64,000 bases of DNA, taken from contig JAZLLY010000016.1 in the NCBI GenBank assembly GCA_045598385.1, forward strand, positions 210,000 to 273,999, in the 5' to 3' direction. The notes under the pieces are model-generated. The model searched no databases. It worked only from the letters and a program-made list of their open reading frames with translations, and had not been told where the DNA came from. Both the position numbers and the translations under genes were made by a program. Below, one piece after another: positions 1 to 64,000 of the stretch. Positions within the stretch are counted from its first letter, which is position 1. Every line of letters starts with the position of its first letter. This DNA comes from Eubacteriales bacterium (GTDB taxonomy: Bacteria > Bacillota > Clostridia > Oscillospirales > CAG-272).

Positions 1-463
1 CGGGAATGAAAACGCCCCGATCACAGAATACGCCGACGCGACGGTTCTCATGTATGAAAAAGCAAACCTCAAAGAACCCGTCTCTTTTGAAGACGGCGAG
101 ATCCGTCTTCTGAAACGGTATGAAAAAACGGGAAAAGCGCCTGCGATCATGGTGGATATTTCCCCGTTCGCCTATCTTGACGGCGTCCCTGTCACAAAGC
201 AGGAAGCCCTGGTCCGTGCCATCGCGGAGGGCGGTACGATCCGTTATGACGAAGAAACAAAGCTTTCTTCCTTTACCACACGCTCACACAATGCCGTTTT
301 TGAATCTCTTGAAAATATAAAAGCCAAGTTCGCATTGCTCGACGAACTCGGCTTTATGGGGATCGCAATTGACGTCATGCGGACCGATACGCCGGTGCTG
401 CTGCTCGCGGCGACGGAATTCGCGCCGGTCAATTACGTATTTTATTCGGTCAAAGAGACCTGA
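1..463 (+). CDS. C-terminal fragment of a gene entering from upstream of the window; possibly a GH18/chitinase-like (YaaH/YdhD-type) TIM-barrel tail
   Basis: The frame of ORF 50..463 stays open back to base 2, so the listed Met is probably internal. The family assignment is a weak by-eye impression only. Confidence 0.35.
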   Translation, partial: GNENAPITEYADATVLMYEKANLKEPVSFEDGEIRLLKRYEKTGKAPAIMVDISPFAYLDGVPVTKQEALVRAIAEGGTIRYDEETKLSSFTTRSHNAVFESLENIKAKFALLDELGFMGIAIDVMRTDTPVLLLAATEFAPVNYVFYSVKET

Positions 464-1239
464 AAAAGCGCGGCGGCATTTCTCGCGGTCAGGGCGGCGG
501 CTTCCTCTTCCGGGATACCGAGGATCTCTGCTATCTTCCGACAGGTAAAAACCAAATTGCCGGAATGATTCTTCGTGCCGCGCAAAGGATCCGGCGAAAG
601 ATACGGTGCGTCCGTTTCGATCAGTATCCGCTCGGGTGGGACCGCAGCGGCGGCGGAAACGACCTTCGACGCGTTTTTGAAAGTGACCGTACCCGAAAAC
701 GAGACGTAATAGCCGAGTTTCACGGCTTCTTTCGACATCTCGGGAGACCCGGAAAAACTGTGGATCACACCGCCGACACCCTTATATTTGCGCAAAACGT
801 CCATGACGTCGCCGTGGGCGTCCCTGTCGTGGATCACGACGGGCAGGCGCAGACGCGCCGCCGTTTCCATTTGTTTTTCAAAAACGTATTTCTGCCGCTC
901 TTTCCACGTGTCGGGGTAATGATAATCCAGACCGATCTCTCCGACGGCGACGCATTTGCTGTCGGGATCGGCGGCAAGCGCGGCGGTCAGATCGAGCGCG
1001 GCATCAATATCGCCGATGTCCTGCGAATCCGTCGGATGGATACCGACAGCCGTGAACATACGGGGATACCGTTTTGCCTGCGCGATCGCCGCTTCCGAGG
1101 TTTTCGGCGATGTGCCGACGTTGACGATATGGGAAACGGAGGTATCGAAGAGTCCCCGAAGCAGGTCATCGACGGGATCGTCAATATCCCCGACGAACCT
1201 ATCATCAAAATAGTGCGCGTGAGAGTCGAAGTAACGCAT
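442..1239 (-). CDS. tatD: TatD family metal-dependent hydrolase/DNase
   Basis: 265 aa. N-terminal DSHAHY (HxH metal site), VVIHDRDAHGD and LIETDAPYLSP motifs are typical of the TatD family. Confidence 0.9.
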   Translation of the reverse strand: MRYFDSHAHYFDDRFVGDIDDPVDDLLRGLFDTSVSHIVNVGTSPKTSEAAIAQAKRYPRMFTAVGIHPTDSQDIGDIDAALDLTAALAADPDSKCVAVGEIGLDYHYPDTWKERQKYVFEKQMETAARLRLPVVIHDRDAHGDVMDVLRKYKGVGGVIHSFSGSPEMSKEAVKLGYYVSFSGTVTFKNASKVVSAAAAVPPERILIETDAPYLSPDPLRGTKNHSGNLVFTCRKIAEILGIPEEEAAALTARNAAALFQVSLTE

Positions 1240-3185
1240 CAGTGGATACGGTCGCCGGGCTTCGCGGCGGGATCGAGGAAGACCACCTTCACGTCCTCTT
1301 CGCCGGACGCGAGAAGCATTCCGTAGCTTTCAACGCCGCAAAGCGTGACGGGCTTGAGATTGGCGACGAGCACGATCTTTTTGCCGATCAGATCGGCGGG
1401 CTGATAAAACTTGGCGATGCCGGAGACGACCTGCCGCGTTTCATAGCCGAGACTGACCTGAAGTTTCAGCAGTTTTTTTGCTTTAGGGACGGGCTCGCAG
1501 GCAAGGATCTCGCCGACGCGGAGCTCGACGGCGCCGAACGATTCGATTCCGATCTCCGGCTCGTGCTCGGGTTCCTTCGCCGCTTCTGCCTGTTTGGTCG
1601 CGGCGGCGCGGATGGCATTCTGTTTTTCGATGCTCGCTTTGAATTTTTCTTCGTCAAGGCGGGCAAAAAGCGTGAACGCCTCGCCGAGAGGTTTTCCGCT
1701 CTCGAGTGCGCCGAATTTCAAAACGGTGTCATAAGATTTTTTGTCGGTTCCGAGTTGAGAGAACACGTTTTCCGCCGTCTTGGGCAGGAACGGTGTCAGA
1801 AGAACGGCGCCGACGCGGATGGCTTCCAACAGATGATAAAGGACCGTGCCGAGACGGTCTTTTTTGGTCTCGTCCTTGGCAAGCGCCCAGGGCATCGTCT
1901 CGTCGATATACTTATTGGCGCGGCGGAGCATGATGAAGATCTCGTCGAGCGCGTCAGCGATATGGAAATCGTCGGTCAGTTTTCTCGATTTTTCGACGGC
2001 AAGCGCGATAGCGTCTTTGAGCTGCCCGTCGGGTTCTCCCGATTCTTTCGGCTCGGGGATCACGCCGCCGAAGTATTTGACGGTCATGGCGTGCGTACGG
2101 CTCACGAGATTGCCGAGATTGTTGGCAAGATCGTTGTTGTATCTCGTCAGCACGTTCTCGTAAGAGATCGAGCCGTCGGCGTTATAGGGCATTTCGGACA
2201 GGGCGTAATACCGCACGCCGTCCACACCGATCAATTCGGCGAGCTCGTCGGCATAGACGACGTTACCCTTGGATTTGCTCATCTTGTCCGTTCCGAAGTT
2301 GAACCAGGGGTGACCGAAGACTTTTTTCGGAAGAGGCAAGCCGAGCGCCATCAGGAAGATCGGCCAGTAGATGGTATGGAAACGGAGAATATCTTTTCCG
2401 ATGATATGCACGTCGCAGGGCCAATAGCGGCGAAACTTCTCGCTCTGCTCTTCGTAGGATTTTTCGGGATCGTAGCCGAGCGCCGTGATGTAGTTCGTCA
2501 GAGCGTCGAGCCAGACGTAAACCACGTGCTTATCGTCAAAATCGACGGGAATACCCCATTTGAAGGACGTGCGGGAAACGCAGAGATCCTGCAGTCCGGC
2601 TTTGAGGAAATTGTTGACCATTTCTTTTTTACGGCTCTCGGGCTCGATGAACCCGGGATTTTCCTCAATGTGACGGATGAGGCGATCGACGTATTTCGAC
2701 ATACGGAAGAAATACGCCTCTTCCCTCGCCTGACGGACGGGTGCGCCGCAATCCGGGCATTTGCCGTCCACGACCTGCGTGTTGGTATAGAAAGATTCAC
2801 AGGGGTTGCAGTACCAACCCTCGTAATAACCTTTGTAAATATCGTCCTGATCGAAGAATCTCTTGAAGATCTTCTTCACGGCATCCACATGATTGTCGTC
2901 GGTGGTGCGGATAAAGTAGTCGTAACTCGTATCCATCAGATCCCAGATACCGCGGATCTCTCCCGCGACTTTGTCCACGTACGCCTTCGGCGACACGCCG
3001 GCGTCGTTCGCATAATTTTCGATCTTCTGTCCGTGTTCATCCGTTCCGGTACAGAAAAAAACGTCCTTGCCCATCTGGCGCTGGAATCTCGCGAAAGCAT
3101 CCGCCATGATGATCTCGTAGGTATTGCCCATATGCGGCTTGCGGGAAGCGTAGGCGATCGCGGTTGTCAGATAGTATTTTTCCAT
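1239..3185 (-). CDS. metG: Methionine--tRNA ligase with C-terminal tRNA-binding domain
   Basis: 648 aa. Class I signatures are present (PHMGNTYE HIGH-like; DKMSKSKGN KMSKS). Also has a CPDCGAP zinc knuckle and a C-terminal Trbp111/EMAP-like segment (GKKIVLVANLKP). Confidence 0.95.
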   Translation of the reverse strand: MEKYYLTTAIAYASRKPHMGNTYEIIMADAFARFQRQMGKDVFFCTGTDEHGQKIENYANDAGVSPKAYVDKVAGEIRGIWDLMDTSYDYFIRTTDDNHVDAVKKIFKRFFDQDDIYKGYYEGWYCNPCESFYTNTQVVDGKCPDCGAPVRQAREEAYFFRMSKYVDRLIRHIEENPGFIEPESRKKEMVNNFLKAGLQDLCVSRTSFKWGIPVDFDDKHVVYVWLDALTNYITALGYDPEKSYEEQSEKFRRYWPCDVHIIGKDILRFHTIYWPIFLMALGLPLPKKVFGHPWFNFGTDKMSKSKGNVVYADELAELIGVDGVRYYALSEMPYNADGSISYENVLTRYNNDLANNLGNLVSRTHAMTVKYFGGVIPEPKESGEPDGQLKDAIALAVEKSRKLTDDFHIADALDEIFIMLRRANKYIDETMPWALAKDETKKDRLGTVLYHLLEAIRVGAVLLTPFLPKTAENVFSQLGTDKKSYDTVLKFGALESGKPLGEAFTLFARLDEEKFKASIEKQNAIRAAATKQAEAAKEPEHEPEIGIESFGAVELRVGEILACEPVPKAKKLLKLQVSLGYETRQVVSGIAKFYQPADLIGKKIVLVANLKPVTLCGVESYGMLLASGEEDVKVVFLDPAAKPGDRIH

Positions 3186-3295
3186 GATATCCCTCTCTTT
3201 GGGTTTATTTGCGGCTAATGAAACCGCATATTACATCCGAATACTGATTTTAGCACAAAAGAATAAATAATACAAGTCTTTCGCGGAAAATACGA

Positions 3296-3324
3296 TTGAC
3301 AAAACGGCGGTTATATGGTATCCT
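3296..3324 (+). promoter_or_regulatory. Sigma-70-type promoter candidate for holB
   Basis: TTGACA (3296-3301), 17-nt spacer, TATCCT (3319-3324). The ORF-track start at 3296 is this -35 box. Confidence 0.45.
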
Positions 3325-3358
3325 TATCTTGTATTATTATGGGAAGGGGCAAGAGCGG

Positions 3359-4390
3359 ATGGCAGTCTTTTCAGGTCTTTTCGGCAATGAGTCCACAAAA
3401 GAACGCATCGCGCGCAATCTGAAGAACGAAACGCTGCCCCACGCTTTTCTCATTAAAGGTCCCGCCGGGAGCGGAAAGCACACGCTGGCGCTGGAGATCG
3501 CCGCCGCCGTCAACTGCGAGAACCGGGACGGCACGGGGGACTTTCCCTGTCACGTCTGCCGCACCTGCCGACGGATTTTCGCCCGGCAGTTCACCGATCT
3601 GAAATTTCTGCAAAAACCGCAGGATAAATCCTCCGTCGGCGTCGCTGAGGTCCGGGCGTTCCGGGAAGATATGTTTTTATCTCCCTCCGAATCGGACGCC
3701 AAGATCTACGTTTTGGAAAACGCGGAACTGCTGACGACACAGGCGCAGAACGCGCTGCTCAAAATCCTCGAAGAACCGCCCGGGAGAATGTATGTTTTTC
3801 TTCTGACAGAATCGGAAGAAAAGATCCTCACGACGGTGAAAAGCCGCGCACAACGCATTGCGACGGAGTTGTTCGAGCCGGACGTTCTGTCCCGCTATCT
3901 TTTGCAAAGAAGCGAGGAAGCAAGGTCGCTGAACCTTCGTTCCGGCGAGGAATACCGCGCCGTTCTGCTCCGTGCGGGCGGTACGGTCGGACAGGCACTT
4001 TCTCTTCTCGATTCCAACGCCGTTTCCGCCGAAAACAAGATGAGAAGCGCCGTTCTCTCGATCCTTTCCGCGTCTTTGCCCGGAAAACCGTATGAAGAAC
4101 TCCGCAAAGCGTTTTCCTCCCTGCCGACGAAAAGAGGGGAGTTCGCCGTTTTTATCGACCGCGTTCTTTTGGCGATCCGCGACATGATCGCGCTGAAAAA
4201 CGGAACGGAAGACGGCACGTTTCTCTTCTTTCTCAACGAGGAAGAGGCAAAAAGCGTTACCGAGAAATGGAAACTCTCCCGCTTGTTCCGTCTCTTCGAT
4301 ATTTACAGAAACGCCGCCGAGCAGAACGCGAAAAACGGCAATCTCTCCCTGATCGGCGCCAACGTCATTCTCGAAACCCGAAAATTGTAA
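3359..4390 (+). CDS. holB: DNA polymerase III delta-prime subunit
   Basis: Walker A-like GPAGSGKHTLA, CxxC zinc module (CHVCRTCRRI) and TVKSRAQ sensor motif. The ATG at 3359 follows GGGAAGGGG. The upstream 21 codons overlap the promoter. Confidence 0.8.
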   Translation: MAVFSGLFGNESTKERIARNLKNETLPHAFLIKGPAGSGKHTLALEIAAAVNCENRDGTGDFPCHVCRTCRRIFARQFTDLKFLQKPQDKSSVGVAEVRAFREDMFLSPSESDAKIYVLENAELLTTQAQNALLKILEEPPGRMYVFLLTESEEKILTTVKSRAQRIATELFEPDVLSRYLLQRSEEARSLNLRSGEEYRAVLLRAGGTVGQALSLLDSNAVSAENKMRSAVLSILSASLPGKPYEELRKAFSSLPTKRGEFAVFIDRVLLAIRDMIALKNGTEDGTFLFFLNEEEAKSVTEKWKLSRLFRLFDIYRNAAEQNAKNGNLSLIGANVILETRKL

Positions 4391-4400
4391 AGAGGTCATT

Positions 4401-5363
4401 ATGTCAGACAAACAAACGAAAAAAAGATCCTTCGACACGGTACAAACCGAAGAAGCAATAGAACCCATCGTCGGTCCCGTCGAGATCATAGGCGTCAATT
4501 TCCGCGATGCCGGAAAGATCTACTCTTTTGCCCCTGCGGGACTGTCCTGCGCGCCCGGGGAAAAAGTCATCGTCGAAACCTCCCGCGGACTGGAAATGGG
4601 AACCGTCAAGATCGCCAATAAAACCGTGGACGGAAAAACCGTGAAGCCGCCGCTCAAATCGGTCAAAAGAAAAGCCACGAAAGAGGATCTCGACCGTGCC
4701 GAAGAAAACAGGCAGGCACAGGACGAAGCCGCCGTGATCTTCAAAAAGAAAGTCAAGACACACGGGCTCGCTATGGATCTCGTCAACGTGGAATATACCT
4801 TTGACCGTTCAAAACTCACCTTTGATTTCACCTGCGAATCCCGCGTGGATTTTCGCGAACTCGTCAAGGATCTCGCTTCGACTTTCCATACCCGAATCGA
4901 ACTGCATCAGATCGGCATCCGCGACGAAACGAAACTGATGGGCGGCATCGGTGTCTGCGGCAGACCGTATTGCTGTAAAGGATTTCTGACCGATTTTGTC
5001 CAGGTGTCCATCAAAATGGCGAAAGAACAGAACTTCGCCCTCAATTCCTCAAAAGCGTCCGGCGCCTGCGGCAGACTGATGTGCTGTCTGCGATACGAGC
5101 ACGATACCTACGAAGAAGCCATCCGCGTCACGCCGCCAAACGGTTCGACGGTCGAGACCTCCGACGGTGTCGGTACGGTCGTCGAAGGTCGTCCCCTCGC
5201 GGCAAAAGTCAAAGTCCGTATTGAGGACAAAGGAAAAGAGACCTTCAAACTTTTCGATATCGCCGATATCAAGGTCTTAAAAGTGCCGGAAAAGAATAAT
5301 CATAAGAACGGAAAAAAAGGATCCCCGGAAGCCGGTGAAGACGCCGACACCGACGAAAACTGA
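4401..5363 (+). CDS. ricT: PSP1 domain protein (stage 0 sporulation protein YaaT/RicT-like)
   Basis: 320 aa. The Cys cluster GVCGRPYCC...GACGRLMCCLRYE is typical of PSP1/YaaT. It follows holB, as in the Bacillus yaaT locus. Confidence 0.85.
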   Translation: MSDKQTKKRSFDTVQTEEAIEPIVGPVEIIGVNFRDAGKIYSFAPAGLSCAPGEKVIVETSRGLEMGTVKIANKTVDGKTVKPPLKSVKRKATKEDLDRAEENRQAQDEAAVIFKKKVKTHGLAMDLVNVEYTFDRSKLTFDFTCESRVDFRELVKDLASTFHTRIELHQIGIRDETKLMGGIGVCGRPYCCKGFLTDFVQVSIKMAKEQNFALNSSKASGACGRLMCCLRYEHDTYEEAIRVTPPNGSTVETSDGVGTVVEGRPLAAKVKVRIEDKGKETFKLFDIADIKVLKVPEKNNHKNGKKGSPEAGEDADTDEN

Positions 5364-5392
5364 CGTATTCTTATAAATTTTCGCAAAATCTC

Positions 5393-5420
5393 TTGATTTT
5401 TTCCCGAACTATGCTAAAAT
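5393..5420 (+). promoter_or_regulatory. Promoter candidate for the ferredoxin gene
   Basis: TTGATT, 16-nt spacer, TAAAAT preceded by TGc (extended -10). Confidence 0.45.
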
Positions 5421-5448
5421 GGATACAAATCCAGTAGGAGGTAAAACC

Positions 5449-5619
5449 ATGGCTTACAAGATTTCCGATGATTGCATCAAATGTGGCGCTTGCGCTTCTG
5501 AATGCCCTCAGGAATGTATCGTCGAGGGTGACGACAAATACGTCATCGACGCTGACAAATGCATTTCCTGCGGCACTTGCGCAGATACTTGCCCGGTAGG
5601 CGCACCCGCTGAAGAATAA
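5449..5619 (+). CDS. 2x[4Fe-4S] ferredoxin
   Basis: Two CxxCxxCxxxCP motifs (CIKCGACASECP, CISCGTCADTCP). The ATG at 5449 follows a GGAGG RBS. Confidence 0.9.
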   Translation: MAYKISDDCIKCGACASECPQECIVEGDDKYVIDADKCISCGTCADTCPVGAPAEE

Positions 5620-5644
5620 TTTTGAGAAAGGTCAACTTTCGAAG

Positions 5645-5671
5645 AAAAAGCGGAGTCATCTCCGCTTTTTC
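5645..5671 (+). terminator. Rho-independent terminator
   Basis: Hairpin AAAAAGCGGAG-tcat-CTCCGCTTTTT followed by a T-run. Confidence 0.7.
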
Positions 5672-5683
5672 TTATATCTGACG

Positions 5684-6415
5684 ATGGAACGAATCGATTT
5701 TGTGAACGACGATATTTCGCTGATCCAGAATACCGACGGTCTGACGTTCGGGACGGACGCTCTTTTGCTCGCCGCCTACGTCAAAGGCAAACGTAAAACG
5801 GGACTGGAGATCGGCTCGGGAAGCGGCATCATTTCCCTGCTCCTTCTCTCCCGGAACAAACTTGACTCGACGGTCGCGGTGGAAGTCCAGGAAACCTACG
5901 CGCGTCTGACAGAGAGAAACGCGGAGAAAAACGGATTTTCCGACCGATTACGCGTCGTTTGTGCCGACGTGCGGGATTATACGGGAGACGGGGAATGCGA
6001 TCTCGTCTATACCAACCCGCCTTATATGAAGACGACCAGCGGAAAAAGCAATGAAAGCGAAGCGAAAAACGCGGCGAGACACGAGGTGTTCGGAAACATT
6101 TCCGACTTCTGCGAAGCGGCAAAAAGACTGCTGCGTTTCGGCGGTGATTTCGTCGTCGTTTACCGTCCCGACAGGTTGTCGGAACTGATGAGTGCTCTCC
6201 ACAATGCCGGGATCGAACCGAAGCGCATGACGCTCGTCCACGCCGATTTCGACGCGAAGCCGTCGATGGTCCTTGTCAGCGCCAAGCGCGGCGCCGCCCC
6301 CGGTCTCTGTGTAACACCGCCATTTTTCATCTACCGTTCGCCCGACGGACGGGAATATTCGGAAGATATGATCCGCGTTCTCGAAAACGGAAGTTTTCCC
6401 GAGCGCTATATGTGA
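5684..6415 (+). CDS. SAM-dependent methyltransferase, tRNA(adenine-N6)/YabB-YfiC-like
   Basis: SAM motif I (LEIGSGSGIISL) and the N6-amino methyltransferase motif NPPY (VYTNPPYM). Confidence 0.7.
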   Translation: MERIDFVNDDISLIQNTDGLTFGTDALLLAAYVKGKRKTGLEIGSGSGIISLLLLSRNKLDSTVAVEVQETYARLTERNAEKNGFSDRLRVVCADVRDYTGDGECDLVYTNPPYMKTTSGKSNESEAKNAARHEVFGNISDFCEAAKRLLRFGGDFVVVYRPDRLSELMSALHNAGIEPKRMTLVHADFDAKPSMVLVSAKRGAAPGLCVTPPFFIYRSPDGREYSEDMIRVLENGSFPERYM

Positions 6416-6421
6416 GGCATT

Positions 6422-7297
6422 ATGGCAGAAAACGAAAAGAACAAAGTGAAAAGCGCGGCGCTTTATCTCGTCGGCACGCCGATCGGCAATCTCTCCGACC
6501 TTTCGGACAGAGCGAAGAAAGTGCTTTCGGACGTGGACTTCATCGCCGCCGAGGATACGAGAAACACGCAAAAACTGCTGACGTTTTTCGGCATACGCAA
6601 GGAATGTGTCAGTTACCACGAACACAATAAAGCGGCGAGCGGCGAAAAGATCGCCGCAAGACTGGAAAACGGCGAATCCTGTGCGCTCGTCACGGATGCC
6701 GGAATGCCCGCCGTCAGCGATCCCGGCGAAGATCTCGTCCGTCTTTGTGCGGACAGAGGATTGTCGGTATTTGTGATCCCGGGACCGTGTGCCGCCGTGT
6801 CGGCGCTCGCCGTTTCCGCTCTTCCGACCGGAAAATTCGTTTTTGAGGGATTTTTGCCCGTTCCGACGAAGGAAAGACAAAAGCGCCTCGCGTTTCTGAA
6901 AAACGAACCGAGGACGATGATCTTTTACGAAGCACCTCACAAACTGAAAACGACGCTTTCCGATCTCTCTTCCGTTTTCGGTGAGGAACGGAAGATCTCG
7001 CTTTGCCGCGAACTCACGAAGATCAACGAAGAGGTCGAAAGGACGACGCTCGGGGGCGCCGTCCGACGCTACGAAGAAAAAGAACCCCGCGGCGAATACG
7101 TCCTGGTCGTGGAGGGCGGGATGGAAACCGCCGTCACGGAAAATCCGCTCCTCTCCCTTTCGCCCGAAGCGCACGTCGCTCACTATGAAAAGCAGGGGTT
7201 GCCCCGCATGGACGCTATCAAAGCGGCGGCGAAAGACCGCGGCCTCTCCAAATCCGAGTTTTACAAATCGTTGCAAAACAAACGCGAAGAAGATTAG
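6422..7297 (+). CDS. rsmI: 16S rRNA (cytidine1402-2'-O)-methyltransferase
   Basis: N-terminal LYLVGTPIGNLSDLS and the tetrapyrrole-methylase fold motif DAGMPAVSDPG are typical of RsmI. Confidence 0.9.
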   Translation: MAENEKNKVKSAALYLVGTPIGNLSDLSDRAKKVLSDVDFIAAEDTRNTQKLLTFFGIRKECVSYHEHNKAASGEKIAARLENGESCALVTDAGMPAVSDPGEDLVRLCADRGLSVFVIPGPCAAVSALAVSALPTGKFVFEGFLPVPTKERQKRLAFLKNEPRTMIFYEAPHKLKTTLSDLSSVFGEERKISLCRELTKINEEVERTTLGGAVRRYEEKEPRGEYVLVVEGGMETAVTENPLLSLSPEAHVAHYEKQGLPRMDAIKAAAKDRGLSKSEFYKSLQNKREED

Positions 7298-7303
7298 AAT
7301 AAT

Positions 7304-7349
7304 AAAAGGGGCTGCTTAAAAACTCTCAGGTTTTTAAGCAGCCCCGAAA
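7304..7349. terminator. Bidirectional terminator between convergent genes
   Basis: 16-bp stem GGGGCTGCTTAAAAAC / GTTTTTAAGCAGCCCC with a 6-nt loop. Confidence 0.7.
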
Positions 7350-7405
7350 CATCGGGGGGATTTGCGGCTTCGGTTGACACTTTTTCGGCGTCAGTTTTCC
7401 GACTG

Positions 7406-7636
7406 TTATTTCACGAGGAAAGGTGCGAGCGCCTCTTTAAGCGCCTCGGCGTCGTTCGTGTGCGCCACCACTTTCACGGGAGACAGAAGATCCAGAGAGA
7501 AAATACCCATGATGGATTTTGCGTCAACGACGTAGCGCCCCTGGATCAGGTCGATCTCATAGCGCAAAAGCACAACGGTATTGACAAATGTGCGGATATC
7601 CTCGATCGTTTTCAAGGTGATATACATTTCGGTCAT
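7406..7636 (-). CDS. HPr-like domain protein
   Basis: 76 aa. Its size and the DAKSIMGI segment resemble PTS HPr-fold proteins. Assigned by eye only. Confidence 0.5.
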   Translation of the reverse strand: MTEMYITLKTIEDIRTFVNTVVLLRYEIDLIQGRYVVDAKSIMGIFSLDLLSPVKVVAHTNDAEALKEALAPFLVK

Positions 7637-7721
7637 AACGGTACACTCCTTTCGTAACCGTTTTTATTTTACACAAAAACATAGCTTTTGTCAATGCCGT
7701 TTTCCTGACAAAAAAACACGG

Positions 7722-7750
7722 TTGACAAAATCCGGGATTTCCTGTAAAAT
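7722..7750 (+). promoter_or_regulatory. Promoter candidate
   Basis: TTGACA, 17-nt spacer, TAAAAT with a TG upstream. Confidence 0.45.
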
Positions 7751-7781
7751 AGGATCACTACAACCGGGAAAGGACATTACC

Positions 7782-8051
7782 GTGAGAAAAAAACTGCAAA
7801 TCACGTCGCTCATCTCTTTCGGGATCTCTCTTATTGTCTTCGCGATCGACTACGTCTGCTTCCACTATCTTCTGGATACCGGCTTTACCGCCGTCCGCCA
7901 GGAGGAAGCACAAAAGCCGTTCGTCACCGATCTTATCGGTCAGTTCGGCACGCTTTTTCTTTTCGCCGCAGCCGCTACGCTGATCGCGTCTTTTATCTTT
8001 TTTGAAAAGACAAAGACTGAAAAAGCCGAAAATACCGCAAAGGCGGAATAA
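7782..8051 (+). CDS. Small membrane protein, unknown function
   Basis: GTG start downstream of the promoter candidate. Two hydrophobic helices are present. The longer ORF-track start (7581) overlaps the HPr-like gene. Confidence 0.4.
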   Translation: MRKKLQITSLISFGISLIVFAIDYVCFHYLLDTGFTAVRQEEAQKPFVTDLIGQFGTLFLFAAAATLIASFIFFEKTKTEKAENTAKAE

Positions 8052-8114
8052 CGGGATCCCAAAAAGAATAAAAGCCCTCTGCGGTCAAAAGACACGGAGG
8101 GCTTTTCTTCTTTA

Positions 8115-8149
8115 ATATGCCAAAGGCATATATCATCGCACAAAGTGCG
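8115..8149. repeat. Short hairpin array (ATATGCC-aaa-GGCATAT, ATCAT, CGCAC-aaa-GTGCG)
   Basis: Two triloop hairpins separated by ATCAT. It overlaps the 3' end of the four-helix-bundle ORF. Confidence 0.7.
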
Positions 8150-8528
8150 AATTCTGATTTCTGTCATCTGTTTTTCCATCTGTTTTGCTTTTTACGGTTT
8201 TGCAAGATGCAATGAGCATAACACGGATAGATGTGCTTTGTTCGTTAAGTGTTTTGTATGTTTGTTCATCAATATAATTTGTACGGTATAAAAGTTCAAG
8301 CCAATAACCCGTTTCACTTGCTTCTTTGAGGGCAATTTCAAGTTTGGAAATAAAATCTTTTGTACCTTGTGCGTAATTTGCTTCGTATATATTCGCACCG
8401 ATTGAAGTGCCGGAACGACCGATTTGGTTGGAGATGACGGTTTCGTGTTTTGCTTTCAGGTCTTTTACAAGATTGATGATCTGAACGGAAAAGTTCATTG
8501 ATAATTCAGCAAGTTTGTTTTCTTTCAT
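8133..8528 (-). CDS. Four-helix-bundle protein (23S rRNA intervening-sequence protein / Avd-like family)
   Basis: 131 aa. The motifs QIGRSGTSIGANIYEA and LEIALKEASETGYWLELL are characteristic of this family. The gene is visibly AT-rich relative to its neighbours. Confidence 0.8.
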   Translation of the reverse strand: MKENKLAELSMNFSVQIINLVKDLKAKHETVISNQIGRSGTSIGANIYEANYAQGTKDFISKLEIALKEASETGYWLELLYRTNYIDEQTYKTLNEQSTSIRVMLIASCKTVKSKTDGKTDDRNQNSHFVR

Positions 8529-8579
8529 AAGCCATACCGCCTTTCCGCAAAAAATATATCATATTTACAGAAAAAATCA

Positions 8580-8754
8580 ATGATGTCGCCGCTATGCGGC
8601 TGATGATGTTTCGTCGCTACGCTTCGAAATGATGCTGCGTCACTTCGTGCCGCAATGATGCGATGTTTGCTCATGTGCCGTCAGGCACACATCATTGCCG
8701 AAGGCAACATCATACCCGCGGGGTACATCATTTGCCCGGCAGGGCAAACATCAT
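8580..8754. repeat. Heptamer/hexamer-spaced hairpin array (ATGATG units switching to CATCAT units)
   Basis: Left half: ATGATG followed by short palindromes. Right half: CATCAT followed by TGCC-gaa-GGCA, ACCC-gcg-GGGT and TTGCCC-ggca-GGGCAA. Confidence 0.75.
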
Positions 8755-8763
8755 TCAAAAAAG

Positions 8764-8798
8764 TGTCTTTTGTCGATAGACAAAAGAGACTTTTTTGT
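8764..8798. terminator. Bidirectional terminator-like hairpin
   Basis: AAAAAA-GTGTCTTTTGTC-gata-GACAAAAGAGAC-TTTTTT. Confidence 0.6.
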
Positions 8799-8899
8799 TG
8801 GTGCGGGAAACGGGAATTCTCGCCTGCGGGCGAGCCGCTCCGGCGGTCGCGACCGTCCACAGGAAGGTCGCTCTGTGCCGCCTCCCCTTCAATTCCCGC
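8799..8899 (-). other. tRNA-Leu-derived, tRNA-like remnant (acceptor strands and CCA retained, no canonical cloverleaf)
   Basis: The minus-strand sequence starts GCGGGAA and ends AATTCCCGTTTCCCGCACCA. Its last 20 nt are identical to the 3' end of the adjacent tRNA-Leu. The interior forms GC-rich hairpins but has no proper D, anticodon or T arms. Confidence 0.5.
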
Positions 8900-8944
8900 T
8901 TTCGATATAAAAAACCGACCGCCACAAGGACGACCGGTCTTTTA

Positions 8945-9028
8945 TGGTGCGGGAAACGGGAATTGAACCCGTACGGTAAAACCACACGCCCCTCAAACGT
9001 GCGCGTCTGCCAGTTCCGCCACTCCCGC
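8945..9028 (-). tRNA. tRNA-Leu (anticodon GAG), type II with long variable arm, CCA encoded
   Basis: Manual fold: acceptor GCGGGAG/TTCCCGC, anticodon loop TT-GAG-GG, T-arm ACGGG-TTCAATT-CCCGT, 84 nt. Confidence 0.85.
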
Positions 9029-9190
9029 AGGAACGTAAGGTATTATACACGAGAATGAAACGGTTGTCAAGGGCTTTTTTGAAAAAAAACGATAAACGAC
9101 AAAAAATCTTCGTCAACCTCAAAAAAGCGATCTGACGGCGACGAAAAATGGAGAAAAACGATCCCCTCCGACTTTTTTTCTTCAAACGTC

Positions 9191-9219
9191 TTGACAAAAG
9201 CCGAAAGTTCACTTATAAT
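9191..9219 (+). promoter_or_regulatory. Consensus sigma-70 promoter for tRNA-Trp
   Basis: TTGACA (9191-9196), 17-nt spacer, TATAAT (9214-9219), about 14 nt upstream of the tRNA 5' end. Confidence 0.7.
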
Positions 9220-9232
9220 ATACGGCGTATGT

Positions 9233-9308
9233 AGGGGTATAGCTCAGTTGGTAGAGTACTGGTCTCCAAAACCATGGGTCGTGGGTTCAAGTCCTTCTGC
9301 CCCTGCCA
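9233..9308 (+). tRNA. tRNA-Trp (anticodon CCA), CCA encoded
   Basis: 76 nt. Acceptor AGGGGTA/TGCCCCT and anticodon loop CT-CCA-AA. One T-T mismatch in the T-stem. Confidence 0.85.
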
Positions 9309-9310
9309 GA

Positions 9311-9341
9311 AAAAACCACTTGCGAGAGCAAGTGGTTTTTT
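9311..9341 (+). terminator. Rho-independent terminator after tRNA-Trp
   Basis: CCACTTGC-gaga-GCAAGTGG followed by TTTTTT. Confidence 0.8.
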
Positions 9342-9344
9342 CAA

Positions 9345-9480
9345 TGATATCCGTTCCTCTGCGGAACGGATGATATATGGCGAAGCCATATGATATCCGC
9401 TTACGCGGATGATATACGCCGAGAGGCGTATAAGGAACGGATATTATATCATGCCGAGCGGACGCGAGGTATATCATGCG
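9345..9480. repeat. ATGATAT-spaced hairpin array
   Basis: The units are TGATAT-CCGTTCC-tctg-CGGAACGG, ATGATAT-ATGGC-gaa-GCCAT, ATGATAT-CCGC-ttac-GCGG and ATGATAT-ACGCC-gaga-GGCGT, followed by degenerate units. Confidence 0.75.
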
Positions 9481-9601
9481 GCGCGAGACATTGAACCGTA
9501 AAACAGGGTGCCTCACTTTTACCGCCGAATTCGCCAAAATACGGCACTTTTATTTGAATTTTACTGTTTTTGCCCGTAATGGCACGAAGAAAGGAGAAAA
9601 A

Positions 9602-10450
9602 ATGAGTTCTTTTCACTTCGTTTACCACGGTGAAGACATCGGAATCAAAGATTATCTTTTCCGTCTCGGCTTTTCTTCGACTTTTATCAAGCGCGTCAAA
9701 TACGGCGGCGTGACAGTGAACGGGCATACGGTACATATGCGCGCGTCCGTTCACGACGGGGACAGTGTCAAAATCGAAGACGTGGAATCGGCAAACGAAA
9801 ACGTAAAGCCGAGGACGGATATCCCGATCCGCGTTCTTTACGAAACCGATGCGTTTCTCGCGGTTTTTAAGCCCTCCGGTATGCCGACGCATCCGAGCAG
9901 AGGCAATCATCTCCCTACCCTCGCCGAAGCCGTCGTCGGACACTATAAAGACCGTCCGTTTACCTTTCGCGCCGTCAACCGTCTCGACAAAGACACCAGC
10001 GGCATCGTGATCGTCGCCAAAAACGCCGACGCGGCGCACCGACTCGCCGAATCCATGAAAAAAGGCGAGTTTACGAAAGAATACGAAGCACTCGTCCAAG
10101 GAGTCCCTTCCCCGATGAAAGGAACCGTTGACGCACCGATACGACGGGAAACGGAAAACGGCATGAAACGCTGCGTCGCATCGGACGGAAAACGCGCCGT
10201 CACCGACTACGAAGTCATAGAAATCAAGCCGGACGGGAATGCCGTCGTTCATCTCGTTCTGCACACGGGAAGAACGCATCAGATACGCGTTCACATGGCA
10301 TATATCGGTCACCCGCTCGTTGCGGACGCGCTTTACGGCACGCGGAAAGAGAACGAAACGTATCACCTCTGCGCGAGTGGAATCACCGTTACGGATCCTT
10401 ACAACCGCGAAAAAATCCGTATCCGATGCGACAAAGAAAAAAACGTATAA
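9602..10450 (+). CDS. RluA-family pseudouridine synthase
   Basis: Catalytic motif NRLDKDTSGIVIVAK and C-terminal GRTHQIRVH. The ATG at 9602 follows AAAGGAG. Confidence 0.85.
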   Translation: MSSFHFVYHGEDIGIKDYLFRLGFSSTFIKRVKYGGVTVNGHTVHMRASVHDGDSVKIEDVESANENVKPRTDIPIRVLYETDAFLAVFKPSGMPTHPSRGNHLPTLAEAVVGHYKDRPFTFRAVNRLDKDTSGIVIVAKNADAAHRLAESMKKGEFTKEYEALVQGVPSPMKGTVDAPIRRETENGMKRCVASDGKRAVTDYEVIEIKPDGNAVVHLVLHTGRTHQIRVHMAYIGHPLVADALYGTRKENETYHLCASGITVTDPYNREKIRIRCDKEKNV

Positions 10451-10499
10451 TACTGTCGAACCTACGCATAATAAAGACAATCCATGCGGAGGTAAAATC

Positions 10500-10934
10500 A
10501 TGACGGAAAAAGAAAGCGCCGCACTGCTGAAGCAATGCGACACAGGACTGAAGATGGGTATGGAGGCACTTGCCTGTGCCGCCGAAAAGATAAAAGATCC
10601 CGCTTTTCTGACAATCGTGAACGAATCGTACGACGAACACAAACGGCTCATGGAAGACGTAGATCGTCTCGAAGACAGAATGGGAATCGAAAAACCGCCC
10701 GTGAATCCTATTGTAAGCGGACTTTCAAAAGTAAAAAGCAACGTTCTTTTTGCCATGAACAAAAACGACAGCACCGTCGCAAAAATCATGAGTGACGGCA
10801 CCTATATGGGAATCAACGTCCTGAACAAAAAACTGAACAGAAATCCTTTTGCCGACACATCGGTGAAAGATATTGCACAAGAAATTGTTGACGTCGAAGA
10901 TGATTTTCTCATCAAAATACGCCCTTATTTGTAA
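10500..10934 (+). CDS. Hypothetical protein (helical, about 144 aa)
   Basis: The ATG at 10500 follows GGAGG. The ORF-track start at 10239 overlaps the rluA-like gene. I recognise no motif. Confidence 0.5.
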   Translation: MTEKESAALLKQCDTGLKMGMEALACAAEKIKDPAFLTIVNESYDEHKRLMEDVDRLEDRMGIEKPPVNPIVSGLSKVKSNVLFAMNKNDSTVAKIMSDGTYMGINVLNKKLNRNPFADTSVKDIAQEIVDVEDDFLIKIRPYL

Positions 10935-10946
10935 ACATTTCTATAC

Positions 10947-10981
10947 AAAAAGCGCAGGTTTTGGAAAAACCTGCGCTTTTT
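10947..10981. terminator. Bidirectional terminator
   Basis: AAAAAGCGCAGGTTTT-gg-AAAAACCTGCGCTTTTT lies between convergent genes. Confidence 0.75.
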
Positions 10982-10983
10982 CA

Positions 10984-11817
10984 TCACTCGGAATAAATGA
11001 CCGTTTTCCCTTCCGGCACGGAGTGTGTGATCCAGACGTTTCCGCCTATAACGGCGTGATCGCCGATTTTCGTCCTGCCGCCGAGGATCGTCGCGTTCGC
11101 GTATATGACGACGTAATTTCCGATATCGGGATGCCGCTTAATGCCTTTCACGGGGTTGCCGGACTCATCAAGTTCAAAACTCTTGGCACCGAGCGTGACG
11201 CCCTGGTACAGTTTTACGTGATCGCCGATCACCGTTGTTTCTCCGACAACGATACCCGTTCCGTGATCAATGAAAAAATATTCCCCGATCGTGGCACCGG
11301 CGTGAATGTCGATTCCCGTCCTTTCGTGAGCGTACTCCGTCATCATCCGCGCGAGATACGGTATTTTCAATAGGTAAAGTTCGTGTGCAATACGGTAAAC
11401 CGCGATCGCAAAAAATCCGGGATAGGACAGAAGCACTTCCTCCGTCCCGCAGGCGGCGGGATCTCCCTCGTAGATCGCCTCGACGTCTTTCATGAGTTTT
11501 TCCTGAATGATCGGCAGTTTTTGCAGGATCGCCAAAGACAATTCTTCGGTGTCGGCAAAAAGCGCTCTGCCCTCCAGTGACATCGCGTAGGTGATCTGCC
11601 TTTTGAGTTCGAGAGAGGTACGCTCGAGCAAAAGATCGGCATTTTCCCCGTTCTTTGCTTTGAAATACGCCGGGAACAGAAGCGTCAGCATATCATCGAC
11701 GATGCCGCGCACGGCGGATTTTCCCGGGACATCCGTCGTATTGTGGCGGATCTCTTTTTGCTGTTTTTCGGCGCCCGCCGTCAACGCCTCGCCGATATTT
11801 TTCAATTCTTCTTTCAT
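10984..11817 (-). CDS. cysE: Serine O-acetyltransferase
   Basis: Left-handed beta-helix hexapeptide repeats (DHGTGIVVGETTVIGDHVKLYQGVTLG ... GNYVVIYANATILGG). The internal Met at 11817 is the likely start. Confidence 0.85.
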   Translation of the reverse strand: MKEELKNIGEALTAGAEKQQKEIRHNTTDVPGKSAVRGIVDDMLTLLFPAYFKAKNGENADLLLERTSLELKRQITYAMSLEGRALFADTEELSLAILQKLPIIQEKLMKDVEAIYEGDPAACGTEEVLLSYPGFFAIAVYRIAHELYLLKIPYLARMMTEYAHERTGIDIHAGATIGEYFFIDHGTGIVVGETTVIGDHVKLYQGVTLGAKSFELDESGNPVKGIKRHPDIGNYVVIYANATILGGRTKIGDHAVIGGNVWITHSVPEGKTVIYSE

Positions 11818-12003
11818 CGTTATTATCTCTGACCGTTGATTTTTTAGTATTTTACCATTCCGACGCACAAAATACAAGCGTTTTCCCGCGATTTTTCTTT
11901 TTTTCCATCCATTTGACGCTTTCGTTTCCTTTGAATGATTGCATAAACCCATTTTTTGTGGTACTATAATATATGATATTCAATCGCGCAAAGGAGATAC
12001 CGC

Positions 12004-15000
12004 GTGGGCAAAAGTATTTATACGCGCTATAAAGAGCGCCTCGTCGAGATCGGGGGCAAGAACAAATGCCTGTATCTGTCCCGCCTCACCAAAAACGCTT
12101 CGTACGATCTTTCCCGTCTTCTCGAAGGCAGAAAAGAAAAATCCGAGGATTTTTTGCGTTTTCTTTTTTCGGGAAAAGAGTCTTATTTTTCCCTGATCGA
12201 AAAGAAAGATCACGAGGCGATCGTGGATCTTTGCGGCGCTGTCCCATCGAGAGGAAAGCGCGCGCCCGATCTTTCCGCCGAAACCCGGAAAACGGTTAAA
12301 AAAGACACCGAAAAAGCCGTAGAGGCCGAGATTCTCGCTCTGAAAGCCCTCAAACGCGAAATGGAAGACATCGAAAAAGAAACGGGGCGGTACGAACTGT
12401 ACGTCGGTTATCCGTTCGTTTTCGGCACCCTCTCCCAAAACGGTAAAAAAACGCCTGTCAAGGCGCCTCTGCTCCTCTTCCCCGTCCGCCTCGAATTCCC
12501 GGGAGACGGCAATGTCGAGATACACCACTACGGCACGCAAAAGATCCGGATCAATCCCGCCCTCATTTTCTCGTATTTGCAGGCAAGGCGGCTTCCCTCC
12601 GATACTTTGCAGCTGGAGTATGACGATTTTTCCGATTTTCACAGCGTCGGCGACGTCCTCTCCTATCTTTCGGGATTTCATATTGCCATCCGTCCCTTTG
12701 CCGCCACCGGTATTCAGTCCTTTTACCGTTTCAAGGATTCCGAAAGCGCGGCGCTCTTTCTGCACGATACCGCGGTTCTCGGCAGATTTCCGATCGCCAA
12801 TTCCATTTACAACGATTATACCGAACTCGAAAAAAGAAAACTGACGAACGCCGCCATCGACGAACTGCTGACGCCACGCGCCTTCAAGGCACGTCAGTTG
12901 CGTCTTAAAAAGATCCGCGCCGTCAGACGGAAAAAGCGCACCGAAACGCCGACCTTTGCCGTTCGGTCCATGGACTACGCACAGTCGCAGGTCGTCAGAA
13001 AAGCCGACGAGAGCGGAAATATCGTCATTTTCGGTCCTCCCGGCACCGGAAAATCCCAAACGATCGTCAATATCATCACCGATTCGCTTGTCAAGGGAAA
13101 ACGTGTTCTCGTCGTTTCCCAGAAAAAAGCGGCACTTGACGTCGTTTTCAACCGGCTTGGCGACCTCCGGAGCAAGGCGATGTATATTTCCGACGAAGCC
13201 AAGGACAAAACGTCGTTCTACCGCCGCGCCCTCGAAGCCCACGAATCCGTCATGGGACAGGCGGCAGACACCGGGGGTATCCTCGCGGAATACGAAGAAC
13301 TGCAAGGCAAGATCAAAAGCGAATGTCATACACTCGAAGAGATCGCCGCCATCATGAACGAAAAAAGACCCTTTGGTCTTTCTCTTTCGGAAATGTATCG
13401 CTCTTCCTCCATGCTTGCCAAGGGATCGCCGGAATACGCCCTGTATCAGCGGATGCTTTCGCATCCCGAAATCCTCACCCTCGCATATAAAGATCTTTCG
13501 GAAGCGCTGTGCCTTATCCGTTCCGACGATCTCGCCCTTTCTTACTATCACTTCATGACGGACAAAGAGAAAAATCCCGTCATCAATTTCCTGCGATCCG
13601 ACCCGGATATCGGCACGCTCGCCGAGGTGAAAGGACAACTCACCGCAGCGGCAAGATCCAGAAGAGGATATTTCAACACCGCGAAATATCCCTATTATCG
13701 CCAGGTCCTCGCGTTTTATCACGAGATAGAGGACGCAAAAAAAGCGAAAGCGATCGCCGCGATCACGGCAAAAACCGCCGGCGGCGTTTCCCGCAAAGAA
13801 GTTCTCGCCGCCTTTCGGGCTACCGAAACCGCCATGGCAAACTATCTTAAAGACTACGAGTGTCTCTCCCGCGTCCTCACACAGGACGGCTATCTCAACG
13901 TGATCGACAATATTCTGCGCGGCAACACCTCTTACGTCAGATTCGTCGTGGACGCCATTGACAATTATCTCGCACTCCAGAACTTCACGAAACTTCTCGA
14001 TACGCTCGGGGAGACCGAGCTCGCCGTTCTCAACTTTGCTTACGCCGAGAGTAAAAACGATAAGCATTTCTCGGAAATCCTCGGTCTGATCCTGCCGATC
14101 CGCATCTATCACGAGATTCTCAAATACGAGGAACAGTACCGTGAAAAGTTCCCGACGACGGTCAATTTCGCAAACGCAAGCGAGCGGATCAGCGAATTGC
14201 AGCAGCGTCTGCTCGTCCTGAACGCAAAAGCCGCAAAGCAGTCAAATATCACCGCTTATCAGAAACTGTTCCGCGAATCAAAAGAAAGCAACGATTATCT
14301 GCATCAGATCTCAAAGCAGCAAAAATACTGGCCGATCCGCCAGACAATGGAGCACTACGGTAAATTTCTTCTGACTCTCTTCCCCTGTTTTCTCCTCTCA
14401 CCGGAAAACGTTTCGGCAGTCCTGCCTCTCGTGCGGAATCTCTTCGACGTCGTTGTCTTCGACGAAGCGTCGCAGATATTCATTGAAAACACGATCCCGA
14501 CGATCTACAGAGGAAAGAACGTCATCGTGGCGGGAGACGACAAACAGTTGCGCCCCTCCGCAAATTTCGTGCGCCGTTATCTCGGCGGCGATGAGAGTGT
14601 AACGGATGTCTCCATGCAGGCGGCGCTCGAGGTGGACAGTCTGCTCGATCTCGCCGTTTCCCGTTATGACAAAGCGTCGCTTTCCTATCACTACCGCAGT
14701 TGTCATTCCGAACTTATTTCCTTTTCCAACCGCGCATTTTATAACAATTGTTTACAAATTGCCCCTAATATTTCAAAAAATCGCACTATTTCCCCGATCG
14801 TTTATCACAAAATTAACGGCAGTTGGATCGACCGAAAGAACGTGAAAGAAGCCGCCGCCATCGTCGCCGGTGTCAAAGATCTTCTGATCAACCGCAAGAA
14901 ACGTGAGACGATCGGCATCATCACATTCAACGCCGAACAACAGGCAACGATCGCCGATATGCTTGAAAAAGAGGCACAGAAAGACCCTGCGTTCCGCACA

Positions 15001-15741
15001 CTTTTCTATGCCGAAACCCACAGGAGTGAAAACGGCGAAGACGCCTCGCTTTTCGTCAGGAATCTTGAAAACGTCCAGGGTGACGAACGGGATATCATCA
15101 TCTTCTCGATCGGGTACGCCAGGAACGAAGAGGGAAAAGTCTATGCCAATTTCGGTTCCCTTTCGTCGGAGGGCGGAGAAAACCGACTTAACGTCGCCAT
15201 TACGCGCGCCAAAGAACGGGTGCTCGTGTACACGAGCGTCGATCCGGAGGAGCTCCGTGTTGAAAGCAGTAAATACCGCGGGCCGAAGCTTCTCAAACAA
15301 TATCTTATGTATGCGCGTGCCGTTTCTGCAGGCGACCTTAAGACCGTGAAAAATATACTTGACGGACTTTCGGATGAAAAACCGCAGTCTTCCCTCACGA
15401 ACGACTTTGCCCCCGAGTTCTTTATCCGCGACCGACTCAAAAAACTCGGCTACGACGCCGAACTGTCTCTCGGTGAGAAGTACAACCGTCTTTCTCTCGC
15501 CGTTTATGACAAGGACTGTGACCGCTATCTCGTCGGTGTAGAGCTCGACAGCGACGCTTTCTCCGCTTCCGATTCCGTGCTTGAGCGCGACGTTTCGAAG
15601 CCACGATTCCTCGAGTCGCGCGGATGGCGAGTGATCCGTGTCTGGAGCCGCGACGTTTGGGCTTCTCCGAAACGGGTCGTCCGCACCGTCGTGCAGGCCG
15701 CCGAAAAAGCGAAAAAACAGTATCAGGTACAAAACGATTAA
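12004..15741 (+). CDS. Superfamily-1 (Upf1-like, DUF4011-type) helicase fused to a C-terminal Vsr/DUF559-like endonuclease domain
   Basis: 1245 aa with a GTG start after GGAG. Has Walker A GPPGTGKSQT, motif II VVFDEASQI and motif VI NVAITRAKERV. The C-terminal tail (VGVELDSDAF...RDVSKPRFLESRGWRVIRVWSRDVW) is typical of PD-(D/E)xK DUF559-like modules. Confidence 0.85.
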   Translation: MGKSIYTRYKERLVEIGGKNKCLYLSRLTKNASYDLSRLLEGRKEKSEDFLRFLFSGKESYFSLIEKKDHEAIVDLCGAVPSRGKRAPDLSAETRKTVKKDTEKAVEAEILALKALKREMEDIEKETGRYELYVGYPFVFGTLSQNGKKTPVKAPLLLFPVRLEFPGDGNVEIHHYGTQKIRINPALIFSYLQARRLPSDTLQLEYDDFSDFHSVGDVLSYLSGFHIAIRPFAATGIQSFYRFKDSESAALFLHDTAVLGRFPIANSIYNDYTELEKRKLTNAAIDELLTPRAFKARQLRLKKIRAVRRKKRTETPTFAVRSMDYAQSQVVRKADESGNIVIFGPPGTGKSQTIVNIITDSLVKGKRVLVVSQKKAALDVVFNRLGDLRSKAMYISDEAKDKTSFYRRALEAHESVMGQAADTGGILAEYEELQGKIKSECHTLEEIAAIMNEKRPFGLSLSEMYRSSSMLAKGSPEYALYQRMLSHPEILTLAYKDLSEALCLIRSDDLALSYYHFMTDKEKNPVINFLRSDPDIGTLAEVKGQLTAAARSRRGYFNTAKYPYYRQVLAFYHEIEDAKKAKAIAAITAKTAGGVSRKEVLAAFRATETAMANYLKDYECLSRVLTQDGYLNVIDNILRGNTSYVRFVVDAIDNYLALQNFTKLLDTLGETELAVLNFAYAESKNDKHFSEILGLILPIRIYHEILKYEEQYREKFPTTVNFANASERISELQQRLLVLNAKAAKQSNITAYQKLFRESKESNDYLHQISKQQKYWPIRQTMEHYGKFLLTLFPCFLLSPENVSAVLPLVRNLFDVVVFDEASQIFIENTIPTIYRGKNVIVAGDDKQLRPSANFVRRYLGGDESVTDVSMQAALEVDSLLDLAVSRYDKASLSYHYRSCHSELISFSNRAFYNNCLQIAPNISKNRTISPIVYHKINGSWIDRKNVKEAAAIVAGVKDLLINRKKRETIGIITFNAEQQATIADMLEKEAQKDPAFRTLFYAETHRSENGEDASLFVRNLENVQGDERDIIIFSIGYARNEEGKVYANFGSLSSEGGENRLNVAITRAKERVLVYTSVDPEELRVESSKYRGPKLLKQYLMYARAVSAGDLKTVKNILDGLSDEKPQSSLTNDFAPEFFIRDRLKKLGYDAELSLGEKYNRLSLAVYDKDCDRYLVGVELDSDAFSASDSVLERDVSKPRFLESRGWRVIRVWSRDVWASPKRVVRTVVQAAEKAKKQYQVQND

Positions 15742-15744
15742 GAA

Positions 15745-15781
15745 AAGACCGTCCCCGGCACTCCGGAGACGGTCGATTTTT
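15745..15781 (+). terminator. Rho-independent terminator
   Basis: GACCGTC...GACGGTC stem followed by GATTTTT. Confidence 0.65.
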
Positions 15782-16100
15782 CGCCGTTTATTATTGTAGA
15801 TTGTGAGATCGGCATGGATAAAAGTTCGTTCGTCGGGACGGAATCGGAAACGGCATCGTCATTTTCGGATGATCCATCCTTCGCTTTGAATGTATATCAC
15901 AAGATTTTCGCAAAAAAATGCTATATATAATATATATGGAAAAGACGAAAACATTTTCCCGTTAAAATGATTAAAAACGACTCATTAAAATACCGCCTTT
16001 GCAGGGTGACAAAGAGTTTACCGAAAAGCATTTTTTCGCCTGGACGGCACATACGCGGTTTTATCAACGCCCACGCAAACGCGGCATGGCATTGCGAACC

Positions 16101-16137
16101 GCAAAAAGAAAACCCTGAAACCGAGGTTTCAGGGTTC
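16101..16137 (-). terminator. Terminator downstream of tRNA-Lys
   Basis: AACCCTGAAACC-gag-GTTTCAGGGTT, followed on the minus strand by a T-run. Confidence 0.7.
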
Positions 16138-16138
16138 T

Positions 16139-16214
16139 TGGTGCTCCTGCGGGAATTCGAATCCCGGACACCTTGATTAAAAGTCAAGTGCTCTACCGGC
16201 TGAGCTACAGGGGC
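16139..16214 (-). tRNA. tRNA-Lys (anticodon UUU), CCA encoded
   Basis: 76 nt. Anticodon loop CT-TTT-AA and T-arm CGGGA-TTCGAAT-TCCCG. One C-A mismatch in the acceptor stem. Confidence 0.8.
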
Positions 16215-16233
16215 GTTTCAATTACGCTCCACT

Positions 16234-16262
16234 ATATTATCACAACCGCTTTAGGATGTCAA
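16234..16262 (-). promoter_or_regulatory. Promoter for tRNA-Lys
   Basis: On the minus strand: TTGACA, 17-nt spacer, TAATAT with an upstream TG. Confidence 0.55.
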
Positions 16263-16285
16263 GAGTTTTTTTCAAAAAAACAATC

Positions 16286-16969
16286 TTATTTTTTCCGGGA
16301 GGACAGTTTTTGCAATTTCAGGATTGCAAAGGAAATCAAATAGGTCGCGATCATCATGACGACAAAAGTCAGATACCAGAACCCGCCGATGTTGAAATGA
16401 TAAAAATCTTCCCACCCTCCGGCGCTCTGACCGACGAAAATAACCATTGTCATATAAAGGGTCCCGTAAACGAAAGCGGGGATAACGCCGATAAGATCAA
16501 AACGAGGCGGCATTTTCTGCTTCTCATCAAAGAAGCAGAACGAGACGAAGCAAAGAACGGGACAGATGAGATGTAAAAACAGAACGACGCCGGCAAACAT
16601 CATGCCGTAACCCATGATCGGTCCGAGGAAGAGGACGACCGTCAGAAAGGTCAGCGTCACGGCCGCGGTACCCGCAAACTTCAAAACGGATACGAAGGAT
16701 GGCACGGGCTTGTCAAAGAGAACGAAACGGAGAGTGAAAGCGGCATGGAGCAGGCAGCACAGTGCCGCGAGGATGTTCGAATCAATCGTGAAATAGCGGA
16801 AGCAGGAGGTTCCGCCGCTCGTCATATTGCCCTCGCCGCCTTCCGTAAAAAAGGAAACGACGCTGATCGTGACGAGAATAAAAGTCAAAACGTCAAAAAT
16901 CATCGATAATAACAATTTTGTTCTTTCTTTTTTGTCAATTTTGTCTAACTTTTGTATCAAATTCGTCAT
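16286..16969 (-). CDS. Pr6Pr-family integral membrane protein
   Basis: 227 aa, multi-pass. The FRYFTIDSN motif resembles the Pr6Pr family signature. Confidence 0.6.
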   Translation of the reverse strand: MTNLIQKLDKIDKKERTKLLLSMIFDVLTFILVTISVVSFFTEGGEGNMTSGGTSCFRYFTIDSNILAALCCLLHAAFTLRFVLFDKPVPSFVSVLKFAGTAAVTLTFLTVVLFLGPIMGYGMMFAGVVLFLHLICPVLCFVSFCFFDEKQKMPPRFDLIGVIPAFVYGTLYMTMVIFVGQSAGGWEDFYHFNIGGFWYLTFVVMMIATYLISFAILKLQKLSSRKK

Positions 16970-17071
16970 ATTTTCTGTTATCCTTTCGCTATTTTATCGT
17001 TTTTTTCGACTCATTTTAACATATTTTCGCAATGTAGACAAGCATTACCAAAAAAAATAATCGAAACGCTA

Positions 17072-17100
17072 TTGACAAGTATTCTCCCGTATGTTAAAAT
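17072..17100 (+). promoter_or_regulatory. Promoter for the membrane-ABC fusion operon
   Basis: TTGACA (17072-17077), 17-nt spacer, TAAAAT (17095-17100) preceded by TGt. Confidence 0.55.
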
Positions 17101-17231
17101 CGCTTTGTACCCAATATATATTAAATTATTTATTTTTATATTTCTTAATTTATTTTTTTATAATTGTATTATTTTTAATTACATATTTTATATGATTTTA
17201 ACTCATCAACAGCTCAGGGAGGCAGGATCCA

Positions 17232-19535
17232 TTGAACCTTATCGCCATGTACAGCATAGCGGGCGCGACAGCGCTTCTTCTTTGCGCACTTCTCTGCTTT
17301 TTCAAATACCGCAAGTCCGAATGGATGCGCCCGACCGCGAAAGGCGTTGCGCTGGCGGGGGGAGTCGCCTTTTTCTGGGCTTGGTTCCGTGCCACGACCG
17401 CTATCGAAAATACGGAATCGTTCAATATTCATTCTCCGTTCGGCAGTAAGAGTCTTCTCACTCTTTTGACGCTGCTCGTGATCTGGCTTGGCGCCGTCGT
17501 CTGTATCATCGCCGCCATGTATCCGTTTTCAAGCCGTCGCGACGCCGGAAACATTCTCCGGTACATCGGTTTACCCATGGCCCTTATACAGCTCTTATGG
17601 CTCAAAAATCTCGGTATCGCCATCATCGGTCCCGAAGCGCCGGAAGGTCCCGATAACGGCCGCTTATACGCTCTCGCTTTTTATATCGGTTGCGTAGTCG
17701 CGCTGATTGCTTTCGCCTGGCTCGACGATCAGCCGATCCGTATGACGGGAAGAGAGACGCGCCGTATGTTTCTGTTCTTCCTCGGCGGTATGGCGTTCTC
17801 GTTCCCCGCTTATCTGGTTCGTGCCTCGAAATCACTCCTTACCGTCTGGATCAAAAAGATCAACAACATGACGGCGGGTTCCATCATGGATCTCCGTCCC
17901 GATCACCGCATCGTCCTCTATATCGGTCTTCTCTTCGCGATACTGACCTACGTCTTCCTTCATAAAGAAAAGCAGGAGGACATTCACTTCGCCCTGATCT
18001 TCATTTGTCTGGCGACGCTCAACACATTTTCCGTCGATTACACGCTTGACACGTATCTCAACTCAAACTTCTGGCCTCTTCAGATTCCCCTGCATCTTTG
18101 CAACACGGTCATGTATCTCATACCGCTCTGCCTGATTTTCCGCCTGAAGCGACTGTATTACTTTACGTTCTTTGTCAACGTCATCGGCGCGTTCTTCGCC
18201 ATGACGATGCCGAACTATTCCGCGTCCGGCGAACTTCTGGATCCCTCGATGTTCGTATTCTGGGTCAATCACTTCATGGCGTTTTTCATGCCGCTTCTCG
18301 TGATGGCTCTGCAGGAATTCGAGAGACCGAAGCTCAAACAGTTCTTCTACGCGATGACGGCTTTCGCTGGGTACTATCTTCTCGTTCTCTTCATGAACGC
18401 GTGGCTGACCAATTACGGTTCCTGTGACTTTTTCTTCATCAACTCCGACTTCATCACGGACAAGCTCGGAAACGCTGCCGATCACATCCGTGACTTTACC
18501 GTAACGATTCCCCTCAAAGACGGCAAATCTCTCATCTTTTACCCGATCTACCAGGCGTCGTTCTTCGTCGCCTATATCGCCTTTACTTTCGGAATGTGGT
18601 TCCTCTACGAGCAGGGTTTCTCGCTCATGGATCTGTACGTGGATATCGCACACCGGAAAGAAAAAATCAAACTGGACAGACTGGCTTTGCTCTCCGAGCT
18701 TGACGGTCGTTCCGAGGAGGAACCTCTCGACATGGAACACACCGATACTCTCATTCTCAGTCAGGTCACGAAGCGTTACGGTTCAAGTTCCGTTTACGCC
18801 GTGAAAGACGCCGATCTCGAAGTCAAGGGCGGACAGATCTTCGGCTTCCTCGGTCCGAACGGCGCCGGGAAAAGTACGATCATCAAATCCATCGTCGGCA
18901 TTCAGCCGATCACCTCGGGCACGATCTCGATCTGCGGTTATGACGCTATGCGTCAGCCGGTGCAGGCGAAGCGTCAGCTCGGCTTCGTCCCCGACCATTA
19001 CGAACTGTACGAAAACCTGACGGGACGCGAATATATCAACTATATGGCGGACCTGTACCGCGTCTCGCACGAGGACCGCGACGCAAGGATCAGCGAGATG
19101 CTCGAACTCTTCCAGATGAAAGGATCGTTCGACAACCCGATGAAGACATACTCTCACGGTATGAAGCAGAAGATCGCCATTATGGCGGCACTCGTTCACG
19201 ATCCGAAAGTATGGATCCTCGACGAGCCCCTGACCGGTCTGGACCCCGATTCGATCTATCAGGTCAAGGAATGTATGAAACGCCACGCCGCCCGCGGCAA
19301 CATCGTCTTCTTCTCCTCTCACATCATCGACGTCGTCGAGCGTCTGTGCGATCATATCGCCATCATCCGTAAAGGACATATCCTCGTGCGCCGCACGATG
19401 GCAGAGATCGAAGCGACGGGAATGCCCCTCGAAGATTTTTATATGAAAACGATCCGCGGTGAACTCCCCGCCGATGAAAACGGGATCCCGATGGACGCGA
19501 CGCCCGTCGGCAAGCTCGCAGAGGGGAAAGCGTGA
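17232..19535 (+). CDS. Fusion protein: N-terminal YwaF/TMEM164-like polytopic membrane domain plus C-terminal ABC transporter ATPase
   Basis: 767 aa. TTG start after AGGGAGG (an alternative ATG is at 17247). About 500 aa of TM helices contain the PLHLCN motif. The ATPase part has Walker A GPNGAGKST, signature YSHGMKQK and Walker B VWILDEP. Confidence 0.8.
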   Translation: MNLIAMYSIAGATALLLCALLCFFKYRKSEWMRPTAKGVALAGGVAFFWAWFRATTAIENTESFNIHSPFGSKSLLTLLTLLVIWLGAVVCIIAAMYPFSSRRDAGNILRYIGLPMALIQLLWLKNLGIAIIGPEAPEGPDNGRLYALAFYIGCVVALIAFAWLDDQPIRMTGRETRRMFLFFLGGMAFSFPAYLVRASKSLLTVWIKKINNMTAGSIMDLRPDHRIVLYIGLLFAILTYVFLHKEKQEDIHFALIFICLATLNTFSVDYTLDTYLNSNFWPLQIPLHLCNTVMYLIPLCLIFRLKRLYYFTFFVNVIGAFFAMTMPNYSASGELLDPSMFVFWVNHFMAFFMPLLVMALQEFERPKLKQFFYAMTAFAGYYLLVLFMNAWLTNYGSCDFFFINSDFITDKLGNAADHIRDFTVTIPLKDGKSLIFYPIYQASFFVAYIAFTFGMWFLYEQGFSLMDLYVDIAHRKEKIKLDRLALLSELDGRSEEEPLDMEHTDTLILSQVTKRYGSSSVYAVKDADLEVKGGQIFGFLGPNGAGKSTIIKSIVGIQPITSGTISICGYDAMRQPVQAKRQLGFVPDHYELYENLTGREYINYMADLYRVSHEDRDARISEMLELFQMKGSFDNPMKTYSHGMKQKIAIMAALVHDPKVWILDEPLTGLDPDSIYQVKECMKRHAARGNIVFFSSHIIDVVERLCDHIAIIRKGHILVRRTMAEIEATGMPLEDFYMKTIRGELPADENGIPMDATPVGKLAEGKA

Positions 19536-21370
19536 TGGTGTCGGATATTCTGAATAAAACAGCCGCGTTTTTCAAGCGCGCGTGGGCGTGCACTAAAAAA
19601 GGCGCAAGCATCGCGTGGGCGTACACGAAAAAAGGAGCGTGCGCCGCGTGGGCACTCATAAAGAAAGCCGCGCGCGCAGTAAGACACTTTCTCCGGGAAC
19701 TTTTCCTGGATCTCTCTCCCCTCGTCGGGATGCAACTGAAAGAAAAAGCGGATTTTTCATTTCTGCAAACGAAGAAAAAAACGATCACGAAGGTCGTTTT
19801 CACGATTCTCGGCTTTGTCGCCGTCACCGGCGTTTGTTACGGTTTCTTTTTCCTCGCCTCGGCTCTGAAACTGTTTTCTCTCACCGGGACGATCCCGCCG
19901 ACCGTTCTTTCCATCGTTTTTGCCTTTATGTTCGTTCTTTCCACGCTGTCCTGCACGGCAGGGCTCGTGAATATGCTTTATTTCGCCAAAGACAATCATA
20001 TGCTGCTCACTCTGCCCGTCACGGGTCCCGAGCTTTACGTGTCGAAACTGCTCGTTTTTTACCTCTACGAGCTGAAGCGTAACGCGAGCTTTATGGTTCC
20101 TCTCTTCCTTGCGTACGGCATCGTGTCGAACCTGCCTTTCGGCTTCTACCCCTGGATGATCCTGATGTTTCTTTTCGTCTCCATGCTGCCGGTCCTCGCG
20201 GGTGCCATCCTTTCGATTCCCGCGATGTGGATCTATCAGCAGATGCGGCAGTTCCGCTGGCTCCAGGCGATCATCTACGCCGCCGTCATTGGTGCCGCCG
20301 TTTACGGATTGTATTCTCTCATTCTTCTGATTCCCGAAGACCTCAACCTCATCGCCGAGTGGGGAACTGTCATGGCTTCTTTCCAGGATATGCTCGCGTG
20401 GTTTGAGACCAACGTCCGTCCTCTGTATCTTCTGACACTTCTCATCACCGGTAAAAAGATCGGTTTTACTCACAACGTCGTTTTCCCTACCAACGCGACG
20501 ATGCCGGGATCCGGCACGATCTTCCTTTCGATGACGGCGATCATCGTCGTGTTGTTCATCCTCGGTTTTCTTCTGGCAAAGCCCCTCTTCTTCCGCATGG
20601 CGAGCCAGCCGTTCGAGTACCGCAAACGCAATATTGACCGCGACGTGCCGAACCGCACGCTGCCGGGATTTCTTTCCGCCGCGAAAAAAGAGGCAAAGCT
20701 GGCGTTCCGTACCCCGTCCGAGATCTTTACGAACGTGGTGGAACTCTTCGGTCTTCCCCTCATGCTCTTTTTGCTCAACCGTCTGTACCGCGTCATGGAA
20801 TCCAGCGACTTGGGCAATCGGTTTTCCTGCCTTTTCAATATCCTTCTGATGCTTCTCTTCATGCTCTCCGCGAACGTCATGACTTCCTCGGTTTACAGCC
20901 GTGAGGGACGCGCCGCGTATTTCAACAAGGTGCCGCCGACGAATTATTATCCGATCCTCCTGTCAAAACTCTATATCAGGATCGTCGTCCAGGCGTTGAC
21001 CGCCGCCGCGGCAGTCACGGTTTTCTACAAGAACTCCGACTATCTGACGGCGAAGAGCGCCGTTCTGCTCGGGTTTGCTCTCTTCTTCTTCGCCACCGCG
21101 CATCTGTTCTGGTCGGCGGAGATGGATATCATGAACCCGCAGACGGAACAGTACGGCTCGACGGGCGAGCATTCGCACAACCCGAACGAAACACTTTCGT
21201 CGGTATTCGCCATTCTCATCCCCGCCCTTGTGAGCGCGATCTTTTTCTTCCTGCAGAAAGAAAACGCCTCACTGGTTTGGGTCAAACTGTTCTTTATCGG
21301 TTTTTGTCTGTTTGCTCTTAAAATATTTACGTATTTGACAAAAATACGCCTGTATTACAAAGAAAAGTAG
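19532..21370 (+). CDS. Polytopic membrane protein, putative ABC exporter permease partner
   Basis: 612 aa and many TM segments. Its start overlaps the stop of the ATPase gene (GTGATG). The N-terminus carries three 11-aa repeats. Confidence 0.65.
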   Translation: MMVSDILNKTAAFFKRAWACTKKGASIAWAYTKKGACAAWALIKKAARAVRHFLRELFLDLSPLVGMQLKEKADFSFLQTKKKTITKVVFTILGFVAVTGVCYGFFFLASALKLFSLTGTIPPTVLSIVFAFMFVLSTLSCTAGLVNMLYFAKDNHMLLTLPVTGPELYVSKLLVFYLYELKRNASFMVPLFLAYGIVSNLPFGFYPWMILMFLFVSMLPVLAGAILSIPAMWIYQQMRQFRWLQAIIYAAVIGAAVYGLYSLILLIPEDLNLIAEWGTVMASFQDMLAWFETNVRPLYLLTLLITGKKIGFTHNVVFPTNATMPGSGTIFLSMTAIIVVLFILGFLLAKPLFFRMASQPFEYRKRNIDRDVPNRTLPGFLSAAKKEAKLAFRTPSEIFTNVVELFGLPLMLFLLNRLYRVMESSDLGNRFSCLFNILLMLLFMLSANVMTSSVYSREGRAAYFNKVPPTNYYPILLSKLYIRIVVQALTAAAAVTVFYKNSDYLTAKSAVLLGFALFFFATAHLFWSAEMDIMNPQTEQYGSTGEHSHNPNETLSSVFAILIPALVSAIFFFLQKENASLVWVKLFFIGFCLFALKIFTYLTKIRLYYKEK

Positions 21371-21432
21371 TCAATCAAAGCCGATCACCCTGTTCCTTTT
21401 TCCGAATAACGCCCTTTTTGAAAGGCCCGTAT

Positions 21433-21906
21433 ATGAAAAAATCTTTTTTAGTTCTGATCTGTGTGGTATTTATCGCCGCCGTCGTATCCGTCGGAGTATT
21501 TGGTCGTCCTCCTGATCCCCTACTCGGTGCTACCGCCTATCCCGAACATATCGAGTGTGACACATACCGTGTCAATAACGGTGAAGTCAAACTCTTTCGG
21601 AATGGCGACGAGCATTATGATTATTATGAAACATTTTATCTTGACAGATCTGCGGATGCCACGGTGATCGAACTGTTGCCCACCGTTACACCTGTCGAAG
21701 CGAGCAAGGACTGTACCTATGTGATCACATACGCAGAAAGATACACCGGAATCACGATAGACAGTCAGACCGGCGTTATCACGATCGATCACAGTTTCGT
21801 TATCAATTCGTACGGAAAAATACAGGGCGCGAAATCTTTTGTCGTGATCGTCACTTCCAATCAAGACGCCGCATTGCACCAAAAGATCCTCATTATGATG
21901 GAATAA
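21433..21906 (+). CDS. Hypothetical membrane-anchored/exported protein
   Basis: N-terminal MKKSFLVLICVVFIAAVVSVGVF signal/anchor. No recognisable domain. Confidence 0.5.
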   Translation: MKKSFLVLICVVFIAAVVSVGVFGRPPDPLLGATAYPEHIECDTYRVNNGEVKLFRNGDEHYDYYETFYLDRSADATVIELLPTVTPVEASKDCTYVITYAERYTGITIDSQTGVITIDHSFVINSYGKIQGAKSFVVIVTSNQDAALHQKILIMME

Positions 21907-21967
21907 AACCCATCCGCAATCCTGTTTTCACTTTTGTATGCAAAAAATATATATAAGGAGAACCGCA

Positions 21968-24900
21968 ATGAAAACCAAAAGACTTCTCACGATCCTCTGT
22001 CTGTTTCTCGCTCTGCTCCTCATCACCCTCTCCGGATGTTCCGTCGACGACCTCCTCGGCAAACTCGAGGTCAACGGCATTCGTGTCGAAATCTCCGAAG
22101 AACAGAGACATATCACGAAAGGAACGGCATTCGATCCCTCCGTCCTGAAGGTCATCGCGACCAATACGGACGGCACCGAAGCGGAAATTCCCGTCGCTGA
22201 CGTGACCGTATCACAGCCCGATACCGAAAACGTCGGTATCTACACCGTGACCGTCACTTACGGCAAGTTCAACACCTCATTCACTCTTTACGTGGAAGAA
22301 CCCGTCACCGTCACGAAGCTTGACCTTCAGGCACAAGACGCAAAAACCACGTATATCGTCGGTGAAGAATTCGACGATACCGGCATTACGCTCGTCGCCG
22401 AATGGAGCGACGGCAGAACCGAAACGCTGAACGCAAAAGACTGCCTTTCCGGCTTCGACACGACCGAAGCAGGCGAGATCACGCTCTCCTTTACCTACGG
22501 CGGCAAGACGAAAACACTTGACGTCGCCGTCAAAGTGCCCCTCGTGGATACCGGCATTGCTCTCAACACGGCATCCGCCAAAAAACAGTATAAACAGCAC
22601 GAAGCATTCTCCGCTTCCGGGCTCGTCGTCACCGTTACCGACAGCTGGGGGGGGTCGAGAGTTCTCGACGCCTCCGAGTACACCGTCTCCGGTGGAGATA
22701 CCGCGCTGGCAGGTGCAAAGACCGTTACCATCTCCTTCGGCGATCTGACGGCTTCTTACAGCATCAACGTCTCCGCCGCCGCGATCGAGAGTTTCTCCGT
22801 CAATCTGACCAAACTGACCGTGGAAGAAGGACAGACGCCGGATATCAGCGGTCTTCTTGTCACTCTCAAAAAGGAACTGGAAGACGCGCGCACTCTGGAC
22901 GCCTCCGAATATACCGTTTCCGGTCTTTCGGATCTTGCCCTCGGTGAGAATACCGTCACCGTCACGCTCAAAGAAGATACCGCGCACACCGCCACCTTTA
23001 CGGTCGTTGTCCGCAAGGTCAAAGACATCACGCTCGGTCTGACAGACGTCAAAACGAATTATGATCAGCACGAGGACTTCTCCGCTGCCGGTCTTTCCGT
23101 TACGGCAAACCGCACGGACGGCACGTCCTTCCCCGTTGACATCGCAGATTGTTCGATCACCGGTTACGATACTTCCGTATTCGGTACGCAGGTCGTGACC
23201 GTCACCTACAACGATCCGACGTACGGCGCGTTTTCCGCTACGTACCGTATCAACGTCGCAAAAGCCGCTATCCTCGGTATTACCGTCGATACGACAGGCG
23301 TGACGCTGGTTTACGAAAAAGGGCAGGTCGTTGATCTCTCCGGTCTTTCCGTCAAAGTCAGAAAGAAGAACGAAGACGACACCGTCCTCACCCTGGGTGC
23401 TGAAACGAACGGCTACACCCTGACGCACGAGGAATTCGGTGATTCCAAAGAATATACCGTCACCGTCACGCTCGTGGAAGATGACGATTTCAACGAGTCC
23501 TTCAAAGTCATCATCCGCGAAGTCAACGGTATTACCATCAACATCGACTCCGTCAAAAAAGTCTATAAGCAGCACGAGGACTTCTCTGCCGCCGGACTTG
23601 TCGTCACGGCAAACCGCACGGACGGCACTTCGTTTGAAGTTACCGACTACACCGTCAGCGACATTGACACCGAAATCGCCGGTCAGAAGACCGTCACCGT
23701 CAGCTACGGTGATTTCTCCAAAACCTACACCGTTACCGTCAACGCAGCTGCCATTGAGTCTTATACCGTGGACGACAGTGCCGTTACGAAATATTTTGAA
23801 AACGGTTCCGAAATCGACGTCACGACAGGTCTTGTCGTCAAGCTGAAGAAAGAACTCGAAGACGAAGTCACTCTGACCGCTGACGATTACACCGTCACTT
23901 ACACGGTAAACGGCGTCGGTGCATACACCGTCACCGTCACGCTGAAAGAAAACACGGATTATACCGATACCTTTACGATCTACGTTTTCGAACTGACCGG
24001 CATCACCCTGAACACAACTTCGGTCAAGAAAAACTATGAAGTCGGCGAAGCCGTCTCCCTTGATAATCTTCTCGTCTCTCTCAACCGCGGCGCTTTTGCC
24101 CCTGCCCTGACGCTTTCCGCACAGGATTACACCGTCGATACTTCGGCAGTCAACACGGCGTTCCCCGGCACGTATCCCGTCACCGTAAACTACGGCACGT
24201 TCTCCGCTTCTTATAACGTCGTTTATACGATGGATACCATCGCCATGACCGCGTTCGCCAATCCTGCTTTTGTCGACACTTATATCGCGGCGACTTCCGT
24301 CCCCGCTACCGCCAAAGGCGGATACGTCTCGAATAACATCGTTTTCCGCGTCGGAGACGATAACGGTTTTGTCTTCAAACCGATCGCCAAGGCAAGAGAC
24401 GAAGGCGGTACCATTTACACCGTACAGACTTACGAAACCGCGTTTGAACTCTACGAGGGTGAAACGAAACTCGAGGGTGCCGCGCTTTCCGCCGTCGTTT
24501 CGTACAATCCCGCGACTTACACCTACGACTTTACCGAAGCCGCCATCGGACGCAGTTTCACGCTGATTGTATCCGCGATCAACACGACGGAAACGCTGGC
24601 ACCGTTATCCTTCACTTTCATGGTCGTTGACGGCTGGAACGTCTATACCGCTGCCGATCTTTCCCGTATGGCAAACACCAACTGGAACATCAGTCCCTCG
24701 GATACGGCGCCGGCATATAATGAAAAAACCGTCTGGGACGCCTATAAACTCGCGCACGGCGTCGTAAAAGCGGACGGCACCGTTGACGATACGCCGATCT
24801 CCGGCATCGTCCTGCAGAACAGTCTCGTCCTGACGGACGCGGATCTTCCCGCCGGATTCTTTGTCACCGCGGAAGAAGACGTAACCGGACTTGCCGTCGG

Positions 24901-26107
24901 TCACCTCAAGGACTGGACCTACACCTACCATCATCAGCTTGCGGACGGTGAAACGTTCGGCATCTACGGCAACGGTTTCGCGATCGATATCAGCGCTATC
25001 TCTTCCGTATATGATGGCGCAAGTCACCAGTGGGGTTACGGTTCCGATTACTCCAACTGTGATATCTTCAAATTCGAGGGCAATAACGTCGAAAACTATA
25101 ACAATACCAATCCCAACACCGTCGGAAACGCTTCCGTCATCATGCAGGATATCACGATCAAAGGCAACGCGATGCGTACCAACGATCTGGAAGAATTGAT
25201 CCCCGACCTCGGCGGTATGATCGGTATCAAGTTTACCAACTGTAATGCCGAACTCAACAACGCGATCATCACCCGTTCCTTTATCGGTCTTATGGGCGAT
25301 TATCACTCGATCATCGACCTTGACGGCGTCAAGATTTATGATTCTCTGCAGGACGCAATGTTCATGTGGGGCAGCACGACTATCAACGTGGAAAACAGCA
25401 TTATGACTGGTGCCGGCGGTCCTCTGATCATCATGCAGCACGTGGATCCTGACAAAGACACCGTCGGAAACCGTATTCCTACCCTGAACGTCGATGCTGC
25501 TTCTCAACTCGACAATCCCGTCTACGGTGGTGAAGCATGGTTCATAAACAACGGTGCAGAACTCTACGCACAACAAATCATTATGCTCGACAATGCACTT
25601 GCTACGGCGGCAGCCGGATTTAACGGTGGACTCTCCACGTATTCCCTGCCCACCTTTACAAGAAAAACGATTGCGACCACCACAAACAATATTAAATACC
25701 TGAATCTCGTTGACCTGATGATGTCCAACGGTGTCAGTGTCAGCACTGCTACGAGCGGAGCCCAAGGCAAAACCACCATCGGTGATGTCCTCGTCACAAC
25801 GACGATGGCAAACGAAAGAGTCACGAATCTCCGTGCTCTGCTTGCCTCTATTCCTGATATCGGTCAGGATGTCGCCGCACAAGTCATCATCCTCGAGAAC
25901 AGCAACGGATCCCTCGCCTGGACCGATGGAGAAAATCTCTATATGGTCACCGCGACCAATCCCGCAATGTCTCTTACAGACTTTGTCACCGCCGAAAAAG
26001 ATGACTACGATGAATACGGTGATCCGATCGACACCTCCTTCTTCACGGAGGGTGATTATCTCACCGTCCATGCCTTCGGTATGGCAGTCGTCCTCAAGTA
26101 CAACTGA
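21968..26107 (+). CDS. Large surface lipoprotein: about ten bacterial Ig-like (Big_3-type) repeats plus a C-terminal beta-helix-like domain
   Basis: Lipobox LITLSGC after MKTKRLL. Modules of about 75-80 aa recur and end in ...YTVTVTYG.F..S(F/Y).(I/L).V. The ATG at 21968 follows AAGGAG. Confidence 0.8.
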   Translation: MKTKRLLTILCLFLALLLITLSGCSVDDLLGKLEVNGIRVEISEEQRHITKGTAFDPSVLKVIATNTDGTEAEIPVADVTVSQPDTENVGIYTVTVTYGKFNTSFTLYVEEPVTVTKLDLQAQDAKTTYIVGEEFDDTGITLVAEWSDGRTETLNAKDCLSGFDTTEAGEITLSFTYGGKTKTLDVAVKVPLVDTGIALNTASAKKQYKQHEAFSASGLVVTVTDSWGGSRVLDASEYTVSGGDTALAGAKTVTISFGDLTASYSINVSAAAIESFSVNLTKLTVEEGQTPDISGLLVTLKKELEDARTLDASEYTVSGLSDLALGENTVTVTLKEDTAHTATFTVVVRKVKDITLGLTDVKTNYDQHEDFSAAGLSVTANRTDGTSFPVDIADCSITGYDTSVFGTQVVTVTYNDPTYGAFSATYRINVAKAAILGITVDTTGVTLVYEKGQVVDLSGLSVKVRKKNEDDTVLTLGAETNGYTLTHEEFGDSKEYTVTVTLVEDDDFNESFKVIIREVNGITINIDSVKKVYKQHEDFSAAGLVVTANRTDGTSFEVTDYTVSDIDTEIAGQKTVTVSYGDFSKTYTVTVNAAAIESYTVDDSAVTKYFENGSEIDVTTGLVVKLKKELEDEVTLTADDYTVTYTVNGVGAYTVTVTLKENTDYTDTFTIYVFELTGITLNTTSVKKNYEVGEAVSLDNLLVSLNRGAFAPALTLSAQDYTVDTSAVNTAFPGTYPVTVNYGTFSASYNVVYTMDTIAMTAFANPAFVDTYIAATSVPATAKGGYVSNNIVFRVGDDNGFVFKPIAKARDEGGTIYTVQTYETAFELYEGETKLEGAALSAVVSYNPATYTYDFTEAAIGRSFTLIVSAINTTETLAPLSFTFMVVDGWNVYTAADLSRMANTNWNISPSDTAPAYNEKTVWDAYKLAHGVVKADGTVDDTPISGIVLQNSLVLTDADLPAGFFVTAEEDVTGLAVGHLKDWTYTYHHQLADGETFGIYGNGFAIDISAISSVYDGASHQWGYGSDYSNCDIFKFEGNNVENYNNTNPNTVGNASVIMQDITIKGNAMRTNDLEELIPDLGGMIGIKFTNCNAELNNAIITRSFIGLMGDYHSIIDLDGVKIYDSLQDAMFMWGSTTINVENSIMTGAGGPLIIMQHVDPDKDTVGNRIPTLNVDAASQLDNPVYGGEAWFINNGAELYAQQIIMLDNALATAAAGFNGGLSTYSLPTFTRKTIATTTNNIKYLNLVDLMMSNGVSVSTATSGAQGKTTIGDVLVTTTMANERVTNLRALLASIPDIGQDVAAQVIILENSNGSLAWTDGENLYMVTATNPAMSLTDFVTAEKDDYDEYGDPIDTSFFTEGDYLTVHAFGMAVVLKYN

Positions 26108-26136
26108 TCTCTCATCCGATAGATCAAATCTCCCCG

Positions 26137-26165
26137 CGGGCTCCCGATTCCGGGAGCCCGTTTTT
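26137..26165 (+). terminator. Rho-independent terminator
   Basis: CGGGCTCCCG-attc-CGGGAGCCCG followed by TTTTT. Confidence 0.8.
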
Positions 26166-26298
26166 CAAAGCGTTTATCAAAAAGGTTGACGAAAACGCAG
26201 TTTTGCGGTATGATAATAGACGAAAGAAAAGCGAATCGTTCCGGTCATCGGGATCGGACACCGTTCAAAAATACCGCCCTTTCGGGCAAGGAGGTACC

Positions 26299-27039
26299 AT
26301 GAATCCTATAACGGAAGAAAAAGATCTCGTTTTCCGCGCGGAAGATCTTTCCAAATCCTACGGTAAGGGGACGCCGCCGGTCCTCGATCATTTTCATCTC
26401 GAAATACCGCGCGGCAAGATCTTCGGTCTTCTCGGACCGAACGGATGCGGAAAATCGACGCTCATCAAACTGACGGCGGGACTGCTCGTCCCAGACGGCG
26501 GAAAAATCTATATCGACGGCAAGGAACGCTCCGAAGAATCGAACGCATTCATTTCCTATCTGCCGGAGCGGACGTACTTTCAGCCGGATATGATCGTCGA
26601 AGAACTCATCCGCTATTTCGCCGATTTTTACCGCGATTTTGACGAATCCGCGGCAAGAAAAATGCTATCCGACCTTGGCATTTCGACCGACGAGCGTCTG
26701 AAAACGCTTTCCAAAGGTACGAAAGAAAAAGTCCAACTCATTCTCGTGATGGCGAGGAAAGCCAAACTCTATCTGCTCGACGAGCCGATCGGCGGCGTCG
26801 ATCCCGCGGCAAGGGACTATATTCTCTCGACGATCCTCGGAAACTACAATAAAGACGCGAGTATCATGATCACGACGCATCTGATTTATGACGTGGAGCC
26901 CGTAATCGACGCTTTCGCCTTTATGGGGAACGGCGGACGGATCCTCCTTTCCGGAAACGCGGAAGAAAAGCGGGCGGAATACGGTAAATCCCTCAACGAT
27001 ATTTTCCGGGAGGTGTTCCAATGTTCGGGAAATCACTGA
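26299..27039 (+). CDS. ABC transporter ATP-binding protein
   Basis: Walker A GPNGCGKST, signature LSKGTKEK and Walker B LYLLDEP. The ATG at 26299 follows AAGGAGG. Confidence 0.85.
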   Translation: MNPITEEKDLVFRAEDLSKSYGKGTPPVLDHFHLEIPRGKIFGLLGPNGCGKSTLIKLTAGLLVPDGGKIYIDGKERSEESNAFISYLPERTYFQPDMIVEELIRYFADFYRDFDESAARKMLSDLGISTDERLKTLSKGTKEKVQLILVMARKAKLYLLDEPIGGVDPAARDYILSTILGNYNKDASIMITTHLIYDVEPVIDAFAFMGNGGRILLSGNAEEKRAEYGKSLNDIFREVFQCSGNH

Positions 27040-27857
27040 AACACGACCTTTCGTCCGTCAAGCGCCCGTTTTTCATCTCCTCTTTCATCATGGTTCTGAC
27101 GTCGTTTCTCGGCGCGATCTGCAACCGGTACGCCGGAAAAGCCGAGGCGTTTGAAAAAGACGAAACCGTCTTATACAATATCTCTGTCATCATCACCATA
27201 CTGACTGCCGTCTGCGCCGGTATCTACTTTCTGTTTAACCTGATCACCGTCGGAAAACGCTTTTATTCCTCGTTCTATACCGACCAGGCGTATCTGACCT
27301 TTACCCTGCCCGTCAAGCGCTCGCATCTGCTCCTTTCCAAAACGCTGACGGCGTCGATCGTTTCGATCGGTTCCTCGATCTTCGTCGGGATGTATTCTCT
27401 GATCCGCTTTCTCTTCAGTTACGACAGAAAAGAGACTTACAAAGAGTATCTCGATCTTTATAAAAGCGAAAAAGCGGCGATAGGCGGTCAGATAGACCTG
27501 CATATCGCAGAGTACGTTCTCATTGCCCTCGCGGGACTGATTTTTCTTGACGTTCTGATCTTCTCGATCGAAACTCTCGTTTACCGCGCGTCACAGAAAA
27601 AGAAAAACACCTTAAAACTGTTTCTTTTGATCATCTGCGTAACGCTCATCGGACAATGTGCCCTGACGCTTTTTCTTCTCCCGACGGCAAACGCGATCGA
27701 GGGAATGTTCTTCGTTCTCGACGGGTTGTCGAGTCCGGAATCGGCAAAGTATCTCTCGACCGTTTATGCAAAGATCATCCTCGCGCTTCTTTGTTTCACG
27801 ACGCTTTTATACCTTGCGATTTGCCGTTACTTCGAGCATAAGCTCGATCTGCAATAA
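27021..27857 (+). CDS. Membrane protein, putative ABC-2-type permease partner
   Basis: 278 aa with about six hydrophobic segments. It overlaps the ATPase gene by 19 nt. Confidence 0.6.
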   Translation: MFGKSLKHDLSSVKRPFFISSFIMVLTSFLGAICNRYAGKAEAFEKDETVLYNISVIITILTAVCAGIYFLFNLITVGKRFYSSFYTDQAYLTFTLPVKRSHLLLSKTLTASIVSIGSSIFVGMYSLIRFLFSYDRKETYKEYLDLYKSEKAAIGGQIDLHIAEYVLIALAGLIFLDVLIFSIETLVYRASQKKKNTLKLFLLIICVTLIGQCALTLFLLPTANAIEGMFFVLDGLSSPESAKYLSTVYAKIILALLCFTTLLYLAICRYFEHKLDLQ

Positions 27858-27867
27858 GGAGGACGTC

Positions 27868-28842
27868 ATGAAAAGATTTTTATCAATTTTGTGTTTAACG
27901 CTCCTTATTTTCACACTTTTGTTTACATCTGTGACCGCAGAAGATGCAAAAAACGTCTCGTTTCGCTGGCTTGACGATGAATATCAAAGGATCACGGACG
28001 GGGTAAATACCTACGAAGCACACTATCTGAAGCCCGGTTTTTTCCTGCGTCCGCTCTCGGTCTTCCGCTACGCCGATCCCCCGCTTCTCGACTGGTCAAC
28101 GATAGAATCTTACGAAATGGGAGGCGGCATCCTCTGGCGGTACCCGGATGTTATCTACACGACTGACGACGCTTATGAAGCCCTCTGCCGCTTCACGGAA
28201 GAACTCCGGGTATCGCGTTACGTGCTGACAAGCGAACAATATATGCACTCTTTCCCCTACACCGTTGACGATTTCACGCTCACCGCCGAAGAGGTCAAAG
28301 GATTTGACGATCTCGCAAAAACGAAAACGCTCGACGTTTCGGAACTTTTCGATGCCGCCTATCTTCGCATTTACGCCTACGACGAGACGGAATGTATCGT
28401 CCACGTTCACGGTGCTTTTTATGAGACGGAACACGGTATCCTCTATATCAACGAGGACGTGCTCGACAATTCGTATTTCAACGCCGACGGAGAGTTTTCT
28501 TTCCGCTCCGTTCCCGGCTATGAAAAGACCGTTACCGGTGCGCTTCTTTCCGAAGAGGAGGAAGCCGATCTTCGTACAATCGCCGCCGACCGTATGTATT
28601 CTCACGAAATCCCGACAACGTATGAAAATGAAAACGAAATCGAGCCCTACGAGCGCGAGAACCGTCTCTTTGACGCCTACCGCGTCGGCTTCGGCTACGT
28701 ACTGCCCGCCTTCGTCCTCGCCCTTTCCGTCTTTTTCTTCTTCCGGACGAACGATAAAAAAGAGCGCATCCGCCGTGCCATCCCTGCCGGACTCTCTCTT
28801 TTGTGGATCGCCCTCAGCATCGTCGGTTCGTCAATGCTGTGA
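27868..28842 (+). CDS. Hypothetical exported protein with C-terminal membrane anchors
   Basis: Signal peptide MKRFLSILCLTLLIFTLLFTSVTA and two C-terminal hydrophobic helices. The ATG follows AAGGAGG. Confidence 0.55.
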   Translation: MKRFLSILCLTLLIFTLLFTSVTAEDAKNVSFRWLDDEYQRITDGVNTYEAHYLKPGFFLRPLSVFRYADPPLLDWSTIESYEMGGGILWRYPDVIYTTDDAYEALCRFTEELRVSRYVLTSEQYMHSFPYTVDDFTLTAEEVKGFDDLAKTKTLDVSELFDAAYLRIYAYDETECIVHVHGAFYETEHGILYINEDVLDNSYFNADGEFSFRSVPGYEKTVTGALLSEEEEADLRTIAADRMYSHEIPTTYENENEIEPYERENRLFDAYRVGFGYVLPAFVLALSVFFFFRTNDKKERIRRAIPAGLSLLWIALSIVGSSML

Positions 28843-28875
28843 CGCCGCTGACACGCATTTCTTTATACTATGACG

Positions 28876-28908
28876 CAAAAAACCGACGGGTTCAACCGTC
28901 GGTTTTTT
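28876..28908 (+). terminator. Rho-independent terminator
   Basis: AAAAAACCGACGG-gttcaa-CCGTCGGTTTTTT. Confidence 0.8.
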
Positions 28909-28988
28909 GCTTTTCGATTTGATTTTTCGGCTTTACGTTCTTCGTTCATCTGACTTTGGTTTTTGGTGTTTCGCTTTACGATTTTCGC

Positions 28989-29924
28989 TTATTTGACTTT
29001 GAGTTCCTTTTTTACTTTGCTTTTCGAGGGTTCGCTTACGGGATCACAGAGGACTCTCGCGCCGTCTTTGTCCGGAACGAGCGGTCTGACCTGCCAACCG
29101 TGAGATAAGCCGGAAAGTCGTTTTTTCATGTTTTTGGGGAACGAGGGGTCACGGTAGATCGCCATAAGCGTGGAACCGCTCCCGCTGATGAAGAACGCGT
29201 CCGCGCCCTCGGCTCTTGCCGCCGCTTCGACTTCGTCGAACTCATAGATCAGAGATTTTCTGTACGGTTCGTGAAGTCTGTCCCGCAAAGACGCGTCAAT
29301 CAGTTCCGCGTTACCCGTGCGCAGAGCGTAAAGCAAAGCGGCGACGTGAGAGATGTTGAACACGGCATCGGCGTAGGACACCGTCTTCGGGAGAACGGCG
29401 CGGGCGTCCCGCGTTTTCGTCTCGAAGTCGGGAATAAAAGCACAGAAACGGTAGGTGTTTTTGATCTCGCAGGGAATGACGACGGGCTTTCCGTCCGACA
29501 TAAACGCCGCCGTCATACCGCCGTAGATGGCGGGCGCGACGTTGTCGGGATGTCCCTCAAGTTCGGTCGCGATCAAAAGTTTTTCTTCTTTCGTGAGTTC
29601 CAGGGAAAGAAGCGCGTCGGCGGCGAAAATACCCCCGACGAAAAGCGTGGAGGAGGAACCGAGCCCGCGCGAAACGGGGACTTCTCCGCTGATCGTAAGA
29701 CGGACGGCAGGAGCGCTGACGCCGCGGAACTCACAGGCGCGCCGGAACGCGACGAGCGCGAGATTGTCTTCCCCGGCATAGGCGGGATCACAACCGATGA
29801 CCGTCGTTTTTTCGGCGATCTCAAAAATGAATTCATTATAGACGGAAAGCGCGATCCCGAGAGAATCGAAACCGGGCCCGATGTTCGCGGAGGAACCCGG
29901 GACTCTGATTTTGACAGCGTTCAT
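28989..29924 (-). CDS. thrB: Homoserine kinase
   Basis: GHMP kinase motif PVSRGLGSSS plus GHPDNVAPA. It overlaps thrC in an operon. Confidence 0.9.
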   Translation of the reverse strand: MNAVKIRVPGSSANIGPGFDSLGIALSVYNEFIFEIAEKTTVIGCDPAYAGEDNLALVAFRRACEFRGVSAPAVRLTISGEVPVSRGLGSSSTLFVGGIFAADALLSLELTKEEKLLIATELEGHPDNVAPAIYGGMTAAFMSDGKPVVIPCEIKNTYRFCAFIPDFETKTRDARAVLPKTVSYADAVFNISHVAALLYALRTGNAELIDASLRDRLHEPYRKSLIYEFDEVEAAARAEGADAFFISGSGSTLMAIYRDPSFPKNMKKRLSGLSHGWQVRPLVPDKDGARVLCDPVSEPSKSKVKKELKVK

Positions 29925-31381
29925 AAGGTCGCCGCCTTTCCCGCTACGTACGACGGCATACCGTCGATCGCGATCACGTCTTTATGCACTTCGTCGGCGG
30001 TCAGCGCCGAGAATAGGGATTTCGGAATCGGAGTGCCCGTGACTTCGTGGAGCGTCTGCATATTCACGGTCTCATCCTCCGATACAGGAAGCCCCAGAGC
30101 CGGCAGAACGGCACGGGAAAACTTATACGGCGAAGCGGTCGAGAGGATCACGGTCACGGCGTCATCCTTTTGCGAAGAATTCATGAATTTCTCATACACC
30201 GCGTATCCGACGGCGGTATGAGGATCCATGACATAATGGTATTTTTCAAAGACTTTGCGTATCATGAGAGCGGATTCCTTGTCATCCGCGTTGGCACCGA
30301 AGAACTCGCTCTGAAGTTTAGAGAGCGACGCGGCGTCGAGCTCGTAACGTCCCGTTTTTCTGAGACTTTCCATATATTCCGCCGTTTTTTCGGGACCGAC
30401 GGTAAGGGAGATCAGTCTTTCGAGATTGGAAGAAATGAGAATATCCATCGACGCGGACGCCGAAAGATGGAAAGGACGGTTTTTGTCGTAAACGCCGGTC
30501 TCAAAAAAATCGGTCAGGACGCGGTTCACGTTGGAGGCACAGATGAGCCGTCCGACGGGAAGACCCATCTTCTTGGCAAAATATCCGGCGAGAATGTCGC
30601 CGAAATTGCCCGTGGGAACGACGAAGTTGACACGGTCGCCCATTTTGATTTTCCCGTTTTTCAAAAGGTCGCGGTAAGATTTGAAATAATAAGCGATCTG
30701 CGGCGCGAGACGCCCGATATTGATGGAATTGGCACTCGAAAAACGAACGCCGGGAACCTTTGGTTGATCGGCAAAAATATTCTTGACGCCGGTCTGCGCG
30801 TCATCAAAATTGCCTTTCACGGCAGCGACGGCGGTATTCTTTCCGGGACAGGCCACCATCTGTTTTCTCTGCATCGGGCTGACGCCTCCGTGCGGGTAGA
30901 AAACGACGATCTTCGTGCCCGGGACATCCGAAAACCCGAACAGCGCCGCCGAGCCGGTATCGCCGCTCGTCGCGGTCAGAATACAGATATCCTCGCGGAT
31001 GCCGAGTTTTTTCGCCGACAGACGCAAAAGATGCGGAAGCAGGCAGAGCGCCACGTCCTTGAACGCACAGGTCGGACCGTGGAACAGTTCCATGAGATAG
31101 GCGTCGCCGACCTGCGCGAGCGGTGAAATATCCCCGTTCTCGAAGTTCTCGGCGTACGCGCTCCGGATCGCGCCCCGCAGTTCTTCCTCGGAAAACTCGT
31201 CAAAAAGCAAAGCGAGGGTTTCAAAGGAAACGTCCTCGTCGCTCATCCCGGGCAGACGTTCCATCGGAAAGGACGGAAACGACGCCGGCAGATACAGTCC
31301 GCCGTCTTTGGCGATACCCTCGGTGATCGCCGTCGGGGCGTCAACCGTTTTTTCATAATTTCTCGTGCTGAAAAACTGCAT
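29921..31381 (-). CDS. thrC: Threonine synthase
   Basis: PLP-lysine motif FHGPTCAFKDVAL. 486 aa. Confidence 0.9.
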   Translation of the reverse strand: MQFFSTRNYEKTVDAPTAITEGIAKDGGLYLPASFPSFPMERLPGMSDEDVSFETLALLFDEFSEEELRGAIRSAYAENFENGDISPLAQVGDAYLMELFHGPTCAFKDVALCLLPHLLRLSAKKLGIREDICILTATSGDTGSAALFGFSDVPGTKIVVFYPHGGVSPMQRKQMVACPGKNTAVAAVKGNFDDAQTGVKNIFADQPKVPGVRFSSANSINIGRLAPQIAYYFKSYRDLLKNGKIKMGDRVNFVVPTGNFGDILAGYFAKKMGLPVGRLICASNVNRVLTDFFETGVYDKNRPFHLSASASMDILISSNLERLISLTVGPEKTAEYMESLRKTGRYELDAASLSKLQSEFFGANADDKESALMIRKVFEKYHYVMDPHTAVGYAVYEKFMNSSQKDDAVTVILSTASPYKFSRAVLPALGLPVSEDETVNMQTLHEVTGTPIPKSLFSALTADEVHKDVIAIDGMPSYVAGKAATL

Positions 31382-31491
31382 TTTTTGGCATTCCTCTATT
31401 GATTTTCTTGCGCGTATGTGTTATACTTTTTCATTATACATCACTTTTGTCCCGATTGCAATATTTTTCGTCGGGAAAAAACGGAGTCAGC

Positions 31492-32637
31492 ATGAAAAAG
31501 ATCGCAATTTTAGGTTTCGGTGTCGTCGGCAGAGGCGCCTACGAAACGGTCGCGGCACACCCTCTTTCCGGTATCGCCGTCAAAAAAGTTCTCGACATCC
31601 GCGTTCCCACGGGGTTTGAGGACGTCGTGACCACCGACTATCAGCAGATCCTCACCGATCCCGAGATCGAAATCGTCGCGGAAGCGATCGGCGGCCTCCA
31701 CCCGGCGTACGAATTCGTGACGGCGGCGATGAAAGCCGGAAAAAGCGTCGTCACGGCGAATAAGCATCTCGTCTGCACGTTCTACCGCGAACTGCACACA
31801 CTCGCCGAAGAGTCCGGCGTCGAGTTCCGCTATACCCCCGCCGTCGGCGGCGGCATTCCCTGGCTCTACAACCTGCGCCGTATCATCCGTCTCGACGAAG
31901 TATCTTCTTTATCGGGAATCATGAACGGTACGACCAATTATATTCTCGACGGCATGACGCACAGGGGCGCGGAGTTCTCTTCCGCACTTTCGGAGGCGCA
32001 GAGGCTCGGTTACGCCGAGGCGGATCCCTCCGCCGACATCGACGGTCTCGACGTCAGACGCAAATGCGCGATCTCCGCTTCCGTCGCTTTCGGCGCCGTG
32101 CTCACGGAAGACGACGTGCCGACCTTCGGTATCCGTCATATTCTGAAAGCCGATACCGACCGCTTTTCTTCGATGGGCTACGTCTGTAAACTGCTCGCGA
32201 CCGCCGAAAAAATCGGCGACCGGGTGACCGCCTACGTCGAGCCGACCTTGCTTTCCAAGGATTCCGAGACCGCCGCCGTCGGCAGTAATTTCAACATCAT
32301 CACGGTGGAAGCCAAACGCGTCGGACGCCTCTCCTTCATCGGACAGGGCGCCGGAAAAGATCCGACGGGCATGGCGCTCGCCGAGGACTGCCTCGACATT
32401 GCCGAAAAGTCCGCCGTCACGAAGACGGTGCTCGGTGACGTAAAGATCAGTCACGACTTGAAAAAGCACCCGTATTACGTGCGTACCGGAGCGGCGCTCG
32501 CCGACGAGTATATCAGTCACCGTCTCGACGGCGCGTATATCACCGTCCCTCTCACCGTCGAAAAGATCCATCATATCATAAAAGAAGTAGAAAAGAAAGA
32601 TCCCGCCCCGTTCGTCGCGGGTATTCCGGAGGAGTAA
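31492..32637 (+). CDS. hom: Homoserine dehydrogenase
   Basis: NAD-binding ILGFGVVGRG at the N-terminus. The catalytic-domain motifs NGTTNYIL and GYAEADPSADIDG are present. Confidence 0.85.
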   Translation: MKKIAILGFGVVGRGAYETVAAHPLSGIAVKKVLDIRVPTGFEDVVTTDYQQILTDPEIEIVAEAIGGLHPAYEFVTAAMKAGKSVVTANKHLVCTFYRELHTLAEESGVEFRYTPAVGGGIPWLYNLRRIIRLDEVSSLSGIMNGTTNYILDGMTHRGAEFSSALSEAQRLGYAEADPSADIDGLDVRRKCAISASVAFGAVLTEDDVPTFGIRHILKADTDRFSSMGYVCKLLATAEKIGDRVTAYVEPTLLSKDSETAAVGSNFNIITVEAKRVGRLSFIGQGAGKDPTGMALAEDCLDIAEKSAVTKTVLGDVKISHDLKKHPYYVRTGAALADEYISHRLDGAYITVPLTVEKIHHIIKEVEKKDPAPFVAGIPEE

Positions 32638-32640
32638 AAT

Positions 32641-33957
32641 ATGAAAGTTGTCAAATTCGGCGGTTCGTCTCTTGCCGATGCCGAAAATTTCCGCCGTGTC
32701 AAGGATATCGTCACGGGTGACGGCGAAAGGTCCGTCATCGTCGTTTCCGCGCCCGGCAAACGTTTTGACGGCGATACGAAGGTCACCGATCTTCTCTATA
32801 TCTGTCACGCCCATCTGACGTATAAAGTCGGTTTCGACGATATTTTCGCGGACATCGCGAAACGCTATACGGACATTGCCGAAGGGTGCGGGCTGTCCGA
32901 CAATATCAAGGATGTTCTGTCCGAAGTCAGGAGCGGTATGACGCGGCAGTCCTCCGTGGACGAGATCGTTTCCCGCGGAGAATATATGAACGCCCGTCTG
33001 ATGGCGGAATATCTCGGCTACGATTTTATCGACGCCAAGGATTGGCTGTTCTTCGGTTTTGACGGCAAGGTCGATTACGACAAGACCTACGCCGCGCTCA
33101 AAGAGATCTCGCTCTCTCACCCGAAAATGGTGCTCCCCGGCTTTTACGGCGTTCTGCCCGACGGGAAGATCCACACGTTCTCGCGGGGCGGTTCCGACGT
33201 CACGGGCGCTATTGCCGCCGCCGCGCTCTCTGCCGAGTGCTATGAAAACTTTACCGACGTCAGCGGTATCCTGATGGCGGATCCGAGGATCGTGAACGAT
33301 CCGAAGCCGATCCAGCGGATCACCTTCAACGAACTGCGCGAACTTTCCTACATGGGCGCCGAGGTCCTCCACGAAGAGACCGTCTTCCCCGTCCGTCAGG
33401 CAAACATTCCGCTCTATATCAAAAACACGAGAGATCCCGCCGCCAAAGGAACGCTCATCATGGAGAGTTTCCCCGACGAGATCGAGGAAGAGCGTCAGCG
33501 CTTCATCACCGGTATCACCGGCAAAAAGCACTACTCCATCGTGACGATCTCCAAAAACCGTATGACCGAGGATCCGTCCTTTATCCGCCGCGTTCTGCAG
33601 ATCACGGAAAAGCATCACATTCCCGTGGAGCATATCCCGAGCAGTATCGACAGTTTCAGTCTCGTCATCGCCACGAAGTACCTGACCGGCAATCTGCACA
33701 CGCTTCTCTCGGACATTGAAGAAGCGACGAACCCCGACAGTATCAAGGTCTGTGACGGCGTTTCCCTGATTGCCGTCGTCGGTCGCCGTATGGCGGCGAA
33801 TACCGGTGTTTCCGGGCAGATCTTCGCGACGCTCGGTCTGAACGGCATCAATATCCGTATGATCGAGCAGGGCTCCGACGAGATCAATATCATCATCGGC
33901 GTCATGGACGCGGACTTTTCCACCGCGATCCGCACGCTTTACGAAAGTTTCACTTAA
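32641..33957 (+). CDS. Aspartate kinase
   Basis: N-terminal VVKFGGSSLAD, followed by SRGGSDVTGA and C-terminal ACT-like repeats. Confidence 0.9.
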   Translation: MKVVKFGGSSLADAENFRRVKDIVTGDGERSVIVVSAPGKRFDGDTKVTDLLYICHAHLTYKVGFDDIFADIAKRYTDIAEGCGLSDNIKDVLSEVRSGMTRQSSVDEIVSRGEYMNARLMAEYLGYDFIDAKDWLFFGFDGKVDYDKTYAALKEISLSHPKMVLPGFYGVLPDGKIHTFSRGGSDVTGAIAAAALSAECYENFTDVSGILMADPRIVNDPKPIQRITFNELRELSYMGAEVLHEETVFPVRQANIPLYIKNTRDPAAKGTLIMESFPDEIEEERQRFITGITGKKHYSIVTISKNRMTEDPSFIRRVLQITEKHHIPVEHIPSSIDSFSLVIATKYLTGNLHTLLSDIEEATNPDSIKVCDGVSLIAVVGRRMAANTGVSGQIFATLGLNGINIRMIEQGSDEINIIIGVMDADFSTAIRTLYESFT

Positions 33958-33969
33958 GAGGTAGAAAAT

Positions 33970-34974
33970 ATGAAAACCTACAACGTTGCCATTCTCGGTG
34001 CCACCGGCGAAGTCGGGCGCGAGATGCTCAAAATCCTTGAGGAGCGCAATTTTCCCGTCGGAGAACTCCGTCTTCTGGCTTCCGCGAGAAGCGTCGGAAA
34101 AGTGATGTCTTTTTGCGACCGTAAAATCACGGTGGAAGAAGCGACGGAAAAATCCTTTGACGGTATGAATATCGTCCTCGGCGCCGCTTCCAACGACCTT
34201 GCCAAAAAATTCGCACCTTTCATCACCGCGGCGGGCGCCGTATTCGTTGACAACTCCTCGGCGTTCCGTATGAATCCCGAAGTTCCGCTCGTCATTCCCG
34301 AGATCAACGCCGCCGACGTCAAAAACCATAAGGGCATCATCTCCAACCCCAACTGCTCCACCATCATCACGCTGATGGCGGTCAAAGGAATCGGAAAACT
34401 CTCAAAGATCAAGGCGATGCACGCCGCTACCTATCAGGCGGTCAGCGGTGCCGGTGCCGGAGGCCCCATCGAGCTGCGCGCGCAGAACGAAGCGCTCGTC
34501 AACGGCGGTTTCATCGAATGCAAGACTTTCCCTTATCAGATCGCGCAGAACCTCATCCCGCAGATCGGTTCTTTCCTGGAAAACGGTTATACGACCGAGG
34601 AAATGAAAATGCAGAACGAGGGACGCAAGATCTTCCACAATGAAGACCTCAAAGTCACCTGCACCTGCGTGCGCGTTCCCGTCGTGCGCTCTCACTCGAT
34701 CGCCGTCAGCGTTTATACCGAGGACGTCCTTTCGGTCGAAGCCGTCAAGGACGCGATCGCCAAGGAAGCCGGCTGTCGTCTCGTTGACGAGCCCGAAAAC
34801 AAAAAATACCCGATGCCGCTCGACACTTCCGATCAGGATATCGTCTTCGTCGGCAGGATCCGCCGGGATCTTCTGCTCGAAAACGGCATCACCCTCTTCT
34901 GCTGCGGCGACCAGGTCAGAAAAGGCGCGGCAACCAACGCCGTTCAGATCGCCGAAGAAGTCATCCGTCTTTGA
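33970..34974 (+). CDS. asd: Aspartate-semialdehyde dehydrogenase
   Basis: N-terminal ILGATGEVG, active-site ISNPNCSTI, and the QAVSGAG motif. Confidence 0.95.
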   Translation: MKTYNVAILGATGEVGREMLKILEERNFPVGELRLLASARSVGKVMSFCDRKITVEEATEKSFDGMNIVLGAASNDLAKKFAPFITAAGAVFVDNSSAFRMNPEVPLVIPEINAADVKNHKGIISNPNCSTIITLMAVKGIGKLSKIKAMHAATYQAVSGAGAGGPIELRAQNEALVNGGFIECKTFPYQIAQNLIPQIGSFLENGYTTEEMKMQNEGRKIFHNEDLKVTCTCVRVPVVRSHSIAVSVYTEDVLSVEAVKDAIAKEAGCRLVDEPENKKYPMPLDTSDQDIVFVGRIRRDLLLENGITLFCCGDQVRKGAATNAVQIAEEVIRL

Positions 34975-34999
34975 TTTTCCTTAAAGGCAGGACGTTTTC

Positions 35000-36007
35000 A
35001 TGAAAAAAGAATCTTTCGGAAAACTGCCGACCGGCGAAGCCGTCGATCTCTATACGATCGAAAACGAGGTCGCCAGTCTTTCCGTTATGACCAGAGGCGC
35101 CGTTATCGTTTCTTTTAAGATAAAGGGACGCGATATCATCGGCGGTTACGACACGCTCGACTCGTATCTTGCCGACGTGGACAGCCACCACGGCGGTCTG
35201 ATCGGTCGCGTCGCAAACCGGATCGGAAACGCGGCGTTCGAGATGGACGGCGTCACGTATCACGTACCGAAAAACGAGGGCGAAAACTGCCTGCACGGCG
35301 GCGTCGGCTTCGATCAGAGGATCTTTACCCTCTCGGAGTTGCGCGAGGACAGGATCTGCATGACATATCTTTCAAAAGGCGGCGAAGAGGGCTTCCCCGC
35401 CGATCTCTTCGTGGAGATCACCTACCGCCTCGAGGGGACGAGTCTGCTGCTCGATTACACGGCAAAGCCGAACGGAAAGACCCCCGTCGCCCTGACCAAT
35501 CACGCGTACTTCAATCTCAACGGATTCGGAGAATCCGCCATGTCGCACAGGATCCGCATCCTCGCCGATGCTTATACCGCGGTGGATGACGAACTGATCC
35601 CGACGGGCGAACGTCCCGCCGTCCGCGGAACACCGTTCGATCTCAACGAACTGCGAGAGATCGGCACGCTTCCCGACGGTTCTTCTTTCTGCTACGACCA
35701 TAATTTCATCCTGTCGCGCAGGATTTATGAAAACGTGATGGGCTACGATCTCGCGCTCGCCGCGGAGGTCGTAGGAGACGATCTGCGGATGACGGTCTAT
35801 ACCGATCAGCCCGGCGTCCAGTTCTATACCGCGAATCACTTCGGAGACGGTCCCGATTTTCACGGCGGAAAAAAGTCCGTGAAATACGGCGCTTTCTGTC
35901 TCGAAACGCAAACCGAGCCGGACTCTGTCCGTCACGGCGTCGGATTCACCGACAAAGACGGCATCTACCGCCATACCACGGTTTACAAAATAGACTTTGA
36001 AAAATGA
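35000..36007 (+). CDS. Aldose 1-epimerase (galactose mutarotase family)
   Basis: The motifs GRVANRI, NCLHGG and ALTNHAYFNL are typical of mutarotases. Confidence 0.85.
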   Translation: MKKESFGKLPTGEAVDLYTIENEVASLSVMTRGAVIVSFKIKGRDIIGGYDTLDSYLADVDSHHGGLIGRVANRIGNAAFEMDGVTYHVPKNEGENCLHGGVGFDQRIFTLSELREDRICMTYLSKGGEEGFPADLFVEITYRLEGTSLLLDYTAKPNGKTPVALTNHAYFNLNGFGESAMSHRIRILADAYTAVDDELIPTGERPAVRGTPFDLNELREIGTLPDGSSFCYDHNFILSRRIYENVMGYDLALAAEVVGDDLRMTVYTDQPGVQFYTANHFGDGPDFHGGKKSVKYGAFCLETQTEPDSVRHGVGFTDKDGIYRHTTVYKIDFEK

Positions 36008-36014
36008 GGAGCTT

Positions 36015-37235
36015 ATGAAAATTTACGAAGAACTCGTCGCGCGCGGACTGATCGCCCAGGTGACGAACGAAGAAGAGATCCGCACCATGATCAACGAGGG
36101 CAAAGCCACCTTTTACATCGGCTTTGACTGCACCGCCGACAGTCTGACGGCAGGTCACTTTATGGCTCTGACGCTGATGAAACGTCTGCAAATGGCAGGC
36201 AATAAACCGATCGCCCTGATCGGCGGCGGCACGACCATGATCGGCGACCCCTCCGGCAGAACGGATATGCGCAAGATGCTGACCAAAGAGGACATCGCAC
36301 ACAACGCCGACTGCTTCAAAAAGCAGATGGAACGCTTCATCGAATTCGGCGACGGAAAAGCCATGATGATCAACAACGCCGACTGGCTTTTGAATCTCAA
36401 CTACGTGGAACTGCTCAGAGACGTCGGCCCCTGCTTCTCGGTCAACAATATGCTCCGCGCCGAGTGCTATAAGCAAAGGATGGAAAAAGGACTTTCCTTC
36501 CTCGAATTCAACTACATGATCATGCAGTCTTACGACTTCTACTATCTTTTCAAGAACTACGGCTGTAATATGCAGTTCGGCGGCGACGGCCAGTGGAGCA
36601 ATATGCTCGGCGGGACCCGACTGATCCGCAAGATGCTCGGAAAAGACGCGCACGCCATGACGATCACCCTGCTCACCGACTCGAACGGTAAGAAGATGGG
36701 CAAGACCGCCGGAAACGCCGTCTGGCTCGATCCGAACAAGACGTCGCCTTACGATTTTTATCAGTACTGGCGCAACGTGGACGACACCGACGTCATGAAA
36801 TGCATCCGTATGCTGACGTTTTTGCCCCTCGATGTGATCGACGAAATGGACAAGTACGAGGGCGCGAAACTCAACGAAGCCAAAGAGATCCTCGCCTTTG
36901 AACTGACCAAGATGGTCCACGGTGAAGAAAAAGCGGAAAAAGCCAAAGCAGCGGCACGCGCCCTCTTCTCGGGCGGATCCTCCGACCTGACGCCCGCCGT
37001 CACCCTTTCCGAGGCAGACCTTTCGGACGGCGTGATCGACGTCAACTCGCTTCTCGTCCTCGGAAAACTCGTCGCTTCCCGTTCCGACGGCAGACGCGCC
37101 ATCGAACAGGGCGGCGTCACGGTGGACGACGAAAAGATCCTTAACGTCAAAGCGACCGTAACGAAAGAACAACTCGCCGCCGGCGTCCTCGTCAAACGCG
37201 GCAAAAAGAGTTTTGCCAAATTCATTCTCGGTTGA
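36015..37235 (+). CDS. tyrS: Tyrosine--tRNA ligase
   Basis: HIGH-region variant (TADSLTAGHF), KMSKS variant (KKMGKTAG) and a C-terminal S4-like domain. The ATG at 36015 follows GAGGA. Only about 8 nt separate it from the upstream stop. Confidence 0.9.
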   Translation: MKIYEELVARGLIAQVTNEEEIRTMINEGKATFYIGFDCTADSLTAGHFMALTLMKRLQMAGNKPIALIGGGTTMIGDPSGRTDMRKMLTKEDIAHNADCFKKQMERFIEFGDGKAMMINNADWLLNLNYVELLRDVGPCFSVNNMLRAECYKQRMEKGLSFLEFNYMIMQSYDFYYLFKNYGCNMQFGGDGQWSNMLGGTRLIRKMLGKDAHAMTITLLTDSNGKKMGKTAGNAVWLDPNKTSPYDFYQYWRNVDDTDVMKCIRMLTFLPLDVIDEMDKYEGAKLNEAKEILAFELTKMVHGEEKAEKAKAAARALFSGGSSDLTPAVTLSEADLSDGVIDVNSLLVLGKLVASRSDGRRAIEQGGVTVDDEKILNVKATVTKEQLAAGVLVKRGKKSFAKFILG

Positions 37236-37245
37236 CCGACCTATC

Positions 37246-37282
37246 AAAAAACGGCTTTTGCACCCGCAAGAGCCGTTTTTTT
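37246..37282 (+). terminator. Rho-independent terminator after tyrS
   Basis: AACGGCTTTTGC-accc-GCAAGAGCCGTT followed by TTTTTT. Confidence 0.75.
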
Positions 37283-37346
37283 GTGTATAAAACATCTTTT
37301 CTCCGACAAGACTAACAGCAGTATTTTTAGGAGAAAGGAAAAAGTC

Positions 37347-38075
37347 ATGGAAAACCAAAGCAAAAGATTCTCATTCAGTGAAAAACCTCTTACGACAAAA
37401 ATTGTTTACGCCGTCGTTTTGCTAACATTAGTTGTCAGTGCGATCGTCATCGGTATCGTTGCCGCCAAGAACAAGAACGCGACACCCGCGAGCGGCGATA
37501 AAAATATCGTTATGGAAGCACCGGATCCCGGCACCGACTCCGGCACCGATTCCGGCAAAAGCGGTAACACCGACACAGAACCCGGCACGGATGAAAAAGA
37601 ACAGAACAAAGAAACTCTTTCTTTTGTATCTCCCTGCGTCGGAACGATCATGACGGAACACAGTCTTACCGTCCCCGTTTTCTCGGATACGCTCGGCGAA
37701 TGGCGCGTTCACAGCGGCATTGACATTGCCACCGAGGACGGCGCACCCGTTTACGCCTCGGCGGCAGGCGTCGTCTCCGCCGTTTACAGCGATCCTCTTA
37801 TGGGAATGACGGTGGAGATCACGCACAGCAACAACTTCAAGACCGTCTATTCCAACCTGCAATCGACGCTGGCAAGCGCGATCACCGTCGGCGCCGAAGT
37901 CAAAAGCGGTGACCTGATCGGCAACGTCGGCGACACCTCAATCAAAGAACTCGCCGAAGAACCGCACCTGCACTTCGGCATGAAGATCAAGGACGCCGCC
38001 GTCAACCCGCTCGACTACCTCACCGACAGCGCGAAAGAAGCATCCCTCGGTGAAAAAACGGTAGTCTCCGCCTAA
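37347..38075 (+). CDS. M23 family metallopeptidase (membrane anchored)
   Basis: N-terminal TM helix, low-complexity linker, then HSGIDIA and PHLHFGM zinc-ligand motifs. Confidence 0.8.
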   Translation: MENQSKRFSFSEKPLTTKIVYAVVLLTLVVSAIVIGIVAAKNKNATPASGDKNIVMEAPDPGTDSGTDSGKSGNTDTEPGTDEKEQNKETLSFVSPCVGTIMTEHSLTVPVFSDTLGEWRVHSGIDIATEDGAPVYASAAGVVSAVYSDPLMGMTVEITHSNNFKTVYSNLQSTLASAITVGAEVKSGDLIGNVGDTSIKELAEEPHLHFGMKIKDAAVNPLDYLTDSAKEASLGEKTVVSA

Positions 38076-38116
38076 AAGCGCAAGCGCTTGGCGAGAGCAC
38101 TCCGGCGCTCTCGCAG

Positions 38117-38158
38117 TTATGAGTTAAGAGTTCAGAGTTATGAGTTGATGAGTCTTTG
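38117..38158. repeat. Contiguous heptamer repeat AGTTNNG x5 (reverse complement of CATAACT)
   Basis: AGTTATG AGTTAAG AGTTCAG AGTTATG AGTTGATG, preceded by the hairpin GCGAGAGC...GCTCTCGC. Confidence 0.75.
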
Positions 38159-38200
38159 GGAAACAAACCGAAAAACGATCGGGAATGCTAAAAAACAAGT

Positions 38201-38239
38201 CAAACGAAAAGAGCGTGAAATTCACGCTCTTTTCGTTTG
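38201..38239. terminator. 17-bp-stem palindrome between convergent genes (terminator; T-run on the minus-strand side)
   Basis: CAAACGAAAAGAGCGTG-aaatt-CACGCTCTTTTCGTTTG. Confidence 0.7.
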
Positions 38240-38261
38240 CCCGGAACGCAAACCATAACTT

Positions 38262-38470
38262 TTCGCTTCGCGAAAATCATAACTGCGCCAAAGGCACATC
38301 ATAACTTTGCGGCAAAGCCGCAAATCATAACTCTTCCTAAAATCCGCGCTTCGCGCGATATGGAATCTACGCGAAGCGTAGCATGGAATCCGCACAAAGT
38401 GCGGTATGGAATCCGGAATGGAATCCGGTATGGCATCCGTTGCAAGGCGGTATGAAGTCCGCCGCCGGCA
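38262..38470. repeat. Hairpin array: CATAACT-spaced units followed by (T)ATGGAATC-spaced units
   Basis: CATAACT precedes each of TTTTCGC-ttc-GCGAAAA, GCGCC-aaa-GGCAC and TTGCGG-caaa-GCCGCAA. ATGGAATC precedes CTACGC-gaa-GCGTAG, CCGCAC-aaa-GTGCGG and further units. The array lies in the 3' UTR position of the LRR gene. Confidence 0.8.
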
Positions 38471-38478
38471 TTTGCAGA

Positions 38479-41400
38479 TTATTTGCTGATATCCCCGTCG
38501 GAACAGTGAATCTTGTAAGAACTGGTATTGTAATTGTAAATCCATCTTGATCCCTTTGAGATCGCGTTCCACTGCGCCTTTGTTCCGGTGAAAGTGATGC
38601 TTGCAAGCCCACTGCAATCGTAGAACGCCCAATCGCCGATGCTCGTGACGCTCGACGGGATCGTGATGCTTGTAAGCCCACTGCAACCGGAGAACGCATA
38701 AGTGCCGATGCTCGTGACGCTCGACGGGATCGTGATGCTTGTAAGTCTTGTGCAATACCAGAACGCATCCATAGTGATGCCTTTAGTCCCGTCACGAAGC
38801 GTGACATTAATCAAAGCAGTATCGCAGCCGATCACCCATGTATCTACATAAGAAACGCCATCGACGGTTTCGATACAGGGACAACCGTAGAACGCATAAC
38901 CGCCGATGCTCGTTACGCTCGACGGGATCGTGATGCTCGTCAGACTCGAGCAACGGGAGAACGCATAACTGCCGATGCTCGTGACGCTATCCGGAATCGT
39001 AACGCTCGTCAGGTTCGTGCAATTCTCGAACGCATAACTGCCGATGCCCTTAACGCTCGACGGGATCGTGATGCTTGTCAGGCTCGAGCAATCATAGAAC
39101 GCATAATTGCCGATGCTCGTGACGCTCGACGGGATCGTGATACTCGTCAGTTTCGAGCAATAATAGAACGCATACTGATAGATCTCATAATTCTTTCCGC
39201 TCGGGGACTTTTCGGGAAGTATCAGATCGGTTTGTGTTCCCTTGTAACCAATAAGATAACTGTTCGTTCCGTCTTCATAGAAGAGATAACCGTCTTCTTC
39301 GGAAAGATAGGTTTCGCTCCCGTCGGTGATGATACGTTTGGCGTAATAACCGACGTCGCCGTTAGATGAACTTCCGGCGGTGATCGTAAGCGACGAATGG
39401 TTGCGGACCTCGATCAGTTTGTAACAACCGTAGAACGCTTCACTGCCGATGCTCGTGACGCTCGACGGGATCGTGATGCTCGTAAGACCTCTGCAACCGG
39501 AGAACGCATAATAGCCGATGCTCGTGACGCTCGACGGGATCGTGATGCTTGTAAGACCGCTGCAACCCTCGAACGCCGAATCGCCGATGCTCGTGACTCT
39601 ATCCGGGATCGTGATGCTCGTCAGACTCGAGCAACTGCAAAACGCCTGAGCGCCGATGCTCTTGACGCTCGACGGGATCGTGACGCTTGTCAGGCTCGTG
39701 CAATCCCGGAACGCATAATCGCCGATGCTTGTGACGCCCTCGGGAATCACAAGATCCGTGATCAAAACGTTATTGAGATAGAGATAATGTGCATACTCTA
39801 AAGGATTCGCACCCCAATTACCAAAGGATATGCCGCACCATTTGGCAAGATCCGTGATATATACCGCGCTCAAGTTCCAACAACCTTCAAACGCATTATC
39901 GCCGACGGCTGTGACGCCGGACGACATAGTGATACTCGTCACATTGGTACGGAAATAAAATGCGTAGTCATAGATTTTGTAAGTTTTTCCGCTAGGAGAA
40001 ACATCGGGGAGTATCAGGTCGGTTTCGCTGTCTTCATAATTCAGAAGAAAACTGTCAGTCCCGTCTTCATAAAAGATATAGTCGCCAACTGATGAGATAA
40101 AACTGTCGCCTTCATCGGTAATAATACGTTTAGCATAATATCCGACGCCTCCGTTGTCGGGGCTTCCGGCAACAATGTCAAGGGACGAAAGATTGCATAC
40201 TTCGATCAGTTTGTAGCAACCGGAGAAAGCCCCCTCACCGATGCTCTTGATACAAGCGGGAATCGTGATATGGGTAATTGAACTGAAAACGAACGCGCCC
40301 ATGGCGATACTCGTTACGCTTCCGTCATCGGGGATCACGCCGCAACATCCCCCGGCGATCAAAGTTTTGCTCGCGGTTTCGATCAGACAATTACCGGCAC
40401 TGTGATAAACCGTATTGCCGGGATCGACCGTGAAGTCCAAAAGACCGGGACAGAAATAAAACGCTAATTCTTCGATCTGCTCAACGTTTTTCGGAATCGT
40501 GATATGCGATAGACCGTAACATTCACCGAATGCCGCGAATCCGATGCTCGTGACGCTTTCCGGAATTGTGAAAGACGTAAGATCGTGGCAGCAGTAAAAC
40601 GCGCCTCCACCTATGATCGTGCATTGACTGTTTTTGGCAAAGGTGACGCTTTTTAGTCCCTCACAATCCGAAAAAGCTTGCTCGCCGATGATTCTGACAC
40701 TCGACGGGATCGTAACGCTCTTCAGGGTTTCATCCTGATCAAAAGCAAACGCTTCGTCGGCGATTTCAACGACGCCCTCGGGAATATCAATATCTGTCAA
40801 AGTTTTTCCGTAATCCGTCAGTCCCATAACGACGGTTTTCGTCTCGTCAAAAATGAAAACGTCAAAGATGCTGACGGCCCGGAAAGTGGCAGTATAAGTT
40901 GCATTTCCGGTAACGGCTGAAAGCGGCTTGTCCCAGCCCGAAAAGACGAACATGGTTTCTCCGTCCGTCGGCTTTGTCGGCGTATTTCCGTCATAGGAGG
41001 GGACATCTCCCGTTTTCAGGGAATCCGTCTTCAGTACGGTGCCGTCGTAGTTTTTCCACGCGACGGTATAACTTTTGTTGTCCTTTTTATTCTTCGTGTA
41101 ATGCGCCTTGTAGGTCACGTCGTGATTGACCGGCGAAAACGTCGGCGTCCAGCCGGAAAACGTATAGAAGAACTTGTCTTCCGCGGCTCTCTGCGGCTCC
41201 GCCCCTTTATAAGACGGCATCTCGCCCTCTTTTACCGTTTCCGTCATCAGCAAGGTGCCGTCAAAATCTTCCCACGTGACGGTATAGGTGTTGACGTCTT
41301 CTTTTTCGGTAATGCCTAATTTTTCTCCGATCTCATCGAAAAGGTCGGATATCCCGACTTTGTCCCCGATGCCTTGGAAAAGACCGGTGATTTGCCCGGA

Positions 41401-41487
41401 TTCCGCATCGCACGCTGAAAATGCAAAAAGCACCGTCAGAAGCGACAATGCCAGCAAAAAGATTTTGAGCGCGGTTTTCTTAAACAT
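38479..41487 (-). CDS. Surface lipoprotein: N-terminal Listeria-Bacteroides (Flg_new/InlB B-type) repeats plus many BspA-type leucine-rich repeats
   Basis: Lipobox LFAFSAC. Repeats of the form YTVTWEDFDGT...FSGWTP. More than 15 units of about 23 aa resemble LTSITIPSSVTSIGxYAFxxCSS. The ATG at 41487 follows GGAG. The DNA carries matching repeats of about 70 bp. Confidence 0.85.
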   Translation of the reverse strand: MFKKTALKIFLLALSLLTVLFAFSACDAESGQITGLFQGIGDKVGISDLFDEIGEKLGITEKEDVNTYTVTWEDFDGTLLMTETVKEGEMPSYKGAEPQRAAEDKFFYTFSGWTPTFSPVNHDVTYKAHYTKNKKDNKSYTVAWKNYDGTVLKTDSLKTGDVPSYDGNTPTKPTDGETMFVFSGWDKPLSAVTGNATYTATFRAVSIFDVFIFDETKTVVMGLTDYGKTLTDIDIPEGVVEIADEAFAFDQDETLKSVTIPSSVRIIGEQAFSDCEGLKSVTFAKNSQCTIIGGGAFYCCHDLTSFTIPESVTSIGFAAFGECYGLSHITIPKNVEQIEELAFYFCPGLLDFTVDPGNTVYHSAGNCLIETASKTLIAGGCCGVIPDDGSVTSIAMGAFVFSSITHITIPACIKSIGEGAFSGCYKLIEVCNLSSLDIVAGSPDNGGVGYYAKRIITDEGDSFISSVGDYIFYEDGTDSFLLNYEDSETDLILPDVSPSGKTYKIYDYAFYFRTNVTSITMSSGVTAVGDNAFEGCWNLSAVYITDLAKWCGISFGNWGANPLEYAHYLYLNNVLITDLVIPEGVTSIGDYAFRDCTSLTSVTIPSSVKSIGAQAFCSCSSLTSITIPDRVTSIGDSAFEGCSGLTSITIPSSVTSIGYYAFSGCRGLTSITIPSSVTSIGSEAFYGCYKLIEVRNHSSLTITAGSSSNGDVGYYAKRIITDGSETYLSEEDGYLFYEDGTNSYLIGYKGTQTDLILPEKSPSGKNYEIYQYAFYYCSKLTSITIPSSVTSIGNYAFYDCSSLTSITIPSSVKGIGSYAFENCTNLTSVTIPDSVTSIGSYAFSRCSSLTSITIPSSVTSIGGYAFYGCPCIETVDGVSYVDTWVIGCDTALINVTLRDGTKGITMDAFWYCTRLTSITIPSSVTSIGTYAFSGCSGLTSITIPSSVTSIGDWAFYDCSGLASITFTGTKAQWNAISKGSRWIYNYNTSSYKIHCSDGDISK

Positions 41488-41532
41488 ATGTTTCTCCTTT
41501 GGCTTTCGCCGTCGTCTTATTTTGTCCACTTA

Positions 41533-41707
41533 TTGTGAAAATAGGTGAACAATAATACGATTTTATCATATCACGCGCGCGGAAAATTGTCAATGATAAT
41601 TTTATTTTACGCTAATCCAAATATATTTTTAGAAAAATGCTTCCTTTACGTCCTTTTTTTCGTTTATCCCGCGAAAAATGCCCGTTTTTGTTCACCTATT
41701 TTCACAA
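41533..41707. promoter_or_regulatory. Invertible-promoter-like element (inverton candidate), promoter currently facing the LRR lipoprotein gene (ON)
   Basis: Perfect 20-bp inverted repeats: TTGTGAAAATAGGTGAACAA (41533-41552) and TTGTTCACCTATTTTCACAA (41688-41707). They flank 135 bp. The insert carries, on the minus strand, TTGACA (41593-41588), a 17-nt spacer and TGaTATGAT (-10 at 41570-41565). Confidence 0.65.
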
Positions 41708-41750
41708 CAGATGAACATTTCCGGGGCGGTTTTTTAGATCCCGGGAAGCA

Positions 41751-41790
41751 AAAAGGGAAAAGAACGGACGTTCTCTTCCCTTTAATTTTT
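41751..41790. terminator. Terminator insulating the 41.5-kb switch from upstream nfnAB transcription
   Basis: GGGAAAAGAAC-ggac-GTTCTCTTCCC with A/T runs on both sides. On the minus strand it is followed by TTTTTGC. Confidence 0.65.
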
Positions 41791-41820
41791 GTATTGTTTT
41801 TTTACAATTTCCGCCATCGC

Positions 41821-41947
41821 CGCCTCGCTCTGCGAGCGAACGATGCGTTTCGCACACGAAACGCATCTCATAACTTTGCGGCAGCGCCGCAAATCATAAC
41901 TGTGCCGTAGGTACACCATAACTTGCCCGAAGGGCAATCATAACTGA
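41821..41947. repeat. CATAACT-spaced hairpin array (same orientation as 38262-38335)
   Basis: Starts with CGCTC-tgc-GAGCG and ATGCGTTTCG-caca-CGAAACGCAT. Then CATAACT precedes each of TTGCGG-cagc-GCCGCAA, GTGCC-gta-GGTAC and TGCCC-gaa-GGGCA. Confidence 0.8.
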
Positions 41948-41979
41948 TAAGAGCCGGGGAAAGTCCGGCTCTTTGGTCT

Positions 41980-42047
41980 GCGCAAAAAGCGCACGTTTTC
42001 AAACGCAAAAAGCGCACGTTTTCAAACGCAATAAGCGCGCGTTTTAC
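41980..42047. repeat. 23-bp tandem direct repeat x3 abutting the nfnB-like stop codon
   Basis: GCGCAAAAAGCGCACGTTTTCAA / ACGCAAAAAGCGCACGTTTTCAA / ACGCAATAAGCGCGCGTTTTAC. Confidence 0.8.
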
Positions 42048-43453
42048 TTTAAGAACTCATTGATCGCCTTTGCAGCCACCTTCCCCGCTCCCATCGCGGA
42101 GATGACAGTCGCGGCGCCCGTCACGGCGTCGCCGCCGGCGTAAACGCCGTCTTTGGTGGTTTTTCCGGTCTCTTCTTCTACGATGATACCGCCGTGACGG
42201 TTTACGTCAAGCCCTGCGGTCGTGGATTTGATCAGCGGGTTCGGGGACGTGCCGATCGCGATAATGACGGTATCGGCGTCCAGCACGAATTCACTACCCT
42301 CAACGGGAACGGGACGGCGGCGTCCGCGCTCGTCCGGCTCGCCGAGTTCCATACGGATACAGCGAAGACCGACGACACATCCGTTCATCGGATCGCGGGG
42401 ATCGTCCTTATTCTCGTAGCCGAGGACTTCGGTCGGATTGTTCAGAAGCAGGAATCTGACGCCCTCCTCCATCGCGTGTTCGACCTCCTCTTTTCTCGCG
42501 GGGAGTTCCTCCATGGAACGGCGATAAACGATCGACACCGATTCGGCACCGAGGCGAAGCGCCGTTCTCGCGGCGTCCATCGCGACGTTTCCGCCTCCGA
42601 CGACCACGACGTTCCCGCCTTTTTTGATCGGGGTTTCGGCATCGTCTTTATACGCGCCCATGAGGTTGCTTCTCGTCAGAAATTCGTTGGCGGAATACAC
42701 GCCTTTCAGACTTTCTCCGGGGATATTCATGAAGTTCGGAAGTCCGGCGCCGGAGCCGATGAACACGGCTTCATAACCCATGCCGAAGAGTTCGTCGATC
42801 GTCAGCGTTTTTCCGATGATCATATTCGTGGCAATTTCCACGCCGAGTTTTTCGAGATTTTCGACTTCTTTCGCGACGATCGCTTTCGGAAGACGAAACT
42901 CGGGGATGCCGTAAACGAGAACGCCGCCGGCTTTGTGAAGTGCCTCAAAGACCGTGACGCTGTGCCCTGCTCTGGCGAGATCGCCGGCGCAGGTAAGTCC
43001 GGAGGGACCGGAGCCGATCACGGCAACTTTATGTCCCGTTTTTTCGGGGAGCGTAACGCTCGACGTATCGTGAGAATTATGGTAATCGGCGACGAAACGT
43101 TCAAGACGTCCGATGCCGACGGGCTCGCCCTTGATCCCTCTGACGCAACGGGATTCGCATTGTGTTTCCTGCGGGCAGACGCGTCCGCAGACTGCGGGGA
43201 GCGACGAGGACTGTAAAATGACGCGGTAAGCACCCTCAAAATCGCACTCTTTGATTTTTGCGATGAATTCGGGAATACGGATATTGACGGGGCAACCGCC
43301 GACACAAGGCATATTCTTGCAGGACAGGCAGCGGAGCGCTTCGTCAACCGCCGTCGCCTCATCGTAACCGATAGCGACTTCCGAGAAATTGCGGGCGCGG
43401 ACCTTCGGATCCTGCGTCGGCATCGGATTCTTTTTGAGACTCATATTCGGCAT
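42044..43453 (-). CDS. NADPH-dependent glutamate synthase small-subunit-like oxidoreductase (NfnB/GltD family)
   Basis: 469 aa. N-terminal Fe-S Cys clusters (CLSCKNMPC..GCP; CGRVCPQETQCESRC) and two Rossmann motifs (VAVIGSGPSGL; VVVVGGGNVAMD). Confidence 0.85.
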   Translation of the reverse strand: MPNMSLKKNPMPTQDPKVRARNFSEVAIGYDEATAVDEALRCLSCKNMPCVGGCPVNIRIPEFIAKIKECDFEGAYRVILQSSSLPAVCGRVCPQETQCESRCVRGIKGEPVGIGRLERFVADYHNSHDTSSVTLPEKTGHKVAVIGSGPSGLTCAGDLARAGHSVTVFEALHKAGGVLVYGIPEFRLPKAIVAKEVENLEKLGVEIATNMIIGKTLTIDELFGMGYEAVFIGSGAGLPNFMNIPGESLKGVYSANEFLTRSNLMGAYKDDAETPIKKGGNVVVVGGGNVAMDAARTALRLGAESVSIVYRRSMEELPARKEEVEHAMEEGVRFLLLNNPTEVLGYENKDDPRDPMNGCVVGLRCIRMELGEPDERGRRRPVPVEGSEFVLDADTVIIAIGTSPNPLIKSTTAGLDVNRHGGIIVEEETGKTTKDGVYAGGDAVTGAATVISAMGAGKVAAKAINEFLK

Positions 43454-43454
43454 A

Positions 43455-44306
43455 TCAGTTTTCTCCTTTCAGGAGGTTGCAGACGTGTTCCCTCTTTTCG
43501 CTCTCAAACGCGCGGTACATCGTGCCGCGCCGCATGGCTTCGTCAAAATCCACTTCGTAGCCGTTGAAATCGGGACCGTCCACGCAGGCGAAACGGGTGA
43601 CGCGCTGTCCGTCTTTGATGAGCGTCAGACGGCAACCGCCGCACATTCCGGTTCCGTCGATCATGATCGGGTTCATCGAGACCGTCACCGGGATCCCGTA
43701 GGGGCGGACGGCACCGACGACGAATTTCATCATAATCAGAGGACCGATGGTGATGACTTCATCGAAAGATTCACCCGCCGAAAGCATTTCGTTGATGGGG
43801 ACGCAGACGTTCCCTTTCGTACCGTAAGAACCGTCGTCCGTCATGACGAAAAGGCGGTCGGACGCCGCTCTGAACGCGTCCTCGAGAATCAGAAGATCAC
43901 GGTTGCGGAAGCCGATGACCGAGGTCACTTCGGCACCCGATTTTTTCAGTTTTTCCGCGATGGGAAGCGCGATGGCGCAACCGACACCGCCGCCGACGAT
44001 CAGAACTTTTTTCAGTCCCTGCAGTTTTGTCGGAACGCCGAGAGGTCCGGCAAAATCCGGGATCGTGTCGCCGACGTTTTTCGCGCCGAGCAGCATCGTG
44101 GTCGCACCGACGAGCTGGAAGATGATCCTGACGGTCCCTCTCTCCCTGTCGTAACCGGCGACGGTCAGGGGAATGCGTTCTCCGTCCTCCGACACGCGCA
44201 GAATAACGAACTGTCCGGGCTCGGCTTTTGCCGCCACGAACGGCGCTTCGATATCCATCAGCGTCACGGTGGGATTCAGTATTTCTTTGTTGACTATCCT
44301 ATACAT
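43455..44306 (-). CDS. Ferredoxin-NADP reductase-like FAD/NAD-binding subunit (NfnA-like)
   Basis: 283 aa. The C-terminal [2Fe-2S] motif DGTGMCGGCR is present. It lies adjacent to the NfnB-like gene. The internal Met at 44306 follows GAGGAC. Confidence 0.8.
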   Translation of the reverse strand: MYRIVNKEILNPTVTLMDIEAPFVAAKAEPGQFVILRVSEDGERIPLTVAGYDRERGTVRIIFQLVGATTMLLGAKNVGDTIPDFAGPLGVPTKLQGLKKVLIVGGGVGCAIALPIAEKLKKSGAEVTSVIGFRNRDLLILEDAFRAASDRLFVMTDDGSYGTKGNVCVPINEMLSAGESFDEVITIGPLIMMKFVVGAVRPYGIPVTVSMNPIMIDGTGMCGGCRLTLIKDGQRVTRFACVDGPDFNGYEVDFDEAMRRGTMYRAFESEKREHVCNLLKGEN

Positions 44307-44392
44307 AATCGTCCTCGCGCGAAGTTTTTTACTATTATATAATATCAAAATGAAAAACGCAAGTCTTCCCGTAAGAAAACTTGCGTTTTTTG

Positions 44393-44989
44393 TCACATCC
44401 TGTATTCGGGATTGAAAGCGTAATAATTTTTACTGTCGAGGTCTTCGGTCGTCTTACGAAGGACCTCCCCGAACCGCTGGTAATGCACGATCTCGCGCTG
44501 ACGCAAAAAGCGGATGACGTCGGTGACGTCGGGATCATCCGACAACCGGAGAATGTTGTCGTAGGTGACTCTCGCTTTCTGCTCTGCCGCCAGATCTTCG
44601 TTGAGATCGGCGACGGGGTCGCCTTTGCAGGCGATCGACGCAGTGGTAAAGGGCAGTCCTGCCGCCGCCGTGGGATAAACGCCGGTCGTATGATCGACGA
44701 AATATTTGTCAAATCCGCCGGCGGTGATCTCTTCCGGCGTCAGATTTCTCGTCAACTGATAGAGGATGGCGCCGATCATTTCACAATGCCCGAGTTCCTC
44801 CGAGCCGATGTCGGTGAGAGTCCCGATCGCCGTCGCGTTCGGCATTCCGTACCGCTGATTGAGATAGCGCGTCGCGGCGCCCATTTCACCGTCGGGACCG
44901 CCGAGCTGGGATACGATCAGACTCGCGAGCCGCGCCGACGGTCTTTTGATATTGACGGGATATTGCAGTTTTTTCTCGTAGATCCACAT
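44393..44989 (-). CDS. cotJC: Spore coat protein CotJC (manganese catalase family)
   Basis: Starts MWIYEKKLQYPV and contains GGPDGEMGAATRYLNQRY and EELGHCEMI. Confidence 0.9.
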   Translation of the reverse strand: MWIYEKKLQYPVNIKRPSARLASLIVSQLGGPDGEMGAATRYLNQRYGMPNATAIGTLTDIGSEELGHCEMIGAILYQLTRNLTPEEITAGGFDKYFVDHTTGVYPTAAAGLPFTTASIACKGDPVADLNEDLAAEQKARVTYDNILRLSDDPDVTDVIRFLRQREIVHYQRFGEVLRKTTEDLDSKNYYAFNPEYRM

Positions 44990-44990
44990 A

Positions 44991-45254
44991 TTACCGTCCG
45001 TCCTTTCCCTCGGAATCCGTCTGCCAGGGCCAGGGCATATCGCAGAAGCTGAAGCGTCCGCCGCTGACGGCATCGGCGGTCAGAGGACCGTATTTGCCCT
45101 CGTATTCCTCCATCGCCTCGCGGAGTTCTTCGCGGTAGCGGTAAAATGTCTCGAGCGCTTCTCTGTCGTTCTCGTGGGTATCAAGGAAGAGTTCGACTTC
45201 GTCTTTCGCGAAAGAGAGTTCCTGGATCTTCCTTAAAAGTTCTTTACGGTTCAT
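44991..45254 (-). CDS. cotJB: Spore coat protein CotJB
   Basis: 87 aa. LLRKIQELSFAKDEVELFLDTH is typical of CotJB. It sits between the cotJA-like gene and cotJC. Confidence 0.8.
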   Translation of the reverse strand: MNRKELLRKIQELSFAKDEVELFLDTHENDREALETFYRYREELREAMEEYEGKYGPLTADAVSGGRFSFCDMPWPWQTDSEGKDGR

Positions 45255-45463
45255 CGGCTTTTCCCTCCCAAAACGAGGGGTTTGTCGAGTTTTTCAAAAA
45301 GAGTCCCGCGCATAAGACCAACCGCCGGGGTATAAAGATCCGAAAATCTCTGATCGGGGGCGTAAACCATCGCGAGCTGGACTTCTCCGCTCTCACTTAC
45401 CGCTTCCGGCAAGACTTCCTTCGGCAGATCCCGCGTCGGGTATCCGTTCATATTTTTTTCCAT
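45251..45463 (-). CDS. cotJA: Spore coat-associated protein CotJA
   Basis: 70 aa. It has a LAMVYAPDQRF...GTLF motif and is first in the cotJ operon. Confidence 0.7.
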   Translation of the reverse strand: MEKNMNGYPTRDLPKEVLPEAVSESGEVQLAMVYAPDQRFSDLYTPAVGLMRGTLFEKLDKPLVLGGKSR

Positions 45464-45533
45464 GTTGTCTTTCCTTTGTGGGGGGAAACCCCTCTATCAG
45501 TATATAAAAAAAGCCGTTTTCGGTTAAGAATGG

Positions 45534-45972
45534 GACTGTTAAAAAAGTGCAGACCGAAAAAGAAAAAATGACTGTTATACCGTTTTTTCCGCTTTCTTCT
45601 GTAATACAAGGTTGAAATCCTGACGGATTTCATCGGTTTTGATTTGATTTTCCTTTTTCTACCGTCGAAAGACGCCTCTGTCGTACGCTTGTACGCCGAC
45701 GTGTCGCCTTTCGGCGCTTCTGCCTCTTTTTTATCCAGCCCCATCAGACTGTTAAAAAAGTGCAGACCGAAAAAGGAAAAATGACTGTTATACCGTTTTT
45801 TTCCGCTTTCTTCTGTAATAAATGGTTGAAATCCTGACGGATTTCTCCGGTTTTGATTTGTATTTCCTTTTTCTACCGTCGAAAGACGCCTCTGTCGTAC
45901 GCTTGTACGCCGACGTGTCGCCTTTCGGCGCTTCTGCCACTTTTTTATCCAGCCCCAAATGCTGTTAAAAAA
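45534..45972. repeat. Non-coding 213-bp tandem direct repeat (two full copies plus the start of a third)
   Basis: Copies begin GACTGTTAAAAAAGTGCAGACCG at 45534 and 45747. GCTGTTAAAAAA recurs at 45961. I count about ten differences between copies by manual alignment. Confidence 0.85.
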
Positions 45973-45992
45973 AGACGCCGGTTTTCGGCGTC
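45966..45992 (-). terminator. Terminator of the NAD(P)H-hydrate dehydratase gene
   Basis: Minus strand: GACGCCG-aaaac-CGGCGTC followed by TTTTTTT. Confidence 0.8.
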
Positions 45993-46001
45993 CGTGAAGC
46001 A

Positions 46002-46859
46002 TTATTCCGTTGTCAGCGCGAGTATCTCTTTCGCGATCGCCGCGGGGAGATCCGAGGCGGTCACACCGTACGGAGAAAAGACTTTTCCGAGCGTTTCCCC
46101 GGCTTTTCCGTGAAGATAAGCCCCGAGGGCGGCGGCGATCTGCGGTTCTACCCCGGAGGCGCAAAGCCCGGCGATCAGCCCGGCGAGAACGTCGCCGCTC
46201 CCCGCTTTGGCAAGTGAGGTATCGCCCGTCGTATTCAGAAAAGTCCGGTCGCCGTCGGTGACGACGGTCCCGTTTCCTTTGAGAAGAACGACGCACCGCG
46301 CGCTTTTCGCAAACGAAACGGCGGCACCGACTCTGTCGGCTTCGATTGTTTTGACCGGAAGTCCCGACAACCGCGAAAATTCCCCGGGATGCGGGGTGAT
46401 CACGACGGGGCGGGACGCGCCCGAAAGGAGCGGGACGGCTTCGCCTGTGATCGCGCTCAACGCGTCGGCGTCAAGAATGAGCGGTGAGCCGGTGGTTTTC
46501 AACAATTCTATGACCGCGCTTTTCGTCTTCTCGTCGTTTCCGCATCCGGGGCCGAAAAGCGTGGCGTCGGTCTGCGAGGAAAGTGCCGCAAGTTCCTTTT
46601 CGTCCTCTTTGCCCGCGCCTCTGTAAACGATCTCGGGAAAACGGGAAAGGACGGCGGCTTTTACTTCCGGGGCCGCGGAAAAAATCACGTATCCGACGCC
46701 GCTGCGAAGTGCCGCTTCGGCAGAAAGACAGGCGGCACCCGGATAGGCGGGACTCCCCGCCGCGATCAGCACTTTTCCGAACGTGCCTTTGTTCGCGTTT
46801 TTCGGGCGCGGCGGCAGGGATTCTTTGGCTTTTCTTTCGTCAAAATACTCGGTTTTCAA
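46002..46859 (-). CDS. nnrD: ADP-dependent NAD(P)H-hydrate dehydratase
   Basis: 285 aa carbohydrate-kinase fold with the C-terminal GSGDVLAG motif. Confidence 0.85.
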   Translation of the reverse strand: MKTEYFDERKAKESLPPRPKNANKGTFGKVLIAAGSPAYPGAACLSAEAALRSGVGYVIFSAAPEVKAAVLSRFPEIVYRGAGKEDEKELAALSSQTDATLFGPGCGNDEKTKSAVIELLKTTGSPLILDADALSAITGEAVPLLSGASRPVVITPHPGEFSRLSGLPVKTIEADRVGAAVSFAKSARCVVLLKGNGTVVTDGDRTFLNTTGDTSLAKAGSGDVLAGLIAGLCASGVEPQIAAALGAYLHGKAGETLGKVFSPYGVTASDLPAAIAKEILALTTE

Positions 46860-46873
46860 AGGATGCCTCCATA

Positions 46874-47431
46874 TCAGGGATGCTTTTCGACAAGATAAAA
46901 ATACGGCGAGGTCGGTGAGTTGAGAATATGAAACTCCGACGCGCAGATCTGAAAACGGCTGAGCGTCCTGAAATACTCACGGAGCATATCGCCCTCGAGC
47001 GCGCCCTCTTCGTGCCCGGGATAAACGGCGATAATGAGCACGCCGTCGGGCGCGAGAAGACCGATCGCCGCTTCCACCGCCGGCATCGTCGTTTTCCGCA
47101 TCGTGGTGAGTTGTTTTTTTCCGCTCCCCGGCAGATAACCGAGATTGAAGATCCCGGCTTTTATCGGTCCGTCAACGAATTCACCGACGCGGTGATGGGA
47201 GGCACAGATCAAAGTATAATTGCGCGGGGCACCTTCTGCTTCCAGGTGTTTTCTCGTCGAATCGAGAGCGGCGCCCTGAATGTCAAACGCGAAGACTCTG
47301 CCGTTTTCCCCGACGGTCTTCGACAGAAAACAGGTATCGTTTCCGTTTCCCATCGTGAAATCCACGGCGGTATCGCCGGGGGCGAGATGTTCGAGAATAA
47401 AATATTTGTGCAATCCGCAAAGATCGACCAT
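46874..47431 (-). CDS. Class I SAM-dependent methyltransferase, YtqB/MnmM-like
   Basis: 185 aa. Contains VDFTMGNGNDT and GYLPGSGKK, as in YtqB-type tRNA methyltransferases. Confidence 0.7.
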   Translation of the reverse strand: MVDLCGLHKYFILEHLAPGDTAVDFTMGNGNDTCFLSKTVGENGRVFAFDIQGAALDSTRKHLEAEGAPRNYTLICASHHRVGEFVDGPIKAGIFNLGYLPGSGKKQLTTMRKTTMPAVEAAIGLLAPDGVLIIAVYPGHEEGALEGDMLREYFRTLSRFQICASEFHILNSPTSPYFYLVEKHP

Positions 47432-47440
47432 AGACGCTCC

Positions 47441-49159
47441 TTATTTTGCCGGTGTGACGAGGCAGGAATAGTTGGTATGATAAATGACGAAGCCGGGCTT
47501 TGCACCGGCGGGCTTTTTGATATTTTTCACGCGGGTGTAATCGACCGTCACCGACGCGCCGTTCGCCTGCGAATGTTTGGCGGCGAGTGCCGCCGCCTCG
47601 GTATAATCGGCGTCGGACGGCTCTTCTCCGTGTGTGCGGAGGATCACGTGAGAGCCCGGCATATCCTTGACGTGAAACCAGATATCGCCCTTTTCGGCGA
47701 TCTTGAACGTCAACTGATCGTTCTGCGTGTTGTTGCGTCCGATCAGAACCTCGAAGCCACCGCTCGTTTTTGTAACGATTGGTTTGCATTTTACCGCTTT
47801 TTGCGGTTGATAGCCCCGCATACGGGAGGCATAACCGCTCCGATAAAGTTCGTCGCGGATGTCAAAAAGGTCCTGCTCCGTTTCCGCACGGGACAGAAAA
47901 TCACGCACCGAGGCAAGATAAGCAAGTTCCTTTTCCCATTCGGCGATCCGCTCGGTCAGTACCGCTCTCGCGGTTTTGCACTTGTTGTACTGCTTATACA
48001 TTTTCTGGGCGTTGGCGGACGGGGAAAGACGCGCGTCGAGCGGGACTTCGACCTCTTTTGCGTTCTCGCTGTAATAATCGGCGGTCACAAAGGACGTCAT
48101 GCCGCGGGAAAGCCGGTACAGGTTCGCCGTGATGAGATCCCCGCGCTTTTTGTACTCTTCGCCCATTTCGCTGTCGAGGAGCGCCTGCTTCTGGATCGCG
48201 AGTTTCTTCTCGGTGCGCGCCTCGGCGTTTCCGAGCAGTTGCAAAAGGTCGTGGCCGCGCTGACGGATGCGCTCGACGCGGTCTTTTTCCTCAAAATAAG
48301 CGTCGAAAAGCGCGGCGAAATCGGGGTAGGAAACGGCGGTATAACCGAAGCACGAAAGCGGCATATAACAATAATCTTTCGGGTGGGAATCCGCGTCGAG
48401 AAACGCGGTCGGCTCATACTCTTCTTTGATCAGTTTTTCCTGCCACGCGGAAAAAACGTCGTACAAACGTTCGGGCCGGATATCGCAAAGCGGCACGTCG
48501 CATTTCCCTGCGGTGCGGTGACAGATCTCGTGCGCGACCTGCGTCGCGATACCGCCGTAAACCGCCGTGATGAACTTCTCGACGGTGCGCCCCTCGCCAA
48601 ACGACGAAAGCGCGTCAAAGAAAAACCCGCGGTCGATCACGAGCGGCGACGCTTTTCCCTGCTCTGCCGGCGGGGTATAGCGAAGCCCCGGGAGAACCTG
48701 TCTGACGGTACTGTCGGAAAAGTCGATCAGTTTCAGAGCGGAGATGATCTTTTCTTCCCCGTCGGTCAGAATGAGATTGGCGTATTTACCCATAATTTCG
48801 CAGTAAAGGATCTTCGTCCCGACGTAGCCGAGTTCGTCGGTCGCCGAAAAAACGAAACGGGCGATGCGGTCAAAGCCGACCTGTGATACTTCCGTGATCC
48901 TTGCTCCCGAAAGATGCTTCCGCAAAAGCATACAGAACATCGGCGGGACCTTCGGATTGTCCTTTTGCAGTCTTGATAGCTGAAGGCGCGGCGCGTTCGG
49001 ACCTACGTTGAAAAGGAGACGCGCGGAGGACCTGCCGGAATGGATGCAAAGATCCACTTCGTCTTTTGCGGGCATCAAAACTTTTTCGACGCGTGCGTCG
49101 GAAAAATCGCGTTTGATCTCCGTCAGCACGGCGCGCATCATACAAGCGTCAAATGCCAT
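47441..49159 (-). CDS. rqcH: Ribosome quality control protein RqcH (NFACT / fibronectin-binding protein A family)
   Basis: 572 aa. N-terminal NFACT-N (MAFDACMMRAVLTEI...), a coiled-coil middle, and C-terminal NFACT-R (WFHVKDMPGSHVIL). Confidence 0.85.
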   Translation of the reverse strand: MAFDACMMRAVLTEIKRDFSDARVEKVLMPAKDEVDLCIHSGRSSARLLFNVGPNAPRLQLSRLQKDNPKVPPMFCMLLRKHLSGARITEVSQVGFDRIARFVFSATDELGYVGTKILYCEIMGKYANLILTDGEEKIISALKLIDFSDSTVRQVLPGLRYTPPAEQGKASPLVIDRGFFFDALSSFGEGRTVEKFITAVYGGIATQVAHEICHRTAGKCDVPLCDIRPERLYDVFSAWQEKLIKEEYEPTAFLDADSHPKDYCYMPLSCFGYTAVSYPDFAALFDAYFEEKDRVERIRQRGHDLLQLLGNAEARTEKKLAIQKQALLDSEMGEEYKKRGDLITANLYRLSRGMTSFVTADYYSENAKEVEVPLDARLSPSANAQKMYKQYNKCKTARAVLTERIAEWEKELAYLASVRDFLSRAETEQDLFDIRDELYRSGYASRMRGYQPQKAVKCKPIVTKTSGGFEVLIGRNNTQNDQLTFKIAEKGDIWFHVKDMPGSHVILRTHGEEPSDADYTEAAALAAKHSQANGASVTVDYTRVKNIKKPAGAKPGFVIYHTNYSCLVTPAK

Positions 49160-49177
49160 ATAATACCTACTGTTTTG

Positions 49178-50353
49178 TCATGTTTTGTTGTCATTTTCTC
49201 TTAAAAACGACAGAAGAGACGACTTTTCGTTCTTCACTTTCCCATCCATGACGGCAAAGAGAAGTTTTTCGAGCGCATCGCCGAGCGCGGTGCCGTCAAA
49301 GCCGGCGGACAAAAGATCCCCGCCCCGCAGGGCAAGATCGGAAAGTTTCGTCGGGGGATTCTCTGCCATGAGAGCGTCGAAAGCCGAAAGGCGGGATCCG
49401 CCGTCCGAAAGATCCGACAGAAGAAGAAAATCGCGGGCTCTTTCTTTTCCGAGGGAAAAGCAAAGGCGCAGATACCCGCCGCGCGAAAGTTCGCCTACGT
49501 CCTCCGTTCCGAGGATCGCAACGCCGTCGTCGAGAAACTTTTTCTCGGTTTTTAGGCGTCGGCACATCGCGGCAAAATGCGCCGCGCGGTCTTTGTCGTT
49601 CCAGAGGAGTTCGAGTGTACGGTGTTTATCGTCCTCCGTGCCGAACGCTTCGGGCACGGTAAGGGGGACACCCGGGAAAAGAAACGCGAATACTTGAGAG
49701 TATTCCCGCAGAACGGCGGCGGGGTTCTTCCCCGCCCGCGCTTTTCGCCACTCTGCATAGATCCGCTCCGCCGATACGTCGGCGAGAAGTTCGTAACACG
49801 AAAGCACGGCGGCTTTCGTCTTTTCTTCGACCGAAAAGCCGAGCACCGAAGCAAAACGCAGGGCGCGGAGGATACGCAGGGCGTCCTCGCGGAAGCGGAC
49901 GGACGGCTCGCCGACACAGCGGATCCGCCGTTTTTCGATATCTTCCCTGCCTCCGAAAAGGTCGGTGATCCCAAAAGTCGGATGATAGCACATCGCGTTT
50001 ACGGTAAAATCGCGGCGGGAGAGGTCGGACGAAAGATCACGGGTAAACGTCACGTTTTCGGGATGACGGTGATCGGCATAATCCCCGTCCGTCCGATAGG
50101 TCGTGACCTCGACGGGTTCGCCTTCAACGATGACAGTCAGAGTACCGTGCTTCCGTCCCGTTTCGATCACCTTGAAATCCCCGAAAACGCGGAGCATTTC
50201 CTCCGGCGTCGCCGAGGTGGTCATGTCAAAATCGTGAGGAGAAAGGCCGAGCAGAAAATCGCGGACGGAACCGCCGACGACGTCGGCACGGAATCCGGCA
50301 TTTTTCAGGGCTTCAAAAACGGCGCGGGCGCCGTTTGAAAGACGCATATCCAT
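49178..50353 (-). CDS. cca: CCA tRNA nucleotidyltransferase
   Basis: The nucleotidyltransferase motif GGSVRDFLLG...DFDMTT is present. The ATG at 50353 follows AAAGGAGAGAGG. The track start at 50374 is a TTG. Confidence 0.8.
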   Translation of the reverse strand: MDMRLSNGARAVFEALKNAGFRADVVGGSVRDFLLGLSPHDFDMTTSATPEEMLRVFGDFKVIETGRKHGTLTVIVEGEPVEVTTYRTDGDYADHRHPENVTFTRDLSSDLSRRDFTVNAMCYHPTFGITDLFGGREDIEKRRIRCVGEPSVRFREDALRILRALRFASVLGFSVEEKTKAAVLSCYELLADVSAERIYAEWRKARAGKNPAAVLREYSQVFAFLFPGVPLTVPEAFGTEDDKHRTLELLWNDKDRAAHFAAMCRRLKTEKKFLDDGVAILGTEDVGELSRGGYLRLCFSLGKERARDFLLLSDLSDGGSRLSAFDALMAENPPTKLSDLALRGGDLLSAGFDGTALGDALEKLLFAVMDGKVKNEKSSLLSFLRENDNKT

Positions 50354-50481
50354 ATCCTCTCTCCTTTCTGTCAAAATATTTTATCATATATCCTCTCTCT
50401 TGTCAACGAAACGCCGTGATTTTCATTGACACGGAAGACCTTTTCTGCTATACTGGGAACGATGTTATTATGAGGTGCTAT

Positions 50482-51384
50482 ATGAAACTTTCATCGACAA
50501 CGTCTTCGCTTTTCGCCACGTTCGGCGAAGAAGACGGCATCAAGGTCGCAAAGGAGGTCGGTTTCGACGCTCTCGACCTCAATCTCATCCTGCCGACGCC
50601 GCCGCTCTACGAGAAAGACGGCTTTTTGAAATACGCCGACCGTCTCCGCAACGCCGCGGAAAAGGCGGGGATGCCGTTCAACCAGGCGCACGCACCGTTC
50701 CCGACCATGAAATTCAAAAACGGCGACACCGCAAAGCCGGACGAGGAATATAACGCGATCACGAGAAAACGCATCGAGGACGCGATCCTTTGCACCGGGC
50801 GGATCGGTGCCGAACAGATCGTCATCCATCCCGTCGATTTTCTCGGCAGAGCCGACGCCAAAGAGAGAAACATCGAGATCTACCGCTCCTTTGCCCCGAT
50901 CGCCGAGGAAGCGGGCGTGAAGATCGCTCTTGAAAATATGTGGGGCTACCGCCCCGGCACGCGGCACATCGTCCCGAACGTTTGCAGCACCGGCGAAGAA
51001 CTCGGTGCCTATTACGACGCGCTCCCGTCCTCGCGCTTTTCGGTCTGTCTTGATCTCGGGCACTCGGAACTGGTGAACGAAACGGCGGAAGCCGCGATCC
51101 TCGCGCTCGGTCACGACCGTCTGCACGCGCTCCACGTCCACGACAACGACAGTATGACCGACGGGCACACGATCCCCTATTTCGGCGTCATGAACTGGGA
51201 GAGGATCACGAAAGCCCTCGCCGATATCGACTACGGCGGCGACTTCACCTTTGAGGTCAACGGCGCCGCGTTTCAGCGGCTCGAAAAAGAGCCGAAAACG
51301 GCGTATTTCGCCTACGCCCTCCTGGCGCAAACAGGAAAGACGCTCATTGAAAAAATAGAAAAATACAAAGAAAAAAGACAATAA
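50482..51384 (+). CDS. Sugar phosphate isomerase/epimerase (xylose isomerase-like TIM barrel)
   Basis: 300 aa. The motifs IVIHP, IALENM and HVHDN are typical of the AP endonuclease 2/xylose isomerase-like fold. The ATG at 50482 follows GAGGTG. Confidence 0.8.
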   Translation: MKLSSTTSSLFATFGEEDGIKVAKEVGFDALDLNLILPTPPLYEKDGFLKYADRLRNAAEKAGMPFNQAHAPFPTMKFKNGDTAKPDEEYNAITRKRIEDAILCTGRIGAEQIVIHPVDFLGRADAKERNIEIYRSFAPIAEEAGVKIALENMWGYRPGTRHIVPNVCSTGEELGAYYDALPSSRFSVCLDLGHSELVNETAEAAILALGHDRLHALHVHDNDSMTDGHTIPYFGVMNWERITKALADIDYGGDFTFEVNGAAFQRLEKEPKTAYFAYALLAQTGKTLIEKIEKYKEKRQ

Positions 51385-51402
51385 TCGACAGAAAAAATAT
51401 AA
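51236..51402. repeat. Direct repeat copy A (3' end of the isomerase gene plus 18 nt downstream)
   Basis: The 167 bp match 56680-56846 with 4 mismatches by manual alignment. Confidence 0.9.
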
Positions 51403-51438
51403 CGATCCTCCCGCAGAACGGGGGGATCGTTATTTTTT
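51392..51438. terminator. Bidirectional terminator
   Basis: ACGATCCTCC-cgcagaacg-GGGGGATCGT, flanked by an A-run upstream and a T-run downstream. Confidence 0.7.
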
Positions 51439-51514
51439 GTTTCCGTTCTTCCCTGATCGGAAAGAACGGAAACCAAAAGAGTTAAGGTTTTGTGATTATC
51501 GAGAGGAAAACTGA

Positions 51515-54500
51515 TTATCCGATCTCGGAAACGGTCCATACGCCGTTATCCGTATCTTCAACGGACTGATAATTTTCATCGAAAAGGTAAGAAGTCAGGT
51601 CGTCGGTATTCGGGCCTGCCGGGTTGAAGCCGTGGAAGGTACCGCCTTTGACTTTGATGCTTGCGTTTGCTTCATCGCCATTCTTGATATTCAGTACCCA
51701 ATACCGACCGTTGTATTTCGCATCACTGCTGAACTCACCGCCTTCGATCACGATCTGTCCGACTTTTAGCGCGTAGATCGTCGAATTTCCTTTTCCTCCG
51801 TTATCAGCGCCGACGGTGAAGGTTCCACCTTTAATCGTAACGGTACCGTTCTCTACGCTAACTGCTTTGCTGTCATATCCGTTCTTTCCTGTAAACGTTC
51901 CGCCGGAGATCGTAATCTTCATCTTCTCATTGAACGTCGTGGGATTCACCGTGTCGATGACCGTCAAGGCATAAATGCCGGTGAACGAGCCACCGCTGAT
52001 CGTTACATTGATCTCACAAGCGGTTGTATGCTGTGAAATAGCAAGGGCGGCGCCTTTAACGGTCGTTCCGTTTCCGTTTGCAGTTGCGCTGTATTCCGTA
52101 GCATTGGAAACAAGGGATCCGCCGGTGATATTCACCGTTCCCGCTCTGACTTCCACGGGAGTGGGCGCCGTGATGGTTCCACCGGAAATATTCAGCGTTC
52201 CGTCCTGCGGATGATAAATACCAGTTCCCGCAGAAGTGATGGAACCGCCGGTCACGTTGATCATCGTTCCCCAATACGCTTCCGAACCGTTACCGACGAT
52301 ACCGTAAGCCGCCGTCGTCGTAATGGTGGCTGCCGTCGTCAGAGTCGGTTTTGTATCCGTAACGATGGAAATGGCATCGACGACGGAATCAATTATGAAC
52401 GTATCTTCCAACGTCACGTTACCCTGCTTCACATAAATCGCCGCATAAGCGTCAGAATTCGTGACTTTCAGCGTGCCGTTTCTTATGGTTAACGTCATAT
52501 TTCTTCCAACGCAAATGGCGCCAACGTCACCGGATTTTGTCGAAGTGATCGTATGACCGTTCAAATCCAAAATAACATTCTTTACCAATACAGTGAATGT
52601 AATTTGAGAATTGACGGTAACGTCATCTAACAGTTTCCAAGTACCGTCTGAAGCCATAGAAGTGATGGAATCTTTATAAGTTGTCGTTTCGCCATTGGTA
52701 ACCGAAGCAATCGCTTTTTTGACCGTAAGCGTTCCATTGGCAAAAGTAATGTCATAGTTTGCCGCTTCCAGTCCGGAGACCGTAATGACGTAAGTTCCGG
52801 CAACATTCTGTGTTTTGTCATAATCGCCAAAACCATAAACGGCATCTCCGGTCAGAACGGTTTTGGTTTCACCGTTGACAAATCCCGTTGCGGTATAGGC
52901 GCCGCTCGGGGTGTTTCCGGCAACAATGGTTTTTTTGGATGCCGCTACGGTGAGAGGTGCTTTTGCTATGACAAAATCAAAGGTCAAGTCGTCGGAAGAT
53001 CCGTCGTCCCATGCATAATTGGTTTTGTCTTTGAGGGCAACGGTAATGACACTCGTGCCCGCACCGGTCTTCGTTAAATCACCGGTAATGGTATAAAGGA
53101 GGTCATTTGCCGCAAGCGTATAGGTCTGTTCCAGACCGGTGTACGTAAACTCCGTTGTGTCTGCGTTCGGTTTAGCGACTTTGATCGGGGTTTCAGCTTC
53201 TTCCTTCACGCCACAACCTTCGCGCTGACAAACGCGAGACTTTTTACCATGTGCCTCGTAGGTTGCATCAACGTCGATCGTCCAGTCACCAAAATCATGA
53301 CCGAGTTTCGATCCGGTATCGACTACGGTGTCGGGTTCGGTACAATTGTCGTTGTCGCACTTTGCAGTCTTGGTACCGTCATTCAAACAGGTCGCGTCAT
53401 TGTTAGATTCGTAATTTGTGAAAGAGTGTCCGAGTTTCGAGCCGGTATTGACTACGGTGTCGGTTGCGGTACAATTGTCGCACGTTGCAGTCTTGGTACC
53501 GTCAGCCGTGCAGGTCGCGTTACCGTCGGAGACATAAGTCGTGAACGAGTGATCAAGCGCGGGGATTTCTTCCGTTTCTTCATATCCGCAGGCACAAACG
53601 TGTTTTTTAAGTCCTTTGGTCGTGCAGGTCGCGGGAGTCACGGGTTCCCATGCGCTAAAGGTATGCTCGGCTTTACCGGCGAGCACGCCATGTCCGCAGG
53701 TATCGGCGTGCCAGTGGTAGGTCTCGTTACACGTCCAATCTTCCGAATAGGTGTGGTCGGTCTTTTCGGTTTCGCGCGTCTCTTCATATCCGCAGACGAT
53801 GCAAGAACGTTCTTGCAGTCCTTTAGTCGAGCAGGTCGCTTCTTTTCCTTCCACGTCAGTCCACTTGCCGAACATGTGATTGCCAACATCGGCAAACACG
53901 TAATCACCGCAGGTCGCGGCACGCCAGTGCTGCTCTTCGTTGGACGACCATTCTTCGTCGTAGGTATGAGCACCCTCTTTTACTTCGCCGGACGCGAAGG
54001 TCTCGGTGCCTTTCGCTCCGCAGACGCAGGAGTAGTAATACTGCGCTTTCGCGGAGCAGGTCGCTTCGCTCGCCAGATAAACTTCGGTTGCTACTTCTTG
54101 ATCGTAGGTATGATCGAGCACCGGGATCACAGTCACATCGGTGACTTCGTCACAACCCTCACGCAGACAATGGTGAGATTTCGAGCCCGCGGTCTTGCAG
54201 GTTGCTTCGGTATCAATCGTCCAAATGTCAGAGTAGTTGTGATCGAGTGCGTCGATATCCTGTGTTTCTTCGTATCCGCAGACGGCGCACACATGTTTTT
54301 CGCTGCCCTTTTCGGTGCAGTTGGGTTCATTTACGGTCTCCCAATCGCCGTATTCGTGTCCGAGTTCGTCGATCACAGTCACATCGGTGACTTCATCACA
54401 ACCGTCGCGCAGACAATGGCGGGATTTCGAGCCCGCGGTCGTGCAGGTCGCGGGAAGATCAATCTTGAATTCCGACGAGAAGTTATGATCAAGCGCGTCG

Positions 54501-56404
54501 ATATCGCGCGTTTCTTGATATCCGCAGACGACACAAGCACGGACCTGCGTTCCTTTGTCCTCACAGGTTGCGGGAGTCTCGGTAGTCCAAAGCCCGAACG
54601 TATGCCCGTCTTTATCGGCGACCCCGCCATGTCCGCAGATAGCGGCGTGATAATGCTCGTTTTCGTTATAAGTCCACTCTTCCGAATAGGTGTGGTCGGT
54701 CTTTTCGGTTTTGCGCGTCTCTTCATATCCGCAGACGATGCAAGAACGTTTTTGCTCTCCCTCATTCGAGCAGGTCGCTTCTTTTCCTTCCACGTCAGTC
54801 CACTTGCTGAACGTGTGAGCGGATTCACCCGAGATCTCCGTTACATGCTCACAGGAAGCGTCGTGCCAGTGGTGGGTCTCGTTATACGTCCAATCTTCCG
54901 AATAGGTGTGGTCGGTCTTTTCGGTTTCGCGCGTTTCTTTATATCCGCAGACGCGGCAAGAACGTTCTTGCAGTCCTTTAGTCGAGCAGGTCGCTTCTTT
55001 TCCTTCCACGTCAGTCCACAAACCGAAAATATGCTCGGTTTTGCTCGTGATAAGTTCGATATGTCCGCAGGTCGCGGCGTGCCAATGCTCGGTATCGTTA
55101 CACGTCCATTCTTCTGAAAATGCATGGTCGATCATTTCGACTTCGCGCGTTTCTTCATACCCGCAGACGGTGCAAAGACGGTGTTCAACACCTTTCTTTG
55201 AGCAGGTCGGAGCCGTGACGGTCGTCCAGTCGCCGAAGGTGTGGACACCTTTATCCACGAAAAGATCGGTATGCTCGCAGGTAGCGGCGTGCCAATGCTC
55301 GGTTTTGCTGGACGACCACGTTTCGGCATACGTATGGTCGATCATATCCATATCGCGGGTTTCTTCGTATCCGCAGGCGGTGCAAAGACGGTGCTCGAGC
55401 CCTTTGCTTGCGCAAGTCGGAGCCGTCACAGTCTCCCATTCGCCGAACGTATGTTCCGCTTTATCCGCGAAAAGATCGGTATGCTCGCAGGTAGCGGCGT
55501 GCCAATGCTCGGTCTCATCATACGTCCAGGTTTCGGCGTACGTATGGTCGATCATATCCATTTCGCGGGTTTTTTCATATCCGCAAACCGTGCAAAAACT
55601 ATGCTCGACGCCTTTGCTTCCGCAAGTCGGAGCCGTCACAGTCTCCCACGTTTCGAAAATGTGTTCCGCTTTATCCGCGATGAGGTAGGAATGTTCGCAA
55701 GTGGCAAAGCGCAGATGCTCGGTTTCACTGTACATCCACGTATCGGAGTACGTATGCGGAAGCATTTCGATCTCACGCGTTCCTTCGTATCCGCAAACGG
55801 TGCAATAACTGTGTTCAAGTCCTTTGCTTCCGCAAGTCGGTTCGGTCACAGTCTCCCATTCGCCGAACGTATGTTCCTCTTTATCCGCGAAAAGATCGGT
55901 ATGCCCGCAGGTCGCAGCGTGCCAATGCTCGGTTTCGCTGGACGACCACGTTTTGGCGTAAGTGTGCGCCAATTTACTCGTCTGTCTGGTTTCTTCCAAT
56001 CCGCAGACGGTACAAACGCGGTGTTCAAGACCTTTTTCTCCGCAGGTCGCGGCCGTCACGGTTTCCCATGCACCGAAAGTGTGCACGTTATGCTCCGGGA
56101 CAAATTTCGCATATACCTTTATGCTTTTTGTGAAAGTTTCGTCGGCGAGAGAATCTGCTGAAAAGGGCGATTCCCACGTACCTTCGTCAAGGTACCAACC
56201 GTCAAAAGTATAGCCGTCTTTGACGGGATCCGCCATAATTTCGATTGTTTCATTTCCGCTTGTCCTGATGATATCGCGGACTTCTCCGTCCACGACAAAT
56301 TCGATCGCGTATTCCACTTTTCCGCACGCGGCAAAAGCAAAAATCGCAATCAGACAAGACAAAGTCAGCGCAAGGATCTTTCCAATGTTCTTTTTCATGC
56401 TCAA
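51515..56404 (-). CDS. Giant surface lipoprotein: Flg_new-type repeat, about 12-13 Cys/His-rich modules, MBG-like domain and C-terminal beta-helix-like repeats
   Basis: 1629 aa. Lipobox IFAFAAC. One YAIEFVVDG...GYTFDGWY repeat. Modules of about 57-70 aa follow the pattern H-TFG-W..V..ATC..KG.....C.VCGYEETR....DHTY...W....T.HWH..TC.H. It also contains an APLTV...NYDITF..GTLTV segment. GGAGG lies 8 nt before the ATG. Confidence 0.85.
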   Translation of the reverse strand: MSMKKNIGKILALTLSCLIAIFAFAACGKVEYAIEFVVDGEVRDIIRTSGNETIEIMADPVKDGYTFDGWYLDEGTWESPFSADSLADETFTKSIKVYAKFVPEHNVHTFGAWETVTAATCGEKGLEHRVCTVCGLEETRQTSKLAHTYAKTWSSSETEHWHAATCGHTDLFADKEEHTFGEWETVTEPTCGSKGLEHSYCTVCGYEGTREIEMLPHTYSDTWMYSETEHLRFATCEHSYLIADKAEHIFETWETVTAPTCGSKGVEHSFCTVCGYEKTREMDMIDHTYAETWTYDETEHWHAATCEHTDLFADKAEHTFGEWETVTAPTCASKGLEHRLCTACGYEETRDMDMIDHTYAETWSSSKTEHWHAATCEHTDLFVDKGVHTFGDWTTVTAPTCSKKGVEHRLCTVCGYEETREVEMIDHAFSEEWTCNDTEHWHAATCGHIELITSKTEHIFGLWTDVEGKEATCSTKGLQERSCRVCGYKETRETEKTDHTYSEDWTYNETHHWHDASCEHVTEISGESAHTFSKWTDVEGKEATCSNEGEQKRSCIVCGYEETRKTEKTDHTYSEEWTYNENEHYHAAICGHGGVADKDGHTFGLWTTETPATCEDKGTQVRACVVCGYQETRDIDALDHNFSSEFKIDLPATCTTAGSKSRHCLRDGCDEVTDVTVIDELGHEYGDWETVNEPNCTEKGSEKHVCAVCGYEETQDIDALDHNYSDIWTIDTEATCKTAGSKSHHCLREGCDEVTDVTVIPVLDHTYDQEVATEVYLASEATCSAKAQYYYSCVCGAKGTETFASGEVKEGAHTYDEEWSSNEEQHWRAATCGDYVFADVGNHMFGKWTDVEGKEATCSTKGLQERSCIVCGYEETRETEKTDHTYSEDWTCNETYHWHADTCGHGVLAGKAEHTFSAWEPVTPATCTTKGLKKHVCACGYEETEEIPALDHSFTTYVSDGNATCTADGTKTATCDNCTATDTVVNTGSKLGHSFTNYESNNDATCLNDGTKTAKCDNDNCTEPDTVVDTGSKLGHDFGDWTIDVDATYEAHGKKSRVCQREGCGVKEEAETPIKVAKPNADTTEFTYTGLEQTYTLAANDLLYTITGDLTKTGAGTSVITVALKDKTNYAWDDGSSDDLTFDFVIAKAPLTVAASKKTIVAGNTPSGAYTATGFVNGETKTVLTGDAVYGFGDYDKTQNVAGTYVITVSGLEAANYDITFANGTLTVKKAIASVTNGETTTYKDSITSMASDGTWKLLDDVTVNSQITFTVLVKNVILDLNGHTITSTKSGDVGAICVGRNMTLTIRNGTLKVTNSDAYAAIYVKQGNVTLEDTFIIDSVVDAISIVTDTKPTLTTAATITTTAAYGIVGNGSEAYWGTMINVTGGSITSAGTGIYHPQDGTLNISGGTITAPTPVEVRAGTVNITGGSLVSNATEYSATANGNGTTVKGAALAISQHTTACEINVTISGGSFTGIYALTVIDTVNPTTFNEKMKITISGGTFTGKNGYDSKAVSVENGTVTIKGGTFTVGADNGGKGNSTIYALKVGQIVIEGGEFSSDAKYNGRYWVLNIKNGDEANASIKVKGGTFHGFNPAGPNTDDLTSYLFDENYQSVEDTDNGVWTVSEIG

Positions 56405-56445
56405 AACCTCCGACCTTATTTTTTATCAAATTAAGTTCATATACT

Positions 56446-56611
56446 ATGGTAATAGATGAACAAACAAGTCGCATTAACGCCAAAATGGGCGTATCATATA
56501 AGCGAAAAACATAGCGGAAGAAAAAAATTACTCTTCCTATCATATTTATATTGACAAGTTTTTTCGATTATGATATCATGTTTATATCATAACGTTCATC
56601 TATTACCATAA
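56446..56611. promoter_or_regulatory. Invertible-promoter-like element (inverton candidate), promoter currently facing away from the giant lipoprotein gene (OFF)
   Basis: Perfect 17-bp inverted repeats: TATGGTAATAGATGAAC (56446-56462) and GTTCATCTATTACCATA (56595-56611). They flank 132 bp. The insert carries, on the plus strand, TTGACA (56552-56557), a 17-nt spacer and TGaTATCAT (-10 at 56575-56580). Confidence 0.65.
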
Positions 56612-56641
56612 TAGGCGGATTTTTTGCATAGTCGAAAATAC

Positions 56642-56675
56642 AAAAGGAAACAGGAAAAAACTGTTTCCTTTTTTT
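56642..56675. terminator. Bidirectional terminator on the distal side of the 56.5-kb switch
   Basis: AAAGGAAACAG-gaaaaaa-CTGTTTCCTTT followed by TTTT. On the minus strand the hairpin is also followed by TTTTGTATTTT. Confidence 0.7.
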
Positions 56676-56679
56676 GAGC

Positions 56680-56828
56680 GCGGCGACTTCACCTTTGAGG
56701 TCAACGGCGCCGCGTTCCAGCGGCTCGAAAAAGAGGCGAAAACGGCGTATTTCGCCTACGCCCTCCCGGCGCAAACAGGAAAGACGCTCATCGAAAAAAT
56801 AGAAAAATACAAAGAAAAAAGACAATAA
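56680..56828 (+). pseudogene. Orphan 3' fragment (last ~49 codons) of the sugar phosphate isomerase gene
   Basis: It encodes GDFTFEVNGAAFQRLEKEAKTAYFAYALPAQTGKTLIEKIEKYKEKRQ-stop, nearly identical to the end of 50482-51384. There is no upstream coding sequence or start codon. Confidence 0.85.
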
Positions 56829-56846
56829 TCGACAGAAAAAATATAA
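56680..56846. repeat. Direct repeat copy B
   Basis: Matches 51236-51402 (167 bp, 4 mismatches). Confidence 0.9.
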
Positions 56847-56873
56847 GGGAACAGAAAAATCTGTTCCCTTTTT
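56835..56873. terminator. Terminator hairpin following repeat copy B
   Basis: AGGGAACAG-aaaaat-CTGTTCCCT followed by TTTT. Confidence 0.65.
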
Positions 56874-56910
56874 GGATTGAATCTGATTTTTTCAAATGCC
56901 GCTCGGCAAA

Positions 56911-56938
56911 AACAACTAATAGTTAATAGTTATTAGTT
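56911..56938 (-). terminator. AT-only palindrome, probable tsf terminator
   Basis: CAACTAATA-gttaatagt-TATTAGTTG. On the minus strand it is followed by TTTTTG. Confidence 0.5.
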
Positions 56939-56948
56939 GCGCCTGCGC

Positions 56949-57869
56949 TTAGCCGTTGACCATTTTGGCGATCTCCGCCGCGAAGTCCTCTTCTCTCTTC
57001 TGGAGGCCTTCGCCTTTGTCGTAACGAACGTAGCCCTTGACTTTGATCTCGCCGCCGAGTTCTTTGGCGACGGAGGCAACGTACTTCGCCACGGTCATGG
57101 AATCGTCTTTCACGTAAAGCTGATCCATGAGGCAGTTGGTCTCGTAGAACTTACCGAGTTTGCCGATGACGATCTTTTCGAGGACCTGAACGGGCTTGCC
57201 CGCCATTTTCGGATCCTGCTGCATCTGCTTGATGAGGATCTCTTTTTCCTCGGCGATCACCTCTGCGGGGACGGAATCACGGTCGAGATACTGAACGGGC
57301 ATAGCGGCGGTCTGGAGCGCGACGTTCTTCGCGCACTCGGCAAAGCCGTCCTTGCCGGCGAGGTCGGTGTCAAAGGAAATGATGACGCCGGTCTGACCGA
57401 GGCCGTGGATGTAAGTGGATACGGTGCCTTCGACGACCGTGAAACGGCGGATCGAAAGTTTTTCACCGATCTTGTAGGTTTTTTCGGCAAGGGCGTCTTT
57501 CACGGTGCCCTCTCCGTTTGCCATGTTGCAGTCCATCAGGGCGTCAACGTCGGCAGGTTTGTTCGCGATGACGGTTTTCAGGATGTCTTTGACAAATTCC
57601 TGGAACACGGCGTTCTTCGCGACGAAGTCGGTTTCGGAGTTGACTTCGATGATCGCGGTCGTATCACCGACCGTCATGATATCGACAAGTCCCTCTGCGG
57701 CGATACGGTTTGCCTTTTTCGCGGTGGCAGCCATACCTTTTTCACGGAGGATCTTGACAGCGGCTTCAAAATCGCCGTTCGCGTCTTTGAGAGCGTTTTT
57801 GCAGTCCATCATACCGCAACCGGTCTGTTTTCTGAGCTCGGCTACGTCTTTAGCGGAAAATTCAGCCAT
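56949..57869 (-). CDS. tsf: Translation elongation factor Ts
   Basis: N-terminal UBA-like AELRKQTGCGMMDCKNAL. 306 aa from the Met at 57869, which follows AAGGAG. Confidence 0.95.
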   Translation of the reverse strand: MAEFSAKDVAELRKQTGCGMMDCKNALKDANGDFEAAVKILREKGMAATAKKANRIAAEGLVDIMTVGDTTAIIEVNSETDFVAKNAVFQEFVKDILKTVIANKPADVDALMDCNMANGEGTVKDALAEKTYKIGEKLSIRRFTVVEGTVSTYIHGLGQTGVIISFDTDLAGKDGFAECAKNVALQTAAMPVQYLDRDSVPAEVIAEEKEILIKQMQQDPKMAGKPVQVLEKIVIGKLGKFYETNCLMDQLYVKDDSMTVAKYVASVAKELGGEIKVKGYVRYDKGEGLQKREEDFAAEIAKMVNG

Positions 57870-57891
57870 TTTTCGTTCTCCTTTTATTCTA

Positions 57892-58650
57892 TTATTCGGC
57901 GTCGGCAGCCGCGACTTCTTCCGCGGGTGCTTCCTCGGTCGCTTCGGCAGCGGGAACTTCTTCCTGTACACCGCCGTGTGCGGCGATCACGGCATCGGCA
58001 AGCGCGCCGCTGATCAGTTTGATGGCGCGGATGGCGTCATCGTTACCGGGGATGATATAATCGGCGTCGTCGGGATCGCAGTTGGTATCGACGATAGCCA
58101 CGACGGGAATACCGAGTTTCTTTGCTTCCAGAACGGCGTTTCTTTCCTTGTGCGTGTCAACGATGAATACGCAGGAAGGAAGAGCGTCCATCTCTTTGAT
58201 ACCGCCGTATGCTTTTTCCAGATCGGCGATCTCTTTCTGTTTCTTCGCGACTTCTTTCTTGGGAAGAAGATCGAAGGTTCCGTCAAGCTGCATTTTCTCA
58301 AGATCCTTGAGGCGCTTGATGGATTTACGGATGGTGTGGAAGTTGGTGAGCATACCGCCCGGCCAACGCACATTGACGTAGTACATACCGCATCTCTGTG
58401 CTTCTTCGCGGATGGTCTCCGCTGCCTGCTTCTTCGTACCGATGAAAAGAACGGTGCCGTTCTCGGCGGCAACGGAAGAAACGAAATTGTACGCTTCCTC
58501 GAACTTCTTTACGGTCTTCTGAAGGTCAACGATATGAATACCGTTTCTCTGGGTGAAGATGTACTCTGCCATCTTCGGATTCCACTTCTTGGTCGGGTGA
58601 CCGAAGTGAACGCCTGCTTCAAGCAACTGCTTGATCGTGATTTCGAACAT
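57892..58650 (-). CDS. rpsB: 30S ribosomal protein S2
   Basis: Contains [10 protein letters not shown] and [17 protein letters not shown]. The rpsB-tsf order is conserved. Confidence 0.95.
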
Positions 58651-58769
58651 TTTTCATGTTCCTCCTTGGTTTTTTCCGCCACGGCGTCCATTGCTGCGAC
58701 TCTTTTGAGCACCGGCAACAAAGCCAAACGTCGTGTGAGATTTATTTTTCCGCGCAAGCGGACTCATGT

Positions 58770-58798
58770 ATTATACATAAGCGCGCGTGAAATTGCAA
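58770..58798 (-). promoter_or_regulatory. Promoter for rpsB-tsf
   Basis: Minus strand: TTGCAA, 17-nt spacer, TGtTATAAT. This leaves a leader of about 115 nt. Confidence 0.55.
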
Positions 58799-58889
58799 CG
58801 GTTTTGCAGGTGAAAAATAAATAATTTACAAAAAGTTCACAAATTGGATTCCGGAAATGAAAAATAAAGGCGCCGGAGGGCGCTTTCTC

Positions 58890-58918
58890 TTGCATTATCG
58901 GGATTTTTGTGCTACAAT
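58890..58918 (+). promoter_or_regulatory. Promoter candidate
   Basis: TTGCAT, 17-nt spacer, TACAAT with an upstream TG. Confidence 0.45.
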
Positions 58919-58946
58919 ATCGGTATTCCAAGCGCGCGGAGGTCCT

Positions 58947-59618
58947 ATGAAAAAGAGCATTGCGGCACGGTTTCTCGTTTTTTCATCCCTTTTTTATTTT
59001 CTCGCTTTCCTTTTGCCCTATTTTGCCGGATCCGGGTTCTTTTTCTATTTTGCCGACTTTTTTCAGCGCTTCGTGATCCTGCTCGTCCCGGTCGGGACGG
59101 CGGCGCTCCTGTTGCCCCGCGCCTATGAAGAAAAGCCGCGGCATCTTTTCTTATTCTCGTTTTTGTTTTCTCTGCCGATTACGGCTTACACGCTTTTGTC
59201 CGGCTATCTCGACGTTTTCGATTACGGATTTTCGACGGGCGGTGCCTTGCTCATCAGTCTTTGTCTGTCCGTTCTTTACGCGTTTTTCGTCGGGCTTTTG
59301 GTTTTCCTTGCTCTTCTGCTGTTGCGCTTTCTCCTTTCCCGCGTGAAAAAGGAAGACGCGGACGGGGGCAGCGCTTTCGATTTCGGAAAAAAAGTGCCGT
59401 TTTCCGTCGGGGTGATCAACGCCGTCTATACGCTCGGCACTCTGCTTTACGAGATCGTCAGCACCGCTATTTTCCTCTGCCGTTATTTTGACTCTTACTC
59501 TCTCTCGGAGATCCTCTATATCGGTTGTGTGATCCCTCTCATTTTCGCGTTTTTCTTCCCCGTTCAGAAGATCGCGGTCGGAATCGCACGCGGCGCGGAA
59601 AACGCGCGGAAATCATAA
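58947..59618 (+). CDS. Polytopic membrane protein, unknown function
   Basis: 223 aa with about six hydrophobic helices. The ATG at 58947 follows GGAGG. Confidence 0.5.
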   Translation: MKKSIAARFLVFSSLFYFLAFLLPYFAGSGFFFYFADFFQRFVILLVPVGTAALLLPRAYEEKPRHLFLFSFLFSLPITAYTLLSGYLDVFDYGFSTGGALLISLCLSVLYAFFVGLLVFLALLLLRFLLSRVKKEDADGGSAFDFGKKVPFSVGVINAVYTLGTLLYEIVSTAIFLCRYFDSYSLSEILYIGCVIPLIFAFFFPVQKIAVGIARGAENARKS

Positions 59619-60191
59619 CGCGGCGAACCTTTCGATCCCGTCTTTTTCGGTCAGTTTTTCCGCGTGTTCCCGGATGCAGGGAAAAAGACTTTTCGGCACG
59701 CTGTCGCCGTATTCGCACAGACAGAGATAATCCGCCTTTTTGTCCTCTCTTTTCAGGACCGTAAGATAATAACTGCCGTCCTCCCCGAGATAAACGTCGC
59801 TCTCTTCCCTGCCTCCCGAGGCAAGGACCGTCCGGGCCGCCATTTTCAGCAAATCGAGGTCGGAAAAACGATAGGTCAACCGCTCGGTTTTAAGCGTCGT
59901 CACCCTGTCACTCTCCTCGATTTTTCTGACGCCGGCGGGGGACAGTTTTCCGAGTTTTGTGACGAAGAGTTCCCCGCCGCCGTCCGTTTTCGGATACATC
60001 TGCAACAATACGCGTTCTTCCCCGACGTCAAACCGTTTTTCGGCTTTGGCTTCGTCGAGGATCTTCCAAAAGATCTTCCGGTACTTCGGATCGTCGTAAT
60101 CCGTCCTTTCGGACGTGAGTCCGTAGTACGCCATGTCTTTCGCATCCAGCGTGATTTTCATTTTGTGATCGGAAATGATAAGATACCGCAT
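59613..60191 (-). CDS. mecA: Adaptor protein MecA-like
   Basis: 192 aa. The N-terminal KITLDAKDMAYYGL and the overall size and charge pattern resemble MecA. Confidence 0.65.
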   Translation of the reverse strand: MRYLIISDHKMKITLDAKDMAYYGLTSERTDYDDPKYRKIFWKILDEAKAEKRFDVGEERVLLQMYPKTDGGGELFVTKLGKLSPAGVRKIEESDRVTTLKTERLTYRFSDLDLLKMAARTVLASGGREESDVYLGEDGSYYLTVLKREDKKADYLCLCEYGDSVPKSLFPCIREHAEKLTEKDGIERFAAL

Positions 60192-60224
60192 ATTCTCTCC
60201 TTATCATTCTATTATACGATCTTC

Positions 60225-60307
60225 CCCGCGACCTGTCACAGAACGGTGAGTTCGAGACCTTCCTCACCGTGCCGTACGGCAACAAAAACAAAACTAAAGG
60301 AAACGCC
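60225..60307 (+). ncRNA. Candidate preQ1 riboswitch leader of queT (class uncertain)
   Basis: Hairpin GGTGAG-TTCGAGACCTTC-CTCACC, then GCCG-ta-CGGC, then the A-rich tail CAACAAAAACAAAACTAAAGGAAAC. The GGAA of the RBS region can pair with TTCC in the first loop. The downstream gene is queT. Confidence 0.4.
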
Positions 60308-60844
60308 ATGAACCGCAAAAAAATCCGATTTCTCACCTGCGGCGCCGCGATCGCCGCGCTCTATTTCGCCCTGACGCTTTTGTCCTCTCTTTTCGGGCTT
60401 TCGAGCGGGGCGATCCAATGCCGGCTTTCGGAAGCGCTGTGCATTCTGCCCGCCTTTTTGCCGGAGGCGGTCCCGGGACTTTTTCTCGGTTGTCTTCTGT
60501 CGAATCTTCTTTCCGGCAATATCTTTGATATTCTGATCGGCAGCGCGGCGACGCTGATCGGCGCCGTCGGCACGCGGCTTCTGCGCCGTGTCCGGTACCG
60601 CGTCCTGCTCCCGCTCCCCACCGTACTTGCCAATACGATTTTCATTCCCGCCGTACTTCTTCTGATGGCAAAAACGCCGTTTACGCCCGTCGCGTATCTG
60701 ACTTTTGCCGCGACCGTATGCGCCGGTGAATGTCTTTGCGCACTTATTCTCGGTACTTTGCTCGACCGTCTGCTTCTTCGCTCACGCCTTTTCTCCAAGG
60801 AGGAATTATGGGAAAACTTCACACCTTCGAAAAAGAAAAACTGA
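60308..60844 (+). CDS. queT: QueT queuosine-precursor transporter (ECF S-component-like)
   Basis: 178 aa and multi-pass. The N-terminus (AIAALYFALTLL...IQCRLSEAL) is typical of QueT. Confidence 0.75.
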   Translation: MNRKKIRFLTCGAAIAALYFALTLLSSLFGLSSGAIQCRLSEALCILPAFLPEAVPGLFLGCLLSNLLSGNIFDILIGSAATLIGAVGTRLLRRVRYRVLLPLPTVLANTIFIPAVLLLMAKTPFTPVAYLTFAATVCAGECLCALILGTLLDRLLLRSRLFSKEELWENFTPSKKKN

Positions 60845-61353
60845 TCGTCGGCGTCATCTATCACGATCCCGCCGTTCTGGAGCGGGGACTTTCGATGCTC
60901 ACGGACGCTTTCGGTCCCACCGACGACGTCACCGAGGAATTCTCCTTTTCCCGCGATTTTTCCACCTATTACGACGATGAGATCGGCGGGGAGGGCTTCC
61001 GCCGCATTTACAGTTTCGAGACGCTCGTCGATCCCGCAAGGCAGGCAGAGATCAAGACTTTGACCAACGCGATGGAAAAAGAACTCTCGGTCGGAGAGGA
61101 TCGGAAGATCAATCTCGATCCCGGATTTCTCAACATCGGACGCGTCATGCTCGCGACGACGAAGCCCGCGTATTTCCGTATTCCCCTCGCGGACGGTATC
61201 TACACCGAACTGACGCTCTTTTACGGGCGCGGCGTATGGAACAAGTTGCCCTGGACCTACCGCGATTATCAGAGCCCGCTCGTGCAGGAATTTCTCACGC
61301 GGGTACACAAAAAATATCTCGCGCAAAGAAAAGATGCGGCAAAGAACCCCTGA
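60808..61353 (+). CDS. DUF4416-family protein
   Basis: 181 aa. Contains the KLIVGVIY and RKINLDPGFL motifs. The ATG at 60808 follows AAGGAGG. It overlaps queT by 37 nt. Confidence 0.6.
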   Translation: MGKLHTFEKEKLIVGVIYHDPAVLERGLSMLTDAFGPTDDVTEEFSFSRDFSTYYDDEIGGEGFRRIYSFETLVDPARQAEIKTLTNAMEKELSVGEDRKINLDPGFLNIGRVMLATTKPAYFRIPLADGIYTELTLFYGRGVWNKLPWTYRDYQSPLVQEFLTRVHKKYLAQRKDAAKNP

Positions 61354-61360
61354 CCTTTCA

Positions 61361-61389
61361 AAAGACACGGAATTTTTCCGTGTTTTTTT
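61361..61389 (+). terminator. Rho-independent terminator
   Basis: ACACGGAA-ttt-TTCCGTGT followed by TTTTTT. Confidence 0.75.
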
Positions 61390-61390
61390 A

Positions 61391-61434
61391 TTGACAAAGA
61401 AACGGGCTTGTGATATAATGAAACCGCAAGTTTC
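61391..61434 (+). promoter_or_regulatory. lexA promoter with overlapping palindromic operator candidate
   Basis: TTGACA (61391-61396), 17-nt spacer, TGaTATAAT (-10 at 61414-61419). The palindrome GAAAC-cgcaa-GTTTC (61420-61434) follows immediately. Confidence 0.6.
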
Positions 61435-61451
61435 TTCAAAAGAGGTGCCGC

Positions 61452-62069
61452 ATGAGACCGATCAATCTCGATAAACTCGAAAAGCTCGCGGATTATATCC
61501 GGGAATACGCTTTTGAAAACAACGGCGATATGCCCGCGCTTTCCGAGATCATGGAGGCGCAGCGTCTTTCCAAGGCGACGGCGTACCGCTATCTTCTCCT
61601 GCTGGATGAAAAAGGCGTCGTGCGCTACAACGGAAAAGGCACCCTCGATCTTCCCGACAAGAACAATTCGCAGAAAAAATACCACTCGATCCGCCTCCCG
61701 ATCTTCGGCAGGATCATCTGCGGCACGCCGGAGGAGGAAGAACAGTATAACGAGGGATACCTCGCCGTTCCCGAAGAATGGGTGGAGGGCGACTGCTTTC
61801 TGCTCCGCGCGAAAGGCGATTCCATGGCGGACGTCGGCGTCGGCGCGGGCGATCTCGTCCTCGTGAAAAAAACGAACGAGGCGCAAAAGGGACAGATAAT
61901 CGTCGCGCTGACCGAGGACGGCAACACGCTCAAGCGTCTGGATTACGAAGACGGCAAGCCGATTTTGCGCGCCGAAAACCGGACGTATCAGCCCGAAAAG
62001 CGGATTATCCGCCCGAAGCGGCTTGAAATACAGGGCATCGCGCTGAAAATCATCAAGGATATTGCGTGA
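61452..62069 (+). CDS. lexA: LexA-type transcriptional repressor (S24 peptidase)
   Basis: N-terminal winged HTH. The S24 catalytic Ser is in AKGDSM and the Lys in GNTLKR. 205 aa. Confidence 0.85.
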   Translation: MRPINLDKLEKLADYIREYAFENNGDMPALSEIMEAQRLSKATAYRYLLLLDEKGVVRYNGKGTLDLPDKNNSQKKYHSIRLPIFGRIICGTPEEEEQYNEGYLAVPEEWVEGDCFLLRAKGDSMADVGVGAGDLVLVKKTNEAQKGQIIVALTEDGNTLKRLDYEDGKPILRAENRTYQPEKRIIRPKRLEIQGIALKIIKDIA

Positions 62070-62161
62070 CGCTTTGCGGAAAATGCCGTTTCCCGCCGAC
62101 GAAAGAGCAAAAGGAAGAAAAATCATGACACCGTACGAGAAAATTGACAAAGGTGAGAAAA

Positions 62162-62989
62162 ATGGAAAATTTTGAATTGCTTGAAAAGATCATGGACGTC
62201 TGTGCCATGCTTGACGCCGACGAGTTTCCGGAACTTTGCGCATATCTGGATTCCGTCACGGATGAAGTGCGCGGCGTTACGGAGGATGCGTATGAATTAG
62301 CCAATCGGATCCTTTTGTGCGATAAGCCGTCTCTCCTTCCCCCGTTCATCCGGGATTTCATCGTGGAACTCTTCGAGGACGCATTCGACGCGGGTAACGC
62401 GGAAGCCATGAACGATCTCGGGGCACAGTATTACGACGGATCCCGCGGCTTTGAGCAGGATTTTTCAAAAGCCGTCCGTTGTTACGAACTCGCGGCGGAA
62501 AACGGGAGCCGGCAGGCGCAGGAGAATCTCGGATATTGCTATTATTACGGCAGGAATATGCCGGTGGATTACGAAAAGGCGTTCCATTATTTTGCACTCG
62601 GCGCGTTCGAAGGTCATTTGATTTCTCTTTACAAAATCGGTGATATGTACGCCGCCGGATATTATGTGCAAAAGAACGAAAAAGAGGCTTTCCTGATCTA
62701 CGAGCATTGTATCCACAGCATGACGGACGCGGCGGCACCGATCGTGGCAGGCCCCGTTTTTCTCCGTTTGGCTCGGTGTTATCTTGACGGAAAAGGGACG
62801 GAAAAAGACGCAAAATCTGCCCTGATTTGTTTTCAAAAAGCCGAGACTTTCCTCTACGATATGGTAAAAAACGGTGACACGATGTACAAAAAAAGTCTTC
62901 TTGCCGCCATCGAAGGACAAGCAGCGGCAAGAAACGTTCTGCTTTCGCGGCTTTCCGAGAAACAATGGCTGGACGGAAAGCGCGATTGA
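62162..62989 (+). CDS. Sel1-like (SLR/TPR) repeat protein
   Basis: The motif A...LG..Y..G.GV..D..KA..(W/Y)(Y/F)..AA..G recurs several times. The ATG at 62162 follows AAAGGTGAG. Confidence 0.8.
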   Translation: MENFELLEKIMDVCAMLDADEFPELCAYLDSVTDEVRGVTEDAYELANRILLCDKPSLLPPFIRDFIVELFEDAFDAGNAEAMNDLGAQYYDGSRGFEQDFSKAVRCYELAAENGSRQAQENLGYCYYYGRNMPVDYEKAFHYFALGAFEGHLISLYKIGDMYAAGYYVQKNEKEAFLIYEHCIHSMTDAAAPIVAGPVFLRLARCYLDGKGTEKDAKSALICFQKAETFLYDMVKNGDTMYKKSLLAAIEGQAAARNVLLSRLSEKQWLDGKRD

Positions 62990-63087
62990 TCACGGACAAC
63001 GCCGGATAGCGGCGTAAAGCAAAAAACACCGTATCGTTGGCGTGGCGTATGCGTATTTCCTGAAGAAAAACAATATCCATATTCTGA

Positions 63088-63342
63088 ATGCAAAATGAAG
63101 TGAGGTGTCCCGGGGTGACCGACTGTAAATATCCGATTGCCAAGTGCCCGAAGTGCGGGCGGACGATCGTTTACTCGGACGATCCGAGGGACAAAAAGAA
63201 CGTGAGTCTTTGCGAGGCGACGGCAGATTATCACGGAAGAACCGTGCTTTGCGCCAAGTGCAAGACCATGCTCGCCATCATCGAAAAGCCGAAAGCGGCA
63301 AAAGACGTGACCCGCGTTCCCATCGTGAACGCCGATTTCTGA
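63088..63342 (+). CDS. Small zinc-ribbon protein, unknown function
   Basis: 84 aa with CPKCG ... CAKCK Cys pairs. The call is supported only by the ORF and the motif. Confidence 0.4.
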   Translation: MQNEVRCPGVTDCKYPIAKCPKCGRTIVYSDDPRDKKNVSLCEATADYHGRTVLCAKCKTMLAIIEKPKAAKDVTRVPIVNADF

Positions 63343-63397
63343 AAGCAACGGGAAAACGGACGTCATAAGAACGACCGATCCGGGAAAGGATACCAAT

Positions 63398-64000
63398 ATG
63401 GAAAACGCCATCAGAACCCTCGCGGCATATATCGAAGAATCGGAAAACATCATTTTTTTCGGAGGTGCCGGCGTTTCCACCGAGAGCGGCGTGCCCGATT
63501 TCCGGAGCAAAGACGGACTTTACAACCGGAAAAACGTCGGGTTTGAGGGATACACGCCGGAATATCTGCTCAGCCATACCTGTCTTGCCGAAGAGCCGGA
63601 GGTGTTTTTCGAGTTTTACCGTCAGAAAATGGACACGCGGAACGTCGAGCCGAACGCCGCGCACCGTTTTCTCGCGGAACTGGAACGCCGGGGAAAACTG
63701 AAAGCCGTCGTGACGCAGAATATCGACGGTCTGCATCAGCGCGCCGGAAGCAAAACGGTTTACGAGATCCACGGCACGACGATGCGCAACTACTGCTCCG
63801 CGTGCGGAAAATCCTATCCCGGCGACTTTATTTTCACGTCGGACGAGAGCGTTCCGCGATGCGCCTGCGGCGGTGTCGTGCGCTGTGACGTGACACTCTA
63901 CGAAGAGCAACTGCCGGCGGCGGCAGTCGAGGGAGCGATCAGAGCGATCCGCAGCGCTGATATGCTGATCATCGGCGGCACTTCCCTGACCGTTTACCCC
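63398..64000 (+). CDS. cobB: NAD-dependent protein deacylase (Sir2/CobB family), 3' end outside the window
   Basis: Not in the ORF track because there is no stop in the window. Translation gives GGAGVSTESGVPDFRS, TQNIDGLH, and the zinc Cys pairs CSACG / CACGG. Confidence 0.9.
   Translation, partial: MENAIRTLAAYIEESENIIFFGGAGVSTESGVPDFRSKDGLYNRKNVGFEGYTPEYLLSHTCLAEEPEVFFEFYRQKMDTRNVEPNAAHRFLAELERRGKLKAVVTQNIDGLHQRAGSKTVYEIHGTTMRNYCSACGKSYPGDFIFTSDESVPRCACGGVVRCDVTLYEEQLPAAAVEGAIRAIRSADMLIIGGTSLTVYP

Follow-up and report, generated by a model that had tools for sequence, protein, structure and literature searches.

The analysed stretch of DNA (64,000 nucleotides, the window below) carries a 5,277-bp lipoprotein cassette between a sugar-phosphate isomerase gene and tsf, bracketed by direct repeats that stem from the isomerase 3' end. 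The insertion scar is real and of an already described kind. We consider it most probable, at about 65%, that this unit would have entered the isomerase/tsf junction by insertion with long target duplication, after the split from the lineage of Clostridiales bacterium UBA1740.

Direct repeats of the isomerase 3' end

A repeat search, which gave the same result on the whole window, placed the two 167-nt copies at 51236-51402 (copy A) and 56680-56846 (copy B), both on the forward strand and identical at 163 of 167 positions (98%). The four mismatches fall at 51273 (T in copy A, C in copy B), 51292 (C/G), 51323 (T/C), and 51348 (T/C), and the longest identical tracts measure 54, 37, and 30 bp. 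Both borders are sharp, with the identity ending abruptly on each side. Among window repeats longer than 60 nt and more than 95% identical, this pair is the sole dispersed one in the 64 kb, the rest being tandem or intragenic.

The repeat comprises the final 149 bp of the isomerase gene, whose stop codon lies at 51382-51384, plus 18 bp of downstream sequence. In copy A, these form the functional 3' end of the gene and an A-rich spacer. The gene itself (50482-51384, forward strand) is intact and encodes a sugar-phosphate isomerase/epimerase of the xylose isomerase-like TIM barrel type (Pfam PF01261, E 5e-32); its 300-aa product is identical to protein P0001, with orthologues at 73% and 64% identity. 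Copy B is an orphan 3' fragment that has no start codon and is flanked by a terminator on each side. Its isomerase frame is open without a stop, and the translation differs from that of copy A at two residues (P to A and L to P). Thus, alignment and translation bear out the earlier note, which had described a 167-bp repeat from a host gene 3' end with 4 mismatches, the second copy being an orphan fragment still in frame.

The ancestral state at the four differing sites was judged against two orthologues. Copy A holds it at three of them and carries the residues common to the orthologues, namely the P in EKEPK and the L in ALLAQ. Copy B is derived at these three sites, with the P-to-A and L-to-P changes and one synonymous change; at the fourth, copy A of a second contig from the same species (L001, described below) matches copy B. 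All three derived changes lie within the left 88 nt of copy B, and its last 54 nt are identical to copy A. The combination of an ancestral copy A and a derived copy B fits two copies that were identical at first, with relaxed selection on copy B. Judged from the sequence, copy A completes the isomerase gene and copy B is a decaying relic.

The empty site in a sister species and the age of the duplication

The earlier note had suggested looking for relatives in which tsf comes directly after the isomerase gene, and such an empty site was indeed found. In the sister species UBA1740, 48 bp separate the isomerase stop codon from tsf, and the sequence duplicated in the window is single-copy. UBA1740-like contigs from five samples (L002-L006) were empty in 5/5 cases, with identical flanking gene order. 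The comparison is one between species, the UBA1740 isomerase protein being 64% identical. Between the syntenic flanks, UBA1740 has 54 bp as compared to 5,573 bp in the window. On the right outer flank, tsf (56949-57869, reverse strand; PF00889) encodes an elongation factor Ts that is 94% identical to that of UBA1740, and synteny with UBA1740 restarts exactly at 56949. The flanking genes at 58.8-62.1 kb were identified from ORF translations and UBA1740 synteny.

The two repeat copies differ by 2.4%, while the divergence between the species at the same locus is about 25%. Thus, the duplication is far younger than the species split, and the empty site of UBA1740 is not simply a secondary loss.

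A first scan of species-representative genomes gave no matches, and a scan with a three-sequence alignment returned only UBA1740 and distant Acidobacteria-type paralogues. We found no cassette-free genome of the same species, and exact-protein look-ups for tsf, rpsB, and the lipoprotein returned no record of a same-species empty site or right junction. Three tsf relatives (P0243, P0244, and P0246; 87-89% identical) were set aside as uninformative, having another gene order with a histidine kinase after tsf. The contig with the 73%-identical isomerase (L007) stops 128 nt past the stop codon, and its downstream sequence is not tsf.

The left junction was seen again in an independent sample. L001, a 1,888-nt Logan contig of the same species (SRR26714002), is 99.15% identical to the window and spans the isomerase gene, copy A, and 71 nt of the cassette; at the left inner end of the insert, it is identical up to 51473. 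It was the only same-species contig found besides the window, and it covers the left junction only, so that 56679/56680 has no second witness. This, together with the closest relatives of the window being metagenome-assembled genomes and its source apparently uncultured, would fit a metagenome mis-join of strain variants. However, a graph assembler requires real k-mers across the joint between copy B and the terminator to its left (T_x, see below), the left junction recurs in another sample, and the contig extends over 311,786 bp. The 4 mismatches between the copies make an assembly artefact unlikely. Taken together, artefact and chance, the latter in the form of an earlier tandem duplication of tail and terminator later split by an unrelated insertion, strike us as extremely improbable.

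Cassette content and the terminators at its ends

The insert (51403-56679) comprises terminators, one lipoprotein gene, and a promoter bounded by inverted repeats. ORF, repeat, and hairpin analysis agreed with the earlier description of a self-contained module, in which terminators enclose the lipoprotein gene and its invertible-promoter-like element. The cargo gene (51515-56398, reverse strand), identified by ORF and Pfam analysis, encodes 1627 aa with a signal peptide and a lipobox-like motif ending in AFAAC, and GGAGG lies 8 nt ahead of the ATG at 56398. Pfam detected a Listeria-Bacteroides repeat (Flg_new) and an MBG (MBG_2) domain; the protein also contains about 14 Cys-rich repeats of ~70 aa and a beta-helix-like C terminus. 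Among 5.8e9 proteins there was no close homologue, the best match being 32% identical over 58% and lying in an unrelated genomic context.

The invertible-promoter-like element (56442-56613) has 20-nt arms at 56442-56461 and 56594-56613, complementary at 19/20 positions. They enclose a promoter (TTGACA-17-TATCAT, with an extended -10; 56551-56579) beside the gene that it is predicted to regulate, as in an inverton. Since this promoter points away from the lipoprotein gene, the assembly represents the OFF orientation of the putative switch. Familiar invertons include the Bacteroides capsule promoters and C. difficile cwpV/RecV. In gut bacteria, surface proteins can be under the control of invertible promoters (PMC11602134, PMC11892184), and the present element resembles these in its inverted-repeat pair ~130 nt apart, its strong sigma-70-type promoter, and its location upstream of a surface protein gene. 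It differs from them in being predicted from sequence, with the recombinase outside the scanned window ORFs: no recombinase domain was detected in these or in the cassette. Its setting differs as well, because invertons are not usually described within a cassette bounded by target-derived direct repeats, and PMC11602134 makes no such mention.

The inverted-repeat core AATAGRTGAAC also occurs in a second element (41523-41717). Direct repeats, ~100 nt long and ~80% identical, bracket another lipoprotein cassette at 38-42 kb as well. This cassette is likewise missing from the syntenic UBA1740 site. Comparison of the module ends revealed nothing significant common to the two cassettes beyond the 11-13-nt inverted-repeat core, and a metagenome scan for AATAGRTGAAC-N120-150-GTTCAYCTATT returned 14 matches, all of them unrelated palindromes in organisms of different GC.

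The earlier note had regarded the cassette as recently acquired. The divergence values given above support a recent event; composition, in contrast, gave no support to a foreign origin. With a GC of 0.51, a GC3 of 0.56, and a small codon-usage distance, the cassette is host-like and no outlier, in a weak test whose reference set included some shadow ORFs. Its source may have been a close relative or another place in the same genome.

Cassette DNA gave no match in plasmid and phage collections. Pfam detected no mobility domain on either strand of the cassette or among the scanned window ORFs; at the locus, there was no tRNA or Rfam match and no integrase, plasmid, or phage signature. A transposon or IS was rejected, as the ends at 51403 and 56679 share no mutual inverted repeats, there is no transposase, and the duplication is 167 bp as compared to 2-14 bp. 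Integration of the tRNA or att type was rejected for lack of a tRNA and an integrase.

The closest prophage parallel in layout is e14 (and phage 21) in E. coli icd, where the 3' end of a housekeeping gene received a near-identical replacement tail, the gene stayed intact, and the displaced C-terminal fragment forms the icdC pseudogene at the other end (PMC13626634). Excision of e14 yields a chimeric but functional gene (PMC13626634). Our locus has the same replacement 3' end and displaced tail, as copy A completes the gene and copy B is the orphan. It could then be the remnant of a site-specific integrative element at the isomerase 3' end that has since lost its integrase and most of its genes. 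However, the 15-kb e14 prophage encodes an integrase and excises site-specifically on SOS induction, whereas no recombinase domain, and hence no tyrosine or serine integrase beside an att site, was found in the cassette or the scanned window ORFs. There is no integrase, excisionase, phage, or ICE gene between the repeats, none by Pfam in the scanned window ORFs, and no phage or plasmid similarity, and the 5.3 kb is wholly taken by one gene and its control elements. We therefore hold such a remnant to be very improbable.

Both inner ends of the insert carry terminators. At the left (51399-51478), two stable hairpins, T_A (51399-51433) and a second one (51434-51478), fold with -29.9 and -25.3 kcal/mol (z -7.0 and -5.2). 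T_A is bidirectional and now serves as the isomerase terminator, while the second hairpin lies past the stop codon of the lipoprotein gene. In the T_A stem, the outermost 4 bp (ATAA) coincide with the last 4 nt of the repeat, possibly a 4-nt microhomology at the junction. The right inner end carries T_x (56633-56673), composed of an A-tract, a hairpin (GGAAACAG/CTGTTTCC; 56642-56672, -19.6 kcal/mol), and a T-tract, which would halt transcripts of the OFF-oriented promoter before they enter tsf in antisense.

Beyond copy B lies T_B (56845-56870), the ancestral bidirectional terminator common to the isomerase gene and tsf. It is the counterpart of the sole hairpin in the 48-bp intergenic region of UBA1740, with stems GGGACAG..CTGTCCC there and GGGAACAG..CTGTTCCC in the window. 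Given this correspondence, both outer flanks are ancestral. T_x matches 56834-56873 at 33/40 positions, with a local score of 43 as compared to 17 +/- 2.3 for shuffles. A chance similarity was rejected, since the score lies ~11 sd above shuffles and the motif occurs at just two places in the 64 kb, 201 nt apart. By this alignment, T_x is a diverged paralogue of T_B, and with such a copy of the ancestral terminator at its right end the cassette is not wholly foreign.

The terminators have diverged more than the repeats (7/40 for T_x and T_B as compared to 4/167 for copies A and B; Fisher p = 0.001). The order of cassette, terminator copy, 167 bp, and terminator, together with this unequal divergence, is not what a single clean insertion predicts. 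The insertion probably took place in several steps, or else the DNA that came in had previously resided at an equivalent site and retained sequence from there. The 201-nt spacing would fit a former tandem unit, but a tandem duplication that came first predicts equal divergence of terminators and repeats, contrary to the values observed.

The order T_x, 167 bp, T_B would also follow from one-sided homologous recombination of two alleles, known as homology-facilitated illegitimate recombination, in which an allele with the cassette and T_x and without the duplication was joined by DNA of an empty allele. A homologous crossover within tsf, paired with an illegitimate joint immediately behind T_x, would have brought in the second tail and T_B. 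This would account for the 17% divergence of the terminators as compared to only 2.4% of the tails, a value comparable in magnitude to the 0.85% that separates the two sampled strains. However, the P-to-A change in copy B and its L-to-P change in a helix are non-conservative at conserved positions and look like decay rather than a functional allele, and no allele with the cassette and without the duplication is known. We find this course of events distinctly improbable.

A Campbell-type event, which the earlier note had raised alongside duplication-insertion, would have required a non-replicating circle with the cassette and a 167-bp isomerase tail, which by a single homologous crossover leaves one hybrid copy on each side. 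The repeat topology is exactly that left by a single crossover, and the clustering of derived changes in the left 88 nt of copy B, with its last 54 nt unchanged, is consistent with a decayed circle-borne fragment having crossed over with the chromosomal gene near the right end. The host-like T_x beside copy B would show that the incoming DNA bore isomerase/tsf-type sequence, as a circle excised from such a locus would, and cassettes of this type have been proposed to leave through their repeats and insert again as part of a life cycle (PMC2853133). Insertion-duplication by suicide plasmids likewise leaves the homologous fragment as direct repeats on both sides and is reversed by a second crossover. 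These plasmids are, however, laboratory constructs with a vector backbone, whereas no backbone and no replication, mobilisation, or plasmid-like sequence lies between the present repeats. A circle also pushes the question back, as its source locus must already have had the duplication. We see such an integration as possible, if unlikely.

Probable insertion with long target duplication of a surface-protein cassette

Our preferred reading remains insertion with long target duplication. It was reportedly described by Nobusato et al. in 2000, and we know of no experimental demonstration of the mechanism. The published cases have so far concerned restriction-modification genes (Furuta, Abe & Kobayashi 2010, NAR 38:2428; PMC2853133). 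They consist of inserts <20 kb without integrase or transposase, flanked by near-identical direct repeats of 46-423 bp that are single-copy in an insert-free genome; in many cases the repeats overlap a neighbouring gene at its 3' end, and deletion or amplification through them has been proposed (PMC2853133).

The present locus shares with these cases the small insert without integrase or transposase, the long repeats, the single-copy empty site, and the gene 3' end. Set against the definition of Furuta et al., its repeats exceed 30 bp (167 nt) and are single-copy between conserved flanks in UBA1740, the insert-free relative in a comparison between species. The insert is shorter than 20 kb (5,277 bp) and has no mobility genes, and the repeat is no tRNA or known att site. 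Restriction-modification cargo, which was a screening criterion and not part of the mechanism, is replaced by a lipoprotein gene. The published cases thus differ from ours in their cargo, here a lipoprotein gene with an invertible promoter, and in their within-species comparison, here an empty site in a sister species; the diverged extra copy of the target terminator inside the insert is a further difference.

After the split from the UBA1740 lineage, 51403-56679 would have entered the convergent isomerase/tsf junction as a complete expression unit with terminators, the giant lipoprotein gene, the invertible promoter, and the outward-facing terminator. The insertion would have doubled the 167-bp target, so that copy A kept the isomerase whole and copy B stayed behind on the far side as a redundant tail. 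We infer that the joining step most likely required no recombinase and made two joints, illegitimate or guided by microhomology, at a distance of 167 bp, as could happen at a replication fork or with the joints on sister chromatids. Alternatively, a circular intermediate already carrying the segment may have been joined by one homologous crossover. The repeats would have no function of their own, with copy B decaying. As a by-product, the cassette is predicted to be excisable through the repeats, as RecA-type deletion would yield a perfect empty site, and tandem amplification of the cassette could also result.

Inverton-controlled lipoprotein genes might, in these Clostridia, constitute a class of mobile cassettes that lack a recombinase and move within and between genomes by insertion with long target duplication. 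We offer this idea as quite unlikely; it draws on the shared inverted-repeat core, the absence of both cassettes from the UBA1740 sites, and the long direct repeats that bracket both. Such a cassette would be laid out as terminator, surface-protein gene, inverton, and outward terminator and could carry pieces of earlier target sites. T_x could then be a fossil of the previous stay of the isomerase-side cassette at an isomerase/tsf-type site. If this were true, insertion with long target duplication would not be peculiar to restriction-modification genes and would be a general shuffling route for phase-variable surface antigens.

For annotation, copy B is best recorded as a pseudogene fragment and the isomerase gene as intact. 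The repeats predict strain-level variation in the presence or copy number of the cassette, which is relevant when surface-protein variation is read from metagenomes. The locus offers a base-pair-resolved case in which a large phase-variable surface protein would have been gained with the housekeeping neighbour unbroken and with no recognisable mobile-element machinery. On our preferred reading, insertion with long target duplication, a little-studied mode so far tied to restriction-modification genes, would now also include a surface-antigen cassette and reach into uncultured Clostridia.

Direct repeats at the first cassette and the empty site in UBA1740

The first cassette (51403-56679) is bracketed by two direct repeats of 167 nt each, 51236-51402 (copy A, the isomerase gene's own 3' end) and 56680-56846 (copy B, an orphan second copy), whose starts lie 5,444 nt apart. 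An earlier note had reported 167-bp repeats with four mismatches, and we found them at the same coordinates with four differences (copy A/copy B: 51273 T/C, 51292 C/G, 51323 T/C, and 51348 T/C); at both borders, the similarity ended abruptly. The isomerase ORF contains the Pfam domain AP_endonuc_2 (E 5e-32) and stops at 51382-51384. Thus, the repeat consists of the last 149 bp of the gene and 18 bp of A-rich spacer, in agreement with the composition claimed earlier. Copy B, described in the same note as an in-frame orphan fragment, indeed keeps the isomerase frame open throughout, with P to A and L to P replacements relative to copy A. In the stretch upstream of it, no ATG was seen and no plus-strand ORF of at least 50 aa was listed. 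The frame is also open there for at least 33 codons, through the hairpin T_x and the right inverted-repeat arm (56583-56828, plus strand). Copy B is flanked by two hairpin terminators. The pair is the only dispersed repeat longer than 60 nt at more than 95% identity in the whole window, and chance was dismissed as its origin.

The isomerase protein is rare: an identical product was found in one other contig (L001, same species, Logan SRR26714002), followed by relatives at 73% (L007; a genome of this relative is GCA_024500545.1) and 64% (P0003) identity. P0003 is encoded by Clostridiales bacterium UBA1740 (GCA_002315715.1) and by four more contigs from other samples. The gene order of the window was kept in all five UBA1740-type contigs, with CotJ genes, carbohydrate kinase, rRNA methylase, NFACT, CCA-adding enzyme, and isomerase on the left and tsf, rpsB, a hypothetical gene, MecA, QueT, DUF4416, and LexA on the right. 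In the window, a non-coding tandem duplication (45583-45974; two 178-nt copies, 92% identical, 214 nt apart) stands between the CotJ and carbohydrate kinase genes.

The check for relatives with isomerase directly before tsf yielded an empty site in 5/5 UBA1740-type contigs, where 48 bp separate the isomerase stop from the tsf stop. By blastn, window 46024-51375 matched 5540-10894 of L002, one of these contigs, and window 56949-61334 matched L002 10949-15336; the gap between the two matches is 5,573 bp in the window versus 54 bp in L002. The repeat segment is single copy in UBA1740. Within the 48-bp spacer is a single bidirectional hairpin (GGGACAG..CTGTCCC), whose counterpart is T_B, the terminator directly 3' of copy B (GGGAACAG..CTGTTCCC). 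Because the two hairpins correspond, what lies outside the repeats on either side is ancestral, and the two sides adjoin each other in the relative; the inner flanks are new. Such an arrangement is characteristic of a target-duplicating insertion. In L007 (Logan SRR17543914), from the closest other species, the 128 nt past the isomerase stop (946-1073) do not lead into tsf and hold a different hairpin terminator. The junction may be occupied there by something else, in which case it is possibly an insertion hot spot.

For three of the four differences, both orthologues side with copy A (P in EKEPK, L in (A/R)LLA, and a TTT codon). Copy B is derived at these sites, with two amino-acid replacements. 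At the fourth, 51348, copy A of L001 has C, as does copy B of the window, which indicates that copy A of the window changed after the strains split. This pattern is what initially identical copies would show, with copy A under purifying selection and copy B drifting. L001 holds copy A and 71 nt of the cassette, the latter with zero differences. The copies differ by 2.4% and the two strains by 0.85% (16 mismatches over 1,888 nt); thus, the duplication predates the split of the sampled strains. Divergence between the two species at the locus is about 22-28%, so the duplication arose long after the species diverged. The sequence comparison argues for UBA1740 as a true pre-insertion state, with no secondary precise deletion.

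Contents and composition of the first cassette

The module proposed earlier, consisting of a terminator, a giant lipoprotein gene, an invertible-promoter-like element, and a second terminator, was located in full between the copies. Two strong hairpins, T_A at the left end (51399-51433) and a second at 51434-51478, fold at -29.9 and -25.3 kcal/mol. They are followed by a minus-strand gene (51515-56398), identified by ORF translation and Pfam domains, for a 1627-aa lipoprotein with a lipobox-like signal peptide, a Flg_new repeat, ~14 Cys-rich repeats of ~70 aa, an MBG_2 domain, and a beta-helix-like C terminus. Inverted repeats of 20 nt (56442-56461 and 56594-56613) enclose a TTGACA-17-TATCAT promoter with an extended -10. 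Since the assembled promoter faces away from the lipoprotein gene, the element is in the OFF orientation. The hairpin T_x (56642-56672), detected by folding, completes the module.

No Pfam mobility domain was found in any ORF on either strand between the repeat copies. No integrase, transposase, or invertase was detected among the window ORFs scanned; the genes at 58.8-62.1 kb were instead identified by ORF translation and synteny with UBA1740. Rfam gave no match at the locus. The cassette DNA had no relative in 72,556 plasmids or 50,697 phage records, and the lipoprotein had no close homologue among 5.8 billion proteins (best match, 32% identity across 58%).

In GC content and codon usage, the cassette resembles the rest of the window: the lipoprotein gene has a GC of 0.51, a GC3 of 0.56, and a small codon-usage distance, in a crude test whose reference set included some shadow ORFs. 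This host-like composition offers no hint of a distant donor. Taken with the core AATAGRTGAAC, which is common to the 56442-56613 element and a second inverted-repeat pair at 41523-41717, it points to a source within the same genome or in a close relative. An inverton, moreover, depends on a compatible invertase in its host.

Elsewhere in the window, a low-GC patch (8133-9420; 0.37) encodes a 23S rRNA intervening-sequence protein (PF05635), beside which lie two tRNA genes (8948-9028 and 9233-9305) and a Gut-1 RNA match (RF01706, 53.7 bits; 9342-9420). A 1245-aa protein (12004-15741) combines DUF4011, AAA_11/AAA_12 helicase domains, and a C-terminal MTES_1575 restriction-endonuclease-like domain, and may serve as a helicase-nuclease in defence or repair; it is followed by a tRNA gene (16142-16214).

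Route of insertion and the extra terminator

In its published cases, insertion with long target duplication leaves direct repeats of 46-423 bp around a small insert without mobility genes, and the repeated segment is single copy in the comparison genome and often lies over the 3' end of a gene (PMC2853133). The first cassette matched in its long repeats, small insert, lack of mobility genes, and single-copy target, and such an insertion is the best description of its scar. At the left joint (51402/51403), the terminal ATAA of the repeat forms the outermost pairs of the T_A stem, and this 4-nt microhomology may have been involved; the sequence of the right joint (56679/56680) contains none. A single crossover of the Campbell type, with the 167-bp segment on the incoming circle, yields an identical product but needs a source for the circle, most simply excision from a locus already holding the duplication, and we consider it less likely. 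At the level of the gene, the outcome would be the same for a site-specific element of the e14/icd/icdC kind (PMC13626634), which is disfavoured, as the locus has no integrase or phage gene. A transposon was excluded by the 167-bp length of the duplication and the lack of terminal inverted repeats and transposase. The scar of an insertion with long target duplication is real and of a known kind, its cargo is unusual, and the main points of the earlier interpretation (repeat origin, in-frame orphan copy, and self-contained module) are supported.

The 41 nt immediately left of copy B (56633-56673, the T_x region) align with 56834-56873, which comprises the last 13 nt of the repeat and T_B, at 33/40 positions with one gap (local score 43 versus 17 +/- 2.3 for shuffles). 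One stem position is altered on both sides, from A-T to G-C, a compensatory change. In the 64 kb, GGRAACAG..CTGTTYCC occurs only in T_x and T_B. The alignment score and the restricted motif identify T_x as a paralogue of the ancestral terminator. Its divergence from T_B (7/40) exceeds that of the repeats (4/167; Fisher p = 0.001). The order of cassette, paralogous terminator, tail, and ancestral terminator (cassette, T', tail, T) is predicted neither by one insertion nor by one tandem duplication. Possibly, the incoming DNA brought T_x from an earlier stay at an equivalent site in a diverged relative. One-sided homologous recombination joining cassette-bearing and empty alleles, or an older duplication with later gene conversion between its tails, could also have produced this order. 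Together, T_x and T_B would block transcripts from the OFF promoter before these reach tsf and rpsB in antisense.

A second cassette and the predicted consequences of the repeats

The only other large gap in the UBA1740 alignment spans window 38056-42049 versus 0.6 kb; UBA1740 has an AAA_18 gene at this place. This second cassette carries a minus-strand gene (38479-41529) for a 1016-aa BspA-type LRR lipoprotein, upstream of which lie a pair of 33-nt inverted repeats 129 nt apart (41523-41555 and 41685-41717) and then an outward hairpin. It is bracketed by direct repeats of ~100 nt (38234-38333 and 41846-41946) that are ~80% identical with small gaps (score 65 versus 18 +/- 2 for shuffles), consist of arrays of small variable hairpins spaced by ATCATAACT, and are absent from UBA1740.

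The hairpin arrays, with variable stems, cover 38234-38440 and 41846-42043, and their spacers are constant 8-11-nt motifs: ATCATAACT, ATGGAATC, and ACGTTTTCAAA (the last with period 23 and 2.8 copies). Heptad runs, (AGTTAWK)n, mark the outer borders of both cassettes (38115-38146 and 56917-56940). CATAACT clusters occur only on the two sides of the second cassette. No hairpin arrays, heptad runs, or CATAACT clusters were found in the UBA1740 loci. An unrelated low-GC metagenome contig (L033; JAEIGA010371350.1) contains an inverton-like element (2013-2187) in which each arm is itself palindromic, GTTCATCTATT-CACAT-AATAGATGAAC, on the same 11-nt core as the inverted repeats of the two cassettes.

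The presence in 64 kb of two inverton-lipoprotein cassettes with long flanking direct repeats is the basis for a speculative, rather improbable reading in which inverton-controlled lipoprotein genes would be recombinase-less cassettes that move by long target duplication. At the first cassette, copies A and B share uninterrupted identical tracts of 37, 18, 30, 24, and 54 bp, a range usable by RecA-type recombination. Unequal or intramolecular exchange between these repeats would delete the cassette, restoring an intact isomerase gene followed by T_B; alternatively, it would amplify the cassette in tandem.

Follow-up and report, generated by a model that had tools for sequence, protein, structure and literature searches.

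In the 64-kb window (the whole stretch of DNA that was analyzed), a gene for a 1627-aa probable surface lipoprotein lies on the minus strand, between a TIM-barrel gene with an AP_endonuc_2 domain and tsf. Its product has a signal peptide, with the cysteine within a lipobox-like FAAC motif. Besides a Listeria-Bacteroides repeat domain, it has an MBG_2 domain, a C-terminal region rich in Gly and Thr, and a tandem series of about 14 Cys-rich repeats. Each repeat is about 70 aa long (DNA period, 210 to 216 nt), and the repeats match the Ribosomal_L32p profile in its zinc-ribbon part. The reading frame is unbroken over its 4.9 kb. A ribosome binding site, GGAGG, is found at 56408 to 56412, and the ATG at 56398, which starts 9 nt downstream, is most plausibly the start codon. 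The first-pass annotation had placed the start at an ATG at 56404 and given a product of 1629 aa. Position 56404 is actually an in-frame TTG, merely 3 nt from the GGAGG, and the frame of 1629 codons yields 1627 aa when it is started at ATG 56398. The lipoprotein forms a singleton in a collection of 5.8 billion clustered proteins, where its next homologue is 32% identical. Exact-protein lookups with the lipoprotein (both possible starts) and with EF-Ts, for further assemblies of this organism, returned no record.

Upstream of the lipoprotein gene, a 17-nt inverted repeat, TATGGTAATAGATGAAC at 56445 to 56461 and its complement at 56594 to 56610, encloses a gap of exactly 132 nt. There are no mismatches between the arms, and they grow to 20 nt with one mismatch (56442 to 56461 and 56594 to 56613). 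The repeat search thus agrees with the first-pass annotation on perfect 17-bp inverted repeats around 132 bp, and it shifts the repeat and promoter coordinates, which had been 1 nt too high. The chance expectation of the 17-mer is 0.07 per window with 3 mismatches permitted. In the 64-kb window, only the 56.5-kb and 41.5-kb positions have perfect inverted repeats with arms of 14 nt or more and a gap of 50 to 400 nt, and 30 shuffles gave none.

Comparison with the 41.5-kb repeat and with relatives defined each end of the 56.5-kb element as a 27-bp site with a 10-7-10 layout. This layout consists of the half-site GTTCAYCTAT, a 7-nt spacer, and an inverted half-site (Table 1). The inner half-site together with the spacer is exactly the 17-nt perfect repeat. 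The 132-bp segment between the arms encodes no gene. A hairpin within the segment may act as an insulator of the promoter. We found no Rfam families at the 56.5-kb and 41.5-kb switches. Elsewhere in the window, an Rfam match to the Gut-1 RNA is present at 9342 to 9420 (53.7 bits; gathering score, 50), and tRNA genes are nearby at 8948 to 9028 and 9233 to 9305.

Table 1. Features of the 56.5-kb and 41.5-kb loci (positions in the window)
Feature	Position	Strand	Remarks
Left copy of direct repeat	51236-51402	+	True 3' end of the TIM-barrel gene (50335-51384)
Right copy of direct repeat ("orphan fragment")	56680-56846	+	Duplicated 3' end of the TIM-barrel gene
Putatively switch-controlled gene, 1627-aa probable surface lipoprotein	51515-56398	-	
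Gene-proximal site	56435-56461		Repeat search, half-site scan, family alignment
Gene-proximal site, outer half-site GTTCATATAC	56435-56444		2/10 mismatches vs GTTCAYCTAT
Gene-proximal site, spacer TATGGTA	56445-56451		
Gene-proximal site, inner half-site ATAGATGAAC	56452-56461		
Putative invertible segment, 132 bp, OFF orientation in assembly	56462-56593		Between perfect 17-nt arms; homologous segment inverted in L006 vs L016/L025
Hairpin GGAAGAAAAAAATTACTCTTCC within segment	56516-56537		Terminator-like match, minus strand; directly upstream of the -35 and an A+T-rich tract
Extended -10 sigma-70-type promoter	56551-56579	+	Directed away from the lipoprotein gene
Gene-distal site	56594-56620		Repeat search, half-site scan, family alignment
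Gene-distal site, inner half-site GTTCATCTAT	56594-56603		
Gene-distal site, spacer TACCATA	56604-56610		Exact reverse complement of the proximal spacer
Gene-distal site, degenerate outer half-site ATAGGCGGAT	56611-56620		3/10 mismatches
Intrinsic terminator	56642-56675	+	12-bp stem, 7-nt loop; hairpin 56642-56672, T-run to 56675; fold z-score, -4.0
Ancestral bidirectional terminator, tsf/TIM-barrel gene	56845-56870		Aligns with the single terminator of relative L018
BspA-type LRR lipoprotein gene, 1002 aa	ATG 41487, stop 38479	-	
Sister switch, ON	41524-41716		
Sister switch, site 1, GTCCACTTAT-TGTGAAA-ATAGGTGAAC	41524-41550		
Sister promoter, TTGACA-17-TGaTATGAT	41593-41565	-	11/12 with TG; faces the LRR lipoprotein gene
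Sister switch, site 2, GTTCACCTAT-TTTCACA-ACAGATGAAC	41690-41716		
Terminator-like hairpin with T-rich tail, far side of sister switch	41755-41790	+	Counterpart of 56642-56675

The promoter inside the segment is composed, on the plus strand, of TTGACA (56551 to 56556), 17 nt, TG (56571 to 56572), and TATCAT (56574 to 56579). A consensus scan found 11 of 12 consensus positions plus the TG extension, and the -10 element ends 14 nt from the neighboring half-site. Transcription from the promoter in this OFF orientation is expected to start near 56586. About 55 nt past the gene-distal site, the intrinsic terminator faces the promoter. Two earlier observations were borne out here, namely the TTGACA, 17-nt spacer, and TGaTATCAT facing away from the gene, and the terminator at 56642 to 56675 into which this promoter fires, where a hairpin and a T-run are indeed present. 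In the OFF state, transcription is predicted to stop at 56675 after about 90 nt. On the minus strand, the same terminator would also shield the switch from tsf read-through. There are three gene-strand hairpins between tsf and the lipoprotein gene (56870 to 56845, 56672 to 56642, and 56537 to 56516). Therefore, read-through from tsf is unlikely to stand in for a promoter.

We then flipped the segment (56462 to 56593) virtually. The -10 element moved to 56476 to 56481, which leaves 14 nt to the proximal half-site and 77 nt to the ATG. After such an inversion, the lipoprotein mRNA is predicted to start near 56469 on the minus strand and to have a leader of about 70 nt. The first-pass annotation had foreseen this ON-like layout, which stands, but its numbers (-10 at about 56477 to 56482, 15 nt from the repeat, and about 70 nt from the ATG) give way to the values above. 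It had also seen no convincing other promoter. This is so for the stretch between the proximal site and the ATG, which is only 36 nt of non-promoter sequence. However, two weak promoter-like matches are directed toward the gene in the present orientation (56567 to 56539 and 56635 to 56608; 9/12 each). Because of these matches, silence in the OFF state may be incomplete. The lipoprotein gene is predicted to be off in the present orientation.

The sister switch at 41.5 kb has the same module in the opposite state. Its promoter faces the gene, whereas the one at 56.5 kb faces away. The inner half-site and spacer repeats of the sister switch are perfect over 20 nt, and its -10 element ends 14 nt from the neighboring half-site. 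The distance from the -10 to the ATG is 77 nt in the 41.5-kb switch as found and in the 56.5-kb switch after the virtual flip. The earlier statement that the flipped 56.5-kb geometry equals that of the 41.5-kb ON switch is thus correct, with 77 nt and 14 nt in both. In addition, the two window switches share a distance of 53 nt between half-site core and ATG, and each has a terminator in the OFF direction.

To the closest relative found, GCA_002315715.1 (locus L018), EF-Ts is 94% identical and the DNA is about 77% identical, and the gene order is common. The gap between tsf and the TIM-barrel gene is 54 nt with a single terminator in L018, versus 5573 nt in the window. The window holds a 5444-bp insertion, comprising the lipoprotein gene, the switch, and terminators, and this insertion is flanked by a 167-nt direct repeat that is 98% identical. 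The orphan gene fragment that had been noted behind the terminator is therefore real, being a 98% identical 167-nt copy of the 3' end of the TIM-barrel gene. One possibility is that the 5444 bp were acquired through single-crossover integration of a circle. The 41.5-kb cassette also lies at a synteny break, where 3992 nt (38057 to 42048) stand against 623 nt in L018 that hold a small AAA_18 gene. Synteny with L018 therefore indicates that both lipoprotein genes are accessory insertions with their own switch and terminators. Two relatives by EF-Ts (P0124 and P0126) have other synteny and no switch.

The flanks of the 41.5-kb cassette contain short GC-rich hairpin tandem arrays (38110 to 38440 and 41840 to 41946), with CATAACT or ATGGAATC after each. 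These arrays are imperfect direct repeats on both sides of the cassette. Upstream of the cotJA/cotJB/Mn-catalase genes, the intergenic region contains a tandem duplication of about 213 nt (45534 to 45974; 92 to 98% identical) and is about 350 nt longer than its L018 counterpart. Positions 12004 to 15741 encode a 1245-aa protein with DUF4011, an AAA_11/AAA_12 superfamily-1 helicase, and a C-terminal MTES_1575/DUF559 nuclease, which is a defense-like architecture.

The nearest relative lacks the entire lipoprotein cassette, and such an insertion would be in keeping with a miniature transposable element in which the terminal inverted repeats surround an incidental promoter. This element would have inserted in its present orientation, and neither it nor a chance repeat would be a switch. 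We find either scenario barely credible. The repeat is far outside chance expectation. We found no target-site duplication in the sequence flanking 56435 to 56620, and the viral contigs scanned contained no copy and no perfect palindromic site. Furthermore, a related locus, described below, is flipped between identical flanks with its sites kept, which is inversion and not re-insertion.

We searched for further members of the switch family. A metagenome scan with two 11-nt cores gave 13 matches, and only L006 and L014 are family members. The rejected candidates (L002 to L005 and L007 to L013) are mostly long perfect foldbacks or chance repeats, and L013 looks non-bacterial. Both L006 and L014 have perfect 10-7-10 sites at both ends and a TTGACA-17/18-TGTGATATAAT promoter that ends 12 to 13 nt from one site. 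L014 is a 1-kb metagenome contig that holds two family switches (158 to 325 and 840 to 1012), the second copy being more diverged. A genome scan with the promoter and half-site recovered L016, from an Oscillospiraceae MAG. L015 and L017 were rejected as invertons, as each has a lone half-site. A scan of the genome collection that demanded both arms plus part of the outer arm gave no match. We also found no inverted repeat upstream of the best lipoprotein homologue (L001). Therefore, the protein homologues do not carry the switch.

L006 and L016 represent one locus. Both flanks match on opposite strands, whereas the inner 121 nt match on the same strand. Therefore, the segment is inverted between these two independent assemblies. 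A third independent assembly of the locus, L025, was reached via the adjacent ECF-type sigma-factor gene and has the L016 orientation. A fourth contig, L022, starts precisely at the site. In fact, contigs L006, L014, L016, and L022 all terminate at a family element or within a few hundred nt of one, which suggests assembly breaks from mixed orientations. The L006/L016/L025 locus shows directly that the GTTCAYCTAT switch family inverts; the 56.5-kb copy is known in one orientation.

We aligned seven copies (sw1, sw2, L006, L016, L025, L014a, and L014b). The half-sites and the promoter position are conserved, and the filler is A+T rich. A promoter of the type TTGAC-17/18-TGnTATnAT is conserved in all seven, 12 to 15 nt from the site. 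The two spacers of each element are exact reverse complements in 7/7 copies, yet the spacers vary across loci (TACCATA, TTTCACA, TCACATA, TCAAATA, CTGTCGA, and TTGCATA). A terminator in the OFF direction is also present in L016. In the Oscillospiraceae copies, an additional half-site, GTTCATTTAT or GTTCATCTAA, is located inward of the promoter-distal site by about 16 nt (L006, 2135 to 2144; L016, 6858 to 6867; L014, 960 to 969). Neither window switch has this third half-site, which might serve as an accessory site for binding.

Downstream of the Oscillospiraceae switch, the sigma-factor gene has a consensus extended -10 promoter of its own (L025, 545 to 574; also L022, 198 to 227). Therefore, a family switch is not always the sole promoter of its target, and not every member has to work as a plain ON/OFF device. 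At this locus, the invertible promoter apparently adds to a fixed promoter and does not replace it. Most contigs of the sigma-factor cluster P0260 were rejected, since they represent a mobilizable-element paralogue without a switch.

The 10-7-10 palindromes look like operators for a dimeric regulator, and transcription from the promoter to the terminator would yield a defined, stably folded RNA of about 90 nt. A dimeric transcription factor might loop the DNA between the two sites and repress or activate a fixed outward promoter that makes a short RNA, with the lipoprotein gene being driven from elsewhere. We regard this arrangement as highly improbable. An operator pair does not predict that the spacers are reverse complementary within an element and vary between elements. 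It also leaves unexplained the physical inversion of L006 versus L016/L025 and the nucleotide-exact ON geometry after the flip, and another promoter for the lipoprotein gene is not evident.

The site structure points instead to site-specific recombination. Tyrosine recombinases, which share the catalytic signature R-K-H-R-H/W-Y, use two inverted binding arms around an overlap of 6 to 8 bp. Homology between the partners is required in this overlap, and the protein does not read it. Inverted half-sites around a spacer of this length are present at both ends of all seven copies, and the spacer is matched between partners yet free between loci, with six sequences. Spacers that are reverse complementary within an element and different between loci are the signature of a homology-dependent crossover region. 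Because the 7-bp spacers are matched within each element and not conserved between loci, we infer that the enzyme is a tyrosine recombinase. We rejected a serine invertase of the Hin/Gin type. Hin/Gin systems use 26-bp sites (12-2-12) with a conserved center, carry an enhancer in the segment, and have the gene for the invertase inside the segment or next to it. In contrast, the sites here are 27 bp with a variable 7-nt center, the 132-bp segment is gene free, and there is no nearby resolvase-family gene.

Pfam scans of essentially all open reading frames of the 64-kb window revealed no recombinase gene, and none was found beside the family members examined elsewhere. The likeliest arrangement is a distant recombinase that serves several switches, for which RecV of C. 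difficile and Mpi of Bacteroides are precedents. The 56.5-kb element might also be a former switch that is now locked, because its recombinase was lost or its outer half-sites decayed. Such a lock would leave the gene silent for good or make it a passenger in decay. Both outer half-sites at 56.5 kb are indeed degenerate, with 2 and 3 mismatches, whereas those of the Oscillospiraceae copies are perfect. The 56.5-kb copy may flip slowly or be locked. The recombinase-free window is in line with a lost enzyme, and the cassette, as a recent insertion, might have come without a recombinase. However, the window represents 64 kb of a 312-kb contig. The inner half-sites and spacers are perfect over 17 nt at 56.5 kb and 20 nt at 41.5 kb, and the 4.9-kb reading frame is undamaged. 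Moreover, the presence of two family switches in opposite states fits an active shared recombinase encoded elsewhere. On balance, we consider a locked switch unlikely.

We conclude that the 56.5-kb element is very probably a functional inverton, an ON/OFF switch with an internal promoter for the 1627-aa lipoprotein, and that it was assembled in the OFF state. As in other promoter invertons, inverted repeats surround a short segment, and, at the level of sequence, the internal promoter would drive the gene in one orientation only. We propose that the half-sites are bound by a recombinase of the tyrosine type whose gene lies in another part of the genome and that strand exchange inside the 7-bp spacer would flip the segment. 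The flip would place the -10 element 77 nt upstream of the ATG, and the lipoprotein would be expressed. Cells would differ in lipoprotein display as a result (phase variation). The sister switch would control the BspA-type LRR lipoprotein independently, and the unlike spacers would keep the switches of one chromosome from recombining with each other.

A bolder proposal, which we put forward only tentatively, is that these elements form an undescribed inverton family of Clostridia/Oscillospiraceae. This family would have 10-7-10 GTTCAYCTAT sites and an unlinked "master" tyrosine recombinase. In this genome, its members would move as self-contained, insulated cassettes, each made of a switch and a giant lipoprotein gene with a terminator at either end. 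Integration of a cassette into the conserved backbone would leave long direct repeats. If this is true, the cassettes would be portable phase-variable surface-antigen modules, not locally evolved switches.

Phase-variable surface proteins shape the adherence of gut bacteria and their evasion of immunity and phages, and mechanistic knowledge of them comes mostly from Bacteroides, E. coli, and C. difficile. For uncultured Clostridia, the present analysis defines the site consensus as GTTCAYCTAT-N7-ATAGRTGAAC and describes the layout of the promoter. It also shows that sister switches within a single genome can be in opposite states. There is also a consequence for annotation. When the switch is not recognized, the 1627-aa gene seems to be promoter-less and the outward promoter seems to be an orphan. 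The consensus can be used to find such switches, and via them the recombinase, in complete genomes. The phenomenon itself is well known and the biology is unsurprising; what the analysis adds is a precise definition of the site, proof that the segment inverts in situ in relatives, and a cassette-like insertion. In the searchable literature text, to which supplementary inverton tables do not belong, the motif GTTCATCTAT is absent, and motif strings matched unrelated primers only.

The E. coli fimS switch, which is inverted by the tyrosine recombinases FimB and FimE, is similar to the 56.5-kb switch in several ways. It is a short invertible segment that carries the only promoter of a surface-structure gene, its inverted repeats are flanked by imperfect recombinase half-sites, and the direction of the promoter sets the ON or OFF state. 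However, fimS is 314 bp long with 9-bp repeats, and the recombinase genes adjoin the switch. The 56.5-kb segment is 132 bp with 27-bp 10-7-10 sites of unrelated sequence, and it has no adjacent recombinase. In the Vpma/Vsa systems of Mycoplasma, site-specific inversion by a Xer-like recombinase chooses which large surface lipoprotein is expressed (PMC2268961). There, silent genes are moved to a single fixed promoter in a multigene locus that encodes the recombinase, whereas each lipoprotein gene in the window has a private invertible promoter.

Invertons of the gut microbiome, found by PhaseFinder-type surveys, have been sorted into families by repeat motif, and families from Clostridia, including one in Intestinimonas (Oscillospiraceae), are reported to flip (PMC11892184). 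The Bacteroidota PSA-H/Mpi invertons and the Clostridia "group 139" invertons are, like the window switches, intergenic elements with an embedded promoter beside surface-protein genes, and they occur in host-associated bacteria. In that survey, group 139 invertons have a tyrosine recombinase nearly always within 5 kb and inner segments of about 200 to 230 bp (PMC11892184). In contrast, the window has no recombinase and the inner segment is 132 bp.

The RecV switches of C. difficile (cwpV, flgB, cmrRST, and pdcB) comprise several short elements served by one distant tyrosine recombinase (PMC2784873, PMC5903667, PMC9286219). Like the window switches, they belong to the class Clostridia and lie upstream of surface or signaling genes, and cwpV encodes a large cell-surface protein. 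In cwpV and flgB, the promoter is outside the invertible segment and control is exerted after initiation, through a terminator or Rho (PMC2784873, PMC7446863). Unlike these two, the window switches carry the promoter inside the segment. The RecV-type repeats of C. difficile are 21 bp and, to our knowledge, unrelated in sequence to GTTCAYCTAT. In its design, the 56.5-kb element is a classical invertible promoter, as in fimS and the promoter invertons of Bacteroides and Akkermansia. Taxonomically, its nearest counterparts are the C. difficile RecV switches and the Clostridia inverton groups of defined-community surveys (PMC11892184).
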